Shown here piece by piece: positions 1 to 64,000 of a stretch of 64,000 nt of DNA. Location of the stretch: IMG/VR virus record IMGVR_UViG_3300025949_000023, positions 8,044-72,043 of that record. One strand, 5' to 3'. The DNA is from a virus. The first letter of the stretch is position 1; the number at the start of each line of letters is the position of its first letter. A program made the translations under genes and the position numbers. A model generated the notes under the pieces. The model saw only the letters and a list, made by a program, of their open reading frames with translations. It did no database searches and had not been told where the DNA came from.

Positions 1-2567
1 ACATTATTAACAGTGTCAAACACCATTGGGTTTGTACCTGTATAAGCATTTGTCCCTGATTTTGTAATAGTGTTACTCATTACAGATAGCACGTTAGATT
101 TGCGCGCCCATACAAATCTTTGGGCATTATTAAATGTTGCGGCAACCCTATTGTAGTTTAAGGAACTTGTTACGGAGTTAAATTCAAAATTGTTATTGTG
201 TATGCTGGTAACGTAGTTTGAACTATCTACCGTTATATTATCATCCGAATTGCGCCAAAAATTATTGCTGTAAACCTCTGTGTTTTGTGCCGTACCTCTT
301 ACTATTATACATTTGCCGTTCGTAAGGAAATTATTTACCCCTATTTTGGTAAATGTACCTTGCACCTCTACCACGCAGCTATCAGCATACCTTGTTTCAA
401 ATTCGTTATATTGAATTATATCGCCGGGGCTGCTGGTACACCTGCTTATTACTGCTTTTTTTGAAAGGTTGTAAAAGTCATTATTAAGTATATAGTGTTG
501 CCCCGTTCCGCCACTTATAGCTACCGAACTGTTAGTAAAATGGCACTCGTTAAAACTCCAGCTATCAGTAGTTCCGTATCCCGTAAAGCTGGTATCGCCG
601 CCATTAAAATAAACGTTGTATATCTTCCCTAACCCAACCGTTTTTAACCCTGCTGTGCTGTTTGTGGTTTGCCTCATAAGCATAAGCCTTACGCCTGTAC
701 CGGGTCGCTGGTTGCCTAATATAGCAATGTTTTTTATATTTATCCCCTGTGAACGGTAATTAGTTACCTCACTTGCACTGGTAACAAATCCATTGGTGTT
801 ATTATAAAATATAACCCCCGTCATTATCTTGTAAATAATGCTATCAGTTGCGTTCACAAATTGCGTGGGAAATAATGGGTTTTGCCCTTCAATCACTGTT
901 CCGTTACCCAATATAAGACTATCGCCAACACCCCATATACCTGTATTTCGCTTAGTAAAAATTACTTTTGTATTACGCGCTGGATAAGCGTTTATGGCAA
1001 GCTGTATAGCCGCCTTATTATCTGTACCAGTACCCGTAAGCAAATCCCAATCATCTACTGCACCAAACCATGCTACATTAAGCCCGTTAGCTTGGCTGTA
1101 TTGCCTTACCCACCATTTATTAGCACCTAACCCTGTTGCTGCAAACCTTGTACCTCCATCTGCTGTAAGAGTGCTTGAATTAACCAGCAAAAAGTTACCA
1201 CCCCTTAATGTATCTGTTACATAAACACTTGTACTTGCCCCTGTATAGGCTTGCATGGCTGCGATAGATGCAAAGTTTGTTGCACCGCTAAATGCTGTTG
1301 CGGCTACTGCTTTTACTACGCTATCGGTAGTGCCTTTTACTAAAATACTATCGCTGCTGCTGCCTTGTGGGGTATTGGCTATTTTTACTTTACCGTAACG
1401 GTCTACGTTAACAAACAAGCTATCATTCTGCTTAATAGTAAGCAAGCTACCAGTATTGGGAGATATTACTGTTGGGTTTATGGTAACTATATTATAAGTA
1501 GCACCCGCACCGCCTGTTACACCCATGCTTACTTTTGGTGTAAACGCCCATACGGTTTGGTTGTCTGTACCTGTACTGTCAAGCAACGTATAATCCACTT
1601 CTGATATATTCCCCTCTAATAAAGTACCACCTATGTATTGATGCAATGGCAATAATTTATTGGTACGGAATATTACATCAGAAGCCCCTAAACTTGTTCC
1701 ATTATTCTGCCTGCTTATACCCCAATCGAGCGTACTTTGTTTACCATTATTAAAATGCCCCCAATAAAGCCCTGCCTGTATGGTGTCAGTTCCTTTGGTA
1801 GTAATTTCAAAATTTCGGTATTCTATTGGGTCAGCTACCTGTCCTTCATATATAAACCTTCTGCCACTTGCATAAGGCATATCAAAGTCTCCGTAGTTTC
1901 TTGTTATTGGGGTTATTAATGAAATGCTGTCGGCATTTACATAAATATCGCTGCTGGATATATTATTATTTGCGTAAATGTGTGTAGCCCCATTAGGCTC
2001 TGCGACAAGCCCGGTGCTTGCAGATGTAGATATTTTTTGAGCTGCTACAAAAGCCCCATTACTATTAACGCCAACTCGATTAAGCGTATCTCCCGTTGCT
2101 CCATGACTTGTTACAAGACCATTTCCTTCACCATTAGTCAGCAAACCGTATAGGTCTACCGTAAATCCTTTAGAGCTGTCAAAATTTATTATATGCCCGT
2201 GCTGGTTCACATAATAATCAGCTAACAAGTCGGGGTTTTCAGCCATTGTGCTATTCCATGATGGGGGTGTAGTTATTCCGCCTGTTGTAACCGGCACCCA
2301 GGCGTTCCCGCCTATACTCCATATATACATGGTGTCCCCATGGAATCGAATGCCATTAAGGCCATCTACCGGTTTATAGTCGCCGATACGCGGTGTAAAC
2401 TGTACGCCGAAACTGTCCAGGCGTACTATACCTATTTCGTAATAAGCGCTTGTAGCGCGCGGGCTGGGCAGCGTAGAAGGCTTTGCTGTCTGCGAGTAAG
2501 CTATTATGCTTACAAATAAAAATAAAGCCGTAAATAAGGCTTTAAATGCTTTTGGGAATAGTTTCAT
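1..2567 (-). CDS. Tailspike/beta-helix depolymerase-like protein with N-terminal Sec signal peptide (runs off window start, >855 aa; absent from ORF track)
   Basis: ATG at 2567 gives MKLFPKAFKALFTALFLFVSIIAYS|QTAK. The in-frame motif NVAWFGAVDDWDLLTGTGTDNKAAIQLAIN (~aa 497-526) is a typical pectate_lyase_3/tailspike beta-helix start, followed by Asn/Ile-rich rungs. The ORF track lists no minus-strand ORF here, consistent with no stop before base 1. Confidence 0.8.
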   Translation of the reverse strand, partial: MKLFPKAFKALFTALFLFVSIIAYSQTAKPSTLPSPRATSAYYEIGIVRLDSFGVQFTPRIGDYKPVDGLNGIRFHGDTMYIWSIGGNAWVPVTTGGITTPPSWNSTMAENPDLLADYYVNQHGHIINFDSSKGFTVDLYGLLTNGEGNGLVTSHGATGDTLNRVGVNSNGAFVAAQKISTSASTGLVAEPNGATHIYANNNISSSDIYVNADSISLITPITRNYGDFDMPYASGRRFIYEGQVADPIEYRNFEITTKGTDTIQAGLYWGHFNNGKQSTLDWGISRQNNGTSLGASDVIFRTNKLLPLHQYIGGTLLEGNISEVDYTLLDSTGTDNQTVWAFTPKVSMGVTGGAGATYNIVTINPTVISPNTGSLLTIKQNDSLFVNVDRYGKVKIANTPQGSSSDSILVKGTTDSVVKAVAATAFSGATNFASIAAMQAYTGASTSVYVTDTLRGGNFLLVNSSTLTADGGTRFAATGLGANKWWVRQYSQANGLNVAWFGAVDDWDLLTGTGTDNKAAIQLAINAYPARNTKVIFTKRNTGIWGVGDSLILGNGTVIEGQNPLFPTQFVNATDSIIYKIMTGVIFYNNTNGFVTSASEVTNYRSQGINIKNIAILGNQRPGTGVRLMLMRQTTNSTAGLKTVGLGKIYNVYFNGGDTSFTGYGTTDSWSFNECHFTNSSVAISGGTGQHYILNNDFYNLSKKAVISRCTSSPGDIIQYNEFETRYADSCVVEVQGTFTKIGVNNFLTNGKCIIVRGTAQNTEVYSNNFWRNSDDNITVDSSNYVTSIHNNNFEFNSVTSSLNYNRVAATFNNAQRFVWARKSNVLSVMSNTITKSGTNAYTGTNPMVFDTVNN

Positions 2568-2584
2568 ATTGGGAAAGTGTTTCC

Positions 2585-2592
2585 CAAATGTA
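2585..2592 (-). promoter_or_regulatory. Bacteroidota sigma-A -7 element (TACATTTG) upstream of the tailspike gene
   Basis: caaatgta on + reads TACATTTG on -, matching TAnnTTTG, ~18 nt before the ATG. It adjoins the inverted repeat TGGGAAA-gtg-TTTCCCA. Confidence 0.5.
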
Positions 2593-2667
2593 GAATATTT
2601 GGCTGATTGATAGCCACGGCATTATCTTAGCATCACTTTCATTTAATAATCATAAACTAAAAAACAC

Positions 2668-2931
2668 ATGAAAAAAGCAATCATTGCTACCATCGCACTC
2701 ATTGGCCTTTTCTCTTTTCAATCGCCAAACACGCAACGTTTTTACCAGTTTGCAGTACCGGAAAACTACGCCAGGCAGGCTGTATTGTTAGTGCAGGGCC
2801 ACTCCGAACAGGTAAGCGCCGCCGATAGCCGGTTAATAGAAGATTATATCGTAAACCAATACCTGCAGCAATCACGTAACTTTTACGTGCAGGACAGCAC
2901 TAAGGCTGCACAATCAAAAGGAAAGCATTAA
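2668..2931 (+). CDS. Small secreted/membrane protein, divergent from the tailspike gene
   Basis: 87 aa; MKKAIIATIALIGLFSFQ signal-like N-terminus; AAACAC-ATG start context. Confidence 0.65.
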   Translation: MKKAIIATIALIGLFSFQSPNTQRFYQFAVPENYARQAVLLVQGHSEQVSAADSRLIEDYIVNQYLQQSRNFYVQDSTKAAQSKGKH

Positions 2932-3512
2932 ACCAGCGGGATAAAGTATAGGCCGGTAACAATATAAGTTTCGCCGTCCGATACGCCTTGATTGAACGTT
3001 ACAACAGCATTATCATCACTATACGCCACACTTACCGATACCTGTAATGGGTCATTCTCTGGTAAGTTGGCGTTTGGTGTTTCTACAGATATGCTTTGGT
3101 TTAAAATATCCGATACATTTATAGTTAATTCTGTATCTCCGGCATTCATAGGTGAGCCGGGTTGACCTACAGTAAACTGTATTCTTAAAAACGATATTGA
3201 GGTTTTCACGCCTGTAGATGGGTTTACAATTACACCACCGGCATTGTCCAGTATTTGATTGGCCTGCGCAATATACTTTCCACACAAAGAATACATATAA
3301 GTAGCCACGGCCTGAAAATTAGTGCTACTACTGTCCCACGTAAAAGCCCAGCCAACAATATCCGCAAAAAACCCTAAAAGGAAAGGTAGTTTGTTATTCC
3401 CCTTAGTTGTGCCCCACTGCATCACCCCCTGCCGTGAATTATCATCCGCAGCAAGAAACTGGCTTATTTCAGCCGTATCAATCCATGTCGTTATAGTTGC
3501 CGGGTTTATCAT
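2928..3512 (-). CDS. Putative tail hub/fibre-attachment protein
   Basis: 194 aa; helical N-half and beta-rich C-half; lies in the tail operon with an ATGA-type overlap. Confidence 0.5.
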   Translation of the reverse strand: MINPATITTWIDTAEISQFLAADDNSRQGVMQWGTTKGNNKLPFLLGFFADIVGWAFTWDSSSTNFQAVATYMYSLCGKYIAQANQILDNAGGVIVNPSTGVKTSISFLRIQFTVGQPGSPMNAGDTELTINVSDILNQSISVETPNANLPENDPLQVSVSVAYSDDNAVVTFNQGVSDGETYIVTGLYFIPLV

Positions 3513-4042
3513 TGGAAAAATATTGTAGAGTTGTTTGCAATGGCATTAAACCTGTTTATCGCGGCTTGGGCGCTTGATTGGTCTTGACGGTAACCAGCTA
3601 TTGTAGCCATTTTATAGTTGCTGTATACGGCCATGAAATTCTGCCAGTAGTTTGGAATATTTAGCACCGAAGGGTCGGCCTGTATCTGCTGGCTAATGCC
3701 ATACAAAAACTGTAGCATATTTGCCGTCAAGGTATAAATGGCACTTGACGTGTATGTATTTGCGGAATCCGGTGAAACAGGTGTCAATATCAAATCAATC
3801 CTTAAAGCATAATCAGCCGTCTGGCCATCTATGGTTAGTATATCGCTGGGGTAATTGGTGTATGAAAAAGGTGTAGGCGTATATGTTTGTAGCGTTCCGT
3901 CTGAATAGTAAATATTCAATACCCTGCTTGAAATGGCAGATTTACCCCCTACCAGGTCGTCATAGTTGCTGGTGTCCTGCACCGAATATGATGCACCTGT
4001 GGATGCTTGTACTACCTGTATTGCGGCAACGAAAGCTGGCAT
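3509..4042 (-). CDS. Putative tail hub/adaptor protein
   Basis: 177 aa; beta N-half and helical C-half; position between ejection proteins and tailspike. Confidence 0.5.
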   Translation of the reverse strand: MPAFVAAIQVVQASTGASYSVQDTSNYDDLVGGKSAISSRVLNIYYSDGTLQTYTPTPFSYTNYPSDILTIDGQTADYALRIDLILTPVSPDSANTYTSSAIYTLTANMLQFLYGISQQIQADPSVLNIPNYWQNFMAVYSNYKMATIAGYRQDQSSAQAAINRFNAIANNSTIFFQ

Positions 4043-4100
4043 AACTTTAAGATTGTGGTGTAAATATATTATTTTTCGATTGGCTTTTCTTTATTTACCA

Positions 4101-7100
4101 CTAATCAGGATTTTTGGGCTTGTTTACGTGTACGCCTGTTCCAAGCATATTCATAATCATCATTGTCCAATCGTTTTCACCCTGCGCCCCTGTAAGTAAA
4201 TTCTGAATAGGTATAGGTGTCATGCCACGAGCCTGAGAGCCAATGAATGAAGGCATAGTTGCCCAAAAGTTCCCCTGCTGCCCGCCATAGTTCCACTTAG
4301 AGAATTGACCGGTAAGTTTACCGCCTTTTTGTTCCCCAGGTATATGGTATATTCCTTTTTTATTATGGCCGGCTTTTTTATAAACGCCCTTATCATCCAT
4401 ACCTAACAGTTCATCTAATGTTGTCCAGCTTTTACCTTGCCAGTCTTTCCCCGTTCCCATTTCAACTGCCGCTTTGGTTAAAAATGCTGTTTTAGCTGAT
4501 AAAAATTTAACTGGGTCCTCTACTGCTTTTATTGGGTCTGAGTATGCTCCAAATATACTGAAATATGCCTTTTTACCTTTGTCTCCACCCGCCCAATGGT
4601 ATAAAGGAGAAATATCTACCATAAGCCATCTTAAATCTCCATACTCCCACGCTTCCTTATACCTGCGAGTAAAGGCCTGTTCCCAGTCCTCTCCATCTTG
4701 TTCATCCATAAATGATAGTGCTGCATTGGTAAAAGCAGTTATCATAGCACCCCTCAAAATAACACGCGCCCATGCTTTTCTGTACAATGTACCTTCTTCT
4801 CCTAAATCGAAAGCCTTTTTAGCAAATCGAAGGTTAGAAAAAGTCCAGTCAGTAGCCAAAAAAATCAATGATGAAATATGCCTAACTGTTGGGTCGCGCA
4901 TAATATTCGGTATGCTTTTATTGGTAAACGGTATTTTGGTTTCCCTTATCCTATCCCAATTAATACCTCCATACTGGTCATTAATTAATGATGCCACACG
5001 CTGCGCAACTTCATTTGGATTTGCTTCTGGGTTTTTTCTTAACTCATGCTTGTATAAATTAACAGCCTCAAAGGCCTTTAAACCTGCTCCGTAAGTCTCA
5101 AACAGCCTTTTGTGCATAGCTTCGTTCAAAGCCTTCATTTTATCTTTCGATACCTTGGTAAATGCGGTTTTATCCATCTGCTTGTCCAGCCAACTTTGAT
5201 GGCTGCTAATGCCTTCTTCAAAATCTGCCCTACGCCCAATAGTAAGCCCACCGCGTATTAGTTTTATTAACTCCGGAGATTGTTCTTCAATAAGTTTTAT
5301 ACCTCCGTCGCGGGCAGTCAATGGATTTATATGAGGGCCGCCTTTTTCTCCTTTTCCAACCAAAAGATGGGCTAAAGAGAAGGCTCTGTTGTGATAAAAT
5401 GAAAAAGATAAAATGGAGTGCTTTACATCCCTGTTAAATTTTGTCAGATTTTTAAGCCGTTCTTTAAGTATAGATGGTTGCGTAATTTGGTTTAAACTTC
5501 TGGCTATCTTTTTAGGGGCATATACACTTCTCTTTTCCATAACAGTGCCATTTGGGGAAATCAAAACATTTTTGTCACGTCCCAGCACTTGTATTTCATC
5601 GGGAGTATAGTCCTCTAACTTTTTATTATAAACCCATTTTTTAAATCCGTAAGATTTTATTTCTTCATATTCCGGCAGCTTACTGGTACTAAATAGCGGC
5701 TCCATTATTGGTTTCCCATCGAAGTCAGTTTCTCCGGTTTCATATTTAATACTTAGCCCATGGTTTAATAACTTTCTGGCCTCAATAACATTTCCTATTT
5801 CCTGCATTAAAATACCCAAGTTATTGGTAGCGCCCTGAATAGCCAGTTTATAACCTTTAGAGTACCCCTCAATTATTGTATCAAGAGTACGTTCAATAGT
5901 GTGCCTGGTATTTGTTTTAAACCGGCTCCATTGCTCCGTGGCCGGTTTGTCACCAAAGTCCCATGCGCGTGCCACGTAATTATCAATAACATCCCTTATT
6001 ATCTCGCTGTTTTTAGCCAGCAAGCCTATCTGCTGGTATTGCGCTTTAATATCCTCAGCAATCTGTTTTTGCTCCGGTGTAAGGTTTTGGGACAAATCCA
6101 CCAACTTCTGCTGGTCAGGCGTAAGCTTATCATAGTACCGCTGAAGGTGTTCTGGGTTTCTCTGTAAATCAAGATACAAGTGTATCGCCCGGTCTACGTT
6201 ATTGGCTTTTTCCGTTCTGCCTTTCCCTTCGGGAACAGTAGCCCTTATTTGATTTTGCAAGTTTCTTACTGTTTGCTGGGAACGAAACCTCAGCACTTCC
6301 TTATTCCCCAAATATTCATCTTCTGTCTTGTAATATTCTTTCTCGGCTTTTTCAAGACTATCAAATCTTTGTTTTTTAGTAAATGGATTGGCCTGCGCAT
6401 CTCCAAGTATAGCCCTCGCTACACCCTCACTCATGTTTTGTGCCTTTAGGTAAGACATGGCTTGTGCATCTGTTGCCCCATCCATAACGTATTGTGCAGC
6501 TTTTTCCCTGGCCTTATCATTAAGTCCAGTATTTTCACGCACTACCATTTCAGCCAAGTCCTGTTCATCTTGGTCTAATCCCTGTTTTTTAAGGTCAGCT
6601 ACTGCCATCCTAATGGCATTAGTAATGTCAACTCCGGCCATTACAGAAGCGTGTATTACATCAATAAACCCGTTCCATATTTGTGGGGGGAAGGGAAGGG
6701 AGTAAAGGCTATCTTCTTTTATTTTTAATTTAAGGATGGCATCAGAAATTCTTTGACGTGTATTAGCATGCGTTTTCTCGTCTATTTGTGTTTGAGCAAA
6801 CTCTTTATCTGTTTCGTTTATATCAGGAAACATTTCAACATTTGCCTGCTGGAGTTCCATTGAGGCGCCTTGTTCTGGCAGGCTGTCCCTGTACTCCCCC
6901 ATAGCTTTCTTAACAAGTTCCTCTGTACGCCCCGCAGAAGCGATTTTAAGGTCTTTTTCCGGCACTTCACTCAGCATTGAGTAATCAGTACCCAAACGTT
7001 TGTTGACGCTGTTTAAAGCCTCATTAGGGTGCGAATAGCCCATATTCATAGCCCTGTCGAAATCAATCTTTGTCTGCTCAGGTGTTATGCGTACATCATT

Positions 7101-7184
7101 TTTTAGTGCATGGTCTAAAAAAGAAGAAACACCCTTTAGGGGGGTGCCATCAATAGTAAACGTACAATCTTTAAACTGTATCAT
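4101..7184 (-). CDS. Large internal virion (ejection/cargo) protein
   Basis: 1027 aa, helical; C-terminal region resembles large polyvalent/ejection proteins (INDQYGGINW, TGKDWQGK); single Cys at residue 7. Confidence 0.65.
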   Translation of the reverse strand: MIQFKDCTFTIDGTPLKGVSSFLDHALKNDVRITPEQTKIDFDRAMNMGYSHPNEALNSVNKRLGTDYSMLSEVPEKDLKIASAGRTEELVKKAMGEYRDSLPEQGASMELQQANVEMFPDINETDKEFAQTQIDEKTHANTRQRISDAILKLKIKEDSLYSLPFPPQIWNGFIDVIHASVMAGVDITNAIRMAVADLKKQGLDQDEQDLAEMVVRENTGLNDKAREKAAQYVMDGATDAQAMSYLKAQNMSEGVARAILGDAQANPFTKKQRFDSLEKAEKEYYKTEDEYLGNKEVLRFRSQQTVRNLQNQIRATVPEGKGRTEKANNVDRAIHLYLDLQRNPEHLQRYYDKLTPDQQKLVDLSQNLTPEQKQIAEDIKAQYQQIGLLAKNSEIIRDVIDNYVARAWDFGDKPATEQWSRFKTNTRHTIERTLDTIIEGYSKGYKLAIQGATNNLGILMQEIGNVIEARKLLNHGLSIKYETGETDFDGKPIMEPLFSTSKLPEYEEIKSYGFKKWVYNKKLEDYTPDEIQVLGRDKNVLISPNGTVMEKRSVYAPKKIARSLNQITQPSILKERLKNLTKFNRDVKHSILSFSFYHNRAFSLAHLLVGKGEKGGPHINPLTARDGGIKLIEEQSPELIKLIRGGLTIGRRADFEEGISSHQSWLDKQMDKTAFTKVSKDKMKALNEAMHKRLFETYGAGLKAFEAVNLYKHELRKNPEANPNEVAQRVASLINDQYGGINWDRIRETKIPFTNKSIPNIMRDPTVRHISSLIFLATDWTFSNLRFAKKAFDLGEEGTLYRKAWARVILRGAMITAFTNAALSFMDEQDGEDWEQAFTRRYKEAWEYGDLRWLMVDISPLYHWAGGDKGKKAYFSIFGAYSDPIKAVEDPVKFLSAKTAFLTKAAVEMGTGKDWQGKSWTTLDELLGMDDKGVYKKAGHNKKGIYHIPGEQKGGKLTGQFSKWNYGGQQGNFWATMPSFIGSQARGMTPIPIQNLLTGAQGENDWTMMIMNMLGTGVHVNKPKNPD

Positions 7185-8450
7185 TTAGAAAGTGTTTATG
7201 CCAAGCTCTTTAAGGCGCTTAACTTTTTTGAAAATATTGTCTAAAGTACCACAATTACAAACAACGCAGTCTCCCTTGATGGTTTCTGCTATTTTGTTGG
7301 CATCGTCCATGGCATCCTGCATTGTGTCGCCTAAACCTATACATGAGCCAATTTCTGCCATCTCAATGCCGCATGGTATAAAGTGCGGCACCCCGTCCTT
7401 GTACATCAAGTTTTTAATCTTTACCCTGTCTTTGTACTTAGTGGGGAAGTATATGGCCTGGCTTTCAGTGAGTGCCCACTCCGATTTTATTATTACCTGG
7501 GCGCCAAACTTAGCAGTGGGCTTTAAATCAGGCACCATGCCGTTTGCCATTTCCCATACCGCCTGTGGAAAGTTGCTGTATATTTCAAGTTGCAGGTCAC
7601 CCGGTGGTTGCGGCATACGTGTGGTGGGGTCAATAAAATACCCTTTCTTCCCGTTCCACCTTACTTCATTTGAGAAAAAGCACTTGTAACCTGCGCCGGC
7701 AAAAATGCCTGAAAGTTTTTTGTTTATATCTTTTAATACCTCGGGCAGCTCGTCATACCGTACAATCTTTCCCAAATAACCGGCATCCTTATCTTCAATA
7801 CCGGTCATTGCAATATCCGGGTAAAGGCCGTTAATGGAAAATCCATCGTAGCCAATTTCCTCAGCTGGGTCAACAGGGTCAACGGCAACAAACGTGGCCT
7901 GTTCGTCAAAAGCACCCAGCGTATGCTTCATTTCTGTTAGCCGGGATGCAGACAAAAGTTTATCATGATAGAGAAACGTTTCGCCGTTCCCGCGTATAAC
8001 ACTGGTTTTTATCCATTTTTCCTTCTCATTTTTGAGAAACTCGTTTAGTTTGCTAAAACCATTCAATACTTTATAACCAGGTACAGGCAATCTTAAATCA
8101 TCCAGCATTTCCATAAACTCGTCCCTATTTATCTCCATGGTTTCGCCCATGCGTGGGGCGAATACTGCTTTACCAAACTTGGTAACAAATAAGTCTGCCA
8201 GTGGCCCTTGGTAAATATCTACTATACAAACAAGGTCAACCTCCTCAATTACCTGCGCCCAATGGTCTACCCGCTCAATATCTGGCACATCCATCCCTAT
8301 GGCAAAACTATTCCAACGCGGAAACGCGGCTTGCCAAAGCGTATTGTAATAAACTTTTTTGCAGTCGCGTGCCATACGCTGTGCAAAGGATACTTCATTT
8401 CCGTACCCAATTACAATACAGGTTACTTCTTTTATAGGTTTGAGTGCCAT
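7185..8450 (-). CDS. PurD/GARS-like ATP-grasp ligase of unknown substrate
   Basis: 421 aa. CIVIGYGNEVSFAQRM, VFAP..GETMEINR, LPVPGY, WIKTSVIRGNG and YFIDPTTRMPQP align by eye with the PurD motifs VLVIGSGGREHAL, IFGP, IPTA, VIKADGLAAGKG and VIEFNCRFGDP. Confidence 0.75.
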   Translation of the reverse strand: MALKPIKEVTCIVIGYGNEVSFAQRMARDCKKVYYNTLWQAAFPRWNSFAIGMDVPDIERVDHWAQVIEEVDLVCIVDIYQGPLADLFVTKFGKAVFAPRMGETMEINRDEFMEMLDDLRLPVPGYKVLNGFSKLNEFLKNEKEKWIKTSVIRGNGETFLYHDKLLSASRLTEMKHTLGAFDEQATFVAVDPVDPAEEIGYDGFSINGLYPDIAMTGIEDKDAGYLGKIVRYDELPEVLKDINKKLSGIFAGAGYKCFFSNEVRWNGKKGYFIDPTTRMPQPPGDLQLEIYSNFPQAVWEMANGMVPDLKPTAKFGAQVIIKSEWALTESQAIYFPTKYKDRVKIKNLMYKDGVPHFIPCGIEMAEIGSCIGLGDTMQDAMDDANKIAETIKGDCVVCNCGTLDNIFKKVKRLKELGINTF

Positions 8451-8460
8451 TATAAGTTAT

Positions 8461-8847
8461 TTAGAGTTCCATTACAGTTCTATCGTACTCCGGCCAGGAT
8501 ATACCAGCGTAAGCGCACATCATCATTTCGATGGAAGTTGCGAAAGTATGCTCGGCTTTATAGGGGGCACCTTCACTAAACCCCGGCTCACTGTCTGCTG
8601 GTACAAGTCCCTGCTGCCTGCGCTTTTCGTAGTATAAGTCATAGTCAAGTATTTGCTGTTCAGTTATTCCCTTCCATTTGGTAAGGCGCTCCTCAATCAG
8701 TTCGTGGATGGCCACAAGTGTTTCGTACTTTTCATCACCCATTTCGCTTACGCGTATCTGCAGCACCCCCAAATCATCATAAAAATAATCGCCGCATGTT
8801 TCATAACGTTGACTATTGTGAGGTATGGTTTTAATGTGTATTTCCAT
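8461..8847 (-). CDS. Small HExxE/zincin-like metalloprotein (putative peptidase)
   Basis: 128 aa; beta hairpin followed by LVAIHELIE and downstream EHTFATSIE potential metal ligands. Confidence 0.5.
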   Translation of the reverse strand: MEIHIKTIPHNSQRYETCGDYFYDDLGVLQIRVSEMGDEKYETLVAIHELIEERLTKWKGITEQQILDYDLYYEKRRQQGLVPADSEPGFSEGAPYKAEHTFATSIEMMMCAYAGISWPEYDRTVMEL

Positions 8848-8848
8848 T

Positions 8849-9325
8849 TTACTTCATTGCAGATACGTAATTACCGGCCGCATCCGGTTTGTCAATGTTT
8901 GTACCGGCCTTTATAGATTGTACACGCTGGCTCACACTACCACCCTGTTTGGTAAAATAATCCTGCACAACATTAGGTGAAGCGTTTTTATAGATATAAT
9001 TCACGATTTCACCCTTATCATTCTTTATTACCACATCCATTTGGTTGTTTGACTTCCCCACCACCGCTATGTGGCCTCTCGCATTTTGACCTGGTATTAT
9101 CACATTATTAAACAGTGCGTAGTTTGACCGGTAAGTAATTTCCCCTTTATAATCCGTTTCGTGGTACCAGCCTTCTTTCCTTGCTGTTTCGGCCTGGTCC
9201 CCCCATGGTGTAAAGTCCTGCTCTTTTGGCGCCGGTGGTTTATTCATCATTTTGGATGCCTGTAAAAGAGCAACCATTTTTCCCGTTTTGGGACTATTAT
9301 TGTTGTTGGCACTACCTGCGGGCAT
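8849..9325 (-). CDS. Hypothetical virion-associated protein
   Basis: 158 aa, tightly packed in the ejection-protein operon, Cys-free. Confidence 0.5.
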   Translation of the reverse strand: MPAGSANNNNSPKTGKMVALLQASKMMNKPPAPKEQDFTPWGDQAETARKEGWYHETDYKGEITYRSNYALFNNVIIPGQNARGHIAVVGKSNNQMDVVIKNDKGEIVNYIYKNASPNVVQDYFTKQGGSVSQRVQSIKAGTNIDKPDAAGNYVSAMK

Positions 9326-9326
9326 A

Positions 9327-12300
9327 TTAATTACGTTTGAAAAGGTTACGTAAAGAAAACCTTTTTTTCGCAGTTGGGGGACAATCTACTTTAAGCCTGT
9401 CCTCTTTTTTAAGGTCGTCAATCAATTCGTCCACGTCCTTGCCATACCTCTCCACCAGTTGCTTGCGCTGCTCGTGGTATGGTTTTTCCTCCTCCGGTGC
9501 GGAGGCAATGTCCTTTTCTATCTGGCTGAGCTTGGCTTCTTTTTCGGCGGCTCGTGCATCTTGCTCAGTTTTAGTATTATCCTCTTTTTGTCCAAATCCG
9601 TTAGTCTCTGCGTGCTGTTTCCAGTACTCGTCGGTGAGTTGTTGTTCTGTTTCATAATCTTGTTCAGCAATAGATTGCTGCTCCGGTGTTAGTTGTGAAA
9701 ATTCTTTATCAAGTTCTTCGGGCGTATGTTCGCCAAACCAATCTTTAAAAGGTACATCATAGGACTGCGCTTGGTTACCGCGCCCACGGTTTACACTTAC
9801 ATGCTCGTTTTCCCACATACGGTCTATGTGCGCTTGTAAACGCTGCGCACGTTTGGTGTTTGTTTTACCGGCCCTTATGTCGGCAACAGCGCCTTCCCGC
9901 TCTTTCTGGCTCATGTCGTCCAGTGTGAGCCGGTAGTCAAAACTACTATCCTTGGAATCCTCCGCAAAGTGCAGGAATTGTTCGGTAAAATCTTTTTTGG
10001 AAATTTTGGATGTGCGCTCTTTAGAGGTGTCGCGTTTTGCTACCCCCCCCTCGATTTCGTGGGGTTGTTCTGGCTTAATTTCTTCAATAGGCCGTAATAC
10101 CGTCTCTTCCAAATGCTGCTGAATTGGTGTAGTTTCCTTCTCAACCATTTTCGCAGCTTTCTCAGGGCTGGCCACCACTTCTTTTAATTGCTTGTGCAGT
10201 TCTTCAATTTTCGCTTGTATAGGCTCGTGGAATACTTTATCCGTTTCGTGCTTAATTTTCTCCTGCTGTGCAATTTCATCCCATATACTTAATGCAGCGG
10301 TCTTTTGCTCGGGTGTGATGCCCTTTGGTAGTTTGCTCTCCTTTGCCCATGAATTAGCGATAAACTCATGCGCTTTGTTCAAAGCATCTAATGTTTTGTA
10401 ATCACCTCCAGCCAGCGCGTTTTTTCTGGCCTCCTCCAGTATGCTGGCATACAGTGCAGGGTTTTCATTAAAGTTGCGCAGTATTTCCATCCTCGCCCCT
10501 TTGGCCTCCGGCATTAACTTAGCCGCGGCGCTAATCATTCCACCCACCACCGTATTCATCATTACATCATGGGCAATGTTATTCGGGTCAAGTTGGTTGG
10601 TAGCCAGATGCGTGCCGAATAGTTTATTGCTACCGGCGTTAATTACAAAGCTGCTTGCTTCTTGGGCCAGGTTTTGAGCATTTAACAGTGCCACGCCTTT
10701 CACCCCCTGCTCGGTGGGCATCAGTTTCATAAAGTAATCAGTCAGTGATTTTTTCGTAAACCCGGTGGCCAGTAAATCTTCGGTAGTTATTCGGCCTACG
10801 GTTGCCTTGGCTAAATCCGAAGGCATCTGCATGGTGTGCATAAACAGCCCTATTAAGCCGCCTTTTATCCCGCCAATGGTTTGTGCCTGCAATTCACTCG
10901 CACCGGCTAATTTCGCATGCTGGTAGCCTTGGTTGTACGTTCCCAGCATAAAGTAGCCCAGCTCCGGCGCTTTGGCAAATTGCCCCATCAAAATTGCTGG
11001 TGCCATGTTACCCAGCATTTCACCGGCCTGCGCGTAGAAAGGTTTATATCCGGCTTCATTGAGTGCCGTTTGTGCAAAAGGTGTATCTGCAAAGCTGCCG
11101 CCATTGGAGAGGAATTTAGCGGTATAGTAGCGAGAATGTGAGCCAAACATACCGCCCACGCCCAATGCAACATCATCTACGCCACCTACCATACCCGTGT
11201 AAATACTTTTACCGAAGTCTTTTACTCCCCTGCCCAGTTCCTTGGCCTGCCCAACAGCACCCTCTACACCACCTTTCTTTGCCTGCTGCTCATTGGCATA
11301 CTTGCTTTCCTGTTCTGAAATCTGCGCTTGCTTGGCTTTCATCACATCAGGGAATAGCCCCGGCACCGCACCCAACAACTGCTCTCCTTTTTTCTGTGCC
11401 AGGTACAAATTCAATCCGTCCTGCCCTTCGCGGGTACCCAGCGGTTTTAAATCGTCACTTACCTGCTTTGAGGCAGAAATAAACGATTGCTGGTTAAACT
11501 GGTAGGCATTCCATAAATCGGGTAGTTCTTTGCTACCCGACTGTGTAACTGCGTTGGTAACATCCATTTTTATCTTGGCATACCGGCGAATGTCATCCTC
11601 CGTCATGCTGGCAGGGTCGTTCAACTTCTTTACCTCCAAAGAAAGCATTTCATCCATTTCGGGTATTACCCCTTTCATGGCATTCTCGCCTACCATTTTC
11701 ATCTTGGCGCTTATCGCCTGCTGTTCACTCTGGTATTTTGTTTTGAAAGCATTATAGTAGTTATACGATTGAACGGCCTGTAAAACATCCGTGGGTACAG
11801 TTTTTTCATTACCATAAGTATCAGCTATCGCTTGTTGAAGTATTTGTGATTTTCCAGTTTGAGAAGCAAGCATATTGCTTGGCATCTGTTCTGCAGATTT
11901 TTTTACAGCCTCCATTATATCGGGGTGCTGCATTAAAAACTTTGCCAGCGGCAGGTTATCTTTTAACAGCGCCTGTGTTTGCCATGGGTCGTTTTCTGTC
12001 TGCTTTACAAATTCATTTGCCTGCTCGTCTGTAATACTACTTGGCTGCTTTGATAAAGCACTTACCGTTACATCCGGCAGGTTGCCCACGTTAGCACCTT
12101 GGGCTGTTTTAAACGTCATGGAAGGGTTATACGCCTTGGGAACCATGTGTCCTTTATCATTCATGTCGAGGTAAACATATTCACCTGTCCACGTAGGATT
12201 GTCCATTTGCAGCCTTTTTTTCCATGCAAGGCTTTCAGTATTGAAAAGCTTATCTGTTTTTACAATAGTGCCAATGTACTGCTTGGTGTTCACTATATCG

Positions 12301-12803
12301 CTCCATGACTTTACACCTTGTATTTCCTTGTTGCGGGCTTCAATGTCTTTTACCTGGGCCTCGGATGGGTTTACCTTAATATTGTCCCCTGCAGGTAAGA
12401 GCGCCTCTATACCACCCTCTTTGGTGGGAATATCTACTTCTTCTTTTGGTAAATCAATTTTAGCCGGCAGGTCTGCCTTCATAATATCCGGTGGTGGTAT
12501 ATTCTCCGGTATCAGTGGCTTACGGGCTTGTGTAGTATGCATCGCCGTGGGTGCACTTATATTAAATGCTTCGCTTGCGGCATGCTGTTCTACTGGTAAT
12601 GATACAGAATTAACAAAGGCATCCGTTACACTTTTAGCTGCTTCAATGGTAAACTTACCGGCAGGAGTAGCGCTCTTTGGGTCTAAAAACTCCTTTTGAA
12701 AATCAGCCTTTGGACTTTTGAAAGTGCTGGCTTCCTGAATAGCTTTATAGTCAGCATATTGTTCGGGAATGACAGTGGTAGTATCAGGTGTATTGTCTGG
12801 CAT
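9327..12803 (-). CDS. Large internal virion (ejection) protein
   Basis: 1158 aa; A/Q/E/K-rich helical with Gly-rich hydrophobic central helices; single Cys 18 residues from the C-terminus. Confidence 0.65.
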   Translation of the reverse strand: MPDNTPDTTTVIPEQYADYKAIQEASTFKSPKADFQKEFLDPKSATPAGKFTIEAAKSVTDAFVNSVSLPVEQHAASEAFNISAPTAMHTTQARKPLIPENIPPPDIMKADLPAKIDLPKEEVDIPTKEGGIEALLPAGDNIKVNPSEAQVKDIEARNKEIQGVKSWSDIVNTKQYIGTIVKTDKLFNTESLAWKKRLQMDNPTWTGEYVYLDMNDKGHMVPKAYNPSMTFKTAQGANVGNLPDVTVSALSKQPSSITDEQANEFVKQTENDPWQTQALLKDNLPLAKFLMQHPDIMEAVKKSAEQMPSNMLASQTGKSQILQQAIADTYGNEKTVPTDVLQAVQSYNYYNAFKTKYQSEQQAISAKMKMVGENAMKGVIPEMDEMLSLEVKKLNDPASMTEDDIRRYAKIKMDVTNAVTQSGSKELPDLWNAYQFNQQSFISASKQVSDDLKPLGTREGQDGLNLYLAQKKGEQLLGAVPGLFPDVMKAKQAQISEQESKYANEQQAKKGGVEGAVGQAKELGRGVKDFGKSIYTGMVGGVDDVALGVGGMFGSHSRYYTAKFLSNGGSFADTPFAQTALNEAGYKPFYAQAGEMLGNMAPAILMGQFAKAPELGYFMLGTYNQGYQHAKLAGASELQAQTIGGIKGGLIGLFMHTMQMPSDLAKATVGRITTEDLLATGFTKKSLTDYFMKLMPTEQGVKGVALLNAQNLAQEASSFVINAGSNKLFGTHLATNQLDPNNIAHDVMMNTVVGGMISAAAKLMPEAKGARMEILRNFNENPALYASILEEARKNALAGGDYKTLDALNKAHEFIANSWAKESKLPKGITPEQKTAALSIWDEIAQQEKIKHETDKVFHEPIQAKIEELHKQLKEVVASPEKAAKMVEKETTPIQQHLEETVLRPIEEIKPEQPHEIEGGVAKRDTSKERTSKISKKDFTEQFLHFAEDSKDSSFDYRLTLDDMSQKEREGAVADIRAGKTNTKRAQRLQAHIDRMWENEHVSVNRGRGNQAQSYDVPFKDWFGEHTPEELDKEFSQLTPEQQSIAEQDYETEQQLTDEYWKQHAETNGFGQKEDNTKTEQDARAAEKEAKLSQIEKDIASAPEEEKPYHEQRKQLVERYGKDVDELIDDLKKEDRLKVDCPPTAKKRFSLRNLFKRN

Positions 12804-12811
12804 GATGCAAT

Positions 12812-14365
12812 TTAAGCACTCTGCGGGCTATTTACAAGCATTGCTAAGCCAGCAAGCGCGTTTCTCGGTGCAACCACATCATTAAATGATATTTCTCCAT
12901 CATCTGAAAGGTCTGCTTCGTAATCTTCATTTGCGGCCTTGCCGGTTAAAAATCCCTTGCTTAAATCTATTTTAAACAACTCCTGTTTAACGGGCTTGGT
13001 TTTATCCATGTCAACAGCAGCCTTACCAGTATTAGGGTCTTTTGCGACCTCCATCTTCTTGGTCTTACTATTAAATTCGTATTTATAGAAAACTGGCAAT
13101 ATGTCTCCATTTTGCTTTACACGAACTTCATCTGGATAAACTTTTTTATTTGTGGTAGGGTCAACAATTGCCATGGCGTTTCTAACCCTATTATCAATTT
13201 TCATGTTGTACTGAATTTCCGTTACGCCATCATGTGTATAAGGCCTTGGGTCGTTCATCGCATCAAGTTTTAAAACCTCAAAAAGTTTATTGCCCATTTC
13301 AAAGGCAACTGTTTTTTTCTTATCAGCCTTAGCATCATTAACTTTTATCTGTAATGAAGCGCCATAATCCTTTAGCCTCATGCCATATTCAAACCCAAGC
13401 TTTTTAAGTGCTTTTTCATTTTCAAATCGTTGCCCTTGTAAATATTCAGGGTTTGGCTTAAACTCTTTCTGCCCTAAGTTATAAGGTTTACTACCCTCAA
13501 TTATCATTTTGGCTGTATAAAGGCCGGTATAATCCATTGGTAGTTTCTGCCCATGGTTATTGGGGTCACTATCAATTATCTTTTGCGCTTCCTGAATGGT
13601 GCTTAATTTATCCTCGTCTTTTGTCTGCATCCACTCGTTCTGCGCGTTTTTGTTGTAATTACGGTTGCCCAAAGATTGGGCAGCTTTCATCGCTATTTCA
13701 CTTGTCGGGCGCATGTAAACAGCATTTTGGTTTACATCCCACCCCACTAATTGCTTCTTGTCATTATATACGGGTTTTTCACTTGGCACCACTTGCCTGT
13801 CACCCAGCACATCCTTTATTGCATCGCCCGTTCCTTTATATGTTTCAGGTGCATGCAGGTATGGCGCCAGCGTATTGAATCCTGTTGTACGTATCTGGTC
13901 AATTGTCAGCCCATCCTCTATTTTTGATGCCTGTGCCAGCTCAGGGAAGTCTTTAAAAGCGCCGGGATTGGTTGCGGCCATGTTCCACATCTTCGCTTTT
14001 TCTTCACTTTGCTTTGTGCTGGAATTTGCCAGGTTAAGGTTGCTATAATACGCATCATCCAATTTGCCTTGCCAGAAGGCCCTTTGTACGGGGTCTTTTA
14101 AAACTTTTGGGCTTTGCAGCATCAATCCAGCCATCCTGAAACTCTTTACCCCTTCCATGAATTTAGGAATATCCGCAGCACGCATTGTTTTCTGGGAATC
14201 CCCCAGCTGTAACTGCATTTTATTAAACTGGTCTTGAATATACTGCTTGTTGGTTAAGTCCCTGTGCTGTATTTGGGCAAGCGTGGTGTTAAATTGTTCC
14301 CAATGTAGTACGCCGGCCTCGCCCGTACCTGTCCCGCTTGATATGTTTGCGCCTGTTTGTGCCAT
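12812..14365 (-). CDS. Internal virion (ejection) protein
   Basis: 517 aa, Cys-free, second gene of the ejection cluster after the nozzle. Confidence 0.6.
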   Translation of the reverse strand: MAQTGANISSGTGTGEAGVLHWEQFNTTLAQIQHRDLTNKQYIQDQFNKMQLQLGDSQKTMRAADIPKFMEGVKSFRMAGLMLQSPKVLKDPVQRAFWQGKLDDAYYSNLNLANSSTKQSEEKAKMWNMAATNPGAFKDFPELAQASKIEDGLTIDQIRTTGFNTLAPYLHAPETYKGTGDAIKDVLGDRQVVPSEKPVYNDKKQLVGWDVNQNAVYMRPTSEIAMKAAQSLGNRNYNKNAQNEWMQTKDEDKLSTIQEAQKIIDSDPNNHGQKLPMDYTGLYTAKMIIEGSKPYNLGQKEFKPNPEYLQGQRFENEKALKKLGFEYGMRLKDYGASLQIKVNDAKADKKKTVAFEMGNKLFEVLKLDAMNDPRPYTHDGVTEIQYNMKIDNRVRNAMAIVDPTTNKKVYPDEVRVKQNGDILPVFYKYEFNSKTKKMEVAKDPNTGKAAVDMDKTKPVKQELFKIDLSKGFLTGKAANEDYEADLSDDGEISFNDVVAPRNALAGLAMLVNSPQSA

Positions 14366-15042
14366 TACTGTATTGGTTGGAAGCCTGAAAAACGACGTAA
14401 CCGTTGTGTATTTTGAAGATATGTAGCGTAGCTATCAGGAATTGTGTTCCCGTAAAGGTCAGGGTTTTCAACTGTAGGGTCATTTTTAGGAGTAAAGAAC
14501 CCTTCACTTGCCCCTTTAGCACCTGCGGAAGCAATCATATTAAGCCCTGTATTAAAGTTCTCGGTAGACGCACCTTTTAAAGCCTGTATAGCTGCGGCGT
14601 TTTCTTCGTACTTGGCTTTGCTGTTCCAATCCCACACCCTGTTTTGCCAGTCTCCTAAATTATTTTTCTGGTTGATTAGCTGGCCTTCTTTGGTAACCAT
14701 CAGCTGCGCATCCTGCGCGGTTAAATTTCCGGTTGCGTCCTGCTGCTGCTGTTGTATAGCGCCTATTGTTTCCATGCCCGCCCTGCGCTCCGTAGCGCTG
14801 CCCAAAGCTACTGCACCGGCACGCTGTATCTCTTTTTGTGCCTCTAACTTTACGGCAGCGGGTAAGCCGTATGTAGCCTGCTGCTCTGCAAGTGCTGTGG
14901 CATCTTTAATACCCTGCGGCACGCTTTCAATAGGCCGCTGGTTTGATTTTTCCAATGCCTTTGCCTTCTTCTTATCGGAAGCGCTTTTTATCAAGCTTAT
15001 GGCACCTAAAACTCCTGCGGTTACGAGGCCCCCGGCTGGCAT
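14365..15042 (-). CDS. Small ejection/DNA-pilot protein (P22 gp7/T7 gp14-like position)
   Basis: 225 aa; hydrophobic Gly/Ala N-terminus (GGLVTAGVLGAISLI) then A/Q-rich coiled coil. Confidence 0.65.
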   Translation of the reverse strand: MPAGGLVTAGVLGAISLIKSASDKKKAKALEKSNQRPIESVPQGIKDATALAEQQATYGLPAAVKLEAQKEIQRAGAVALGSATERRAGMETIGAIQQQQQDATGNLTAQDAQLMVTKEGQLINQKNNLGDWQNRVWDWNSKAKYEENAAAIQALKGASTENFNTGLNMIASAGAKGASEGFFTPKNDPTVENPDLYGNTIPDSYATYLQNTQRLRRFSGFQPIQ

Positions 15043-15045
15043 AGA

Positions 15046-15477
15046 CTAAGATTTAGTTGTTAAAACTGTTATATTTTCAATCGTGGTAACCATCCCACAC
15101 TTCTTCAACCAATTAATCGCCCTGGTATTGTAACTGTATAAAAGGCAGTCAAATTTATCTCCCAGCGATTGTTTGATTGACTTCCAAAATTCATCTAAAT
15201 ATAGCGAATTTCTAAAATTTTTATTTAAACCGAAACTTATCAGCAATTCGGGCATATAAACATAGTAGCCTACCGGGTTGTAATTATCGTAAAAACCAAT
15301 GCACTTTGCGTCAGGGTAATTGTGTTTTATCTTGGCCATTACATTGTCGCATGCCTGCTGTGTACTGGTAACGTTCTCTCCTTTATCGTAGTAATTAAGC
15401 AGGTCGGTATCAAGTAAAAATGCAGCCTCTACGAAGGGCTGCATTTCTGAAATATCGTGTGTGCATGTAGTTATCAT
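15046..15477 (-). CDS. GNAT-fold acetyltransferase-like protein (podovirus post-nozzle position)
   Basis: 143 aa; PVGYY, ISFGLNKNFR and NTRAINWLKKCGM resemble GNAT motifs A/B. Confidence 0.6.
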   Translation of the reverse strand: MITTCTHDISEMQPFVEAAFLLDTDLLNYYDKGENVTSTQQACDNVMAKIKHNYPDAKCIGFYDNYNPVGYYVYMPELLISFGLNKNFRNSLYLDEFWKSIKQSLGDKFDCLLYSYNTRAINWLKKCGMVTTIENITVLTTKS

Positions 15478-18400
15478 CCGTTGCGTGGGCTAAATGCGTA
15501 ATTTAAATACAACCCGAAGATATAAATTAATTCGGGGTCTGCACGCTGCAAAATCAACTCCATCCATGTCCCTTTCAGGAAGTCTCCGTTAATAAGGCCT
15601 CCTTCGCTGTTTACATCCCGCCAGAAAGCGGCACTGTAAATACCTTCCCTGAAATCAAGATCTTCGTCCAGCAATGTACTTTGGTTGCCCAGCTCAGTTT
15701 GTATCTGCGTAGGCATTGGCGCTGTCCATATTTTCCCATATTGGGAATTGTAGTTTATTGCCCGGTATTCTTTTTTGGCGTTTGCCTGCGGGTTAAATAC
15801 TATATCTAATGAGGCTGGATAAAGTACACCATACGGTGTTATCTGGCCGTATTGTTCAATTACACCATACTGCGCTATCTCACCAGGTACGTAAATTTGA
15901 CCGTAGTTTGAAAAGAAGGTGTTATACTGGTTTTGATTCGTAAAGCTGTACAATACGCCTTTCTGCCACGCATACAGCACGTTTTCACCGCACTCAATCA
16001 TATCTGGTTGCCAATCCCTCCAGTTAGTAAATGCGTTCTCTGCTTCGTCCCATACAATAGTGTCTCCCTGTATATCATCGCCGCTTTGGAAAACAAATAT
16101 GCACTCCTTCTTTTTGTCCCTTTGGAAATAACAGCATCCCAGTATTTTGGCATAGCCGCCGTAATATCCTTGATGGTTATTTAAATACTGTGTAGCCAGT
16201 GGCCCTACAAATGTTTGTACTTTCCCTTCTTCGCTTATTGGTGTGTAACCATCCTGAGAAAGTCGTAACAAATACCCTTTTACCGGGTCTGGGTGATAAT
16301 CAACATACCCATCTGAAAACAGCCCGTCAGCCTGGTTGCCTATGCCAAAACTTCCGTCATAGTACTGGATGTTGTTTTGTGTAATTATCGTGTCGGAAAC
16401 TATCAGGTTTTTAGTCCCGTCATTGTTTACAATGAATTTTGCATACACCCCTATAACACCTGTACCGCGCTCATGGAAGATTCTGGCGTTTCGCTGCCGG
16501 GCAACCATCCGCATAACCTTACCCTTGCTGCGGTCAAATTCATCGTAGTCAAAAGGATAAAATATGCTTATACCGTTTACATTCGTTCCTTGCTGGTCAG
16601 GATGGCTAAACCTAAACCTTGTGGGATATTCCTGTTGTTTTACATCCGGCGCCACAACTGCAGGTTTCCCGTTGCTGCTGGTAACAATAGCGTACACATC
16701 GCTGAATGACGGCTCAATTACCGGTATCTGTATGTTTTCTATTATCTCCATTTTAAGCACATGCTGCCCGTATTGCACTGTAGTTGTGCCATCTATACCT
16801 GCGTCAACTTCAATATAAAACACTATACATCCCGCGGGCACTACTGCATCAACAATCAACTCGGTAAAATCCGCCTGGTCGCCGGAAGAAGCAAGAAACC
16901 TGTTTTTAGCCAGATAGTAGCTTGTATAGTTATTACTTGGGTTAATAACAACCACAAATATGCTCAGGTTTACGGCTTTGTCGGTTGTTGCGCCAGCCGT
17001 GTCAACTGTAAACCGCAAAGAAATGTCGCTCGCTGTTTTATTCTTAAATATGTAATCGGTGCTGCTGTAATCAACAAGGCCTGTTAATCCGGGGTCGGTG
17101 TTGTAATTCTGTGTTCCTACTTCGTACCGTGTATTGCTTACATTCCCACCCTGCGGCGTTGCGCTGGGGGTGGCGTATGTTTCGGCAATCTTATAATTAC
17201 CAATATCGTAGTAATAAATAAACCCTACCGGCACCGTTCTCCACCGGAAGAAGTTATCGCCATCGCTTATTGTGACGATAGCCGCCTGCGAAAGATTAGC
17301 TGTTTGTGTTTGGGTATTGCCCATGTGGTAGGCTTGTGCTGTACCTGAATTACCAATCCCAAACCATTTACCAAATTCAAAATAAGTATTGTTGTTTGTT
17401 TCGCCTTCTACAATATTTGACTGGTGGGCTTTTAAATTGTAAAGCAACACTTGGTAGTGCTGGTAATCTATAGTCCCGTCAAAAACAAAGACTCCAGGTG
17501 TAATATCGGCTGTAGGGTAGTTTATTTTTACGAAGTTGCCAGTCATTTGCTGTGTATTGATAACAGGGTTTACCTCCAAAGAAAGCACCTCGTAATCAAG
17601 ATTAAGCGTAGAAATGTCGTGTCCTACGCCGCTGGCATCCCATCTGGCATTAAACCTCACCCTGTCGCCGGGGGAGAAGTTGTACTGTACGACGCCCTCA
17701 CTGGCCTGTATAGTTTTATTATATTCTACAATATTGCTTACATCTATGTACGCATACTGTTTTTCAAGGTACACCTGGCTATACGCCTGCCGGGAAACCC
17801 AGTTAAGTATTTTATTGTATGAAAGCTGAGGCGTCCTTAAAACCTGGTAGCCGGTAGCCCATATTGGTGGCCGGTGTGAAATTAAGAGTGCAAGCTGGGC
17901 CACCCCCGCTGCATACGCGCCAAAGAACTGGGATGGCGTTTTGATAAAACACTGCGCTGTGGTTACTACTGTATTAGTGCGTCCTTTATCATCCCGGTAA
18001 TTAATGGCTATCCCATAGTTGCAGTTTGGTAAATAAGCAAAGAAAGATGTGTTTAAAATGCTATAATCTGCCGGTACGTAAGGCGCTGCATCCAAAGTGG
18101 TGTTTGCCCGGTACAAAACCAAACTGTTTGTGCCAAGACTTATGAATGTCCACCCCTGCGCAATACTGGCTACCTGCAGTTGTGTAAGCGCCGTAACCAC
18201 GGAAGCGTCACTGGCCGTAATACTAAACCCTACCTCCGCCTGGGCTGCGTTCTGTGCTTTTACGGTAAGTACGCTACCTGCCAGCACATCTAATAAGGAT
18301 GGATTATCGTTGCCGTCATTTGTACCGGTACCGGTTAAATATATCGTAACATACCCGGTGTACGGGTTTTGATACGCAAAAAACAGCAACCCATTTACTG

Positions 18401-19490
18401 TTGCATACTGGTTGTCTACCGGCGTAACCGTTGTAGTCATTAAAGGCATTGCCACCTGGTCATAGCCTTCCACGGTGTCTGCCACGGCCACCACATTCCC
18501 GTTTAAAACAGTGCTGCAATTATTCTGCTGGGGAATATATGTCTGGTCAATTACTGTCAGTGTAGGGTCAGCGGAAGGATATGTACTGTCATTGTAAAAA
18601 ACATACCGCCAAAAGCTGTTATCGGGGATACTCAGCTCAGATTTTACCAATGTGTCAACAAGCAGCCAATCGGAAGTTATGCCGTCTTTTGTTTGCTGCA
18701 TCCATATCTCCAGCTTTTTTACATCCACATCCCCTGTTGGGATGTATAACGCTATCCTGCCGTTTTTATTCGGGTTTTGGTTTATCACCATATCGCCGGG
18801 ATTGTACGGCAGCGGGCACTCGCTTATTGTTGAATACACGCATTTATCCAAAACATCAAAAACCTGCCGCGTCCTGAACTGAAACAGGGCATTACGCAGG
18901 TTGTTTGTGGCCAGGCCGGTAGCGTTCTCATACACGCATTTTATTGGTATAGGCGGTGGTTGTTTCGCAAGGTCTATGTAATTGCGCCTTATAGGGTTAT
19001 ACGTGTTGGCTAAATACAGGTTTATGGGTATACGGGTAATTCTTTTTAAACTGTCGGTGTAAACAAGAATATCGCCGTCAACAGGGTCGCCGTAGATTAT
19101 ATCAATGGAATTTATGGTAACAGTAAAAAGAAAGCCCAGCACATCACCGTCTGTGTTGATACCGTTCTGAATCAGGGTATCAATAGTTCCCAGCTTAGTG
19201 TTTAGAATATATATACCATCATTGCCGTTGGAGTTTTTATTCATCCAGAACATCCTGTATTTAACGGCATCATAGTGCCTGCCGATACAAAGATTGTCTC
19301 CTGCCGGAAGGCTAAAACCATACGCTGTAAATAAATTGATTGTTCCGGTGAGGTTCTGCGGGCGTTTGTTTCCAGCTGGCCCAAACCAGCTTAAATTCCT
19401 TGTACTTCGGCGTAGCATACCATTGCCTACGTTCTCCGGCGTATCGTCCAGGTTAACCATACCGGTAAATGGTACTTGTTCTATTGGCAT
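15474..19490 (-). CDS. Tail nozzle/stabilisation protein (crAss muzzle / P22 gp10-like)
   Basis: ~1338 aa, beta-rich. N-terminal FTGMVNLDDTPE and C-terminal FREGIYSA...GDFLKGTWM are typical of crAss-like stabilisation proteins. ATG 19490 preferred over 19538, which overlaps the upstream gene. Confidence 0.75.
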   Translation of the reverse strand: MPIEQVPFTGMVNLDDTPENVGNGMLRRSTRNLSWFGPAGNKRPQNLTGTINLFTAYGFSLPAGDNLCIGRHYDAVKYRMFWMNKNSNGNDGIYILNTKLGTIDTLIQNGINTDGDVLGFLFTVTINSIDIIYGDPVDGDILVYTDSLKRITRIPINLYLANTYNPIRRNYIDLAKQPPPIPIKCVYENATGLATNNLRNALFQFRTRQVFDVLDKCVYSTISECPLPYNPGDMVINQNPNKNGRIALYIPTGDVDVKKLEIWMQQTKDGITSDWLLVDTLVKSELSIPDNSFWRYVFYNDSTYPSADPTLTVIDQTYIPQQNNCSTVLNGNVVAVADTVEGYDQVAMPLMTTTVTPVDNQYATVNGLLFFAYQNPYTGYVTIYLTGTGTNDGNDNPSLLDVLAGSVLTVKAQNAAQAEVGFSITASDASVVTALTQLQVASIAQGWTFISLGTNSLVLYRANTTLDAAPYVPADYSILNTSFFAYLPNCNYGIAINYRDDKGRTNTVVTTAQCFIKTPSQFFGAYAAGVAQLALLISHRPPIWATGYQVLRTPQLSYNKILNWVSRQAYSQVYLEKQYAYIDVSNIVEYNKTIQASEGVVQYNFSPGDRVRFNARWDASGVGHDISTLNLDYEVLSLEVNPVINTQQMTGNFVKINYPTADITPGVFVFDGTIDYQHYQVLLYNLKAHQSNIVEGETNNNTYFEFGKWFGIGNSGTAQAYHMGNTQTQTANLSQAAIVTISDGDNFFRWRTVPVGFIYYYDIGNYKIAETYATPSATPQGGNVSNTRYEVGTQNYNTDPGLTGLVDYSSTDYIFKNKTASDISLRFTVDTAGATTDKAVNLSIFVVVINPSNNYTSYYLAKNRFLASSGDQADFTELIVDAVVPAGCIVFYIEVDAGIDGTTTVQYGQHVLKMEIIENIQIPVIEPSFSDVYAIVTSSNGKPAVVAPDVKQQEYPTRFRFSHPDQQGTNVNGISIFYPFDYDEFDRSKGKVMRMVARQRNARIFHERGTGVIGVYAKFIVNNDGTKNLIVSDTIITQNNIQYYDGSFGIGNQADGLFSDGYVDYHPDPVKGYLLRLSQDGYTPISEEGKVQTFVGPLATQYLNNHQGYYGGYAKILGCCYFQRDKKKECIFVFQSGDDIQGDTIVWDEAENAFTNWRDWQPDMIECGENVLYAWQKGVLYSFTNQNQYNTFFSNYGQIYVPGEIAQYGVIEQYGQITPYGVLYPASLDIVFNPQANAKKEYRAINYNSQYGKIWTAPMPTQIQTELGNQSTLLDEDLDFREGIYSAAFWRDVNSEGGLINGDFLKGTWMELILQRADPELIYIFGLYLNYAFSPRNG

Positions 19491-19492
19491 GT

Positions 19493-19708
19493 TTAGTTGA
19501 TTTGACTGAGCTCTGTTACTACCAGTTGCCCAAGCCAAATGTACCCCTTTCCTGTGTAATTACCCCCTGTGTTGTCGGTAGCGGTCAAATTGTACATCAC
19601 CCTGCTTTGACCGTTTTCTGTAAAAGAAGTGCCTAAATAATAATGCAGGCCTTTGCTCCCATTGGCAAGTACCTGCACATTTGAAGTATATAACTGGCCT
19701 TCTGGCAT
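19493..19708 (-). CDS. Small tail-associated protein
   Basis: 71 aa, tightly packed between ring and nozzle genes. Confidence 0.5.
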   Translation of the reverse strand: MPEGQLYTSNVQVLANGSKGLHYYLGTSFTENGQSRVMYNLTATDNTGGNYTGKGYIWLGQLVVTELSQIN

Positions 19709-19711
19709 GGC

Positions 19712-20506
19712 TTATGGTTTTAATCCTAAACTTTGCGCTTCTACCGCTTGCTGGTAAGCATCCTGCAGCCTGAATGGCTTATACATCCTTTTTGCAAGGC
19801 TTAATTGTGATTTAAACATATTCGCACGCATCTGAATGTTTGCGTTACCTACGTGGCCGGTAGCTGGCATATACGCTATATCCTGGTACCCCAGCCATGC
19901 TATCATCGCCTCCTGAAACTGTAAGGGTATCGCGTAATCATCATTCTGCTCGGGGCTGCTTAAATACTCAATAATGATGTTCGGGTATTGAAAGTTGGGG
20001 TTAAGGACAATAACCCTATTGGCCATATCCACCCTGCACTCGCCCGGCTGCACCAGGTGTGAGCCTGCACCAAACCGCTGCGCATAACCCGAAAGGCCGC
20101 TCCATCCAAAACCTTGTACGCCGGTAAACTGGTTTATATCAAACCAGCAATCACTGGTAAGTATCTGCTGCACTTCCGGCGTAATATCCGTAAGCCTGTT
20201 GGCTGAATTATCTTTATACGTTGTCAGGTCATTGTTCACACGCAAAGTAGCAAGCTCGCCACCATAGTTAAAATACCCTATTTTAATCCACTGTATGAGG
20301 TCTACGGGCAGCAAAGCGGTTTTATTGGCGCCTACCACCAATTGCGTTGTAATAGGCTCCCAAAACGCATTCAAGCCCATTTGGATAAAAGCCCTGAAAG
20401 CTATACGCCAAAAGCGCAAAAACTCACCTTCGTTCTGCTTTGAAGCTTCCGAATACATGAAGATTATATCTTTCAGTTTTATCTTATCGTTTATTGGTGC
20501 TGGCAT
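19712..20506 (-). CDS. Tail tubular/ring protein
   Basis: 264 aa; LPVDLIQWIKI and IIIEYLS...IP..FQEAMIAW pattern of crAss-like ring proteins; synteny. Confidence 0.65.
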   Translation of the reverse strand: MPAPINDKIKLKDIIFMYSEASKQNEGEFLRFWRIAFRAFIQMGLNAFWEPITTQLVVGANKTALLPVDLIQWIKIGYFNYGGELATLRVNNDLTTYKDNSANRLTDITPEVQQILTSDCWFDINQFTGVQGFGWSGLSGYAQRFGAGSHLVQPGECRVDMANRVIVLNPNFQYPNIIIEYLSSPEQNDDYAIPLQFQEAMIAWLGYQDIAYMPATGHVGNANIQMRANMFKSQLSLAKRMYKPFRLQDAYQQAVEAQSLGLKP

Positions 20507-20509
20507 ACG

Positions 20510-21184
20510 TTATGGTTGTTCTGTAATATGAGGTGAGCCGTCGTTTACATTATCCCTTGGCTTGCTTTCTTTAGCCGTTAATTTCTGTACCACCATGTCG
20601 AATATCATACTTAGCGCATCATCAGGTACATTCATTATATCATCGGCGCTGCCGGTAGCCGTCCTTGTTGAAAGCATCGGCACCCGTATAGAAAGGTCGG
20701 CGCCAATCAAGTCAAAAGCCTGCGTATTTAAAAATAGTGTGCTTCCTTCCACCCATCCGTACACACCAAAGTTTGGTGTGGCTATTCTATCATAAAATCC
20801 TTTTTGGTACGGGTTTACCCAAATTACAGGGAAACTTACCTGGCCCTGCTTAGCAAATGTTATTGACTGCAGGCTTATACCCAGCGGCAAACCAACCGGT
20901 GGCGAAGGCAGTGTTAATGAATAATAACCAGTGTCTTTATCCTGAGACATATCCGCACCGGTAAACTTATAAGTTGTAATAAAACCCTCCGGCACCGAGC
21001 GTATTCCCACTTCTTGGAAAGCCCTCTCAGACATTTGAGCAATGACGGCACCTATACATTCGTATGTATACATCCCAATATCATTATCTGTAAGGTCGAA
21101 TTTTACATCGCTCCAGTTGTTTTGCAGGAATTTCTTAACCCTGTCAAAAAACTGCCCAAATGTGGATGTGCCTATTATTGCCAT
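20510..21184 (-). CDS. Ring/adaptor protein
   Basis: 224 aa; synteny within the ring-gene trio; LTLPSPPVGLP and VPDDALSMI. Confidence 0.55.
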   Translation of the reverse strand: MAIIGTSTFGQFFDRVKKFLQNNWSDVKFDLTDNDIGMYTYECIGAVIAQMSERAFQEVGIRSVPEGFITTYKFTGADMSQDKDTGYYSLTLPSPPVGLPLGISLQSITFAKQGQVSFPVIWVNPYQKGFYDRIATPNFGVYGWVEGSTLFLNTQAFDLIGADLSIRVPMLSTRTATGSADDIMNVPDDALSMIFDMVVQKLTAKESKPRDNVNDGSPHITEQP

Positions 21185-21187
21185 GGT

Positions 21188-21862
21188 TTATTCTCCCTGT
21201 TTAATGGTGTGCTCCCCGTATTGTACCAGTTGCTCCTCAGTAAAGCTTATACCTACCAGCCTGCACGTCCTGGCCATTATCTCGTCATTGCTCATATCAT
21301 CCCATAATGGCTGTACGCTGCCTGCGGGGTCGTACACCGGCCTGCCGTTTACTGTTGTGTAATTCCACACTACATCTGGTGGGTAAACATAATAACTGGC
21401 TTTTATCGTAGATATATATCCTTCGGGGTAAACATGCCAGCCAGTATCTTCTTCCACATAAAATGGTTTACTGGTAGGCGTCATAGGGTCAATGCGTGAA
21501 TTAATACGCCCCGGCAATTTTGTGTCGTCAATTCTTTCTATTCCCCTGCCGGTAGAATCAGTCATTAAAGCAAGGAATTTAAAACCTGTTGGGTAAGGGG
21601 CGATATTAGCTGTTACGGCAATTACTTCATTACTTACCTTGAAAGGCGTTAGGTCGGCGGCAATCTTACTGTCCATGCCCAGCGCAACACGCGGTACAGG
21701 TTTTCCATATTGAAACTGCTGCACCTTTCCCAATAAAAAGTCGTAATAATACCGCTGCGAAGTGTTGTAGGCAAGCATATACTCCTGTGGCGTTACCTGC
21801 CCAATCTGGTTCTTTCGAGCCATGAATTGTAAAAAAAGGTAGTTACTATTAACGTTCGCCAT
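21188..21862 (-). CDS. Ring/head-tail adaptor protein
   Basis: 224 aa; KNQIGQVTPQEYMLAYN and YYVYPPDVVWNY pattern of crAss-like first ring protein. Confidence 0.6.
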   Translation of the reverse strand: MANVNSNYLFLQFMARKNQIGQVTPQEYMLAYNTSQRYYYDFLLGKVQQFQYGKPVPRVALGMDSKIAADLTPFKVSNEVIAVTANIAPYPTGFKFLALMTDSTGRGIERIDDTKLPGRINSRIDPMTPTSKPFYVEEDTGWHVYPEGYISTIKASYYVYPPDVVWNYTTVNGRPVYDPAGSVQPLWDDMSNDEIMARTCRLVGISFTEEQLVQYGEHTIKQGE

Positions 21863-21888
21863 AAAAAAAGGGAGCTGTTATGCTCCCT
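21863..21888 (-). terminator. Intrinsic terminator after groEL, abutting the next ATG
   Basis: AGGGAGC-ATAACA-GCTCCCT-TTTTTT directly followed by ATG (21862). Confidence 0.7.
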
Positions 21889-21920
21889 GTAAAAATATGA
21901 ATAAATTATAAACTTAAAAT

Positions 21921-23534
<1,614 letters not shown>

Positions 23535-23543
23535 TTATTGAAG

Positions 23544-24467
23544 CTATTTATCCGTAACCAGCAAAATCTCCCTTTCAAACAGCACAAGGTATTCTTCGCC
23601 GTCCACCACTACTTTAGCGCCTGCATTTTTACCGAAATGCGCGGTATCGCCGACTTTTGCCTCCATTGGTATTAATTCGCCTGTGCCGGTAGCGCGTTCG
23701 CCTGGACCTACCGCAATCACCTTGCCCTGCAGTACTTTAATATCCGCATTGCCTGGCACTACAAATCCGCCTGCTGATTGCGCAGGTGCTGTATCTGGTT
23801 TTACTAAAACCTTGTCTCTAAGTACTTTTTTCTTTGAACTCATATACATGCGTGTTAATCCGAATAACGGATGGTTTGTTAATCTTCTGCCTGCTTTTAT
23901 ATATGTACCAACCACGTCCTCGTTTGTAACAACCACCTGCCTGCGCACTTCATTATTCCACTGGTAAACAACTTCGTAGTCTGCATATTTGTAAACTATA
24001 ATCGTGTCGTTCCGGCAAATATCTTCAAAATCGCTGGCCACCACCTTCATTAAGTTGTCCTCGGTTTTCCGGCTGGCATCCGTTACGCCTTCAACCATTG
24101 GCACTTCTATTCGTTCGCAAATAAGATTTTTATTCAGCGGGCGCAGGTCGCCATCTTCGTCAACGAAAGAAAGAATCCACCTATCATAAGGCAAAACACT
24201 GGTACGTATGCCGTTTTCTGTTTTTACCAAAAACTCCTGGTCGAAGATAAGGTTGTGGTGTACTACTACGTATTTGCCTATTAAATGCTCAGGAACGCCA
24301 GTGCCTACCTGTTTAACCAATCCTACTACTGGCTGCGTCTCCCTGTTATTTGTGTCATACAAGTGCCTGTTGGGCACAATATGAAACGTTACGCCATTTT
24401 CAAACGTATAAGATTGTTTTTGCTCAAGTGAGCTTTCAATAAGTATCGTGCCGCGTAGTGGTGTCAT
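23544..24467 (-). CDS. groES: Co-chaperonin with three tandem GroES-like domains
   Basis: 307 aa. The C-terminal ~100 aa are canonical (LRDKVLVKP...SAGGFVVP...GKVIAVGPG...KVGD...DGEEYLVLFEREIL). Two upstream divergent repeats begin TPLRGTILIE and LRPLNKNLICE. Confidence 0.85.
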   Translation of the reverse strand: MTPLRGTILIESSLEQKQSYTFENGVTFHIVPNRHLYDTNNRETQPVVGLVKQVGTGVPEHLIGKYVVVHHNLIFDQEFLVKTENGIRTSVLPYDRWILSFVDEDGDLRPLNKNLICERIEVPMVEGVTDASRKTEDNLMKVVASDFEDICRNDTIIVYKYADYEVVYQWNNEVRRQVVVTNEDVVGTYIKAGRRLTNHPLFGLTRMYMSSKKKVLRDKVLVKPDTAPAQSAGGFVVPGNADIKVLQGKVIAVGPGERATGTGELIPMEAKVGDTAHFGKNAGAKVVVDGEEYLVLFEREILLVTDK

Positions 24468-24638
24468 TTATTTCTTTTTTGCTTTCTTCTCTGCTGCCCT
24501 CCTTTCCTTCCTGTTGGGGAATGAGCCGGTTACTGTTGTTGTGCCTGGCAAAAACTCTTTTGTGCTGCCAAAAAATGGAACATTCTTTTGAGGCAGTTCT
24601 TCGTTTTGTACAAGTTCTGCCGTATGTTTCTTTTCCAT
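24468..24638 (-). CDS. Small basic protein (56 aa; not in ORF track)
   Basis: MEKKHTAE...PNRKERRAAEKKAKKK*; fills the gap between the GT2 stop and the groES ATG exactly. Confidence 0.55.
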   Translation of the reverse strand: MEKKHTAELVQNEELPQKNVPFFGSTKEFLPGTTTVTGSFPNRKERRAAEKKAKKK

Positions 24639-24640
24639 GG

Positions 24641-25417
24641 TTAAAATTTATCAAACTCAGGATTTCGCTCGTCTACCCATTTCTGCATCACGGCTGGATG
24701 TTTGAAATCAATCGGCACCACATCTGCTGGTGTAAAACCGGCATTCCATGGGTCAAACTTTTCAACCCCATCAACTCTTGTGTCATGTGGTATTTGGAAT
24801 ATTTCGTCTTGAATGTGTTTAATCTTAACGATATGCTTTGCCCTCGAACGAACAAAGCCATAATGCACGATTTTTATTTCATCCACAAAATGGTCTCTCG
24901 CGTCAGAAAGTTGGCTTTCACCATCCCCTATACTGGGATAAAAAGTGCGTGAAAGACGAATGATATGGGTACCCACCGGGCTTCTGTTTTCAGGCACATT
25001 AAGACGGTGGTAACAGTCCCCCCACAGGTTCACCCGGGTAACATAAAACCCCTCCTCATTTGTCTTTATAGCGCGTTTAATGGCATCGTAGCTGCTGGGC
25101 AAGCATATTTCATCAGATTGAAGGAGAAAGTACCAGTCATACCCATCTGCATTTGCCTTCCGTTGAAGTTGATTTTGAAAATATGATAACTTTTCACGGC
25201 CCTGCTGGGAATCCCATTCATCTTTTGTTATAAGATATAACTTAACCCTGTCATTACTTTTAAATTCAAGGTGCAATATATCTGCCGTTCCATCTTCACC
25301 ACCAGCGCCTACATAAACCATATCGCAAAATTCAAGAAGGCTGTTTACAGTCTCTATGAAATTGTAGTCCTGCGAAATGCCACGATAGCAAAAAGTAACG
25401 CCTGCTAACTTTTTCAT
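24641..25417 (-). CDS. GT-A (GT2-like) glycosyltransferase
   Basis: FIETVNSLLEFCD, GGEDGTADIL, WYFLLQSDE (DxD-like) and IVHYGFVR; probable start MKKLAG at 25417. Confidence 0.8.
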   Translation of the reverse strand: MKKLAGVTFCYRGISQDYNFIETVNSLLEFCDMVYVGAGGEDGTADILHLEFKSNDRVKLYLITKDEWDSQQGREKLSYFQNQLQRKANADGYDWYFLLQSDEICLPSSYDAIKRAIKTNEEGFYVTRVNLWGDCYHRLNVPENRSPVGTHIIRLSRTFYPSIGDGESQLSDARDHFVDEIKIVHYGFVRSRAKHIVKIKHIQDEIFQIPHDTRVDGVEKFDPWNAGFTPADVVPIDFKHPAVMQKWVDERNPEFDKF

Positions 25418-26007
25418 TCTATTACCTCCATTTCTTTTGCCCAAGGTTTTGTTTCAAGTTCTGCCTGCACGCGGTCAAATTCTTCCTGCAGGTTATAGCA
25501 GCGCATGCCAAACCAGGCCCCGATACCTAAAGTCGGGTGGTAAACAGGAAATACAATATGCATCCATTCGTCAGAAAGGTCTCGTGGTGTCCAAAGGCTA
25601 TGATGCGCCTCCGGGTCAATATTATCTTCCGGCGCTTTCATCCACCAATCAAGTGGCGTAAAAATAATCTGCTTGTTGCTTCTTTTTTTCATCAGGTTAA
25701 GCAACCTGAAACCATCCATCTTTTTAAGATGTTCTATTCCGTCCAGGCAAAAAGAAACGTCGTAATACTTACCTGTTTTTTGAAGATATTCCAGTACATC
25801 GGCCTGCACAAAATGCTCTTGCTCCTCTCCAATATCCCGTTTTAATATATCAACATACCAACGGTGTTTAAATCCAAGCTTACGGGTATGGGGACAAAGA
25901 TTGCTACACAAATCCACCATGTCAAATCTTTCTTTGCCAACCATTGCATTAAGGCAATCTGTATAAACCTCGTCGTTGCCGTTTACTGTTGGGAATGTTA
26001 TTGTCAT
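25414..26007 (-). CDS. Class I SAM-dependent methyltransferase-like protein
   Basis: 197 aa; MVDLCS (degenerate motif I), YVDI, VQADV, YDVSFCLDGIEHL, IIFTP. Confidence 0.7.
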   Translation of the reverse strand: MTITFPTVNGNDEVYTDCLNAMVGKERFDMVDLCSNLCPHTRKLGFKHRWYVDILKRDIGEEQEHFVQADVLEYLQKTGKYYDVSFCLDGIEHLKKMDGFRLLNLMKKRSNKQIIFTPLDWWMKAPEDNIDPEAHHSLWTPRDLSDEWMHIVFPVYHPTLGIGAWFGMRCYNLQEEFDRVQAELETKPWAKEMEVIE

Positions 26008-26534
26008 AGTTCGCTAAATTCTTGTTTTGTAATTGTTTTCATACAACCAGGACCTCGGCCAACATCTTCGGTTGACTTTATGGGGTATATCTGCACACCT
26101 TGTGTGGTTTCAACATAAAAAACATCAATCCCTTTATATGTTTTATAACCTTGCTGGGTCGTTTGACTAACCTGTCTTTCAAATTCAATAGTTATGCTTT
26201 CTTTTTTCAAAGGACACCAATCAGGGGTAATTGGGTTGTAGTTTTTATCGCCTTCAATTTTTGGCTCAAATACATAAACATTGCCAATAGTGCAGCCGTC
26301 CACTACCTGTACCCTGTCGTCAAACACACTCCCGCTGCCATTAAAATAACCGGCTCTATATTTATTATATTCCTCCTGCGTCAATTCCGGTTTGATAAAA
26401 TTATCTCTCCCCACAATCCCTACATATTGCTTTATATCAACCGGTCTGTCAGGGTGATGGCAGTAAAGTTCATATTCATCACCCGTGCCATCATATAAAG
26501 GGCAATTAACGCAACCCGTTATTGTTTTTGTCAT
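26004..26534 (-). CDS. Cys-rich hypothetical protein (putative Zn-binding)
   Basis: CVNCP...CHHP...PDWCPL. Confidence 0.5.
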   Translation of the reverse strand: MTKTITGCVNCPLYDGTGDEYELYCHHPDRPVDIKQYVGIVGRDNFIKPELTQEEYNKYRAGYFNGSGSVFDDRVQVVDGCTIGNVYVFEPKIEGDKNYNPITPDWCPLKKESITIEFERQVSQTTQQGYKTYKGIDVFYVETTQGVQIYPIKSTEDVGRGPGCMKTITKQEFSEL

Positions 26535-27937
26535 AAAATACTTTTAATTACTTCTACTATATCATAAGCCGTATGTTGAGTACAACGCGGTATTTCGTCG
26601 CCCATAAGGCACTGTACGCCGCGGGTTCCCACTTCGGAATGGTAGCAGCCCTGTTTTACACAAAAGCCTTGTATGACGCTTAAATTATCAAAATCGCTGT
26701 ACCTCAGTTCGGGTGTTACGCTCCCAAAAAAACCTATACACTTAACGCCTAAAGCTATGGCCACCTGCAAAGGGAAACTGTCTGTACCTATAAAAATATC
26801 AGCCCCGCCAATCATGTAATTCAGCATTTCGTAGTTATGGGTGTTGATATGCGTTCCGAATTGTTTTCCTGCACCTTTTCCCACCTGCAACACCATATAT
26901 CCCTTTCCGGTCAAAAACGCAAACACCTGCAGCCAGTCCCGTTGGCTCACTGCAATGTTTCGCCAGGGCATGTCCGTATCGTCAATATGTACCACCGCGT
27001 ACTTGCCAAATAGTTTTGCATGCGGCGGGCAGTAGCTTGTTAGCTGGCTGTTTTTCATTTCGCCATCTTCGATACCCGCTGCCTCGTAATAGGATTTTAA
27101 AACGGGTTGCTGCGGCTTGCTTTCGTAGGCCATATCCAAGCCTATAAACTTAACACCAGGTGCCGTAAGCAGCTCTATGCGCGTCTGCGTAATATGTTTC
27201 ACGGGAAACCTATGGTGTTTAAATGGCTCCCAAAACTGTATAGGTGTATCAAGCACCGGCTGGTACCCGTCATTCCAAAGTCTTTCAAGCAGCGGCTCTG
27301 TCATTATCACATCACCGGCAGCAGCCTGCCGTGTTACTATTGCATGCGGCCTGTAAGGTTGGTGGTAGTATTGGTGAAATCCAAAAGTAGGATGCAGTGG
27401 CTCAATAAGCTCGTAAGAAAACTTCTGTGCGACTTCTACCGGAGCGAACTTATACCCCACTGTTTCAAGGTATTTACCATACAGCCGGCAAGTAATTTCA
27501 TCTTCTGGATGCGTTATAGCGATATGCTGGTCAATCCTTAACCAATACATTAGCTCTTTGCTCCGCAGGCTGAAACCACCATTGCCTACTGAATTATTAT
27601 CGTTGTATGGCCACGGGGCGCCAATATAATCATACTGTAAAAATTCATCACTCCATTGCTTTCCGTCAAGCACGTAGCCGTCATGCTGAATAATAAGCAC
27701 ATGCTCGGTAAACACCCACTTACAAAGTTCTTTTACAACAAAGCGTGAATAATCCTCTTTGCTTTTTAACGCATCAATCTTCCCTATATATACACCAGGA
27801 ATTGGCAATTCAATATCTGTAAAAAAAATAGTCTTGGCAGGCTGTATTTGCTCCAAAGAGCGCCTTATTGCCTTCATAGCACCTGCATGGTGTTTAGTGT
27901 CTATACACACCATTGTTACTGTTGGGAGATTAATCAT
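26531..27937 (-). CDS. Two-domain glycosyltransferase: DUF5672-like GT-A domain fused to a GT9 (heptosyltransferase-like) GT-B domain
   Basis: LIIQHDGYVL, YDYIGAPW, VGNGGFSLRSK, PED and FGFH in the N-half; AAGDVIMTEPLL and ADIFIGTDSFPLQVAIALG in the C-half; probable start MINLPTV at 27937. Confidence 0.8.
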   Translation of the reverse strand: MINLPTVTMVCIDTKHHAGAMKAIRRSLEQIQPAKTIFFTDIELPIPGVYIGKIDALKSKEDYSRFVVKELCKWVFTEHVLIIQHDGYVLDGKQWSDEFLQYDYIGAPWPYNDNNSVGNGGFSLRSKELMYWLRIDQHIAITHPEDEITCRLYGKYLETVGYKFAPVEVAQKFSYELIEPLHPTFGFHQYYHQPYRPHAIVTRQAAAGDVIMTEPLLERLWNDGYQPVLDTPIQFWEPFKHHRFPVKHITQTRIELLTAPGVKFIGLDMAYESKPQQPVLKSYYEAAGIEDGEMKNSQLTSYCPPHAKLFGKYAVVHIDDTDMPWRNIAVSQRDWLQVFAFLTGKGYMVLQVGKGAGKQFGTHINTHNYEMLNYMIGGADIFIGTDSFPLQVAIALGVKCIGFFGSVTPELRYSDFDNLSVIQGFCVKQGCYHSEVGTRGVQCLMGDEIPRCTQHTAYDIVEVIKSIL

Positions 27938-28145
27938 TGGATTCCTCCAGTATTGTTGAAGGTTCTTTATCCATGCTTTTAGCGATAGCCTCAACCGCTT
28001 TCCAGGTAGTAAGAGAAACAGATGAACGCATGATGGCAGACTTAACGCCACCTTCTCCTACGCCCATAAATGGTGCTATCTGTTTCTGCAAATCAGGATT
28101 TTTATGCAGATAGTTTAAAGCCTCAATTGTTAAATGTGTTGCCAT
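27930..28145 (-). CDS. Small Cro-like HTH protein
   Basis: 71 aa; LQKQIAPFMGVGEGGVKSAI helix-turn-helix pattern. Confidence 0.5.
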   Translation of the reverse strand: MATHLTIEALNYLHKNPDLQKQIAPFMGVGEGGVKSAIMRSSVSLTTWKAVEAIAKSMDKEPSTILEESND

Positions 28146-28338
28146 GTACTTTAATTAAAGCCAGCACTTACGCGGCTGGCTTACGGTGTAGTATATTCTT
28201 CTCTGTCATTCATTGGCTCATACAACACTTCTATTGCCTTTGACGGAGCATGCGGTCTGCATAGTCTTGCATGCGTTGGTTTTTCGGCTCTTTGCAGCCT
28301 AACCGGCCCTGATTTGTCCGGCACCCTGTATAAGATTG

Positions 28339-28413
28339 CAGAACGTACGGGTGTCGAACCCGTTTGAATGCTCCCGTGACAGGGGAGTGGCCTAACCGTT
28401 AGCCCAACGTTCC
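28339..28413 (-). tRNA. tRNA-Asp(GTC), CCA not encoded
   Basis: Acceptor GGAACGT/ACGTTCT; anticodon stem CTCCC/GGGAG with loop CT-GTC-AC; T arm ACGGG-TTCGACA-CCCGT; G discriminator. Confidence 0.85.
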
Positions 28414-28480
28414 AAAAAAGAGCGACGGAAAAAATTTAAAAACCGCCGCCCTTCATTTATACCTAAACTGCTTGCGGAAA

Positions 28481-28522
28481 CAAACGTAAAATGAAATTCA
28501 CTAATAAAAAAATTTATCTTTG
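28481..28522. promoter_or_regulatory. Divergent Bacteroidota-type promoters
   Basis: TACGTTTG on - (28481-28488, toward the tRNA/GT/groEL operon) and TATCTTTG on + (28515-28522). Confidence 0.6.
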
Positions 28523-28549
28523 CATTTTATTGCAATATCTTTATCGGGT

Positions 28550-28993
28550 ATGAAGAAAAAAGACAAACCACCAGTTGAGAATACAGAAGTTCAAGATGCT
28601 GTATTTGAGCAACCGACCGACCCTAAGACGTATGACGAATGCACTACAGATGCACAGCGACTAAGTTTCTTAAATGCTGTTGTGGGCGCTCAAATGGCTG
28701 AGATTTCAGAGCTAAAGCAGATTAAGCAGGACTACGAGAATGATGCCATCTACAGCATGTACTTCGCCACCAACCGAAAAGCAAACCACTGGGCCAGGAT
28801 GATTAACGGACTGGATATTTCTATACCCGCGCAGGCAAAACAGTATATGGATATGCTTAAAAACCAGGATGTGATTGCCGCCTCACTGAATAAAATGCGT
28901 AGGGAGTACTTGAAGCTGGATGAATCTGAATTGGCAAAGGCCGAGGAGAAAGGTGTTCCGCTTATTGAGCAACAGGGTAAGAAACAAAAATGA
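28550..28993 (+). CDS. Helical protein, possibly terminase small subunit
   Basis: ~147 aa coiled-coil from MKKKDKP; no other TerS candidate seen; assignment tentative. Confidence 0.35.
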   Translation: MKKKDKPPVENTEVQDAVFEQPTDPKTYDECTTDAQRLSFLNAVVGAQMAEISELKQIKQDYENDAIYSMYFATNRKANHWARMINGLDISIPAQAKQYMDMLKNQDVIAASLNKMRREYLKLDESELAKAEEKGVPLIEQQGKKQK

Positions 28994-29823
28994 TAAAGAT
29001 GGCATACGTTTATAGACATATTCGATTAGATACAGGGAAACCGTTTTATATTGGCGTTGGTAAGGATGAAAATGGTAAATACTCTCGTGCGCATAGCCAT
29101 CAAAACAGAAACAATCACTGGTATGGTGTTGTAAAAAAACACGGCTACGAAGTTGAAGTTTTAATTGATGGGCTAACTTATGAGCAAGCTATTGAGAAAG
29201 AATTTGAATTTATTGCTTTGTACAAAAGGGTGTTGGATGGGGGTACTTTAGTAAACCTGTCTCTTGGAGGCGGTGGCACTCTTGGGGTATATCCTTCTGA
29301 CGAGACAAGACTTAAGCAAAGTTTAGCTAAAAAAGGAAGGCCATCGCCATTGAAAGGTATTCCTGCTACTCCTGAAAAAGTTCAGCATTTAAAACAGTTC
29401 TGTTTTAAGAAAGGTCAAGAAAGTTGGGTAAAAGGTAAAAAAATGCCACCAGGAATGGCTGAAAAGTGCAGTAAAATAAAAAAAGCTTTTTACGCAGATA
29501 AACCGGGCCCGCGTACAGGCAAAAAAAATTCAGAAGAATCCTTAAGAAAGATGAGGGAGACTAAAGCTAAAAACCCCCAAAAGGCTTGGAATAAAGGTAA
29601 ACGACCTTCTAATGAAACCATAGCTAAAATAATGGCTACAAGGAATTTTAAAGTTGTTTACCAGCTTGATTTAAATAGGAAGCTTATTAAAGAGTGGCCT
29701 TCAGTATCAGAAGCAGCAAGAGATATGCACATTCGAAAAGGGCATATCTCTAACTGTTGCCTTGGTAGATTAAATACCTACAAAGGATTTATTTGGAGCT
29801 ATTCTAAGCCTGAAACAGGTTAG
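28990..29823 (+). CDS. Free-standing GIY-YIG homing endonuclease with NUMOD3/NUMOD1 repeats
   Basis: AYVYRHIR...PFYIGVG, NLSLGGGG, SDETRLKQSLAKKG, AWNKGK and VYQLDLN..IKEWPSVSEAAR...YKGFIW. Confidence 0.85.
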   Translation: MIKMAYVYRHIRLDTGKPFYIGVGKDENGKYSRAHSHQNRNNHWYGVVKKHGYEVEVLIDGLTYEQAIEKEFEFIALYKRVLDGGTLVNLSLGGGGTLGVYPSDETRLKQSLAKKGRPSPLKGIPATPEKVQHLKQFCFKKGQESWVKGKKMPPGMAEKCSKIKKAFYADKPGPRTGKKNSEESLRKMRETKAKNPQKAWNKGKRPSNETIAKIMATRNFKVVYQLDLNRKLIKEWPSVSEAARDMHIRKGHISNCCLGRLNTYKGFIWSYSKPETG

Positions 29824-30044
29824 GCATTAGCCAGTGTTCGTATTGCGCTCACTGTCTCAGAACAACCATAAATAAACCCGTTTGCCAGTGTTATTTGGCT
29901 ATACAGGTGGTAAATATTATTGCCGAGGTAAGGGCCAACATTATTAATTTCAGCAGGTGAAATAAGCAGATATTTAGGCGTTTGTGGTACGTTGCCGGGG
30001 TTGCCATTTATTTCATATACTGACACCTGGAATAACTGAGCCAT
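29820..30044 (-). CDS. Small protein with FlbD-like pattern and its own promoter
   Basis: 74 aa; LLISPAEINNV...SQITLANG..Y.CSETVSAI; TATATTTG -7 element at 30064-30071. Confidence 0.45.
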   Translation of the reverse strand: MAQLFQVSVYEINGNPGNVPQTPKYLLISPAEINNVGPYLGNNIYHLYSQITLANGFIYGCSETVSAIRTLANA

Positions 30045-30078
30045 AGTTTTAAATTTTAATTCTCAAATATAAAATAAA

Positions 30079-30918
30079 ATGGAACAAACGGACGAAAAAA
30101 TAATTACAGCGCATCATAGTATGGCATGCGGAGATTTAATTGCGTGTATGGCCGGTATGAAAGCAGTCTACGAAAGGACGGGGCAAAAATGGTTAATCTA
30201 CCAAACGATTGGGTTGCCTGCCATGTATTATGAAGGCTGCATTTACGGCACACATAGTGAAACCGGTGTACCGGTAACCATGAATGAAACCCTGTTTAGG
30301 ATGCTTCGCCCGCTGATTACAGCGCAGGAATACATCCACGATTTCAGAATCTACCAGCTTGAAAAGGTGGATGTGGATTTTGACAAGATGTTTACCCTGG
30401 GCAAGTGTAATAAACCTTTTGGTATAATACAGCGCTGGCCGTTCTATGCGTTTCACGAATTGGCTATTGACTGCGATTTAAGCAAGCCATGGATAAGCGT
30501 GCCTGAATTAGAAGACGGTATTCTTAAAAGTAATTTAAATGAGTGTATTCTTTTAAACAAAACAGAACGCTATTCTCATGGACTTAGATACACTTTTTTA
30601 GGTGACTCTCCGTACAGAGGAAGTGTAATTTTCTTGGGAACTAAAACCGAATTGCAAAGGGTTATTAGCGAACATGCCATTACTCCCGGATACTTAGAAT
30701 TAGAGAATTTCCTACAGGCTGCTCAATATCTTTCCTGCTGTAAGGTATTTGTTGGCTCACAAAGCTTTCTTTACAATCTCAGTGAGGCTATGAAGATACC
30801 GCGCGTGGTAGAAGTGTTTCCCCCGGCGCCTAATTGTATACCCATTGGAAAAGATGGGTATGACGCTATGTGGCAGGAAGGGCTGGAATGTTATGTAAAA
30901 CATTTGTTTGAGAAATAA
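30079..30918 (+). CDS. GT9-like (GT-B) glycosyltransferase
   Basis: 279 aa; HSMACGDLIACM, LSKPWI and CKVFVGSQSFLYNLSEAMKIPRVVE. Confidence 0.7.
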   Translation: MEQTDEKIITAHHSMACGDLIACMAGMKAVYERTGQKWLIYQTIGLPAMYYEGCIYGTHSETGVPVTMNETLFRMLRPLITAQEYIHDFRIYQLEKVDVDFDKMFTLGKCNKPFGIIQRWPFYAFHELAIDCDLSKPWISVPELEDGILKSNLNECILLNKTERYSHGLRYTFLGDSPYRGSVIFLGTKTELQRVISEHAITPGYLELENFLQAAQYLSCCKVFVGSQSFLYNLSEAMKIPRVVEVFPPAPNCIPIGKDGYDAMWQEGLECYVKHLFEK

Positions 30919-31043
30919 TATATATTTGCCTCAACAAAAGGTGAAAGTTGATATTGGAGCTATTAACTTGCACTCCGGGTTAAAATAAAAAAATGGTTTG
31001 CAAGTACGCGGCTCCAACGCGGAAAGCAAGCCTTTTTTGTTAT

Positions 31044-31715
31044 ATGGCAAAACCAAAACAGCACCACTTTGATATTAATACAGCTATTGATATTGGATTG
31101 CATGAGGCCATAATACTTAATAATTTTGAGTACTGGATTGACTTAAACAGGTCAAACAAGAAGCATTTTTATGACGGCAGGTACTGGACTTTTAATAGCG
31201 TCCGGGCTCTTTCTGAACTTTTCCCTTACTTGTCTTACAAGCAAATTAGGACGGCCATAGACAAACTTTTATCACTGGGTATTTTGGTAAAAGGAAACTT
31301 TAATAAAGTCGGGTACGATAGAACAACATGGTATTCAATAACCGACGTTCCCATTTGCCCCACAGGGCAAATGGATTTGTCCTATAAGGCAAATGGATTT
31401 GCCCAAGAGGGCGAACCTATACCAGATAATAACTCAGATAATTTTACAGATAATGAAAAAGAAAATAGTTATCTTATTAAAAATAATTCATATTTAATAT
31501 TTAAAGAATGGATTAGAGTAAATACACCAAGAGTATTATCATTAGAAGAACAGGTAACAGAAAAAGAGTATAAAACCTTGATTAAAAATTATTCTTCTAA
31601 TGATATTAAAGTCGCACTTGCTTATATGCACAATCAGAAGGATTTAAATAAAAAATACAACTCTGTATATACAAGCCTTAACTTTTTACTTAAAAACAAA
31701 AAACAAACAACATGA
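31044..31715 (+). CDS. Phage replication initiator (wHTH N-terminus, DnaD-like C-terminal helical domain)
   Basis: IGLHEAIIL, YDGRYWTFNS...LFPYLS.KQIRTAIDKL...GNFNKVGYDRTTWY; internal iterons. Confidence 0.8.
   Translation: MAKPKQHHFDINTAIDIGLHEAIILNNFEYWIDLNRSNKKHFYDGRYWTFNSVRALSELFPYLSYKQIRTAIDKLLSLGILVKGNFNKVGYDRTTWYSITDVPICPTGQMDLSYKANGFAQEGEPIPDNNSDNFTDNEKENSYLIKNNSYLIFKEWIRVNTPRVLSLEEQVTEKEYKTLIKNYSSNDIKVALAYMHNQKDLNKKYNSVYTSLNFLLKNKKQTT
31353..31415. repeat. Three 22-bp palindromic iterons (candidate replication origin)
   Basis: ATTTGCCCCACAGGGCAAATGG, ATTTGTCCTATAAGGCAAATGG and ATTTGCCCAAGAGGGCGAA at 31353, 31375 and 31397, followed by an AT-rich tract. Confidence 0.75.
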
Positions 31716-32320
31716 AGAAAACGCCGACTTTGGAGTGCTTTTTTGACGGTGCCTGTTACCCGAAAAATCCCTACGGAACGATGGGGATGGGTGCGTGCAT
31801 CAATGAAATGGGGATTGAGTTATGGAAATGCAGCCATACAATCCCGGCAGGTAAGGCCAACAGTAACAATGTAGCTGAGTACCTGGCGCTGGAATACATC
31901 CTTGATGAACTGATGAAGCAGGCTGTAAAAATGGAAACTATCGTTATTAAAGGCGACAGTAAACTTGTAATTGAGCAAATGAGTGGCAAATACAAGATTA
32001 AAAGTGGTATGTATGTCCCCGTAGCGATTAGGTGTAAAAAGAAAGTTATGCACTTAAGTTCACTTAATGATATAAAATTTCAATGGATTCCGCGTGAGCA
32101 AAATAGCTATTGCGATAGCCTAAGTGGCGGTGATAATTTTAATAAACCAAACAACAAGGTATTAAGGGGTAGTTTTGAGGTCGTAGATGGAAAACTATCG
32201 TTTAATTGCACAACTACAAACATACCATTTAATGAAGTTCTTTTTGGATTGACCAAACTTAGAGACGAACTTAACAGGCAGATTGACAATCAACAAAATT
32301 GTCCTTACCATGGAAAGTAA
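31712..32320 (+). CDS. Ribonuclease HI-family protein
   Basis: FFDGACYPKNPYG, SNNVAEYLAL, IKGDSKLVIEQM and WIPREQNSYCDSLS give the D-E-D-D catalytic set. Confidence 0.9.
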   Translation: MKKTPTLECFFDGACYPKNPYGTMGMGACINEMGIELWKCSHTIPAGKANSNNVAEYLALEYILDELMKQAVKMETIVIKGDSKLVIEQMSGKYKIKSGMYVPVAIRCKKKVMHLSSLNDIKFQWIPREQNSYCDSLSGGDNFNKPNNKVLRGSFEVVDGKLSFNCTTTNIPFNEVLFGLTKLRDELNRQIDNQQNCPYHGK

Positions 32321-32831
32321 AGCCCTGCAAAAAGCCAAAGAAGCAATCGCCCGGCGCAATGCTCTAAAGGCAAAGCCTGTTAAAAAGGAGAGAAGCTATA
32401 AAAGAAGCGTTTTAAAGCCCTCAGAAACGGTTTTGTATGCTCGTAAAGAAGATAAGATTAAAAGCCTTACAAGCCAGCTTACAAAGGCAAATAACACCAT
32501 CCAGCATATATCATCGCTGTTTGATGATAGAAAAAATGTAGTACCGGTGTTTATGGCCCTGCGCACGGTGGATGATTTTCTTTGCGCTAAATACAATATA
32601 AAAGTTTCGGATATTTACGTCCTCAGCCAGGCTGATTTGGAAGATATACCTTTTACAACGGACGATTATGATGTATATGCTCTTAACAGGCTGATTAAAG
32701 CAGGGTTTGTAAAATCACGGATAACCAAAGGAAACAAAACTTATTTCACTATGCCGGCAGCAAAACTGTTCTTAAATGAACTTACCAAAGAGGTAAAGAA
32801 GGTGATGATGCCGCTGCTTAAAATACAGTAA
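32310..32831 (+). CDS. Putative winged-helix DNA-binding protein
   Basis: Basic N-terminus; C-terminal ALNRLIKAGFVKS...YFTMPAAK resembles a MarR-like wHTH. Confidence 0.45.
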   Translation: MESKALQKAKEAIARRNALKAKPVKKERSYKRSVLKPSETVLYARKEDKIKSLTSQLTKANNTIQHISSLFDDRKNVVPVFMALRTVDDFLCAKYNIKVSDIYVLSQADLEDIPFTTDDYDVYALNRLIKAGFVKSRITKGNKTYFTMPAAKLFLNELTKEVKKVMMPLLKIQ

Positions 32832-33680
32832 ATGAACTTACCAAAATTAATTATATCATTTAGTGGCGGTGAAACATCCGCATTTATGACCCAGTGGCTT
32901 TTAAAAAACAAATCAAATGAGTATGATTTTACAGTTGTCTTTGCTAACACTGGTTGCGAAAATGAGGAAACTTTAGAGTTTGTAAATGAATGTGATAAAT
33001 ATTTCGGGTTGAATGTTGTTTGGGTTGAAGCTATTACTACCCCTATAAAAGGCATAGGTGTAGTTTCAAAAATTGTTTCTTTTGAAACAGCAAGTAGGGA
33101 TGGAGAACCATTTGAGTTAATGATACAAAAATTAGGAATACCAAATCGGACTGCTCCGCGTTGTAGTGAAGAATTAAAAAAATTCCCTATTAGGCATTAT
33201 GCTCGAACGGTTGGATTGAAAAAATACTACACTGCTATTGGTATAAGAATAGACGAGGTTGACAGAGTAAGCGAAAACTATAAATCTGAAAAAATTATAT
33301 ACCCGTTGATTAGCATGGTTCCAATAAATAAAGATGGTATTAATTCTTTTTGGAGCAGTATGCCTTTTAGGCTTAGATTAAAACCATATCAAGGAAATTG
33401 TAAATGGTGTTGGAAAAAATCTTTTAAAAAACTAATAACCATAGCTAAAGAAACTCCATCTGCCTTTGACTTCCCTGTTAGAATGGAAGAAACTTATGGG
33501 AATATCATTCCAACGCAGCGAAAAGATAGTAAAAACATTAAGTTGCCTCTTACTTTTTTTAGAGGCAACCTTAGTGCGAAAGATATTCTTTCAATGGCAA
33601 ATAGACCGGAACTACAGGGAGTTCTTGATTTTAACCAAGAAACCCCAAATGGGTGTTCGGAAAGCTGTGAGGCTTTTTAA
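32832..33680 (+). CDS. PAPS-reductase/PP-loop family protein
   Basis: ISFSGGETS, VFANTGCE, RCSEELK, IGIRIDE, IYPL, GNCKWCWKK and terminal CSESCE. Confidence 0.85.
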   Translation: MNLPKLIISFSGGETSAFMTQWLLKNKSNEYDFTVVFANTGCENEETLEFVNECDKYFGLNVVWVEAITTPIKGIGVVSKIVSFETASRDGEPFELMIQKLGIPNRTAPRCSEELKKFPIRHYARTVGLKKYYTAIGIRIDEVDRVSENYKSEKIIYPLISMVPINKDGINSFWSSMPFRLRLKPYQGNCKWCWKKSFKKLITIAKETPSAFDFPVRMEETYGNIIPTQRKDSKNIKLPLTFFRGNLSAKDILSMANRPELQGVLDFNQETPNGCSESCEAF

Positions 33681-33686
33681 TTTATT

Positions 33687-35900
33687 TTATGCCTGCCGCT
33701 GTATGTAATCATAATCTTCCACCCGCCGTGCCCTGCCGGTAGCCTTGTTAATCGTGTATTCCTCCACCACCTGCATGCGCTTTACTTCTTTCTTTTTGTG
33801 TTTGAACTCGCCCATATAGTTTAACAGCCACATCATAAATCCTATACTCACGTCACTTTTTGTACGGTCGGCGGGGTCAAACGTCTCTAAATCTTCCAGT
33901 ATCTGTAAGAACTTAATCTTCCACCAGTGCTTCTGGATGTAGATAGCCGCCAATTCAATCTGCCTGGCAAATACAAACGGGTCGGACGAGCTGGCGCCAT
34001 ACTCCACGGCCTTGTCGCTTTCCCGCAGTTTACGCATAGCATCAATCGCCGCATCCGGCTTTTTACCCAACATTGGTAAACAGTTCACATCCATGAAATT
34101 GGGCATGGTATTATTGAAGTACTTGATATACTCCTGCGTAGCATCCCTTTCCACGGTTACCGTGCAGCCATACCACATACTGGCCATTAAAATCTCTTTC
34201 CAAAACAATTCCGTTAACCTAGGCCTTCCTATGTACAACGCCACTGGGTCGCCGCCTTCTTCATGCGCCTCCATGCTGGGGTCAAGTTTGCTGCCTATTA
34301 CAATTACACCTTTTGAGCCTAATTCCTTCGTTTTATCAAACCTAAAGGTATCAGCACCCCCTGCATAGATAGCCGTTCCCATTGGCCACGGCCTGCCTCT
34401 TTCATCTATCCGGTAGTTATTCGGTGTTTTGGGAAAGTCTTTTATCAGCCAGTTACCGTTTATATCGTCGCAGAACTCAATTACAACCTGTTTCTTGCCT
34501 TCATTATTGAAGTGTGATACCATAAGCCTCCCACGCCTTAAATACAGCTCTTTATCCCGCAGCATGCGTTTTACAACTTCAATCTGAGACTTTATATTTT
34601 CAAGGTTAAAGGGGCTCATGCTGTCGCCAAAGTCAAACATATCCTGTTCCCTTACAGGGTACTTGCGCCTTTCCTCTGCCTTATCATCTTCGTCTGTTAG
34701 CAGGGCCAATTTATGTTCAAGGTATTTTTTAGCTCCCAGCCTAAGGTATTCGTCCGGTACCCGTTCTTCATGGTTGGTTACTTCCTGGTTTTTCTGTATC
34801 AGGTAGGCCAGTGTTTCTTCGTCCGGTGGGTCAATTACACTCTCACCGTACTTGCCTATAAAACCAAACAGCCCGTCATACGCCGGCTTGAAAAACTTAA
34901 CCGCCTGTTGAGGTAGCCTGTTTAGCGGGTATTCGTATTGATTGGCGGCATCCCATATCCTTTTAAATGCGTTACCACCCTTAGTGGGTGGGTTTACCGT
35001 TGACGGTATATAAGCAAACCCTTTCCTTACCGCACCTACTACCAGGGTGTCTTTTACGATACGCCAGTACTTTGCAAACGATACTTTTAACCATTTACCT
35101 GCTTCATCTATGAGTATAAAGCTCCATCTGCCGGAGTCAAATGCGTTTAGCGTGGTGTCCCTTTTTACTATAATAGAGTTAAGGCCTTCACGGGCGGTGT
35201 TCACCTGGCCCTGTGATTGTTTTTTCTTTCCTTCTTTACGCAGGCTGATTTCATTCTTAGGGTCGGTACCACCTGCAGTACGTGGCCGCAGGTAGATAGG
35301 CAGTGATTTAAACGCATACACCAGCATGTTCTCAAACATATCGTCCACGTCGTCACCGGTCTTTGATATGTTACCGCAGCGTTTATTACCGCCCCAGCCA
35401 GCGGCATTGGTGGCTATCCACATCTCTATACACGTACCATGGCTGGTAGCTCCTTCACGTCGCGCCTTGCCCCTGATGATAGCCGCTATATACGGGTTAC
35501 TATAACACGAAATAAAGAAGATAAAGAAAAGCCTGTCACATTCCCTATACTCAGGTTTGCTGCCATCCTCCAGCGTCCAGTAGGTTAACCAGTAGTAGTA
35601 AACTCCGGGGATATACGTTGGAACGCCTTTAATCATCACCCAAACCCCATGCTGGCACTTATGCAGCTCCTCCAGTACAAATTTCTTTTGCTCAGGCGTG
35701 TATACAGGGTCACCGTCAAAGTCAAACCTAATGTTGTCCATGAAGTCGGGTATCTCCTGCCTGCGGTAGTATTGTTCTTTTACTGGCCGCTTATTGCCTT
35801 CAATCTTTGTTATCGCTGGTTGGTCGGGAATGGAGCAGGGGATGCCCTGTATTATTTGTTCGGTAGGCATGTTCAATATTTTTATTTGTTCATGTAACAT
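33687..35900 (-). CDS. terL: Terminase large subunit (crAss-like type)
   Basis: 737 aa; Walker A-like GKARREGAT, Walker B FILIDEAGK, PSTVN coupling motif, nuclease AGGADTF...DVSIG. Confidence 0.9.
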   Translation of the reverse strand: MLHEQIKILNMPTEQIIQGIPCSIPDQPAITKIEGNKRPVKEQYYRRQEIPDFMDNIRFDFDGDPVYTPEQKKFVLEELHKCQHGVWVMIKGVPTYIPGVYYYWLTYWTLEDGSKPEYRECDRLFFIFFISCYSNPYIAAIIRGKARREGATSHGTCIEMWIATNAAGWGGNKRCGNISKTGDDVDDMFENMLVYAFKSLPIYLRPRTAGGTDPKNEISLRKEGKKKQSQGQVNTAREGLNSIIVKRDTTLNAFDSGRWSFILIDEAGKWLKVSFAKYWRIVKDTLVVGAVRKGFAYIPSTVNPPTKGGNAFKRIWDAANQYEYPLNRLPQQAVKFFKPAYDGLFGFIGKYGESVIDPPDEETLAYLIQKNQEVTNHEERVPDEYLRLGAKKYLEHKLALLTDEDDKAEERRKYPVREQDMFDFGDSMSPFNLENIKSQIEVVKRMLRDKELYLRRGRLMVSHFNNEGKKQVVIEFCDDINGNWLIKDFPKTPNNYRIDERGRPWPMGTAIYAGGADTFRFDKTKELGSKGVIVIGSKLDPSMEAHEEGGDPVALYIGRPRLTELFWKEILMASMWYGCTVTVERDATQEYIKYFNNTMPNFMDVNCLPMLGKKPDAAIDAMRKLRESDKAVEYGASSSDPFVFARQIELAAIYIQKHWWKIKFLQILEDLETFDPADRTKSDVSIGFMMWLLNYMGEFKHKKKEVKRMQVVEEYTINKATGRARRVEDYDYIQRQA

Positions 35901-35909
35901 GAACCATAG

Positions 35910-35937
35910 AAAAAAGCCCCACCATTTGGCAGGGCTT
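35910..35937 (-). terminator. Intrinsic terminator upstream of terL
   Basis: AAGCCCTGCCA-AA-TGGTGGGGCTT-TTTT on -. Confidence 0.65.
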
Positions 35938-35955
35938 AATCCTTAAACAATATAG

Positions 35956-37125
35956 TTAGAAACTTACGAGGTTAAGCGCCTTTAACTGGCTGGCGAACTC
36001 TGCGCCTTCTGCCGTTAAAGTAAACTCAGCCAAATACTCAATCGGGTTTTTATCACCAGGTAGCATGGTAATAAACCTTGCTGTACGCATCCAGTGCGCC
36101 TGTCCCGGCTTAATCAACCCCAACCCTAATTCACTCCTTTCAATGGCCGTGGTAATCATGTGCATGATTTTAACCTTCGGGTCATTAAACGAGCTTTCAA
36201 ACAGCTCAGGTTGTTGATAAGCGTAGTCTTTGTAGTCCTCCCTTATTGCGTCAATATCCCTGCGCTGGCTGGTTTCTGGCACTACAAAAGAAATATTAAG
36301 GTATTTAGCATGCGGTATCATTTCTGCATCGCGGCAATCACTTGCCAGGCGGTAGCATTTTTCACGCAGCTTGCCACGGGTTACCTTGCTATCTTCTATC
36401 TGGCCAAAGTCAAGCAACTGGAATAAAGGCTTTGTGTCGCCATGCCTGCGCACTTTAGGGTGCTGGTTTTTGCACTGGTTAGTACACCATAAAAAATCAC
36501 GCAGGGTCGTCATAGTTCCTTTTACCTGCAGTTCAAACTTTACAAACAGCAGAGCATCCCTGTTGCGGTCATTGTCAATAATCGGGTTACGGCCGTTTAC
36601 CATCAAATACCTTTCAGGGTTTGTTCTTTCCTGCTCGTCTACAAAGATTGACTTTTCGGTGAAAATAAACCGTATATCACGCGGTTGCCAGATAATAGTT
36701 CCTTCTTCTTCGCCAGCTTTTAAATCCGTTCTTTCGTCGCGAATATCCACCGGAACATAGCTATAAACGCCATCCTTGTCAACTACATGGAAGGGCCAAT
36801 TTATTGTATCGTTTTGTTTCAGGTAAGTACGGCCGGCTTTGTTGCCCCAAAGTTTTTTATCTGGTGGCTTTACAAAACGGAAAATGTATTTATCCGGCGC
36901 ATCCTGTAGCCTTTTCCTTTTTACGGGAGCTGGTGCTGTTTGTGTGGCTGCAAATGCTGCTTGTGGAATAGCGGGCTGTGGCGGTACCTGTGAAGTTGGT
37001 TGCTGTTGTTGTACTTGCTGCTTGCGAAGGTTGCCAATGTTCGGATTGCCTCTTTGTTTTTTTGGCGCTGCAGGGTTTGCAGGCGCACCCAATAAGCCTG
37101 TTTCGGCTGGTGTAGTTTCTGACAT
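35956..37125 (-). CDS. Conserved capsid-module protein downstream of MCP
   Basis: 389 aa; P/Q-rich N-terminus; position equals the gene after MCP in crAss-like phages. Confidence 0.55.
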   Translation of the reverse strand: MSETTPAETGLLGAPANPAAPKKQRGNPNIGNLRKQQVQQQQPTSQVPPQPAIPQAAFAATQTAPAPVKRKRLQDAPDKYIFRFVKPPDKKLWGNKAGRTYLKQNDTINWPFHVVDKDGVYSYVPVDIRDERTDLKAGEEEGTIIWQPRDIRFIFTEKSIFVDEQERTNPERYLMVNGRNPIIDNDRNRDALLFVKFELQVKGTMTTLRDFLWCTNQCKNQHPKVRRHGDTKPLFQLLDFGQIEDSKVTRGKLREKCYRLASDCRDAEMIPHAKYLNISFVVPETSQRRDIDAIREDYKDYAYQQPELFESSFNDPKVKIMHMITTAIERSELGLGLIKPGQAHWMRTARFITMLPGDKNPIEYLAEFTLTAEGAEFASQLKALNLVSF

Positions 37126-37202
37126 TGTATTTGTTTTGTGGAGGGCTTACGCTGCTCCGGTTATTTCAACAGGGCCTGTCATAGTACTGTTGAAGAATAT
37201 TT

Positions 37203-37228
37203 AAAAGAAGGGCGGCTAACTGCCGCCC
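37203..37228 (-). terminator. Intrinsic terminator after MCP
   Basis: GGGCGGC-AGTTA-GCCGCCC-TTCTTTT. Confidence 0.8.
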
Positions 37229-37243
37229 CTATAAAAACTAAAA

Positions 37244-38662
37244 TTACTGCCCGATAAAGAGAGCGTACTGATTAGCGGCGATAACACGCACACCAAAGTA
37301 AGAACTCATAGATACGGTAGCATTCAATGTCCCGGTTTTATTCTGGCTTGCTGCACCACCGTACTCCCAAGTGTATATCCTCTGGCCGCTCATTGTAGGG
37401 TCTGTCTGCCATACAATCTGGAATGAAGGATAAGTTACACTCTGCATTTTAGGGTCTTGGTTTATACGCTGAGGTATAAGCAGGCTGTAGTTGCGGTAGC
37501 TGTCGCCAGTGCTTGCCTGCGGGCTACGTTTGTACACCATTTCAACGTTATACAGCGGGTTTTCCTTAAAGTGGTAGGTAATGTTATCCATCCTGTAAGA
37601 ATCAAAGCCATAAGCAGCAGAGGCTTCTTTACCGCCACCATCAAAACTTTCGTAAGTACAAGCTAAGAAAGTGTTTTTGTAAGTGGTAAACAGCAGGTCT
37701 GAAATGCTTTGTTTGCTGTAAATATCCATCAGGTGGTGGTACTCACCAGGTGCCCCGTAGAAGTTCAACGCACGGCCGAGGGTGTGGAAGTCGTTGATTG
37801 TTGGGTTACCGGCCTGAAACTGTACAATAGAGCCACCTGCCTGTACACGCGGTTGTACGCCGATAGTACCAAACGTGCCGTTTGCTGAACGGTTGCTTGC
37901 ACCGTTAGCTTCCAGCACTTTAAAGAACATATCGTTCATGTACCTGCGGTTCATGTCGTCCATGCCAAGGTATTTATAATACTGACGGCCGTCTGCCAGA
38001 ACAACTTCCTGCTTTTCAATTAAAGCAAAGTCGGTCATTGTAAAGTCGTCGCGGTGCTCCGTAGTGGTATTGTAAATCTTGTCATAAACAGGTGCAAGGC
38101 CTTGGCTTGTGGTTGAAGCCTCACCAATATCCATTATACCGCGGAATAGGATAGCGTCACCGGCAAGTATCTGGCCAGCGCCAGATGCACCTGCAGAAGT
38201 TATTATGTCGGTTGTGTTTTCCGGTGTAATAGTTACTGTCCACGCATTAGCCGTGGTGGATGGTACCGCTGAAATGTAAAGAGGCACATCCTGGTTAGAT
38301 GCCAGTACGCATGTTTCGTTCACGCGGGCAGCGCATGCACCATTCACATAGTAGCTGTCTGCAGCCACAGTGAAAGTATAAGAGGCGCCTGGTGTGCCGG
38401 TGCTAACTGTATTGGCCACTGTAAGGCTGGAGTGCAGCTCCCTTTTTTCGTAGTGATAAAACTGCTTGTTATCAGTCATTTCATAGGTAGCTGTTTTACC
38501 CATTAGTAACTGCCATAAGCCGTAGTTTTCAGCCCCATATTTGCGTATCAGTTCTTTAAGGAATGAACGGTCATTAGAGTTAAGGTCGTTCAGTAATATG
38601 GGGTAACTGAACTGACTGGTTGCAAAACCGGACGGAGTGAACGCAGGAGATTGATTTGCCAT
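37244..38662 (-). CDS. Major capsid protein (HK97 fold, crAss-like)
   Basis: 472 aa; follows scaffold; biased codon usage; strong downstream terminator; YGFDSY and C-terminal SYFGVRVIAAN. Confidence 0.8.
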   Translation of the reverse strand: MANQSPAFTPSGFATSQFSYPILLNDLNSNDRSFLKELIRKYGAENYGLWQLLMGKTATYEMTDNKQFYHYEKRELHSSLTVANTVSTGTPGASYTFTVAADSYYVNGACAARVNETCVLASNQDVPLYISAVPSTTANAWTVTITPENTTDIITSAGASGAGQILAGDAILFRGIMDIGEASTTSQGLAPVYDKIYNTTTEHRDDFTMTDFALIEKQEVVLADGRQYYKYLGMDDMNRRYMNDMFFKVLEANGASNRSANGTFGTIGVQPRVQAGGSIVQFQAGNPTINDFHTLGRALNFYGAPGEYHHLMDIYSKQSISDLLFTTYKNTFLACTYESFDGGGKEASAAYGFDSYRMDNITYHFKENPLYNVEMVYKRSPQASTGDSYRNYSLLIPQRINQDPKMQSVTYPSFQIVWQTDPTMSGQRIYTWEYGGAASQNKTGTLNATVSMSSYFGVRVIAANQYALFIGQ

Positions 38663-38813
38663 AAAATTATTGTTTTGCCCTCGTTTGAGGCGCGGTTGGT
38701 AATGTTGTTAAAATTCCGGTGGAACATCGAAGCACACTACCAAAACGGATTTGTCGCTATTATTTCCCTGTAAAAGCATTGGCTTGCTGAAACAGTTTAT
38801 TTCAAACTGCACC

Positions 38814-40028
38814 CTACTTTTTGGATGGTACGCCAGCGAAAGCTAACAGCTTGTCCCTGTCCTCGTCGGTAGCCGTAGGCATTATGTCCCTCGCACTGCC
38901 GCGATTGCTTGGTGGCTGGTAGTTTCTGTCCCTCATAAGCTTTGCTTCTAAAGTTTGTACCGAGGACGCCTGTGCAGTTGTGTTGGCGATAAAACCAGGA
39001 TTGTCTAACACCCAGACATCCCTTGCTATGGCATTTACATCGTATTCTCCATTGGCTTGGAGCCAGCGATTAAAAAAGCCTGAAAGGAACGCCTCTGGAT
39101 TAGGCTGGATTTTACTTGCTATCGCCCCTACCTGCTCAGCAGGCAGTGCGATTTCGCCCTGCACTTTGGTTGTCTTGTCTTGGCTTTCGTACCCGAACGG
39201 TATTTTACTAACCTTATCAGCGGTAAACTGTGAGCCAAAAGAAACTATTTGCTTAGATTCTTCGGTTAGCACAGGCGCTGCCGGTTGAGCTGCAGGTTGC
39301 GCGGCCTGCGGCTTAGGTAAGTCCAATACGGGCTTGATATTTAAAAACTCTGCTTTTGCTTTGTTGGCATCCCTTGTAAGGCGGTCTTTGGCCTTCTTTT
39401 GTTCTCGGGCATAATCAGCCTGGTTAAGCTGCAGCTCGTCGGGAACATACACGCGGTTGTATTCTTCCTGTACATCCGCTTCGTCAAAGGATGGGTATTC
39501 TTTACGGATAGAAGCCTTTACTATTTGCTCATGGCTCATAGTATCAAGCTGTGCACGGAAAACATGCTGCTCGATAAACGGCGCCAGCACATCATACTTG
39601 CCTTCGTATATCGCGTTATAAACTTGTTCTGATTCTGGTGTAGGAAATTTAAAAGGTTCTACCACTTTCTCCACCACCTTTTCAACCACCGGTGGCTTGG
39701 CAAGGTCGGCCTGTATTTTCTCCCAGCTATCGTATTTACCGTCGCTTACCTGTTTAAGCCAATCTTCCGGCTTAACCGGTTGCTCGGTGGAGGGGGCGGG
39801 TGCTGCTGCGGCAGGTGCTGGTGCAGGTTGTCCTTCGTTTCCGCTGCCAGGCGCTCCGTCATTTGGCGGTGTGCCCATGTGGCTACTATTGCCCTGTGGC
39901 GGGCTGTCTTGGAGTGCTGCCGGGTTTGATACCGGGGCTGGTGGTTGAGTTGCGGGGACGCCGGATGCTGCCTGTTTTAAGGCTGCTTCCATGTTGCTGT
40001 CTGCCGTAACTTCTTTTAATTCATCCAT
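38814..40028 (-). CDS. Capsid scaffolding-like protein
   Basis: 404 aa; acidic, P/A-rich disordered N-terminus, helical; lies between portal and MCP. Confidence 0.65.
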   Translation of the reverse strand: MDELKEVTADSNMEAALKQAASGVPATQPPAPVSNPAALQDSPPQGNSSHMGTPPNDGAPGSGNEGQPAPAPAAAAPAPSTEQPVKPEDWLKQVSDGKYDSWEKIQADLAKPPVVEKVVEKVVEPFKFPTPESEQVYNAIYEGKYDVLAPFIEQHVFRAQLDTMSHEQIVKASIRKEYPSFDEADVQEEYNRVYVPDELQLNQADYAREQKKAKDRLTRDANKAKAEFLNIKPVLDLPKPQAAQPAAQPAAPVLTEESKQIVSFGSQFTADKVSKIPFGYESQDKTTKVQGEIALPAEQVGAIASKIQPNPEAFLSGFFNRWLQANGEYDVNAIARDVWVLDNPGFIANTTAQASSVQTLEAKLMRDRNYQPPSNRGSARDIMPTATDEDRDKLLAFAGVPSKK

Positions 40029-40062
40029 AATTGGTAGGTCAATTAATTTAAAACTGACATAC

Positions 40063-40123
40063 CAAATGTAGTATCAAATTGGGAAAAACAAAACTTTTTG
40101 GGAAAAGTGCAATTTTGGGAAAA
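40063..40123 (-). promoter_or_regulatory. Scaffold/MCP promoter overlapped by three TTGGGAAAA repeats
   Basis: On -: TTTG (40089-40092) N18 TACATTTG (40063-40070). TTGGGAAAA on + at 40079, 40098 and 40115. Confidence 0.65.
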
Positions 40124-40124
40124 T

Positions 40125-40150
40125 AAAAAAGGCCACCAAAAATGGTAGCC
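40125..40150 (-). terminator. Intrinsic terminator
   Basis: GGCTACCA-TTTT-TGGTGGCC-TTTTTT. Confidence 0.7.
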
Positions 40151-40191
40151 CGATATAAAACTAACCCCAGCCCACGCGGGTAACACATGGA

Positions 40192-40758
40192 CTATTTTTT
40201 TCCGGTTTTACCGGTATTTTTGGCGCTCTTTTCCTGTACATCTTCTACTGCGGCTTCTTGGCTTGGCGCTGTAATAGTTTTGCCGTCGCCGGTTATGCCT
40301 TCAACAACTGGCCCGTTGTCTTTCTTTTGTGCTTCTGCCTGGTCAACTGGTTTTGTTCCTTCTGTAAACATTGGGAAATCAGCCTTATTGTCCTGCGTTT
40401 GCACCTCAGTTGGCTTATCTACCCCTTCGCCGCTGTGAGGAAGTATAGTGTCTTTTGGCGCATCCCATGCCATATTCTGTGGCACTGTTTGCTTTTCTGC
40501 AGGTGTATCGGCGCTGCCATCAACAGCCTTGGTTGCGGCCAATACAGGCTGCTCAGGTGCAATGATATACGGTTTACCGGCATTACCGGGTATAAACACA
40601 TGCTCAGGTACAGGTTGACCCACCATTTCCTGTCCGGGGTCGGCATCCTTTAAGCCCCAGCCATAAAGAATGGCATCGTAAATAATTTTTTGCTCCCTTA
40701 GTTCGCCACGGCTTTTCTGCTTAGCGTATGCTGTGGCTAAATCGTGAATGTTTTGCAT
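40192..40758 (-). CDS. Low-complexity hypothetical protein
   Basis: 188 aa; P/E/K/T-rich; in head operon. Confidence 0.55.
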   Translation of the reverse strand: MQNIHDLATAYAKQKSRGELREQKIIYDAILYGWGLKDADPGQEMVGQPVPEHVFIPGNAGKPYIIAPEQPVLAATKAVDGSADTPAEKQTVPQNMAWDAPKDTILPHSGEGVDKPTEVQTQDNKADFPMFTEGTKPVDQAEAQKKDNGPVVEGITGDGKTITAPSQEAAVEDVQEKSAKNTGKTGKK

Positions 40759-40769
40759 TGTTGTTGTTT

Positions 40770-40973
40770 TTATATTAAAAGTTTGTTCAAAGTTTCCCTA
40801 TGTGAATTTTTTATCCTTTCAAGCTGCATTTTATTATTATGCAACTCTTTCTTCATTCTGTTATATTCGGACAACAATTCGTGGTGCTTCTGGTAAAACT
40901 CAAACAGCTCCTTCTCCCGTATAGAGATAATGTTTTCAACTGCTATTTGAGCTTTACTCTTTTCCATTGTCAT
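40770..40973 (-). CDS. Small coiled-coil protein
   Basis: 67 aa; overlaps the portal stop (ATGA). Confidence 0.5.
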   Translation of the reverse strand: MTMEKSKAQIAVENIISIREKELFEFYQKHHELLSEYNRMKKELHNNKMQLERIKNSHRETLNKLLI

Positions 40974-43516
40974 TCCTGTTGTTGTGGCTGCGCCCCCTGT
41001 TGCTCCTGCTGCCCAGCCTGTGCCATCTGCTGCTTCTCCTGCACTACCGTTCCAAATATCATATCCCTCATTGCCTTTAACTCCGGTGTAAGCGGCGTGC
41101 CGGTTTCTTCCGACTTTTTGGTAATCTCCTTAATCATTGATACAAGTTCCTTATACTCGTTACTATTTCCTTTAGCCATTTCAATCGCCACCTTCGCCAT
41201 GGCCTGGGCCTGTATTTCCCTTATTTTACCTTCGGTACTTATCTCTACGCTGGCCTGCTGAATCTTCTGATTCATTACCATTTGATTTTTCTGCATGGCC
41301 TTCGCCTCTTTCTTCGCCCTCTTTTCCATTTTTTCCAAATACAGTATCGCTGTTTTTGGATTAGGTATGTATTCCAGCCGGGCAGCGGTGGCCATGCTAA
41401 TCAACTTACTTTCCAGTGCATTTTCAATGAGCATCATTAAGCGCTCTTTCATTTCGCGCTTATTCACCATATCAATATTCACATCAAAAGAACTATCAAT
41501 TATTGAGCCATCGCCGGCAGCGGGGTCTCCGTACTCACCGGTCATTTTCTTATACTCCTCAGCACTCAATACCATATCGTCCCAAAGAGAATAACAACAC
41601 TTGGTTGCGTTTTGCTCCATGAGCATTATAAAGAAATCATATATATACTCAAAAGATAATCCACCGGCAACCACCGCCTGGTTGGTTGCTGTAGCGCTTT
41701 TCTTTGCCGCGGTAGGCTGCGCCATTATCTCCGGCGTAACTCCCCACTCTTGGTTAGCTATTGCGATAAAAAAGTTGTAGCAGCTTATCAACACATTTAT
41801 CTGCGCAGCATTGCCTCCGTACGTATCGTTTTTATACGGGTCCTGTTTTGGGGCGCCGCTTATGCCGCTGTCGTCCTCGCTGCTCCAATATCGCACGCCT
41901 GTTTGCCTTTTAAGGCGCACTAAATCCATTGGGAGCAATACACCACCAGTACCTATATCAAGGCCGTGCTGCAGCCCTGAAATGTCAAATGAGGTATTGT
42001 CCGGCTCCATCAGCGCAATCATCTGCTGTATTTTCAACAGGCAACCTATTGCCTGCCTGGTAGGTGGTATAGCCCTTTCCAAAAGGGAAGGCACGTACCA
42101 TCCGTTGGCATTAGGGTAAACGATAGAATAGTTTGAAAACACATCCACGCCGTTCTGAAAGGCGCGGAGCTGGTTGGGCTCTACACCCCACTGCAGCAAC
42201 ACATCGGTACCCACTACCCAAACACCTGAGTAAATATTGTATCGGCCCACGCTTATTACTTCTTTATCCTCGCCTACGTTTTTAGGCACTCCTTTCTTTG
42301 CATCTATGCTTGCTGGGCCTTTGACGTACCATTCCTGGTCGTAAACCTTCACCTCGCAGTCAAATACCATAAATGAATAGTCGTCATACGGCCTGTTGAA
42401 ATCGTACATATACGTGTCAATCCAGTCAAGTGGCTTGGCTTGCACTAATCCTTTCTGAGTTACCTGACTTATTTGCCACCACTGTTTTTCTGTAACATTA
42501 GAAAACGCCCGGCGCCCTTCCGATACTTTCATCGGGTAAGCTTCGCCTATAATAGTTACATCCGACCCATCCGCGTTCCTGAAAATATTGTAAACGGTAT
42601 TCTCAGGAATACATCGGCGCACCCGAGTACGGTTGGCCAGCGTAGAACTCTCGCCGCCAAAGACTGTACCCGGTGCTTTTTCCTTTTTAGTCACCATACA
42701 GTTCTTTACAATGCAATCAAACAGCAACTGGCGCTTTAAATTGTCATACCCGCTATTCTGAAAGATTTTCCATATTTCATCCTCCATAAAGCTTTCCTCC
42801 GGTATGCGGTACTCAATTTTGTAGTACACATCCAGCTCGTCCTCGTCCTCCGGCGTAAACCCTGGCTCTAAATTCTGCAGGCCGGAAGCCGCCTGCATAG
42901 CCATAATCTTTTTGTTGTTCTCCATCCGGTAGCGGGCAATAATCTTCTCCCTTTCTTTAAACCTTACACTACCAATGTCCGTGGCCTTAACATCGGGTTT
43001 TTCCTCCCTGTCGCATAGTATCTGTAGTATTTTATTAACGTAGGTAGGTATAATCTGCGCAATGCGGTAGTCTAAATTTAACCAGGTCTTGTTTCCCTGT
43101 ACGCCCATAAGGTTGTAGAAATCCTCACCCCCTTTGTTTCCCAGCGCCCATTGTTCGTTCTCCCACCATCGGTCGGTACGCACTCCGTAGAAGCCGCTGT
43201 TGCCTACATTTATGTAGCTCCACATTTCCTTCATCACCTGTAACCCGTAGGCGGGTTGCCGCTTTTTTGAAACCTGGTCGAACTGCAGGCGCAGCACCGC
43301 GTCAAGGTTTGAAGTTTTAATCTCACTGGTAAGTGCCGTTTCCTGGATGGAAAAATCCCCCACTAAATCAGTAGTGCCGGCACCAGTGCCTGCTACTTGC
43401 GGCAGGTTGGTAGAAACATCCTCTTTTTTTATGCCGATACCTTTTTCAATCATCTGCAAAGCAGTTTCCATTTCTTTTGGGGGGGGAGTGTTTTGGCCCA
43501 TACCTTGTTGATACAT
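40970..43516 (-). CDS. Portal protein (crAss-like)
   Basis: 848 aa; WLNLDYRIAQIIPTYV, IYSGVWVVGT and EWGVTPEIMA; Q-rich C-terminal coiled coil; synteny. Confidence 0.8.
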   Translation of the reverse strand: MYQQGMGQNTPPPKEMETALQMIEKGIGIKKEDVSTNLPQVAGTGAGTTDLVGDFSIQETALTSEIKTSNLDAVLRLQFDQVSKKRQPAYGLQVMKEMWSYINVGNSGFYGVRTDRWWENEQWALGNKGGEDFYNLMGVQGNKTWLNLDYRIAQIIPTYVNKILQILCDREEKPDVKATDIGSVRFKEREKIIARYRMENNKKIMAMQAASGLQNLEPGFTPEDEDELDVYYKIEYRIPEESFMEDEIWKIFQNSGYDNLKRQLLFDCIVKNCMVTKKEKAPGTVFGGESSTLANRTRVRRCIPENTVYNIFRNADGSDVTIIGEAYPMKVSEGRRAFSNVTEKQWWQISQVTQKGLVQAKPLDWIDTYMYDFNRPYDDYSFMVFDCEVKVYDQEWYVKGPASIDAKKGVPKNVGEDKEVISVGRYNIYSGVWVVGTDVLLQWGVEPNQLRAFQNGVDVFSNYSIVYPNANGWYVPSLLERAIPPTRQAIGCLLKIQQMIALMEPDNTSFDISGLQHGLDIGTGGVLLPMDLVRLKRQTGVRYWSSEDDSGISGAPKQDPYKNDTYGGNAAQINVLISCYNFFIAIANQEWGVTPEIMAQPTAAKKSATATNQAVVAGGLSFEYIYDFFIMLMEQNATKCCYSLWDDMVLSAEEYKKMTGEYGDPAAGDGSIIDSSFDVNIDMVNKREMKERLMMLIENALESKLISMATAARLEYIPNPKTAILYLEKMEKRAKKEAKAMQKNQMVMNQKIQQASVEISTEGKIREIQAQAMAKVAIEMAKGNSNEYKELVSMIKEITKKSEETGTPLTPELKAMRDMIFGTVVQEKQQMAQAGQQEQQGAQPQQQE

Positions 43517-43571
43517 ATTGGTAGATTATGGAATAAAGATAAAATTTGTTTGTAATACACTCCCTCTAAAT

Positions 43572-43605
43572 AAAAAAGCCCCGCAGTACACACTTCGCAG
43601 GGCTT
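43572..43605 (-). terminator. Intrinsic terminator
   Basis: AAGCCCTGCG...TGCGGGGCTTTTTT on -. Confidence 0.65.
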
Positions 43606-43643
43606 GCCGTTATTCATCAGTTAAAAAACCAAAAACCGTTTTA

Positions 43644-44219
43644 TTACAGGGTGGTTAGGTACTTTTCGTAAAGCTGCACGGTAGAAAGATTTTCTTTCGG
43701 ATTGACTGTAACCCACAACCCATTATTCAGGCTTGGGCACCAGCCATTAATATTTAGCCATTCCGCAAACCCTATTGCTATCTCCCTTACTTTATTGGGG
43801 GATGAAAATTGAGCGGCGTACTCTTCCATACACTTTTTTAGATACTTGGTTACCATTTCATTATCAAAAATCATAAACGCCTTAGAAAAATAATCATTCA
43901 TGCCAGCTAACACCTCTTTGGGTATATACTTCAATATAACTTCTTCTGCGCTTTTCACCTCTGCATTGCCCTTTGGCTCTGCATTGATTGTAGGTGTTAC
44001 ATTTAGCATTACTTTCTCTACAACAAACGTTTGCATGGTTTTATCACCAAGAACATTAAGCAGGTATCCAGTATGCTTTTTGTCGCTTTTAACAAATACC
44101 TCTGCATTAGCAGGGGCGGGTATAGGTGCATCCTTTATGATATTTACGCATTGTTCTATTCTGCTAAGGCATATTCCCGAAACGGAATGCCCGCAGGTAC
44201 ATTTTGTAGCTATACTCAT
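43644..44219 (-). CDS. Hypothetical protein
   Basis: 191 aa; mosaic of short phage motifs (CMEEYAAQF, AIGFAEWL). Confidence 0.55.
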   Translation of the reverse strand: MSIATKCTCGHSVSGICLSRIEQCVNIIKDAPIPAPANAEVFVKSDKKHTGYLLNVLGDKTMQTFVVEKVMLNVTPTINAEPKGNAEVKSAEEVILKYIPKEVLAGMNDYFSKAFMIFDNEMVTKYLKKCMEEYAAQFSSPNKVREIAIGFAEWLNINGWCPSLNNGLWVTVNPKENLSTVQLYEKYLTTL

Positions 44220-44491
44220 TTTACTAATGTTATTTTATTGGTTAAAACTTCTTTCTTTACAATTTTTGTTTCAGATTGAACGGTCTGGGTTGTCTTTTGA
44301 ATTGGCAAAAACAAATCAGTCGGGGCGCAATGGAGAGGGTTCCACCCATAAACATGATATGTAAGCAGTTGTTTTGCAGCATCTATTAATTGTCGTTCAC
44401 TATTTTGTTGAACATCATGCATAATATGTCTGCCATGTTTTTCTATTTGTTCTGTGCGCTCCTGCGCAATTAATTCAATACCTGTTTTCAT
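44216..44491 (-). CDS. Conserved phage protein (MKTGIELIAxER family), possibly C-terminally truncated
   Basis: MKTGIELIAQERTEQIEKHG...HD...QLIDAA. Confidence 0.5.
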   Translation of the reverse strand: MKTGIELIAQERTEQIEKHGRHIMHDVQQNSERQLIDAAKQLLTYHVYGWNPLHCAPTDLFLPIQKTTQTVQSETKIVKKEVLTNKITLVK

Positions 44492-44535
44492 AAAACTTTA
44501 TTTTTTTTGATTAAATATTATTTTGTTAGCGCCCC

Positions 44536-44772
44536 CTATTGGGCATCTGTGGTTGTGCGATTTTGTTTAATTTCAATAACTGCCACGCCAAATAAAATAA
44601 AATACGCCAAGCAAACTGACAGTACTATATAGGCTTGCTTGTCTTTATGGTTTTGAAAAACGTATACTATTGTTTCGTACGTAACGTATAATGTATAAAT
44701 AGTAACAGCGGCTATTGCAGAAAAAATTATGAGAACAAAAAGGGCATAAAAAAGAAAATTTAAATACTTCAT
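44536..44772 (-). CDS. Two-TM membrane protein
   Basis: 78 aa with two hydrophobic segments. Confidence 0.55.
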   Translation of the reverse strand: MKYLNFLFYALFVLIIFSAIAAVTIYTLYVTYETIVYVFQNHKDKQAYIVLSVCLAYFILFGVAVIEIKQNRTTTDAQ

Positions 44773-44890
44773 TGATTTTTATTTAGTGGGTGTAGTGTGT
44801 ATGTTGCCCATTACTCATTGCCCGGCTCCCTGAATATCATAACCAACACGGCTACTAATATCAACCAGGCAATGAGCGTAGTCGTGGCCA

Positions 44891-45202
44891 TTACTTTTTC
44901 TCCTCCTTCTTAGCCAGCAGCAAGCCCGAATGACTCAGGTTATACGCCGTCTTTGTGTTACCATACTCACCGGCTAAGAAATACTTACACCGGGCCACTA
45001 TCGCATCAACCTGCCTGTAAGTCATTACAACGCTGTTTTTAGCCTTCTCAATCAGTGCTGGCACCTTCGGGTAACCCTTATCCCCGCCAAGGCTTACAAG
45101 CGCCTCAAACTCCCCCAGCATAGCGCTAAACTCCTTATTACACAACTCACCTTGCCACCTGGGCACCTTCGCAGTCTCTCCCGCTGTCTTTTGCTTTTCC
45201 AT
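44891..45202 (-). CDS. Hypothetical protein
   Basis: 103 aa; ACAC-ATG start context. Confidence 0.55.
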   Translation of the reverse strand: MEKQKTAGETAKVPRWQGELCNKEFSAMLGEFEALVSLGGDKGYPKVPALIEKAKNSVVMTYRQVDAIVARCKYFLAGEYGNTKTAYNLSHSGLLLAKKEEKK

Positions 45203-45213
45203 GTGTATTTTTT

Positions 45214-45615
45214 TTAATTAGTTTTCTTCCCCTTTAAAGTCTTAAGCAACAATGTTCGCTGCCACGACTCTAAGTTATCAGCATTGGCTATCTCAATATG
45301 CAACTGCTCCTTCTCATAATCAAACTTAACCTTATCAATAGCATCCATAAACTCATTGTGGCTTTTCGCTGGTACCTTTTGAACTATTGACGAATAGCCA
45401 TCATTACCGTCATTGTCCACTGAAGCTAAAAACTCCTGTGGTACCGGTATAGTCCTATTAACCATAAACTCACTGCCAGCCACCCCAGGTTTATTATTCT
45501 TATAAAAAGCGGCAAGAAAATTCAAAGCCTTCTGCGCAGTGTCCGCCCCCAACTCCTTCAACTCCTCTAACAACTCCAACTCAAATCTTACCCCTATCGG
45601 ATTCGTCTTTGCCAT
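45214..45615 (-). CDS. Ribbon-helix-helix (CopG/Arc-like) DNA-binding protein
   Basis: MAKTNPIGVRFELELLEELKE N-terminus (beta strand plus helix); operator array upstream. Confidence 0.6.
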   Translation of the reverse strand: MAKTNPIGVRFELELLEELKELGADTAQKALNFLAAFYKNNKPGVAGSEFMVNRTIPVPQEFLASVDNDGNDGYSSIVQKVPAKSHNEFMDAIDKVKFDYEKEQLHIEIANADNLESWQRTLLLKTLKGKKTN

Positions 45616-45628
45616 ATATTTTTATTTA

Positions 45629-45744
45629 GTAGCTACAAATATATAGCGTAGCTACATTGTGTCCAAATAATTGTCGCTACATTTTTAGACAAGTAGCTAC
45701 TTTTTTTATTTACAATACAAACTTTATAGTATTCATGTAGCTAC
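45629..45744. promoter_or_regulatory. Five GTAGCTAC palindromes overlapping a consensus Bacteroidota promoter
   Basis: Copies at 45629, 45648, 45673 (GTCGCTAC), 45693 and 45737. Promoter on -: TTTG (45664-45667) N20 TATATTTG (45636-45643). Confidence 0.8.
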
Positions 45745-45955
45745 GGTTATCGAAACAGCAAGTAGGGTATATGAGGGTACTCTCCAACAGTAAGCACCTG
45801 TTTAGGCCGGCGCCTGGGTGGGGGTCAAAGTCGAAAGCTGGGCTACCGGGTGGGTCGCGATTTTTTATTCGCTTATAACCCTGCGCGTGTGTGCGTTCTC
45901 TTTGCTGCCGTTGCGGATGACTGTCTTGCTGCTGCCTTTGGATTGATTGTGGAGG

Positions 45956-45983
45956 CCATCTTATAATATTTATTATGTTAACT
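45956..45983 (+). other. dif-like XerC/XerD recombination site
   Basis: CCATCTTATAA-TATTTA-TTATGTTAACT has 11-6-11 architecture; right arm differs by one base from the E. coli XerD arm TTATGTTAAAT; intergenic. Confidence 0.75.
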
Positions 45984-46340
45984 GGCAACTTTGTCATGCT
46001 GTTTTTCAATGAGTTATGCAGCCTGTTTGCTTGCTTGTTATTTCGTTCAGCCTATCCCCTACCCTCTTGGTTTTACGCCTGATGTGCTGTTTTGAGCCGG
46101 TGTTGTGTTGTGCTAATCATCCTGCATGCAATCGCCTGGCCTATACCCTTGCAAAAATATTTTAACGCAGTGTCAACGCCCTTGTTTGCCAAAATATGCC
46201 TGAAAACCAGTAAATTAGCACGGTGTATGAAATAAATAACAGGTGCTTAACCGTGTCAAACCCTTGTAAAAAGCCTAAAAAATGTTAGTTTGTTTGTTAA
46301 TATCTAAATTTGTTGTCATAGCTTTTAAAACGGTTAAGAT

Positions 46341-46715
46341 ATGCGATTGATAAATGACACAAACCGTCTAAGGTTGTTGGTTTTTAGGTTTTTAGAGCAG
46401 CAAGGAGAGGATTATTGCAGGCTTTACAGGTTTTCGCCTGAACGTATTACGGGCGATTTGCGGGACTACTTCACCCATGTGGGTGTTTACACTCTTTATT
46501 CAAATGAGGTGCTTTACAGCTATATTGAGGCGCGTTTGAGGTATGTTTTTGATTTAGCCGCAGAATACAAGCAAACAAAGCGACGTTTGGGCCTTACAGA
46601 AGAAGATTTATCTAAGTTTTTTGGTTACGCGGACCGACCTTCGTTTGCCATCAGTAACAAGAAAAACCAGCACATAACAGCTTTTTTAAGTATTGCGCGG
46701 GCTATTATGCCATAG
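46341..46715 (+). CDS. HTH (XRE-like) regulator
   Basis: C-terminal KQTKRRLGLTEEDLSKFFGY; TAAATTTG -7 element at 46305-46312. Confidence 0.5.
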   Translation: MRLINDTNRLRLLVFRFLEQQGEDYCRLYRFSPERITGDLRDYFTHVGVYTLYSNEVLYSYIEARLRYVFDLAAEYKQTKRRLGLTEEDLSKFFGYADRPSFAISNKKNQHITAFLSIARAIMP

Positions 46716-46813
46716 CTGCAATGTTGCAGTAACACACATGGATGTGTGATAATTGTACGCTTTTAGCCAGTATTTTACCGATTATCCTTGATTTTGACCG
46801 CTTGTGTATCTTA

Positions 46814-46846
46814 TTTGGTGGCGATAAGCTCATTAATGTATGTTTG
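46814..46846 (+). promoter_or_regulatory. Early promoter
   Basis: TTTG N21 TATGTTTG, upstream of a short hydrophobic ORF starting at 46865. Confidence 0.6.
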
Positions 46847-47012
46847 TGTCCTAAATCAAAACACATGCACTACATAATCTTTTTAGCCGTTATCGCCATA
46901 CCAATGTTTTTATTTGTTAACGCTCTTTATAATGAGGGTAAAAAAAATAATATATAGTTATGGTACCAGCAATAGCCACCATTATTACAATGGTTTTATT
47001 TTACCTGCAAAC

Positions 47013-47041
47013 AAAACCCGCTAAAAGATAGCGGGTTTTTT
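47013..47041. terminator. Bidirectional intrinsic terminator
   Basis: AAAACCCGCTA-AAAGA-TAGCGGGTTTTTT between convergent ORFs. Confidence 0.8.
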
Positions 47042-47047
47042 GATGTT

Positions 47048-47386
47048 CTAAATTTTGTGGGTGTGCTGTAATATGCCATCATAAAACACGTTAATGGCTG
47101 TTAGTTGCCCGTTTTCCGTCCTCACTTCAAAGGAAACAAATTCACCCGGCAGCTTCTTTTTTTCAGGAAAATACACGTCATAAAGCAGCATTTCCGCTTT
47201 ATCATGTTCATGTGCATGTACGTATATCCTTATGTCCGTCCCTTCCGGTTCGTCCAGCCGGATGCCGTGTGTAAATGCCTGTATACCATTTTCTTCCAGC
47301 GTTGTGATAACCTTGTTAATTGTTTGGCGGTCGCCATTTTCTTTGTAAACCTGCATTAATGTTGTCATATGTTTGATTTTAGGCAA
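47048..47386 (-). CDS. DUF2007-like small protein
   Basis: TTLEENGIQAF...IRIYVHAHEHDKAEMLL pattern. Confidence 0.45.
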   Translation of the reverse strand: MPKIKHMTTLMQVYKENGDRQTINKVITTLEENGIQAFTHGIRLDEPEGTDIRIYVHAHEHDKAEMLLYDVYFPEKKKLPGEFVSFEVRTENGQLTAINVFYDGILQHTHKI

Positions 47387-47531
47387 AGTAAATGATGTGG
47401 TTTGTCATTTCCTTACGGTTTCCCGTAAGCCAGGTAAATTACCGTCCATACCCGTTTTTTTACCGCTTGTACCATAAAGTTGGTAGTTGCTTTTGTGTGC
47501 ATGTACATTTGACCTATCAAACACACATGAT

Positions 47532-47777
47532 ATGAAAAAGATAACAGTTATGGAGCAGGTTACCGCTATTGTTAAGCATTGCCAACGTAACGGTGTTAAA
47601 ATACAATGCTTTAGCGAATTTAACGGCATTGTGTCCGCTGTACCGGTTGGCGAGCCAAATAGCCGCTATACTTTGTTTTCTATTATGAGCATCACAGAGC
47701 ACGGCGATTGCCACGCCGATTATCTGCGCAATGCTTGGGGACGCAGTTCTTCGTACTCTCACTCTTATTCTAATTAA
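47532..47777 (+). CDS. Early hypothetical protein
   Basis: MKKITVME start, after TACATTTG promoter element at 47504-47511. Confidence 0.55.
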   Translation: MKKITVMEQVTAIVKHCQRNGVKIQCFSEFNGIVSAVPVGEPNSRYTLFSIMSITEHGDCHADYLRNAWGRSSSYSHSYSN

Positions 47778-47798
47778 CCACCACAAACACACAAACAC

Positions 47799-47993
47799 AT
47801 GCAAACAACCTATATCTTAACCAACGCAGCCGGCAATCTTTATTTAGCTGATGAATTAAATATGCTTTGGTGGCATGAAACAGACTATGCCTGTAAGCAT
47901 TTCGATAATGAGGCGCAGATTGATACATTCCTTATGCGTGAGGATGTTAAAGCCTTTTTAGACGGCGAATTTGTACGCATGAAGCAATTTTAA
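47799..47993 (+). CDS. Early hypothetical protein
   Basis: 64 aa; AAACAC-ATG. Confidence 0.6.
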   Translation: MQTTYILTNAAGNLYLADELNMLWWHETDYACKHFDNEAQIDTFLMREDVKAFLDGEFVRMKQF

Positions 47994-48025
47994 ACCACAT
48001 TCCTAACTATTTAATAATTAAACAC

Positions 48026-48232
48026 ATGGCTTACACAAATCCTGTTACCGGTCAACGCGCTTCAACTGGTACGCTAAACGCATGGTTACGCACTGAAAAA
48101 GAATTTTTGGCTGATTATATAGCCATCGAAATGCACAAACAAGGCCTATTGAGCGAAGAAGCAAGCAACCGCCTTTCTTCGCTTGCCGGGCCCATTGCAC
48201 AAATTATTAACGACTGGACACACGAAGGTTAA
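48026..48232 (+). CDS. Early hypothetical protein
   Basis: 68 aa; AAACAC-ATG; stop codon lies inside hammerhead stem I. Confidence 0.6.
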   Translation: MAYTNPVTGQRASTGTLNAWLRTEKEFLADYIAIEMHKQGLLSEEASNRLSSLAGPIAQIINDWTHEG

Positions 48233-48279
48233 CTGACGAGCTTTAAATAAGCGAAACGGGCGCCTTGCCCGTCTTAACC
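48227..48279 (+). ncRNA. Type I hammerhead ribozyme
   Basis: GGTTAA CTGACGA GCTT-TAAAT-AAGC GAA ACGGGC-GCCTT-GCCCGT C TTAACC: full CUGANGA/GAAA core, three perfect stems, GUC cleavage triplet (cut after 48273). Confidence 0.93.
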
Positions 48280-48294
48280 AACAAACTATAACAC

Positions 48295-48531
48295 ATGAAC
48301 TGGAAAGAATTAAAAGAGAAGTTTGACAACTTACGCCGCAATACGGGCCTTTTTCATGGTTTAGACCTGCATGCCGGTGATGCACGCCTTGGGCGTGTTG
48401 CCTCAACCGTTATGTATGGGGAGCGCGGCACAATGGCTGTAATTAGCGGATATTATTCTTACAAAGAGCTATCCGCATACTTTGACGGATACCAAGCGGC
48501 CATGCAGTCAATTTTAACCGAAAAAGTATAA
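48295..48531 (+). CDS. Early hypothetical protein
   Basis: 78 aa; AACAC-ATG. Confidence 0.6.
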   Translation: MNWKELKEKFDNLRRNTGLFHGLDLHAGDARLGRVASTVMYGERGTMAVISGYYSYKELSAYFDGYQAAMQSILTEKV

Positions 48532-48541
48532 TACTAAAGCC

Positions 48542-48865
48542 ATGGTACAACCTTATTCAGTCGAAGTACAAGCCACTAACACAATAAACACGCTAAAAGC
48601 GCTGTTTACAGGCGATAGGCTCGCCTTAGATTTATTGGCAGGCCAGTATATAGCAGGCGACGATAAACGCGCATTAAGGCAGGAAATATGCCGCCAGATA
48701 ACTGGCGAACGCCGCCCACAGGGTAAATGCACGGTACTGGCTGTTTCAGACGTTTTACACGCCTCTTTCCACCAGTACAGCCTATTTGCACAACCGGCAC
48801 CTGTTGAGCGCGTTACGCAGCCTGTAATTAACTCCCGCGCATGGTTTGAGTTTTTGGCGAAATAG
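48542..48865 (+). CDS. Early hypothetical protein
   Basis: 107 aa in a co-oriented cluster. Confidence 0.55.
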   Translation: MVQPYSVEVQATNTINTLKALFTGDRLALDLLAGQYIAGDDKRALRQEICRQITGERRPQGKCTVLAVSDVLHASFHQYSLFAQPAPVERVTQPVINSRAWFEFLAK

Positions 48866-48970
48866 TTTCGCTATGCGTTGCGGTATAACCGTTGCATTTG
48901 ATTGCACCAACGCACTATATACCCCTAATGTTTGGGGGAATTATTAAACAACCACATAAAAACTATAAAA

Positions 48971-49615
48971 ATGAACACTTACGCAAAGTACTGCCCAAAT
49001 GTATTTGTTGCCAAATGTGCAGAAAAGCACGAAAAAGGCGAAATAATAACCCTTACTACTCAATACGGCAAAGAACACGATTGCATTGTATTTAATTTGG
49101 TAGCCACTGGCAAAGACGGTTTTTATTATTATTCAATCGTTCGCGCTGATGGCTACAATTTACAGGAACGCGCTAAAGCTAAGGCAGAACGTTACAACCA
49201 ATGGGCTGCAAGTGCAGAAAACAAAAGCAACCAGTATTATGAAGCAAGCAAAGAAGGCGCTGATTTTTTAGCTTTAGGCGAACCCATTAAAGTAGGCCAC
49301 CACAGCGAAGGCAGGCACAGGGCTTTAATACAAAGGAATTGGGACAGGATGGGCAAGAGTGTTGAAATGGCAGACAAAGCAGAACAACACGAAAGCAAAG
49401 CCGAATATTGGCAGCGCAGGGCAAACGATATTAATTTATCTATGCCTGAAAGTTTAGAGTATTACGAATATAAACTACAATTAGCACAGGAAAGACATAC
49501 GGGGCTTAAAAATGGCACAATACACCGTGAACATAGTTTCTCCCTTACCTATGCTAACAAAGAAGTAAAAGAGCTTACAGATAAGCTAAATACAGCTAAA
49601 AAACTTTGGGCTTAA
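48971..49615 (+). CDS. DUF3560-like protein (leading-region/early gene)
   Basis: ERAKAKAERY...LGEPIKVGHHSEGRHR. Confidence 0.8.
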   Translation: MNTYAKYCPNVFVAKCAEKHEKGEIITLTTQYGKEHDCIVFNLVATGKDGFYYYSIVRADGYNLQERAKAKAERYNQWAASAENKSNQYYEASKEGADFLALGEPIKVGHHSEGRHRALIQRNWDRMGKSVEMADKAEQHESKAEYWQRRANDINLSMPESLEYYEYKLQLAQERHTGLKNGTIHREHSFSLTYANKEVKELTDKLNTAKKLWA

Positions 49616-49981
49616 CTCCCCCTTACCCTGCAACGGTTTAGCCGTGGCCGTTCAATCGGGCGGCAGGGTGCTAAAACATCATGGGCCAGGGGCAAGAATA
49701 AGCATTGGGCTTTGGTTGCGACGCTCCCGTGTACGCCTGGTAACAGTATGCAGCAGTTGCTTTTGAATAACAATTAAGCACCTGGTTAAATACTTTACAA
49801 TAACATAAATACGGAATAAGTGCTTTTTGCAGTCTTTTCAATGGTTTCAGGCTTTTTTAGTACACCACCAATGTACTAACGGGGCAATATACAGCACCTG
49901 AAGGGCAAATAATTGGTACATTATAACCGTGTTATTAAAATGATTTACACTTTTATTGTATAACTTTAAAGCCTAAATTAT

Positions 49982-50458
49982 ATGGAAATGCCTAAAAGAG
50001 TTTACTTTGAAACAACCGAAACCATAACAAAACACAGCAAGGGGTATATTGAAATTGACACGGATTTTACCCAGGTGTATGATTGCTTTAGCAAGGTTTC
50101 GCTGCGTTTTAAGTCTGTTACCAGCATGAAATTAATGTTTTGGCTGTTATCGCATGAGGCCAACCAGGCTAACGGGATTAACAGCGGGGCCGCTGTACAT
50201 GAGCGCTTTTGTAAGTTTCTTAAAGAAGAAGGTTATGAAGAGGTGCCAATGAGAACATTTAAAGCCGCTTTTGAAGAGCTGTATAAAACAGAAGTGTTAA
50301 CCAGGGTAGGCCGTGGGCAATACTATTTCAATCCGCATGTGTTTTGGCGCAACGATAAAAACGAGCGCATAAACTTTATTATTGACGAGGCAAAGGAAAA
50401 GAAATTCCTTTCACACAATCCGCTTAATGAAACTAAATCTTTAAACAATAAACCATAA
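49982..50458 (+). CDS. RepL-like winged-helix replication/maintenance protein
   Basis: FTQVY...KLMFWLL...FEELYKTEVLTRVGRGQYYFNPHVFWR. Confidence 0.6.
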   Translation: MEMPKRVYFETTETITKHSKGYIEIDTDFTQVYDCFSKVSLRFKSVTSMKLMFWLLSHEANQANGINSGAAVHERFCKFLKEEGYEEVPMRTFKAAFEELYKTEVLTRVGRGQYYFNPHVFWRNDKNERINFIIDEAKEKKFLSHNPLNETKSLNNKP

Positions 50459-50463
50459 AACAC

Positions 50464-51072
50464 ATGAAATTCATTATTTCAGAACACACGCTATATGATA
50501 GCGAACAGGAAATGTATTTTACTAAAATCGGCGAAGATTGCAAAGCCGGTGCGCTGCGTTTTACTGTTTGGGGGAAAACTGCAGAACAATCCCGCATATT
50601 TGCGGAAAACCTTGTTACTAAGTTTGAGGCGTATAATGCACTGGCAGCGGTGCCGGAAGTGTCTAACTTTGTGACGACCGCAAACGTAGCTACCCGCTCC
50701 GGCCAGGTTTACATCGAATTGCCAGACGTTGAAGCTGTTCCACCCTTTGTAATGGTAAACAATACCGTGTATGTGCCTAAACAGGACACAGTAGCCACAA
50801 ATTTGGCAGATAATGCAGAAGTAAGCCAAACCACTGCAAGTAACAATGAGTCAAAAAACAATGCATTACAGGCGCTGTTAGACAAGGCTATGTTTTTGCA
50901 GCAAAAGAATGACTTTCTTCAAAGAATGTGTGAACAACTGGCCGAAGGGCTTGAAACTCTTGTTTCAGAAGCTGACAGGCCACCCAGCGAACAAAACAAA
51001 AGGCTTGATGCCCTTTTTGCAGCTTTCAGTAAAGCACATTCATTAGTTAAGGCTTACAAACTATCAAAATAA
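50464..51072 (+). CDS. Hypothetical protein
   Basis: 202 aa; AAACAC-ATG. Confidence 0.6.
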   Translation: MKFIISEHTLYDSEQEMYFTKIGEDCKAGALRFTVWGKTAEQSRIFAENLVTKFEAYNALAAVPEVSNFVTTANVATRSGQVYIELPDVEAVPPFVMVNNTVYVPKQDTVATNLADNAEVSQTTASNNESKNNALQALLDKAMFLQQKNDFLQRMCEQLAEGLETLVSEADRPPSEQNKRLDALFAAFSKAHSLVKAYKLSK

Positions 51073-51089
51073 TCATTCAAACCAATACA

Positions 51090-51548
51090 ATGAAAAACAA
51101 ACTACAAGTTTTAAAAAACTGCGTTGTAGACTTAATAGAAGATTGTTTAATAAATCTTGACACAGACAAATATACGCAGGATGAAAAAATTCTTATCCTT
51201 GCACATGGGGAGTTGTATCAACACGAGCTTGCAAAGCTTGCACACAAATACATCTCTGAATATTGCCCAGCCCCAAAGCCAGAGGCTTTAATGAAATTCC
51301 GCCTGTTGCAACATTTAACAAACAGGTTTTATACCCACCCTTATAAACGGCAAACATTCACCGAGGCAAAGAAGTTTATTGAGGCCCACGGCAAACGTAA
51401 AGTAAACGGCAATGTGGTTGAAAGCAAATACACCATGTGGGTTAAAAAAGAAAGCTGCGTACACTTTCACATGAAAGATAGCACGGTTGCAGCTGTTACG
51501 GATAACAAACACTTTGCCGGGGTGTTAGCAAATTTCGTAAACTCTTAA
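51090..51548 (+). CDS. Hypothetical protein
   Basis: 152 aa. Confidence 0.55.
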   Translation: MKNKLQVLKNCVVDLIEDCLINLDTDKYTQDEKILILAHGELYQHELAKLAHKYISEYCPAPKPEALMKFRLLQHLTNRFYTHPYKRQTFTEAKKFIEAHGKRKVNGNVVESKYTMWVKKESCVHFHMKDSTVAAVTDNKHFAGVLANFVNS

Positions 51549-51551
51549 TTT

Positions 51552-51854
51552 ATGGAGTACATAGAAATAGAAGCGAACCTTTTAATATTAGCCAGTACGG
51601 AGAATGTTTTTCACAACCGAAAGAGCCGGGTGGAGAGCATTACGGGTTTCCATACCAACTATATGGATAGTTGGGAATTGGTAGGCGATTGTGGAGACGT
51701 ATACAGGCTTATCGCAATGGCTAATTTTGAAAGTATTGCAGAATTAAAGCAAGTCATTAAAAAGGCTGAAAAATATAACTGGATATTTTGGAACGACAGC
51801 TATTTGTTACAAGATGGCACAGAGATTTACAGTGAAGGAAAATGGCTTATTTAG
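51552..51854 (+). CDS. Hypothetical protein
   Basis: 100 aa. Confidence 0.55.
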   Translation: MEYIEIEANLLILASTENVFHNRKSRVESITGFHTNYMDSWELVGDCGDVYRLIAMANFESIAELKQVIKKAEKYNWIFWNDSYLLQDGTEIYSEGKWLI

Positions 51855-51904
51855 CAACATTTGTACAGTAAACGTATTTTTATCAATCTTTAAATAAAAA
51901 ACAC

Positions 51905-52167
51905 ATGACAGAACTACTTTTTATGATTGGCAACATCATGCCGGAGGATGAAATTGTTAATAGCATAACATCCGCTGCTTTGGAATATCAAACAGGCAGC
52001 AAGGAAGAAGCAAGGAAGAAGCAAGGAAGAAGTTGTCAATGTACTGCATGCTTTTTCTAACCAAAGAAGCTAACAAAGGCAAATCACCAGAGGAATTATT
52101 CAAAGAGGCCACAAAACTTAACCGCGCACAAGATATTCTTAAGCGCATGGAAGGTGAAAAACAGTAA
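51905..52167 (+). pseudogene. 83-aa gene frameshifted by an extra 11-bp tandem repeat unit
   Basis: AAACAC-ATG start; (AGCAAGGAAGA)x3 at 51998-52030; two copies restore an ORF ending TAA at 52165-52167. Confidence 0.7.
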
Positions 52168-52189
52168 AAAACGCTTTAACCGAAACTTT

Positions 52190-52217
52190 AAGCCCGTCCT
52201 ATGTGATGGGCTTTTTT
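52190..52217 (+). terminator. Terminator at the convergence of early (+) and replication (-) arms
   Basis: AAGCCCGTC-CTATGT-GATGGGCTT-TTTT. Confidence 0.75.
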
Positions 52218-52352
52218 ATGCCTGCATCCTATGGCCGGGTGCCTCCGGCGCAATCGGTTTTTGAAATCCCGCTACGCCAAGCGGGAATAGAAAAACCCCA
52301 CATGAATATGCGGGGTTTACTCCAAATGAAGAACTGCTATATGAGACAAAGT

Positions 52353-52610
52353 TTATTTTCCTCCAAACAAATCCGGTTGTTTTGTTTCTGCTGCAGGTGC
52401 TGGTGTTTCTTCCTGCCACCATTCAAATGTTATGGTGCGCGTTACGCCGCCCGTAGTTACTTCGTCCTCCCAAAACATTAGGGTGGCCCGGCGCCCATCT
52501 ATAAGCGTTACCCCAAGGCTTTCATTGGGTGTATAAATAAACCCGAATAAAGTGTAAAGCCAAGGTTCTTTCCGGCAGGTGAAAACTGTTTTAATTATTG
52601 GCTGTGTCAT
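52353..52610 (-). CDS. Hypothetical protein
   Basis: 85 aa; translationally coupled. Confidence 0.5.
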   Translation of the reverse strand: MTQPIIKTVFTCRKEPWLYTLFGFIYTPNESLGVTLIDGRRATLMFWEDEVTTGGVTRTITFEWWQEETPAPAAETKQPDLFGGK

Positions 52611-52852
52611 TATTCTTTAATTGGTGTTACGGCTGTTTCAATATTGTGTATAGTCATTGCATTGGCCACAATTGCATAAAAAGCTTCTATTTTGTACTCT
52701 GCAAATGTATTAAAGTCAAGTACCATGGTGTCCGATGGCTCCCAAGCCTCGCCAGTTGCCTTAAACATAGTCTTTTTAACATCCATGAAAAATGCCTTTA
52801 ACTCGTCCTGTGGTACATTTTTAATAGTTATGCTTATAGTTGCTGTTTCCAT
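52610..52852 (-). CDS. Hypothetical protein
   Basis: 80 aa; TAATG coupling. Confidence 0.55.
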   Translation of the reverse strand: METATISITIKNVPQDELKAFFMDVKKTMFKATGEAWEPSDTMVLDFNTFAEYKIEAFYAIVANAMTIHNIETAVTPIKE

Positions 52853-53055
52853 TACTCACCCCCTCCCAATGGCAGTTCTGTTTGTTGCTTTCTGTTATAC
52901 CTGCGTTTACCCTGGGCGTCCTGCAATGCCTCTGTTTTGGCTTCTATATACCCATTTAGGGTATATAGCAAGGCCGTTTGCTCATTAGTCGAGAGGTCGT
53001 CGCTGTCTTTTAAAAGGGCTTTAAACTCAGCCCGAATTGTCTCCGCTGATTTCAT
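52852..53055 (-). CDS. Hypothetical protein
   Basis: 67 aa; AAACAC-ATG. Confidence 0.55.
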   Translation of the reverse strand: MKSAETIRAEFKALLKDSDDLSTNEQTALLYTLNGYIEAKTEALQDAQGKRRYNRKQQTELPLGGGE

Positions 53056-53061
53056 GTGTTT

Positions 53062-53505
53062 TTATTTTAAGTTGATTGGTAATTCCTTACCCGTTAAACC
53101 AAAGTATAGGTTTTGTAATTCATGCAAATACTTTGGATGATATGCAAAATGCAAGAATTTATAAACTCCATCATCAACAGGCGTTTTTAACTGAATGAGG
53201 CTGCACTTATCGTATTGGCCATCACAAAATGCCAAACTTGTATTCCCTGTGCCCAATTCTCTAAAATAATATACCCGGCTGTCCGTATATCCTTTAGTAT
53301 AATAACCTGCATCATGCGTTTCTGTAAAAACTTTCTTTTCAAACCCGCACTTCTCTAATATTTCGGGCGTTAATGGTATTGGCTCAGGTACATACCCCTC
53401 AAACCTCATTAATACAGCATGGAACATTTTTAAGTCCATGTGGATGTATTGGTTATTTATTAGCACCCAGTTACCTATCCTTAGCTCGTTATTTGGTATT
53501 TGCAT
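53062..53505 (-). CDS. Conserved Bacteroidota-phage protein (ELRIGN...PIPLTPEIL family)
   Basis: NELRIGNWV, EPIPLTPEILEKCGFE and KYLHELQNLYFGLTGKEL. Confidence 0.7.
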   Translation of the reverse strand: MQIPNNELRIGNWVLINNQYIHMDLKMFHAVLMRFEGYVPEPIPLTPEILEKCGFEKKVFTETHDAGYYTKGYTDSRVYYFRELGTGNTSLAFCDGQYDKCSLIQLKTPVDDGVYKFLHFAYHPKYLHELQNLYFGLTGKELPINLK

Positions 53506-53528
53506 GTGTTTGAAAGTTTTATGATTGA

Positions 53529-54029
53529 TTAAAATGGTTCGTTCTGCAATATCCCTACGCCCTGTTTGCCGTACCTAAACACTTCCGGTTGCTCAAAGGC
53601 CTCCATCAGCTCAAAGTGCAGTGCCATTAACTGGTATTTGTGAGTAACCCCTTTTTTATCCTTCCGCTGTATCGGCGGTTTATAGTTAACAAAGCACTTA
53701 GCCTCCATTTCTTTTGTCATGGGCTCAATTTTAACCAGGTTAAACAGTCCCAGCGTATACCCGTTAAGGTTTTTGGTTTTATCGTCCTTCAATACTTTTG
53801 GGATATTCATAAGGCACTCACCGCCTGAAATAGAAACTAATTCAAACCCGTCATAAGGTTTTTTAGTGCTGTATAGAACGTATTTACCCAGAGGGAACGA
53901 AGGTTTTTTGCCTACGCGGCACCAGCGGGTTTCTATCTTGCCATGCAGCATAAGGCTTGCAAATGGCTGGTATAAACCCAGTGTGCGTATTATTTCTTTT
54001 GTTGGCGCCAAATCGAACAATGTGCTCAT
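53529..54029 (-). CDS. ASCH-domain protein
   Basis: TLGLYQPFASLMLHGKIETR and C-terminal GKQGVG. Confidence 0.75.
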   Translation of the reverse strand: MSTLFDLAPTKEIIRTLGLYQPFASLMLHGKIETRWCRVGKKPSFPLGKYVLYSTKKPYDGFELVSISGGECLMNIPKVLKDDKTKNLNGYTLGLFNLVKIEPMTKEMEAKCFVNYKPPIQRKDKKGVTHKYQLMALHFELMEAFEQPEVFRYGKQGVGILQNEPF

Positions 54030-54201
54030 ATAGTTAATTTAAACAATGAAAGGTTGCCATTCTGGTATGCACCAGGTATTGCTCCAGCCCCTTTACTACA
54101 AACATGCGGTGTATCTTCTCCATGCCTTCGCTTACTATCTGAGCGTGGGCATACAACTTCTCTCCGTCGACGATTGCCATATAGTAGTTGGGGATTATCA
54201 T

Positions 54202-54426
54202 TTAATCAAATTCGTATAATTCAATAATCTTGTCAAACATATCGTCTATGTAGTCATATATTCCCGCGCCCCGGCTTTTAAAATCTTCAACCGTCTTAAA
54301 TATGCCTTGTGTTTGAAATATACCATGGCTACCGCTTTTTATTACAATGCAGCAATTTTCCATATTCACCTTATTGGAAGAGATTTCCTCGTTTAGATGT
54401 TCCATAAATTCATCAATAGCGTGCAT
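54202..54426 (-). CDS. Hypothetical protein
   Basis: 74 aa, acidic. Confidence 0.5.
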   Translation of the reverse strand: MHAIDEFMEHLNEEISSNKVNMENCCIVIKSGSHGIFQTQGIFKTVEDFKSRGAGIYDYIDDMFDKIIELYEFD

Positions 54427-54429
54427 ATA

Positions 54430-54645
54430 TCATGTGTTTTGTTGACTGTTTAAATACTCGGTTATTACCGGGTTAACCATGTGCTTTGTGCCGCCCCGGC
54501 CAAACCTTGGGACGTACATAGGCACGCCTAACTCAACGGCAGCATCAATTATTCTTTTTTGGTGCTCAGTTAAGGTAACGGCTTTTTGTGCGCCACCCAC
54601 TCCCTGTACACGCCAATGCTTTTCTATAAACTCACTTGGTTTCAT
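54430..54645 (-). CDS. Small protein resembling the N-terminal segment of a terminase ATPase
   Basis: PSEFIEKHWRV...VTLTEHQKRIID...VPRFGRGG. Confidence 0.4.
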   Translation of the reverse strand: MKPSEFIEKHWRVQGVGGAQKAVTLTEHQKRIIDAAVELGVPMYVPRFGRGGTKHMVNPVITEYLNSQQNT

Positions 54646-54911
54646 AACCGCTCTCTCATTTTTGTTGTATCACTCGTGGCGCCTGGCTCACCGTTCATTT
54701 CTGGTGGTATTCCCATTGCATCCCATGCCTCCGGTGTGCCAAACGGTACATGCCTTACATGTATCTTCCCGTCCTGCCTGCGCTCTGTCTTTACGATACT
54801 GGTGCCGTAAAAAGCCAAATCCTCAACCATAGCCCGCTTTGTTGGGTTTATACGGCTAACGGCCTTCCAAAACCGCTGTTCCATGTGATACTTTCTTTCA
54901 CGCTTTGTCAT
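54642..54911 (-). CDS. Small protein resembling a portal wing motif
   Basis: MVEDLAFYGTSIVKTERRQDGKIHVRHVP. Confidence 0.4.
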   Translation of the reverse strand: MTKRERKYHMEQRFWKAVSRINPTKRAMVEDLAFYGTSIVKTERRQDGKIHVRHVPFGTPEAWDAMGIPPEMNGEPGATSDTTKMRERL

Positions 54912-55233
54912 TATTGCCTGTTTTTAGTTCATCAAGTGTTAATCTGGCCTCAAAATAGTTTATTACTTGATGATGTGTTTTTTGAGGCATGCCATAGCCG
55001 TCTGACACCCGAACATCATCTACTCTTTCGCCCATGCTGTTGTAGAGCGTTGCCCGCATAATATCACGGTCATTATTATCTGGCCGGTATTCAAAATAAT
55101 ACCCTTCTGTAGATAAACTGTAACGCTTACCCCACGCCTGCATTTCGTCACCAAATAATGATGTCGCCCACGCCTCAAACGATTTTAAATCTTTTATCAT
55201 TATCTTACTCATTGTCCTCAATTTTAGGTGCAT
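54898..55233 (-). CDS. Hypothetical protein
   Basis: ~105 aa; coupled to neighbours. Confidence 0.5.
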   Translation of the reverse strand: MHLKLRTMSKIMIKDLKSFEAWATSLFGDEMQAWGKRYSLSTEGYYFEYRPDNNDRDIMRATLYNSMGERVDDVRVSDGYGMPQKTHHQVINYFEARLTLDELKTGNNDKA

Positions 55234-55603
55234 CCATCTTTAACTTGTTAAAATGTGCTTCAACGTCCTTTCCTTGCTCTGCAATGAGCGCGGGTAGTTC
55301 TTTTATTGGTGTTTCTACTATCTCAAATTCGGCGTCCTCGGTAACGTTGTGATTAAACCCTGTTTCATCCGTAACAAGACTACCGTAAAACTTTGCAGCC
55401 TCGGCAACTTCTTTATAAAAATCTTCTTTTGACTTTTGCGGCCTGTTACTATACTCGGCCACAACCTCCCCCAGCGTAACAGTGGTTGAGCCGTCATTCT
55501 TCCTATACACCTGCACAACGTTATGTGTGCCACCTGGACCTTTAACCCTTCCTAAGTCTCCTTGAATGTAAGCGTCGTGTCCCAATAAATATTTTTCTGC
55601 CAT
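55205..55603 (-). CDS. Hypothetical protein
   Basis: 132 aa. Confidence 0.55.
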   Translation of the reverse strand: MAEKYLLGHDAYIQGDLGRVKGPGGTHNVVQVYRKNDGSTTVTLGEVVAEYSNRPQKSKEDFYKEVAEAAKFYGSLVTDETGFNHNVTEDAEFEIVETPIKELPALIAEQGKDVEAHFNKLKMDAPKIEDNE

Positions 55604-55613
55604 AAAAGTGTGT

Positions 55614-56156
55614 TTATTGTTCAGTTAATGAGTCAAGTACAGTAAAAACAATGTCCTGCAGGTTTTCTAAATCTTTATGCATTAGCCTTATTAATGGCAT
55701 GCCGTTCTTTGCCGCGTATTCATCTTTAATCCTGTCATGCTCTTTTACCACTTCAAAATCCTTGCTGTAACTGGTAACACCAAAATGGTGGGCACCATCA
55801 TATTCAATCAGTACGTTTTCTTTAACCAGGTAAAAATCATACCTCAGCATATTCCCCTTGCTATTTACGCAGCCACCAAATATTTTTTCAGTCTTATACT
55901 CAATTTTATGCAAGTTTAAGAAAGTCGTTATCATAGTTTCACCATAACTTTCTATCTGCGGTTTTACAACCGGCTTGCACTTTCCCTTACGTTTCTTCTT
56001 TTTAGCAGCTGCTTTGGGCTTTTTCTGTGCTTTAATCCAGTCTTTAGCCTCTTTTATAGAACGCTCAGACGTGCCTATGCTGCGTAAATATTTATATTTC
56101 ACTCGTACATTTTTCGAGTTAAAAGGGACAGGCCAGTAAAACATGAGTTCCAACAA
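55614..56156 (-). CDS. Vsr/DUF559-like PD-(D/E)xK endonuclease
   Basis: SYGE..I..FL...LRYDFYL...LIEYDGAHHF...DRIKDEYA..NGMPLIR. Confidence 0.8.
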   Translation of the reverse strand: MLELMFYWPVPFNSKNVRVKYKYLRSIGTSERSIKEAKDWIKAQKKPKAAAKKKKRKGKCKPVVKPQIESYGETMITTFLNLHKIEYKTEKIFGGCVNSKGNMLRYDFYLVKENVLIEYDGAHHFGVTSYSKDFEVVKEHDRIKDEYAAKNGMPLIRLMHKDLENLQDIVFTVLDSLTEQ

Positions 56157-56236
56157 CCTGAAAAACGACCTGCCCCAGTTTGCAACCTCACTTAATATAG
56201 CCCTCGGTTGCCACGCGCTCGGACATGGTGGGTGTC

Positions 56237-56386
56237 CTATTCTTTTTTATCAAGCTCCCTAAAAAGATTCATCAATCCTCCGATAAACAAGAACCCAAAA
56301 AGGATTTCATAGTTGACGACATTTGCAAACCAGGCGACCGTCATTAAGATGAAACAAACCATTGCTTGAATAAAAGCGATTATCAT
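56237..56386 (-). CDS. 49-aa two-TM membrane peptide (not in ORF track)
   Basis: AAACAC-ATG; MIIAFIQAMVCFILMTVAWFANVVNYEILFGFLFIGGLMNLFRELDKKE*. Confidence 0.5.
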   Translation of the reverse strand: MIIAFIQAMVCFILMTVAWFANVVNYEILFGFLFIGGLMNLFRELDKKE

Positions 56387-56410
56387 GTGTTTATATTAAA
56401 AAGTGAATAA

Positions 56411-56719
56411 TCAGTTTTCAGCCTTCTTGCTTAAAAATTCATGTACACTGTTTACCGAATGGTTACCATCAACTGGCATCTTAAGCCTTTCTACCACTTC
56501 ACAGTCAACGTATGGGACAAAGCAAAGGTCTGAAACTCTATAGCCACCCTTGGTTAATGACTTGATTGCATAAAATATGCGTCCCGGCTTACTGGCATAC
56601 CACCTGTTTGAATGGACTGCTTTGTCGTTTATTTTAATGCGGTACAACGTAATTTCTGGTACTAACAGCATACAAATTTTATTTATAATTTTACTTTTTC
56701 GCACCTGGTGCATACGCAT
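56411..56719 (-). CDS. Hypothetical protein
   Basis: ~87-102 aa. Confidence 0.45.
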   Translation of the reverse strand: MRMHQVRKSKIINKICMLLVPEITLYRIKINDKAVHSNRWYASKPGRIFYAIKSLTKGGYRVSDLCFVPYVDCEVVERLKMPVDGNHSVNSVHEFLSKKAEN

Positions 56720-56865
56720 TTAAAGCCTTTCTGCCGGATATGCACTGTTTGTTTCCACCTGCGGTGTTTCCAGCAGAAATAATGCTTTACATACAGAATG
56801 AATACGCATGCGCAAAAGAAGATGGCAAAGCCAGTGATTGTTTTTAAAATGGTTATTAGGTTCAT
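56683..56865 (-). CDS. Small membrane protein with CxxH/CxxC
   Basis: 60 aa; TM segment then FCWKH...CTRC. Confidence 0.5.
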   Translation of the reverse strand: MNLITILKTITGFAIFFCACVFILYVKHYFCWKHRRWKQTVHIRQKGFKCVCTRCEKVKL

Positions 56866-57218
56866 ATAGCGAATTTTGAAAGTTTATTGCCTGTTTCCAT
56901 CGCCTCTTTACTGTGCGTTTCTGCCCTGCGGTTACAATTGTCGCAGGCGGCTTTCCAGTAGGTTTTATCCGTCAGCAAGTCTCCTGTCCGGCCTTTAAGG
57001 TGGTGGGGGTGCTGCGCCCAGTAAGTGCATCCCTCCAGCTTCATTTCGCATACTGGGTTATCTTTTATAAACTGTGCCGCCAGCTTAAAATACTCCCTGT
57101 TTACCTTCTGCCTCTTTTTGCTGAATTTAGCTATCTTCTTTGGAGCGGCCTTTTCTTTCTTCTCCCGCCTGCATGTTTCGCCCTCGCAGGTAGCGTGCTT
57201 GCAGTTACTTGTGGCCAT
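56862..57218 (-). CDS. HNH-like Zn-binding nuclease
   Basis: NPVCE..LEGC...HPHHLKGR...ACDNCN. Confidence 0.7.
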   Translation of the reverse strand: MATSNCKHATCEGETCRREKKEKAAPKKIAKFSKKRQKVNREYFKLAAQFIKDNPVCEMKLEGCTYWAQHPHHLKGRTGDLLTDKTYWKAACDNCNRRAETHSKEAMETGNKLSKFAI

Positions 57219-57302
57219 TATTTCTTTTTAAGAAAAATATAAAGAAAAACTAGCGCCATCAAAATCGTGTACCCAACTAAAACAACAATTGTGTTTGTCA
57301 TA

Positions 57303-57782
57303 TTAAAACGGTATTGTTTTGTTATAGTGTATTTCGGTCAGGTCGCGCAGCACATCCTTGTAATTGGCGTTTGAATAGCGTAATACCTTCCATCCGGCAA
57401 TAGTTGCCGCGTTGTACTTTTCAAGGTTACGATTAAAGCCTTTTATGCTGGTATGTTCGCTGAACTCACTGTAAATTCCTTCGTATTCAATTAATACGAA
57501 TAATCCAGGCAGAGCGTAATCTGAGCGCCACTTTCTTTCTTTGTGAAACCTAAACTCTGTTTCAAGTGTCAGGGCGCGTTCATTGCAAAAGTGCTGCAAA
57601 TTGAAAAGCATCCAGTCCTTAGCCGTATTGCCACTATGTCGGTTTGTATTGCCGTTAAAATGCCCGTCTTTTACCGGTGTGGACACTTTATTCGGCTCGT
57701 TAAATGCAGCCGCATTTTTAGCGCTCTTGCCCGCTACGCTGTTTTGTAGCTCTTTTATTGAGGGCCAACGATTTTTACTCAT
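57303..57782 (-). CDS. PD-(D/E)xK endonuclease (DUF559-like, possible resolvase)
   Basis: EFRFHKERKWRSDYA...LIEYEG...EKYNAATIAGWKVLRY. Confidence 0.75.
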   Translation of the reverse strand: MSKNRWPSIKELQNSVAGKSAKNAAAFNEPNKVSTPVKDGHFNGNTNRHSGNTAKDWMLFNLQHFCNERALTLETEFRFHKERKWRSDYALPGLFVLIEYEGIYSEFSEHTSIKGFNRNLEKYNAATIAGWKVLRYSNANYKDVLRDLTEIHYNKTIPF

Positions 57783-58168
57783 TATTTCATATTTATACCA
57801 ACCAGCATACTATCTGGTACCGGTTGTTCAAAAGTTGTTGACTTCCATAAATGAAGGCAGTAATGATGCATGCTTACATAATCCTTTTCGGGAGGATGGT
57901 ACTGAATAACACAATCGCCTTTATCCCAAAAAATATCCTTTATAAAGCACATTTCCTCCCAAGTAGGGCACCGCTCAACTTTTCGTTCGGTAGATGATAA
58001 ACTTACGCTTACATGCTCCCATCCTTCCCCATCGGATGCAATGGCAAAGAATGAGTAGTTGTTAATTTTTGGGTGGGTGATTACAAACGCTCCCTCATTA
58101 CCGTAACTACTATCCGAAGCAAGCGGGTGATTTTTTGTAACCCTGTTTTTTTCTGGTACGTGAAACAT
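57782..58168 (-). CDS. Conserved phage protein (GWEHVSVS...PTWEEMC family)
   Basis: ASDGEGWEHVSVS, RCPTWEEMCFIKDIFW and YVSMHHYCLHLW. Confidence 0.75.
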   Translation of the reverse strand: MFHVPEKNRVTKNHPLASDSSYGNEGAFVITHPKINNYSFFAIASDGEGWEHVSVSLSSTERKVERCPTWEEMCFIKDIFWDKGDCVIQYHPPEKDYVSMHHYCLHLWKSTTFEQPVPDSMLVGINMK

Positions 58169-58183
58169 ATAATTAATTTTTAA

Positions 58184-59710
58184 TTATTCAAACGGTGCTT
58201 TATCAGCGTCAAATCCTTCGTCAAAATCGCCGGTTGTTACCTGCCCAACCCGTACCCATGGCTGGCTAATAGGTGCTGGCGCCTCTCCCTTTTCATCGTC
58301 AGGGTTAAGGAATTTCTGCCGCCAGAACTCCACCCGCAGCCGCGTGGTGTGTAACTTCCCTCCGCGGTGTTTTGCAATCTCCACTACTCTTTCCATTATT
58401 ACCCCATCATCAGGCTTGTAAATGAAAATTACCATATCGCTATCCATTTCAATCGAAGCACTACTACGAAGGTCGGAAAGCATAAGCCTGTTACCTTTTC
58501 TCTTTGCCACCTCCCTGTTTACCTGGGCCAGCTGAATAATGGGTATTTTCAATTCTTTGGCCAGTATCTTCAAATTGCCGGTTGTATCGCTTATTTCTTC
58601 TTCTTTAGTGGCGCGCTTATCTTTAATCGCTCCTTTCATCAGCTGCAGGTAATCAATTACAATCATCCATCTCTCGTTTGGGTCAAGTCCTTGGGCTATC
58701 CTTTGCTTTGCCCTTTTACGCATCAGCCGCTTTACCTTGCTACGTATCTGTACGTAGTTTATACCCGGCGTATCGTCAATAAACAGCGGCAGGCTTTCCA
58801 AATACTTAGTGGCGTGCATGACTTTCTCACTTTCCTTGGGAGTGAGCTTACCAGTATCAATCTTCTCAAAACCTACACCAGTCTCTGCAGACACTATACG
58901 GTTGATTATTTGCGCTCTGTCCACCTCCAGTGTAAATATAGCCACACACGTAAAATAAGGCATTTTTGAGGCATTTGCGGCGATATTAAGGGCTATGGCA
59001 GTCTTGCCGTCCGATGTTCCGGCAGCAATCGTTATTAAGCTGCCCGGCCTGAAACCGTGTGTTACCTTGTCTATTTCTTTAAACCCGCTGGGAATACCCA
59101 CCAAATCCTCTGTTATTGCCGCTTTCCTTTCCAATTCATTGTGAAACTCCACCATTCCGTCCACCATGTCCGAAAACTCCTTACCGTTGCTCCCTTCGCC
59201 TATTTTGTTGGCCTGACTGGCAAATGAGTCTATAAGCTCGTACACATCAGCAGCATCTTCGTAAGCCTGCGCCATGGCCTCAGTTCCTACCTTTATCACT
59301 TGGCGGGCAAGATACTTCTCCTGTACCGTCCTGCAGTGCGCTTCAATATTGTTTAACGAGCTGGATGATGTTTTGCCGGTTAAGGTGGTAAGGTAGTAAG
59401 GTCCGCCAATCAACTCCAATTCTTCGCTCTTATTTAACTCCTGCATCACGGCCAGTTCCTCAATTACTACATGCGCTTTATGCAGGCGGTTAAAAGCGGC
59501 AAAGATTTTCTGGTGGGTATTTGTGTAAAAACTCTCCGGTGTTAAAATCTCCGCTGCTGTTTCGTAGGCGTCGGCATTCATCATGCACGCTCCCAGTATA
59601 GCCTCCTCAATCTTTATGGCCTGGGGTTGTATTTTGCCCCCCATAATCATATCCGCGTCATACACCGGCGCACGCTGCACACGTTTCCTTAATCCTTGCT
59701 CTATACCCAT
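58184..59710 (-). CDS. dnaB: Replicative DnaB-family helicase
   Basis: PQAIKIEEAILG; Walker A AAGTSDGKT; IVIDYLQL; LAQVNRE; LSDLRSSASIE; IAKHRGG. Confidence 0.95.
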   Translation of the reverse strand: MGIEQGLRKRVQRAPVYDADMIMGGKIQPQAIKIEEAILGACMMNADAYETAAEILTPESFYTNTHQKIFAAFNRLHKAHVVIEELAVMQELNKSEELELIGGPYYLTTLTGKTSSSSLNNIEAHCRTVQEKYLARQVIKVGTEAMAQAYEDAADVYELIDSFASQANKIGEGSNGKEFSDMVDGMVEFHNELERKAAITEDLVGIPSGFKEIDKVTHGFRPGSLITIAAGTSDGKTAIALNIAANASKMPYFTCVAIFTLEVDRAQIINRIVSAETGVGFEKIDTGKLTPKESEKVMHATKYLESLPLFIDDTPGINYVQIRSKVKRLMRKRAKQRIAQGLDPNERWMIVIDYLQLMKGAIKDKRATKEEEISDTTGNLKILAKELKIPIIQLAQVNREVAKRKGNRLMLSDLRSSASIEMDSDMVIFIYKPDDGVIMERVVEIAKHRGGKLHTTRLRVEFWRQKFLNPDDEKGEAPAPISQPWVRVGQVTTGDFDEGFDADKAPFE

Positions 59711-60031
59711 TTAAGCAGTGTTTTTTAAAGTGAGGGCGGTTTTATCCAAAGTTATACTCGAACACATCAAAGCCGTGAGAAAAAAATCTCCCAACCCGCC
59801 TGAGTCAATAACAAGTAATTGTGGGTAATCTGGGTGATGAACTGTAATCTGAGTACCCAAATTCTCCTCTATACAATCGTCGGGAATGCCAACAATTTCC
59901 ACAAAGTGCTGCAGGGATTGAATATTGTCCATATCCATACCCTTGTTATAGTTTATTATCCGGTAACTACGACACCCGTTTGAAAAAAGATGGTCAAAAG
60001 AATCCGGCACTTCGTATATCTCTACTGCCAT
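59711..60031 (-). CDS. Hypothetical protein
   Basis: 106 aa; T7 run near the 3' end. Confidence 0.5.
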   Translation of the reverse strand: MAVEIYEVPDSFDHLFSNGCRSYRIINYNKGMDMDNIQSLQHFVEIVGIPDDCIEENLGTQITVHHPDYPQLLVIDSGGLGDFFLTALMCSSITLDKTALTLKNTA

Positions 60032-60034
60032 AAC

Positions 60035-60460
60035 CTACTGTTTTACCGCGTTACGCTCCGTCCAGTTTTTAAAAGTAAGGAACGCTGAAACATTTTTGTT
60101 TAAATCTTTATAGTTGTGCATGCGCAGCAGCATGTCCTGTATCTCTTTTTGCGAATAACCTGGTTTTGCATCCTGCCGCCATTTCATAAGGGTTAGATAC
60201 TGGGCCTGTGTAAACGGCTCTTTCATCTTTCCCACCCGTGGTGTCCATGTGTTAACCCATTCCTTAAACTTTATATACCCTTCGTCCTCCAGTCCCTGTA
60301 TTTGGGGTTGTATAGGCGCTTCCTGCCGCTCTGGCGCCGTTTCCATACTTTTACCCGCAGCCTTAATTATACGGGCTAAAATCTCTTTATTTACGGGTAC
60401 GCCTGCCTTGTTGGTTATTATGCCTCCGGCGTTTATTTTAAAGAGTTCCATCAGAAACAT
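60035..60460 (-). CDS. Stand-alone initiator C-terminal-like domain protein
   Basis: FKEWVNTWTPRV...MHNYKDLNK matches the C-terminus of the 31044-31715 initiator. Confidence 0.65.
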   Translation of the reverse strand: MFLMELFKINAGGIITNKAGVPVNKEILARIIKAAGKSMETAPERQEAPIQPQIQGLEDEGYIKFKEWVNTWTPRVGKMKEPFTQAQYLTLMKWRQDAKPGYSQKEIQDMLLRMHNYKDLNKNVSAFLTFKNWTERNAVKQ

Positions 60461-61247
60461 TTAAGAGGTTATCAAGCTCTTTTTTATGTTTGTCGATGTA
60501 GCCTTGGTACTGGTTAATTGAATTCTGTACGCTATCTATTTGCTGCTGCTTAAAAGCCGAAACCTTTACAGGGTCTAACTTAATACCATATTTTTTAGCA
60601 CTGGTTATTGTATCTGTTCCATACTTTTCAGTAGCAAGAATTAACTCCGTTGCCTTTTGCAACGCTTCCTCGTATGTTTCAAACGGCCATACATCTATCC
60701 ATGTGCCGCTGCCATCATAATATTGGTTTACCCTTAACTGCAGAGAGCCATCATCTCTACCGAAGAAAGAAAAAAGCTTTAATTCCCGGCTATTCCATAT
60801 ATCCCATGTATCTTCACTATTAAACTCTGAATCAAAAGGCCTTATTTCAACTCGGCTATACCTGTTAATCACAACAAACTTAATCTTGCCGGTAACAAAG
60901 GCAACATAAGTAAGAAGGCTTTTGTCTGAAAAGCTTTTTGATAGTTTTTGAGCATAGGTAGACATATTAACCAAAAGAGACTTTTGTTCCTGAAATCTTT
61001 TTTTAAGCCTGTCTAACTCAGTATCATACTCCTTTTTGGTTTTTTCATAAAAAGCCTCTATTCTCTTCGTCTCAGTTTCCTTCCAGCTAACAGCTGGGGC
61101 GTCGTGCAGGGATGTTACCACAAAGTTTTCGCCACTGGGTATTTCATTACCATTAACAACGAATACTTCCTGAACTATTTTTTGCTGGGCATTAAGATTA
61201 CCTATAACCACAACCTTTTTACCGTCGTTGGTGAATTTAAATTCCAT
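60438..61247 (-). CDS. Conserved phage protein with coiled coil
   Basis: 269 aa; DGKKVVVIGNLN...EIPSGENFVV.SLHDAP. Confidence 0.65.
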   Translation of the reverse strand: MEFKFTNDGKKVVVIGNLNAQQKIVQEVFVVNGNEIPSGENFVVTSLHDAPAVSWKETETKRIEAFYEKTKKEYDTELDRLKKRFQEQKSLLVNMSTYAQKLSKSFSDKSLLTYVAFVTGKIKFVVINRYSRVEIRPFDSEFNSEDTWDIWNSRELKLFSFFGRDDGSLQLRVNQYYDGSGTWIDVWPFETYEEALQKATELILATEKYGTDTITSAKKYGIKLDPVKVSAFKQQQIDSVQNSINQYQGYIDKHKKELDNLLNVSDGTL

Positions 61248-61269
61248 GTGTTTATTTTTTTGTGTTTTG

Positions 61270-61337
61270 AGCCGCTTACAGGGGTCGAACCCGTACTTAA
61301 CTGCGTTGCCATCGTGCTGCCATTACACTAAAGCGGC
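61270..61337 (-). ncRNA. tRNA-like RNA lacking a canonical anticodon arm
   Basis: Acceptor GCCGCTT/AAGCGGC plus T discriminator; D arm TA-GTGT-AATGGCA-GCAC; T arm ACGGG-TTCGACC-CCTGT; only 19 nt between D and T arms, with no 5-bp stem. Confidence 0.7.
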
Positions 61338-61345
61338 TACCTCCT

Positions 61346-61873
61346 TTATTCGCCCTCTGGAAAATCCATGCTTGTTTGTACTGGCGCTGCGTCCATGTAC
61401 ACCAACAGTTCTTTTTGGCACACCTTAATCTTTGCCACCAGGTCGTCAACATACTCATACCCACCCTCAGCGCCTACAACCTCAGTTGGCACATTTGAGT
61501 TGTGCGATTTGCCGTTGGGAAGTGTTTCGGTTACGCTCAGGCTTATAGATGTTCCCTGCTTTGTTTGGGTAATACTCCATCCCGTACAGTGCCAGTTGTC
61601 GCCTTCCCACAATTCTTCACCATCTTTGGGCGGCTTCCAGTCAATACTTTTTGGCTCGTTCTTTTTGCCTTTAATATCCAGCACAGTGCTGTTTGCCCGG
61701 AAAAGCATAGCTGCACAATGAGCATCTAAAGAGGCAAACGCATTGGTTAAATCCTCGTGCGGCTCCCGGTCAGATGGCCCCCAGCTATTCGGTATGCCAG
61801 CTTCTGTAAAATCAATGGTTACTTTGGGGCCTTTGAGAATCTTGCCTCCTGTAACAATTCTTGTTTCTGCCAT
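61346..61873 (-). CDS. Hypothetical protein
   Basis: 175 aa; EPHEDLTNAFASL motif; acidic tail. Confidence 0.6.
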   Translation of the reverse strand: MAETRIVTGGKILKGPKVTIDFTEAGIPNSWGPSDREPHEDLTNAFASLDAHCAAMLFRANSTVLDIKGKKNEPKSIDWKPPKDGEELWEGDNWHCTGWSITQTKQGTSISLSVTETLPNGKSHNSNVPTEVVGAEGGYEYVDDLVAKIKVCQKELLVYMDAAPVQTSMDFPEGE

Positions 61874-61906
61874 TGGTTAATGGTTTTTATTGTGGTAAAA
61901 TGTGGT

Positions 61907-62416
61907 TTACTTAGCGTCCAGTGAATAATCCGTTTTAATTGAGCCCTTTGGAACTTTTAATACATAAGTATCGTTCCATGGGCAGTGCAATGTAAACCGG
62001 TTATACAGGATTGGTTTTTCCTCTTTGTGATAAACAAAAACAGATGGTGCACCGCTTGTGTATTTAACTTCGGCATTGGTGTAGTCTACTTGCCGCATGC
62101 GGAATGTCTCGCTATCTACCTGGTAGTAAAACGTATATTTAAATGTGCCGCTTACACTGCCATACCCAAGATAAAAGCGGCCTTGTACTGAGGGGTTATC
62201 CTGTAAAGAAACAAGCGTTAAGGTGTAGTTTTTGTCCTCCAATTTTGGAGGTATTAAAACCGCTATACCAATACCGACTGCTGCTCCTAAAAGAATAGCA
62301 CCGAAATAACTAATAATGTTAATCCCATCAATCGGTGTGAATAAATCATCATATTTAATTACCCACCAAATCCTCCATATTAAAAAAATAACTGCGAATA
62401 AAATAATAGTGTACAT
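61907..62416 (-). CDS. Membrane protein (2 TM plus soluble beta domain)
   Basis: 169 aa; LVSLQDN..VQGRFYLGYG. Confidence 0.65.
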   Translation of the reverse strand: MYTIILFAVIFLIWRIWWVIKYDDLFTPIDGINIISYFGAILLGAAVGIGIAVLIPPKLEDKNYTLTLVSLQDNPSVQGRFYLGYGSVSGTFKYTFYYQVDSETFRMRQVDYTNAEVKYTSGAPSVFVYHKEEKPILYNRFTLHCPWNDTYVLKVPKGSIKTDYSLDAK

Positions 62417-62597
62417 GTGTTTATTGTTAATTAGTGAAAAATCCTGTTTCTTTCCTTCTCGCTCAGCACCTCGTGTAATCCTGTTTTGTCCACCACCATG
62501 TGGTGCTCATTCGCCCGGGGTATCTTCTCACGCTTCAATGGTAACTTAGGCAGGGTGTATAGCCAGCCAAGAAGCAGTCCTATGGTGAGAAGAATTG

Positions 62598-63311
62598 TCA
62601 CTTTTTCGGAGCTGGTTCTTGTATGACTGAATTACATTCCGGGTGCCATATTTTAGTTCCACTCCAATCTCCGTAGGCAGAACCCTTAAAGCCTCTTTTA
62701 CCGCAGACGCAGCATTTAGTCCAGTACCTCCTTTTTAATCGCTCAAATGGATGAAATTGTATTTTCCAGTGATGGATGTGCCACTTAGGATGCTGGTACC
62801 ACGGGCGACACTTTCTCATTATATCCGCGGATATAATTGAAATAAAGTGTGATACTCTTTCCTCCGGTTTCTCTACACCGTACTGCATTGTGATTGAGGA
62901 AAATAAACTATCTGTTGGGTTTTCAGCAAAGTGAATAATATCAAAAAGATGCTTTTGCATAAACTTTTTATGCCTCTGCCTGTCTGGCTTACCATTGTTT
63001 TGATGCATGAAAATAACCCAAGATATTTTTGTGTACATCTCCAACGTAAGGCCGATAACGCTAAATTTTGGATAGCCCCCTTCATTAAACCAGTAGTTGT
63101 GCTTAAAGTTAAACTCAACCTCTTTTCTAACCTTTTCAAGTAAAATTTTATCAATATGGCGACTACGTATAAACCACCCGCAACTATCATCAGTGCCATC
63201 TTTTTCAGGGTCAACATGCCAGATGGTTATTATAGGGGAGCGGTAACTTCCATTTTTTCTTTCTTTTGCGCCCAGATAAATTTCGTGAGCAACACACATT
63301 GGGTCGTGCAT
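62598..63311 (-). CDS. Conserved hypothetical protein with His/Cys motifs
   Basis: ITIWHVDPE.DGTDDSCGW, WYQHPKWHIHHW and CCVC. Confidence 0.65.
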   Translation of the reverse strand: MHDPMCVAHEIYLGAKERKNGSYRSPIITIWHVDPEKDGTDDSCGWFIRSRHIDKILLEKVRKEVEFNFKHNYWFNEGGYPKFSVIGLTLEMYTKISWVIFMHQNNGKPDRQRHKKFMQKHLFDIIHFAENPTDSLFSSITMQYGVEKPEERVSHFISIISADIMRKCRPWYQHPKWHIHHWKIQFHPFERLKRRYWTKCCVCGKRGFKGSAYGDWSGTKIWHPECNSVIQEPAPKK

Positions 63312-63317
63312 AATATT

Positions 63318-64000
63318 TTATTTTAAACTTACTTTAAACACCCTGCTTTTTTTAACATTCTCCTTCCAGGTCACTTTACCATTTTCACCAAAGCTTAGCG
63401 TGCTGGCCTCACCCATAGCATCCTTTATCTTGTTGGCATAAAGGTTCTTCTCCGTCTCAATGGGTTTAAGCTGAGCACTTAATTCCTCGTACTTCTTTGC
63501 CCATTCGTATTCTTCCTCAGTACCTTTTGTTTCGTAGCCTTTATCCTGGTTTTTAACTTTTAGGAAATCGCTCATGGCAATGCTCCCGTCAATTTCCGGC
63601 GATAACCTTTCCATGCAGGCGTAGTTCATAGCCCGTGTTTCTTCGTCCGGCGCCACAAGGCTTAAAAGGTAAAACTCAATACCTTTCTTCACATCCTCGT
63701 AGAATGACTTGGATTTGGTTATTATAGCCTCAAAAAGCGCCTCACTTTTGTCAAAGGGCAAAACCTCCATCTCCCGGCCATCCTTTAAAATAGCGCTCTC
63801 TCCGTACGCCAGTTCAATACAACCAATAGCGGTTTGTATCTGGAAGATATAGTAAGGGGGGAATCCCGCCTCCCACTGGTCTGCAGCATAACCGGATATT
63901 GTTTTACATTCCAGCAGGCCCTCCGCGCTGGTGTCGGTTTTGTTTATTATCCTGTCCGCACTCACAAATATCCAAGGGTATTTCTTGTTCTGCGCATAAG
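63318..64000 (-). CDS. YqaJ/lambda-exonuclease-family recombination nuclease (5' end beyond window)
   Basis: Frame open to the edge (..KYPWIFVSADRII); GLLECKT and PPYYIFQIQ. Confidence 0.85.
   Translation of the reverse strand, partial: YAQNKKYPWIFVSADRIINKTDTSAEGLLECKTISGYAADQWEAGFPPYYIFQIQTAIGCIELAYGESAILKDGREMEVLPFDKSEALFEAIITKSKSFYEDVKKGIEFYLLSLVAPDEETRAMNYACMERLSPEIDGSIAMSDFLKVKNQDKGYETKGTEEEYEWAKKYEELSAQLKPIETEKNLYANKIKDAMGEASTLSFGENGKVTWKENVKKSRVFKVSLK

Follow-up and report, generated by a model that had tools for sequence, protein, structure and literature searches.

The window, a 64,000-nucleotide stretch of an uncultured phage held as an IMG/VR record, encodes a crAss-type muzzle protein followed on the same strand by a run of ORFs that includes large proteins with almost no cysteine. 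The muzzle gene matches phrog_14478 (E 1.5e-31), and its match to PF25729 (crAss_MUZ_C; E 7e-6, 26.8 bits) falls 0.2 bits below the 27-bit cut-off. The genes and features of the region are given below.

15474..19538, minus strand: crAss-type muzzle gene, 12 Cys; landmark for the beginning of the cargo block
14365..15042, minus strand: 225-aa Cys-free putative cargo; the L055 protein at the same position (229 aa) also has 0 Cys
12812..14365, minus strand: 517-aa Cys-free putative cargo; likewise no Cys in its L055 (511 aa) and L005 (596 aa) homologues
9327..12803, minus strand: 1158-aa Cys-poor putative cargo gene, the upstream partner (ORF and translation; Cys1141)
9330..9506, minus strand: C-terminal module of the 1158-aa protein, residues 1100-1158, AKKRFSLRNLFKRN; two predicted helices, ..RLKVDC-PP and a basic tail
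8849..9325, minus strand: 158-aa Cys-free protein, possibly cargo; its positional counterpart in L055 (138 aa) likewise lacks Cys
8461..8847, minus strand: 128-aa protein with 2 Cys, probably not cargo; conserved between the partner genes, 64% identical in L005
7185..8450, minus strand: 421-aa ATP-grasp-like enzyme with 9 Cys, probably not cargo; conserved between the partner genes
4101..7184, minus strand: 1027-aa Cys-poor putative cargo gene, the downstream partner (ORF and translation; Cys7)
7095..7184, minus strand: N-terminal module of the 1027-aa protein, residues 1-30, MIQFKDCTFTIDGTPLKGVSSFLDHALKND (from the translation); motif [FY][KQ]DC.F..DG

Cysteine depletion of the putative cargo block

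Five ORFs (4101-15042) are labelled putative cargo because they lie directly downstream of the muzzle gene, on the same strand, and are cysteine-depleted. From this position and depletion we infer that their products are packed into the virion and ejected, as cargo of a crAss-like podophage. Their translations contain 2 Cys in 3085 residues (0.065%), against 233 in 16063 (1.45%) for the window's remaining 65 non-overlapping ORFs of 80 aa or more (binomial P ~3e-17 for two or fewer). The first-pass annotation had counted two cysteines in about 3000 residues, one at residue 1141 of the 1158-aa protein (LKVDC-PP) and one at residue 7 of the 1027-aa protein (MIQFKDC-TF), with none in the 225-, 517- and 158-aa proteins, and translation bears out each of these counts. 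The block thus lies far below the rest of the proteome, and the depletion is kept in homologues. Among related loci, 34 of 50 had no Cys in frames of 659-4141 aa.

Depletion of cysteine in ejection proteins is already known from N4-like phages (PMC11445570). The available text of that paper gives 0.00075% Cys for Schitoviridae gp71 homologues versus 0.865% in the proteomes and ascribes the depletion to passage via the oxidising periplasm. N4 gp50-52 and DEV gp71-73 are large, packed in the virion, ejected before the DNA and Cys-depleted, and the window's block is similarly depleted. The few cysteines of the N4-like proteins are reported there as unconserved or as annotation errors, whereas the 1158- and 1027-aa proteins of the window carry one invariant terminal Cys each.

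The three genes between the two partners differ in Cys content (0 in the 158-aa, 2 in the 128-aa and 9 in the 421-aa protein). Structure and feature neighbours of the 421-aa protein in the Atlas are viral 'biotin carboxylase family', GARS_A and T4_Y16D clusters (TM 0.79-0.96), which serve as leads only; it has no Pfam match. The 158-aa protein gave no tblastn match in the related loci searched, a set without L055. The first-pass annotation proposed that the genes at 7185-9325 were inserted between partners that had once been adjacent or fused. This finds no support for this family: the 128- and 421-aa genes hold the same location in each of the three related phages, and a search for a fused or adjacent form of the pair found none. 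Insertion is plausible only by analogy with Crassvirales, where the corresponding partner genes mostly lie side by side and some lineages have them fused (available text of preprint 10.1101/2020.03.07.982082, and the genomes compared here).

Terminal cysteine modules of the two large proteins

Cys1141 of the 1158-aa protein (codon TGT, 9381-9383) sits ~17-18 residues from the C-terminal end, in a conserved module of ~45 residues. C1141 and P1142 are invariant in all 11 family rows (19-71% identity), and the cysteine stays so while adjoining residues vary, at 19-29% overall identity. Conservation of this cysteine, on which the first-pass annotation had made its proposal depend, holds in 17 of 18 diverse representatives that carry the module, and in 16 of those 17 it is the sole Cys of the protein. 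The eighteenth, from a MAG contig, is interrupted by a TAG; two public runs yield contigs that have GAG at that codon. An unbiased profile search of 1.84e9 representatives with the family returned 74 matches, many without genomic context, with 42 Cys in 108326 residues. Of these cysteines, 26 fall within the last 25 residues and 4 within the first 10; 39 of the 74 proteins have none. L005 and another member, P0022, continue for 230-330 residues past the module, so there the cysteine is not near the chain end.

Cys7 of the 1027-aa protein is encoded by TGT at 7164-7166, and a stop codon lies directly 5' of the gene's ATG. The N-terminal cysteine, the second whose conservation had been in question, is kept with its motif in four of five relatives; the fifth, a close one (P0004), has a different, Cys-free N-terminus. 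The C-terminal ~700 aa of the protein form a domain that is found widely among very large proteins of phages, and 14 of 17 homologues have no Cys. The first-pass annotation also pointed to a DC dipeptide at both sites. It is present at both in the window and at the N-terminal site in all four relatives bearing that module, but relatives have KC, EC, NC or RC at the C-terminal site.

Both terminal cysteines co-occur in all three genomes in which both genes are readable. The two syntenic phages, L055 and L005, repeat the window's whole pattern: small cargo homologues without Cys, exactly one Cys in the 1158-aa homologue, within the module, and exactly one in the 1027-aa homologue, at residue 7-8. 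In the other related loci neither motif was found in a plausible coding context.

The AlphaFold2 model of the 1158-aa protein is poor (mean pLDDT 53), with helices at 1107-1120 and 1124-1133 (pLDDT ~80) and residues 1137-1158 below 50. That of the 1027-aa protein reaches a mean of 72; its N-terminal module is modelled as strands 8-11 and 14-17 and a helix 19-29 at pLDDT 42-55, and the model has no PDB fold match at E<=0.001. Both cysteines thus lie in low-confidence ends, which are probably flexible according to the models. The suggestion of an inter-chain link or a complemented beta-domain fares unevenly: a paired tail-to-head pattern does recur, but the models do not place the cysteines in a complemented beta-domain.

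The 1158-aa protein matches no Pfam or PHROG family, its C-terminal module has no Pfam match at the curated cut-off, and the 1027-aa protein matches no Pfam family at E<=0.01, LPD23 (PF18838) included. Neither large protein gave a tblastn match in 50,697 phage records. Polyvalent proteins of phages and conjugative elements are very large and modular, and their packaging and injection are predicted (Iyer et al. 2017, PMC5512222). Some likeness to them comes from the 1027-aa homologue P0009, which bears LPD23 by precomputed annotation, and, as weak leads, from LPD22 and LPD14 clusters among the Atlas neighbours of the 1158-aa protein. The window's own cargo proteins differ from these in having no Pfam match at E<=0.01. 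The words cysteine and disulfide are absent from the available text of PMC5512222.

Junctions of Crassvirales virion RNA-polymerase modules

The cargo blocks of crAss001 (gp45-gp50) and phi14:2 (g065-g067) resemble that of the window: large, Cys-poor proteins follow the muzzle gene, and an upstream C-terminal Cys faces a downstream N-terminal Cys. In phi14:2 the sole Cys of g067 is its last residue, g066 has Cys at 3 and 2179 of 2180, and the sole Cys of g065 is at 3. In crAss001 they lie at 2339 of 2341 in gp47, at 5, 1334 and 2404 of 2412 in gp50, and at 5 in gp49. The same rule was found in cr111_1, p-crAssphage, Fpv2, cr55_1, cr109_1, cr272_1, cr60_1, cr118_1 and cr7_1. Across 13 crAss-like phages, 16 of 18 junctions between consecutive proteins of the virion RNA-polymerase module have such a pair at annotated coordinates, with the upstream Cys 0-8 residues from the C-terminal end and the downstream Cys at residue 3-6. 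One more junction, in cr110_1, fits on re-reading of a start codon: its Cys stands at residue 17 counted from the annotated start, or at residue 3 counted from an in-frame ATG. The outer ends are bare, with no N-terminal Cys in any of the 13 first proteins and no C-terminal Cys in any of the 13 last. As a control, 165 further ORFs from these loci were counted: a Cys within residues 2-7 occurs in 6 of them, and one within the last 9 residues in 16. Because the 13 genomes are related to each other, their junctions do not count as independent events.

The remaining exceptions are cr116_1 gp049, which has no N-terminal Cys, and the penultimate Cys of p-crAssphage gp47, which has no visible partner. 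Where subunits are fused, in Fpv2 and cr55_1, the fusion point has no Cys pair: the Fpv2 protein (4401 aa) has one Cys, at 4400, and that of cr55_1 (4551 aa) has Cys only at 4026 and 4548. The three phi14:2 proteins are annotated as detected by MS/MS, which by itself is no proof of separate chains.

The window shares this arrangement with Crassvirales cargo at somewhat different spacing. Its N-terminal Cys family has the residue at 7-8 rather than 3-6, and its C-terminal Cys lies 17 residues from the end rather than 0-8. Direct comparison by hhalign with gp49 and gp47 detected no homology (probability 1% or less). None of the eight ORFs that follow the muzzle gene has a PHROG match that would link it to crAss001 gp45, gp46, gp47 or gp49. 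The DFDxD polymerase motif occurs in none of the window's large cargo ORFs; across all frames of at least 300 aa in the window, which excludes the genome's other 8043 bases, its one match lies inside the terminase ORF. Our literature search found no paper describing the junction rule, and the placement of the two terminal cysteines appears to be unreported.

Proposed tail-to-head pairing and its alternatives

Cysteines at the C-terminus of upstream proteins and at the N-terminus of downstream ones, together with bare outer ends, fit a paired tail-to-head function. The best reading of this pattern is that the terminal cysteines join cargo proteins tail to head by a disulfide and so order their ejection, to which we assign a probability of roughly 0.55. 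The cargo proteins would avoid cysteine, like other ejected phage proteins, and in the oxidised virion Cys1141, in the flexible tail of the 1158-aa protein, and Cys7 of the 1027-aa protein would form a single inter-chain disulfide. The bond would fix a 1:1 ratio and the order of the two proteins, which would therefore travel through portal and tail as one thread, N to C, until the reducing host cytoplasm cut it. As first proposed, ordered ejection by chaining fits the N-to-C ejection put forward for crAss001 cargo; in the available text of PMC10172136, N-to-C exit is proposed for gp45. For crassvirus ejection, the published model derives from partial densities of a single cargo protein (PMC10172136, available text).

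The same device seems to stitch the split virion RNA-polymerase subunits of Crassvirales, with one Cys pair per gene junction. One pair per junction would mean that the whole cargo set is packed in a fixed ratio. The split cargo of crAss-like phages may then be a disulfide-stitched pseudo-polyprotein that leaves N to C as a single chain and is freed into subunits by reduction in the host, with the window using the same device for non-polymerase cargo; we give this broader proposal slightly less than an even chance. Adenovirus offers a parallel: pVIc, a C-terminal peptide that is short and basic and has a single Cys, forms an inter-chain disulfide with the protease inside the virion. It differs in belonging to an animal virus and in activating a protease after cleavage rather than chaining cargo, and no homology is implied. 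The gut habitat of these phages is low in oxygen, and disulfide formation there is not assured.

It is unlikely that each terminal Cys instead ties its cargo protein independently to a structural protein (portal, capsid interior, ring or muzzle), as a packaging anchor or release latch. Structural proteins do hold cysteines (12 in the window's muzzle protein, 10 in that of crAss001), many members of the 1158-aa family have the C-terminal Cys with no known partner, and so does p-crAssphage gp47. Structural disulfides are present in the crAss001 virion, where they join the tail hub to ring proteins (PMC10172136, available text). Independent anchoring leaves unexplained why N-terminal cysteines occur only on downstream and C-terminal ones only on upstream proteins, with a match at 16 of 18 junctions and bare outer ends in 13 of 13 modules.

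Equally doubtful is that the terminal cysteines have no joint function and are leftovers or packaging or processing signals, tolerated only at chain ends. Shared ancestry of the compared genomes inflates the counts, the C-terminal module is conserved as a whole and could serve a different purpose (its basic tail might bind DNA, for example), and L005 and P0022 hold it internally. Against this, the cysteine is invariant amid varying neighbours, the same pattern appears in proteins without detectable homology, the proteins are otherwise cleared of Cys over as many as 4401 residues, and the pair is absent where the genes are fused.

The chances are poorer still that the two cysteines join the chains via a shared metal ion or other thiol chemistry, in the virion or in a complex refolded in the host. 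The pairing pattern supports this as it supports a disulfide, and a link active in the reducing host cytoplasm could not be a disulfide. Stable metal sites usually have three or four ligands, whereas each end offers one Cys with no conserved His or second Cys adjoining it in the alignments.

A true peptide bond, formed by intein-like trans-splicing or Cys-based ligation, is very improbable: such reactions normally use Cys as their nucleophile and the ATP-grasp gene next door in L005 holds a real intein, but the flanks (in the window 6 residues before the N-terminal Cys and 17 after the C-terminal one; in Crassvirales, 2-5 and 0-8) are far too short for split-intein halves of textbook size to fit.

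The junction rule bears on how podophages order and meter the proteins that they eject before the DNA. The rule of one Cys per junction side can be tested concretely in the cultivable phages crAss001 and phi14:2. If disulfide stitching is true, it would account for the equivalence of split and fused polymerase-module forms, sequence alone would tell which cargo proteins of uncultured phages leave as one set, and redox-triggered release would become a step of phage infection. It would also be a design principle general to this virion type rather than a trait of a single protein family, since the window's cargo is unrelated and non-polymerase. Were the disulfide refuted, the conserved terminal cysteines would still mark a functional site. 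The pseudo-polyprotein reading, if true, would cover the most abundant viruses of the human gut, the crAss-like phages.

The putative cargo block of a crAss-like podophage

The window spans bases 8044-72043 of a 72,043-base virus record that is rated complete. Three markers (muzzle, terminase and virion protein PHROGs) place its phage among the crAss-like podophages, and the host is probably a member of the Bacteroidota, as the closest relative of the phage lies in a Bacteroidetes MAG. The virion protein PHROGs adjoin the other two markers:

15474-19538, minus strand: crAss-type muzzle protein gene (phrog_14478, E 1.5e-31; PF25729, 26.8 bits, just below the cut-off of 27)
33687-35900: crAss-type large terminase (phrog_6681, E 3.5e-64)

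The ORFs downstream of the muzzle gene follow in this order.

ORFs downstream of the muzzle gene and their cysteine counts
ORF 1, minus strand: 143 aa, 5 Cys
ORF 2, minus strand: 225 aa, 0 Cys
ORF 3, minus strand: 517 aa, 0 Cys
ORF 4 (9327-12803), minus strand: 1158 aa, 1 Cys
ORF 5, minus strand: 158 aa, 0 Cys
ORF 6 (8461-8847), minus strand: 128 aa, 2 Cys
ORF 7 (7185-8450), minus strand: 421 aa, 9 Cys
ORF 8 (4101-7184), minus strand: 1027 aa, 1 Cys
ORF 9, minus strand: 177 aa, 0 Cys
ORF 10, minus strand: 194 aa, 1 Cys
ORF 11, minus strand: fibre-like, open-ended, 4 Cys

The same genome position in crAss001 encodes cargo proteins detected in virions by mass spectrometry (passages of PMC10172136), and this positional parallel is our sole reason for calling the window proteins cargo. 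Neither Pfam nor PHROGs matched the cargo ORFs or their terminal modules alone, and tblastn with both large cargo proteins against 50,697 phage records gave no match. Sequence searches of solved structures returned nothing under E 0.4, and a Foldseek search of the 1027-aa model against the PDB returned nothing at E<=0.001. There is no DFDxD polymerase candidate among the large ORFs of the window, and, judging by sequence, the crAss virion RNA polymerase seems to be missing from the phage within the window. The sole DFDGD-like motif in its long frames lies at 35723, inside the terminase ORF.

The phage also encodes GroEL (21921-23516; Cpn60, E 7e-53), as well as a protein of 307 aa (23544-24467) that combines an unexplained leading extension of 210 residues with GroES (Cpn10, E 1e-20) in its final ~90. 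A 202-aa protein in the plus-strand early or replication region (31712-32320) matches RVT_3 (E 1.7e-10) and, below threshold, RNase H (25.4 bits vs a cut-off of 25.8).

As the first-pass annotation reported, the 225-, 517- and 158-aa proteins have no cysteine, and the 1158- and 1027-aa proteins have one each, at residues 1141 and 7. The five cargo ORFs thus hold 2 Cys in 3085 residues vs 233 in 16,063 for the 65 other ORFs of the window. Such depletion has been described for N4 gp50 and the Schitoviridae ejection operon, where it is ascribed to transit of the oxidising periplasm (both in passages of PMC11445570). Depletion itself is therefore not new, and the sequences of relatives indicate that it is family-wide in the window's cargo too: cysteine is absent from 14 of 17 homologues of the 1027-aa protein, 39 of 74 relatives of the 1158-aa protein and 34 of 50 related loci (frames of 659-4141 residues).

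Terminal cysteines of the two large proteins

A profile of four family members of the 1158-aa protein, searched against 1.84 billion representatives, gave 74 matches with 42 Cys in 108,326 residues. Of these cysteines, 26 fall in the last 25 residues (~3% expected) and four in the first 10. A C-terminal module of ~45 residues (~RK.LV.KYG.D..E.I..LK.E.RLKV.CPP..KR..SLRNL.K.) is present in 18 representatives. Cysteine is kept at the same position of the module in 17 of them, and is the sole cysteine of the protein in 16 of the 17; C1141 and P1142 are among just 20 invariant columns of an 11-member alignment (19-71% identity). The C-terminal cysteine of the first-pass annotation is thus well conserved.

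The 18th representative is encoded by L055, a related phage contig from a MAG, and has an in-frame TAG 19 codons ahead of the cysteine. The 33 codons after the TAG are conserved and end exactly where the next gene starts. Logan contigs from two public lake-water runs, which may include the source sample of the MAG, have G for T at L055 position 7802, so that 7802-7804 reads GAG. This restores a 1131-aa frame with the cysteine module, and the resulting Glu is the residue type found in relatives. TAG recoding was rejected: the contig is without a tRNA gene, TAG terminates 8 of its 58 long frames, and the runs read GAG. We regard this TAG as an error or a variant, and not as a sign that the module can be spared.

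The AF2 model of the whole 1158-aa protein is poor (mean pLDDT 53), with two helices at 1107-1133 (pLDDT ~80) followed by a cysteine-bearing tail below 50. A lipobox can be dismissed in the window, where no signal-like hydrophobic stretch precedes the cysteine. Two relatives, the protein of the phage contig L005 and P0022, continue for another 230-330 cysteine-free residues beyond the module, so that the cysteine lies inside the chain there if the extension is not removed by cleavage. The L005 extension (L005:6297-7232) replaces the separate 158-aa gene; it contains HEYSH, which fits HExxH, and matches Peptidase_M48 weakly, below the cut-off (E 0.025). L005 also has ~1.16 kb without a long open frame (L005:1834-2993) between its homologues of the 517- and 1158-aa genes, which in the window are just 9 bases apart.

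Some relatives of the 1158-aa protein carry an RHxxTD.N..G insert (alignment A5, profile positions ~890-1030), which we take to be histidine-phosphatase-like. A scan of 401 Bacteroidota genomes found matches to the profile in 128, all of them cellular and limited to ~60-170 profile positions at ~845-1038. We take these to be ordinary phosphatases matching the insert.

The N-terminal region of the 1027-aa protein is common to five proteins. Four share the motif [FY][KQ]DC.F..DG with Cys at residue 7-9, so the cysteine is kept in most of this near clade, but it is absent from the fifth, P0004, which has a different, cysteine-free N-terminus and is otherwise ~78% identical to one of the four over the aligned N-terminal stretch. 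The N-terminus in the window cannot extend further because a stop codon directly precedes the ATG. Its model is a short hairpin and a helix of low confidence, and a word-index search found no further N-terminal relatives. Three proteins of another subfamily (P0074, P0089 and P0093) have a common N-terminal domain with Cys at residue 6-8, and P0089 also terminates in cysteine, a pattern that, as far as sequence goes, fits chain linkage.

The cargo block occurs in two more phages, with the same gene order over the stretch compared: L055, a 72.5-kb contig in a Bacteroidetes MAG, and L005, a 61-kb IMG/VR contig whose phage recurs as L054. Both phages lack cysteine in the small cargo homologues and have a single one in the 1158-aa homologue, within the module, and a single one in the 1027-aa homologue, at residue 8; the 128-aa and ATP-grasp proteins encoded in between are cysteine-rich. 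The whole pattern is therefore found in three of three phages, which are each other's closest relatives. Viral contigs, scanned with individual proteins, with alignments and with a pair of degenerate DNA motifs, returned the L005 phage alone, a metagenome scan found the same phage again, and a genome-contig scan yielded L055. The other related loci have neither motif in a plausible coding context; matches in L056 and L057 were discarded as chance.

The genes at 7185-9325 had been proposed as an insertion between formerly adjacent or fused partners. Comparison does not support this proposal for this family: the 128- and 421-aa genes are there in all three phages. An adjacent or fused form of the pair was not found: the 1158-aa protein does not resemble the N-terminal halves of the long single-chain 1027-type relatives, all 74 relatives of the 1158-aa protein lack the 1027-type domain, and P0038, with short stretches resembling both, is too weak to call a fusion. 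The partners need not adjoin, since those of crAss001 are non-adjacent.

The 421-aa protein looks like an ATP-grasp enzyme by its Atlas neighbours, resembling the PurD and T4 Y16D clusters, and the 128-aa protein has a HELIEE stretch. Both products, encoded inside the cysteine-free block, are probably cytoplasmic. The ATP-grasp homologue of L005 (L005:7642-9969) has 775 aa instead of 421, and tblastn resolves it into two matching parts flanking an insert of ~315 aa. The insert starts with Cys, ends in ..HN ahead of Cys and holds an endonuclease-like stretch; by sequence it looks like an intein at the conserved ..GYFID.T / RMPQPPGD.. site.

Cysteines at cargo junctions of crassviruses

We read the cargo proteins of 13 crAss-like phages, picked from the 30 matches listed of 136 records matching crAss001 gp50. 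They were chosen for spread of identity and taxon, with the cysteines not yet seen, and coordinates are those of the deposited annotations. Chain order in crAss001 and cr116_1, whose genes lie on both strands, follows homology with phi14:2.

Cysteines of consecutive cargo proteins
phi14:2, three separate proteins: upstream g067 (1797 aa), sole Cys is the last residue; middle g066 (solved RNA polymerase, 2180 aa), Cys 3 and 2179 only; downstream g065 (1421 aa), Cys 3 only
crAss001, three separate proteins: upstream gp47 (2341 aa), Cys 2339 only; middle gp50 (2412 aa), Cys 5, 1334 and 2404; downstream gp49 (1349 aa), Cys 5 only
cr111_1, three separate proteins: upstream, Cys 1636 of 1638; middle, Cys 5 and 2281 of 2283, plus three internal; downstream, Cys 3 only
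Fpv2, first two fused: 4401 aa, single Cys 4400; next protein, Cys 3
cr55_1, first two fused: 4551 aa, Cys 4026 and 4548; next protein, Cys 5
cr109_1, cr60_1, cr118_1, cr7_1 and cr272_1, first two fused: Cys 0-3 residues from the end; next protein, Cys 3-4
p-crAssphage, last two fused: gp45, Cys 1956 of 1957; gp44 (4070 aa), MSC start, no C-terminal Cys
cr110_1, last two fused as in p-crAssphage: Cys 17 from the annotated start, or Cys 3 from an in-frame ATG (MSC start)
cr116_1: three junctions, one without an N-terminal Cys (gp049)

Cysteines face each other across the junction, at the upstream C-terminus and the downstream N-terminus, in 16 of 18 cases by annotated coordinates and in 17 of 18 with the start of cr110_1 re-read. 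The outer ends lack them: in all 13 phages, the first protein starts without an early cysteine and the last protein finishes without one close to its terminus. In a control set of 165 further ORFs from these loci, cysteine occurs in residues 2-7 in six and in the last nine residues in 16. A rough binomial estimate from the cysteine frequency of the window is ~1e-31, which is overstated, as the genomes share ancestry. The gp049 exception in cr116_1 (L092) could stem from an intron or a wrongly called start, since a 215-aa gene separates gp049 from gp051, each of which ends in cysteine. Furthermore, the 857-aa gp47 of p-crAssphage (L085, BK010471) has a penultimate sole cysteine, and the next proteins are without an N-terminal one.

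No homology between the two large proteins of the window and crAss001 gp49 and gp47 was detectable with hhalign. As the window pair shows no such homology and the large ORFs of the window hold no DFDxD candidate, the junction rule is not tied to one protein family.

Full-text searches of a collection with few subscription journals gave no account of terminal cysteines or cargo disulfides in crAss-like phages. The word 'cysteine' occurs nowhere in PMC10172136, and 'disulfide' there, across the 12 of 20 places covered, refers to tail hub and ring proteins only. Both words are absent from the phi14:2 preprint (10.1101/2020.03.07.982082), a Crassvirales review (PMC10136315) and PMC5512222 on polyvalent proteins.

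A possible disulfide between consecutive cargo proteins

The cysteines are kept at facing ends, otherwise excluded and absent where chains are fused, which suggests that the two act together at the junction. A disulfide would be the simplest chemistry, with a possible role in ordered ejection, akin to the tail-to-head link first suggested for the two large proteins. This reaches beyond the sequence pattern, and we give it a probability of roughly 0.55.

In the strongest rivals, each end is anchored to structural proteins on its own, or the module is conserved and its cysteine serves another role. Three observations tell against pairing: P0004 is without the N-terminal cysteine, the cysteine is not at the chain end in L005 and P0022, and the penultimate cysteine of p-crAssphage gp47 is unpaired. 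Complex prediction for the C-terminal 74 residues of the 1158-aa protein with the N-terminal 60 residues of the 1027-aa protein, both supplied with alignments, scored 0.28 against a mark of 0.32 and favours neither reading. A split intein joining both proteins was rejected, the overhangs being too short.

Thioredoxin or thioredoxin-domain annotations occur in the replication modules of p-crAssphage (gp39 and gp37) and cr111_1 (L087 gp042), and none was found among ten cysteine-rich ORFs of the window. Phage thioredoxins could bear on the making or breaking of cargo disulfides.

A junction disulfide would form once the virion has left the reducing cytoplasm; crAss001 virions have disulfides in the tail (PMC10172136). 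Consecutive cargo proteins would then become a single thread with short overhangs (6 + 17 residues in the window; 2-5 + 0-8 in Crassvirales). Such a thread would suit N-to-C passage through a narrow channel, and N-to-C ejection has been proposed for crAss001 gp45 (same source). Upon arrival in the host the disulfide would be reduced. Linkage of this kind would make the split forms of the cargo equivalent to the fused form.

Follow-up and report, generated by a model that had tools for sequence, protein, structure and literature searches.

Hammerhead ribozymes have been known in phages since 2011, when prophage hammerheads flanking genes were described and three polycistronic fragments (RNAs of about 2 kb) were reported to be cleaved in vitro (Perreault et al. 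2011, PMC3088659). The same study describes a hammerhead in the haloviruses HF1 and HF2, 13 nt before the start of an early gene, and maps the transcript's 5′ end to no more than 3 nt from the cleavage site (PMC3088659). Two reviews describe the motifs as flanking small non-conserved ORFs and as persistently phage-linked with an elusive role, for which the processing of polycistronic RNA has been proposed (PMC6155905, PMC6765202). Processing of polycistronic phage RNA by hammerheads is the standard, unproven hypothesis in print, backed by the in vitro cleavage and the halovirus 5′ end. In RNA mycoviruses, a 2026 paper reports that catalysis by a type I hammerhead is required for translation of the downstream ORF (PMC13725137). 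A literature search at the level of papers returned none on an arrangement of stop codon, hammerhead and leader in DNA phages; the only related work that it gave was this mycovirus study, as paper and preprint.

The hammerhead described here lies in a window of 64,000 nucleotides (positions 8,044 to 72,043 of the IMG/VR virus record IMGVR_UViG_3300025949_000023) and is a typical canonical member of a large known group. As a single case it adds little; its value is that of a clean example of a very regular arrangement, shared by about a hundred viral contigs, in which stem I includes or adjoins a stop codon and has an A on either side, and a short G-poor leader precedes the next start codon. 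This arrangement makes the purpose of phage hammerheads addressable by concrete reporter experiments.

Like the prophage and phage hammerheads of Perreault et al., the window's motif has a canonical core, sits between genes of a phage cluster in the sense direction, is accompanied by small non-conserved ORFs and shares the same proposed role. Unlike the published examples, in which clusters of two or three are stressed (a frequent but not obligatory feature), it is present as a single copy in its genome. The published bacterial set is rich in type II hammerheads with pseudoknots, whereas the window's motif belongs to type I, has an open stem I of 6 bp and is not predicted to form a pseudoknot. 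HHphage, the hammerhead of HF1 and HF2, shares with it the setting in the early region of a lytic tailed virus, a polycistronic transcript (both presumed for the window) and a short distance to the start codon (13 nt in HHphage and 21 nt in the window). That archaeal-virus motif, however, has a variant core, stands before the first ORF of its transcript and is supported by primer extension, while the motif in the window has a canonical core and is internal to a gene run. Fungal RNA virus hammerheads (PMC13725137) resemble it in being of type I with a long helix III and in occupying a short intergenic region with the cut a few nt before an ORF, but they belong to eukaryotic RNA genomes and exert their effect on cap-independent initiation, and the analogy is functional only. 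Within the type I subgroup of uncultured phages collected here (L068-L187 from viral contigs and L200-L315 from genome contigs), stem lengths, loop II UAAAU, N7 as C or U, the GUC triplet, the flanking A residues, the stop codon and a leader of 15-39 nt are all held in common, and only the sequence and length of stem III differ.

The motif occupies 48227-48279 (+), 53 nt, and is a complete type I hammerhead by its sequence, its MFE fold, a descriptor match and its score under the covariance model R1 described below. Stem I consists of 6 bp between GGUUAA (48227-48232) and UUAACC (48274-48279), the latter being the stretch with which the predicted 3′ product would begin. Between these strands lie the core CUGACGA (48233-48239; C3 to A9, with N7 = C), stem-loop II (48240-48252), the core GAA (48253-48255; G12, A13 and A14) and stem-loop III (48256-48272). 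Stem II comprises 4 bp, beginning with G10.1-C11.1, in which GCUU (48240-48243) pairs with AAGC (48249-48252) around the loop UAAAU; in stem III, CGGGC and GCCCG enclose the loop GCCUU and, together with the A15.1-U16.1 pair (A48256-U48272), give 6 bp between 48256-48261 and 48267-48272. The order of the sequence elements gives type I topology, in which loops cap helices II and III and helix I is left open. All positions that define a hammerhead are present (CUGANGA, GAA, A15.1-U16.1, G10.1-C11.1 and GUC), and the claim of the first-pass annotation that all core nucleotides and three fully paired stems can be seen is borne out by CUGACGA, GAAA, GUC and stems of 6, 4 and 6 bp. Hammerheads cleave 3′ of H17, and the predicted scissile bond at this consensus position follows C17, between 48273 and 48274; the triplet GUC (G48271, U48272 and C48273) fits the N-U-H rule, in which H is not G.

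Stem I is abutted on its 5′ side by an unpaired A at 48226 (+), the third base of a GAA sense codon, and on its 3′ side by an unpaired A at 48280 (+), a position conserved in the family. There is no internal loop in the window's stem I, and the classical tertiary contact with loop II is thus not supplied from there. The sole candidates for such a contact are the A on each side of stem I and loop II, which is U-initial in 12 of its 12 commonest forms, suggesting that the flanking A residues may be the partners of loop II.

A descriptor covering all three hammerhead types (I, II and III) was run on both strands of the 72,043-bp genome to judge how often such a motif arises by chance, and gave a single match; 300 first-order Markov shuffles gave 0.01 matches per genome at loose settings and none at the stem lengths of the window. 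For R1, 23 phage hammerheads with a length of 50 or 52 nt were aligned, taken from 98 distinct type I sequences of viral contigs; the window was not among them. It scored the site at 57.9 bits (E 4.1e-14) over 48219-48287, along its full length (model positions 1-66), which places the window 53rd among 111 R1 matches, and the runner-up within the window, among the 14 matches listed at E ≤ 10, reached 14.2 bits (E 0.34). No second hammerhead was found in the phage genome by descriptor or by R1, and no other class of self-cleaving ribozyme was detected in 45500-53000 at E ≤ 1. That the site only resembles a hammerhead by chance or is inactive, with two hairpins serving for instance as an RNA stabiliser or a weak terminator, is very improbable in view of this shuffle expectation and of the E value under an independent model. 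The − strand form of the stem III hairpin was indeed flagged as terminator-like (48274-48254), but no − strand gene ends there and the + strand has no T run after stem III; the other point in favour of a look-alike is that Rfam gave no match at gathering score.

A scan with hammerhead covariance models, which the first-pass annotation had proposed as a check, came out differently for the two kinds of model: R1 recovered the site, whereas the Rfam models stayed below gathering. No hammerhead family matched the window at gathering score, and the best, RF02275 (HH9), aligned over model positions 11-63 with 16 bits against a gathering score of 52. The core and the three-helix junction are nevertheless common to the window and the families of Rfam clan CL00010, to which we take RF00163, RF00008 and RF02277 to belong; RF02276 is, by its reference line, the type II hammerhead family. 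With Rfam release 15 at gathering thresholds, no hammerhead was returned in seven hammerhead-rich loci (L143, L082, L073, L128, L085, L078 and L198), each of which holds 1-5 descriptor hammerheads, and the failure of Rfam to report the window is therefore uninformative. The group sits below the Rfam gathering thresholds and is consequently overlooked in routine phage genome annotation.

Folding of the 53-mer alone gave exactly the hammerhead three-way junction as the MFE structure (−15.8 kcal/mol, z −2.45), with 5 of 200 shuffles as good. Across seven larger contexts of up to 506 nt, the hammerhead fold lay 0-0.8 kcal/mol above the MFE. Stem I, whose helix is A/U-rich, was absent from the MFE in three of these seven, by only 0.8 kcal/mol, and had a pairing probability of only 0.21-0.52 in the six larger ones, while helices II and III reached 0.64-0.98 in the contexts folded, with stem III at 0.91-0.96 throughout. 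In these models, which ignore tertiary contacts, the hammerhead fold is accessible and not dominant.

The ribozyme is placed sense-wise in a 62-nt gap between two + strand ORFs, one of 68 aa upstream (48026-48232) and one of 78 aa downstream (48295-48531, with its ATG at 48295). The upstream ORF ends GGT TAA at 48227-48232, and this last codon and stop make up the 5′ strand of stem I, as had been noted before; the 21-nt leader that a cut after C48273 was said to leave for the gene at 48295 likewise has the right coordinates. This predicted post-cleavage leader, UUAACCAACAAACUAUAACAC (48274-48294, +), is free of G. Both ORFs belong to a + strand run of eight consecutive small ORFs, tightly packed and bracketed by terminator-like sites, of which one lies upstream of the unit (47013-47039, +) and the other is a hairpin with a T run that would end it (52190-52213, +). 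With codon usage learned from the long − strand genes, each of the eight scored best in its own frame; among six frames, the own frame of the upstream ORF gave 0.183 versus −0.25 or lower, and that of the downstream ORF was best with 0.288. The sequence, the R1 score and these coding-like frames support the reading that a complete type I hammerhead lies, in coding orientation, among tightly packed small ORFs of the + strand; that the run is "early" is suggested by gene layout only.

Searches for relatives of the two flanking proteins, in which longer and shorter length classes were left out, found none in viral contigs for either the 68-aa or the 78-aa ORF, and only the self match of each among 5.8 billion proteins. 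Pfam and PHROGs searches of the neighbouring ORFs gave a function only for the DUF3560 gene (phrog_17519). Just past that gene, 49625-49669 (−) shows a weak match to the Rfam family DUF2693-FD (22 bits against a gathering score of 44.5, E 0.31). A possible promoter at 47342-47375 (+), upstream of the + strand gene run, is a weak match, by consensus only, to TTTG ... TAnnTTTG, which we take to be the Bacteroidota promoter consensus; this consensus matches the window 8 times where 4.2 matches are expected, a number reached in 4 of 100 shuffles and not significant overall.

Relatives of the RNA are numerous. At least 120 viral contigs contain a pattern composed of the core and helix II of the window's element, and 105 of 120 such loci carry at least one complete hammerhead by descriptor, the majority of type I with a 6-bp helix I. 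R1 gave its 111 matches in 100 sources (the window and L068-L166, with L167-L187 left out). In the resulting alignment 98.8% of pair cells hold standard pairs and 13 of 15 pairs have changed on both sides, and the covariation score of 0.673 compares with 0.134 for shuffled alignments (0 of 500 as high) and at most 0.086 with slid partners. This support applies at family level. The alignment was fitted to R1 and includes the 23 training rows, and its loci were collected with a search pattern in which stem II of one copy per locus is prescribed. The identity of the element is supported by its motif, by the statistics, by membership in a covarying family and by the gene arrangement, and the motif at 48227-48279 is very probably a true hammerhead ribozyme.

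The arrangement around these hammerheads was analysed in 108 distinct type I contexts, the window included. In 92 of them, an upstream open frame of 40 codons or more terminates between −40 and +12 relative to helix I; the other 16 have no such frame. The stop codon starts 3 nt (24 contexts) or 2 nt (23 contexts) before helix I in 47 of 108, lies within the 5′ strand of helix I in 12 (offset +1 in five and +3, the offset of the window, in seven) and falls just beyond that strand, at +6 or +7, in five more. On the other side, the next ATG that opens an ORF of 40 or more codons follows the cut site by 15-39 nt in 84 of the 108 contexts, and by 21 nt in the window. Sequence features were tallied in a subclass of 82 members, the window counted, defined by a helix I of at least 6 bp and a stem-loop II of 12-14 nt. 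An A directly precedes helix I in 80 of these 82 and directly follows it in 81; conservation of the 5′ A is not merely a stop-codon effect, because A48226 of the window belongs to a GAA sense codon. The window's loop II, UAAAU, is the commonest form (15/82), its stem I hexamer GGUUAA is the second commonest (11/82), and N7 is U in 52, C in 23 and A in 7 members. By these sequence features the window's element is a textbook member of the subclass.

We propose that the type I hammerhead would be carried on the mRNA of the + strand small-gene run, roughly from 47.4 to 52.2 kb. Once the polymerase has completed 48227-48279, stems II and III would form first and stem I would close last; the 2′-OH of C48273 would then attack the neighbouring phosphate, cutting the transcript between 48273 and 48274. 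The upstream product would comprise three small ORFs, among them that of 68 aa with an intact stop codon, and would terminate in nearly the whole ribozyme, that is two stable hairpins, and a 2′,3′-cyclic phosphate. The downstream product, bearing a 5′-OH and the unstructured, G-free leader of 21 nt, would carry the DUF3560 gene and other ORFs in addition to that of 78 aa. The operon's two halves would likely gain separate stabilities, separate translation efficiencies or both, without the help of a host RNase. That a genuine ribozyme cuts the operon RNA at 48273/48274 is probable in our judgement, with its transcription, its cleavage and their consequences being what we infer from sequence.

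The same ribozyme could have the opposite effect, either by a 5′-OH that marks the downstream RNA for decay or by a protected 3′ end that the upstream three-gene message gains, much as from a terminator hairpin but without termination, and this we hold to be possible although rather unlikely. Type I topology fits the second variant, as nearly the whole ribozyme, including the G+C-rich stem III hairpin, would remain on the 5′ product. For the first, cleavage of glmS is followed by degradation through cellular RNases and by lower expression, according to one review (PMC6765202), and a human hammerhead reduced both reporters in a bicistronic test described in the mycovirus study (PMC13725137). 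Against both stands the leader of 15-39 nt before the next ATG in most contexts, which suggests that the downstream gene is translated from the cut RNA, and such decay would depend on which host RNases act on 5′-OH ends. The first-pass annotation supposed that the 5′-OH end may stabilise the downstream message; the effect could go in either direction, with glmS, by analogy, as a precedent for degradation.

The phage is represented by one 72-kb virus record that encodes TerL, a portal, a virion protein, a DnaB-like helicase and a GroEL-like chaperonin, and its nearest named TerL relatives are phages of Cellulophaga, Flavobacterium and Maribacter with 24-27% identity. The single sequencing run listed with this DNA is a rhizosphere DNA metagenome, which may be where the contig came from, and a look for RNA runs gave none. 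The phage's start regions lack Shine-Dalgarno (SD) sequences: of 91 ORFs that reach 100 aa, 5 have an SD core, compared with 4.5% of random windows; genome-wide they are G-poor, with A enriched at −11 (67%) and −12 (57%). Start regions that are SD-less and A-rich are a habit of Bacteroidota.

These features bear on a further alternative, in which the hammerhead is a translation device whose cleavage frees a short unstructured leader for SD-less initiation, or in which a terminating ribosome gates its folding. We consider this unlikely. The lack of SD cores, the A-rich positions and the hosts of the nearest named TerL relatives all speak for it, as does the stop codon that abuts or enters stem I in most family members; given this position across contexts, a terminating ribosome would generally cover stem I. 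Compact gene packing, however, explains the adjacency of the stop codon equally well as ribosome coupling does, and a ribosome could do no more than delay cleavage, which is irreversible. The coupling of cleavage to translation, put forward in the first-pass annotation, is speculation. In the fungal RNA viruses, translation initiation at an ORF behind a type I hammerhead is reported to require the catalytic G of the ribozyme (PMC13725137), but this precedent concerns eukaryotic cap-independent initiation. In its most specific form the idea would be that A-flanked hammerheads with a 6-bp stem I are a dedicated phage translation device, held open by the terminating ribosome and self-cleaving upon its release, whereupon the new 5′ end 15-39 nt before the ATG recruits a ribosome in SD-less hosts such as Bacteroidota; we regard this form, too, as doubtful.

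An SD-like core is present in 37 of 73 subclass leaders from viral contigs, which indicates that the family is not tied to SD-less hosts and counts against a role in SD-less initiation. A restriction of the subclass to phages of Bacteroidota was accordingly rejected as a rule, despite the taxonomy of the genome contigs (L200-L315), in which 14 of 19 titled loci of this architecture are MAG contigs of Flavobacteriales or Flavobacteriaceae (with Ulvibacterium and Saonia presumably placed in the latter). Many of these Flavobacteriales and Flavobacteriaceae MAG loci have AATACT/AGTATT as stem I. The genome contigs also contain a second architecture, with a 5-bp stem I and a 17-nt stem-loop II, in Acinetobacter and others.

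A selfish or relic cassette that recombination distributes among phages and that is merely tolerated in intergenic gaps, without benefit to this phage, is, in our estimate, improbable. It would account for the same stem I hexamer and loop II in otherwise unrelated contigs, as only four protein matches were found between the 243 ORFs of the phage genome and 236 hammerhead loci, for the many contigs in which several copies share stem I, and for contigs that are related through the DUF3560 gene and do not have the window's element. The perfect core and fully paired stems speak against it, and the highly regular placement relative to stop and start codons in the 108 contexts argues for selection on function. 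We retain the cut of the operon RNA by a functional ribozyme as the preferred reading.

The DUF3560 gene itself has relatives in 67 loci, and five of these 67 have descriptor matches. The match in L001 is doubtful, and L021, L022 and L027 share one identical match at minimum thresholds, which leaves that of L005 (2697-2747, +; stems of 7, 4 and 5 bp) as the only convincing hammerhead among them, and it is of type III. This hammerhead precedes the DUF3560 homologue of its 73-kb phage contig by about 1.25 kb, a different permutation in a comparable neighbourhood. Five whole records of DUF3560 phages gave no R1 match at E < 0.1 and have, at the DNA level, only the DUF3560 gene in common with the phage. 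No close relative of the phage carrying the locus was found in searches with the flanking proteins, TerL and DUF3560; a pattern scan for TerL relatives found none, and BLAST of the 69-nt site against named phages returned nothing meaningful.

R1 searches of four named TerL relatives gave one match, of 39 bits, in the cultured Flavobacterium phage vB_FspP_elemoF_6-3D, located between gp65 and gp67 on the − strand (NC_055853.1, 16037-16110, corresponding to L198:1501-1574). With two of its four stem II pairs broken, this match was not counted as a sure ribozyme. It is overlapped by the annotated gene gp66 (35 aa, opposite strand, 16030-16137), possibly a spurious annotation.

Several further features of the phage genome were recorded. 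Its GroEL-like chaperonin is full-length at 21921-23516 (−) and matches phrog_5725 with E 3e-130, and a homologue with 34% identity lies near a hammerhead in contig L158. Two tRNA candidates, each called by a single tool, are found on the − strand, one at 61270-61337 (Rfam tRNA, 40.4 bits) and one at 28338-28413 (ARAGORN, tRNA-Asp with anticodon GTC).

Hammerhead arrays of 2-5 copies within a few kb, often of mixed types I, II and III, occur in L143, L147, L078, L101, L103, L109, L152 and L177. Among 16 loci with more than one type I copy of the subclass, eight have an identical stem I hexamer in all copies, and L143 has four copies with GGTTAA as stem I. An RNA excised between two copies with the same stem I could pair its own ends into a hammerhead, with possible circularisation; were such elements to serve translation, the ends of the excised mRNA could likewise re-form the ribozyme and be ligated into a circle.
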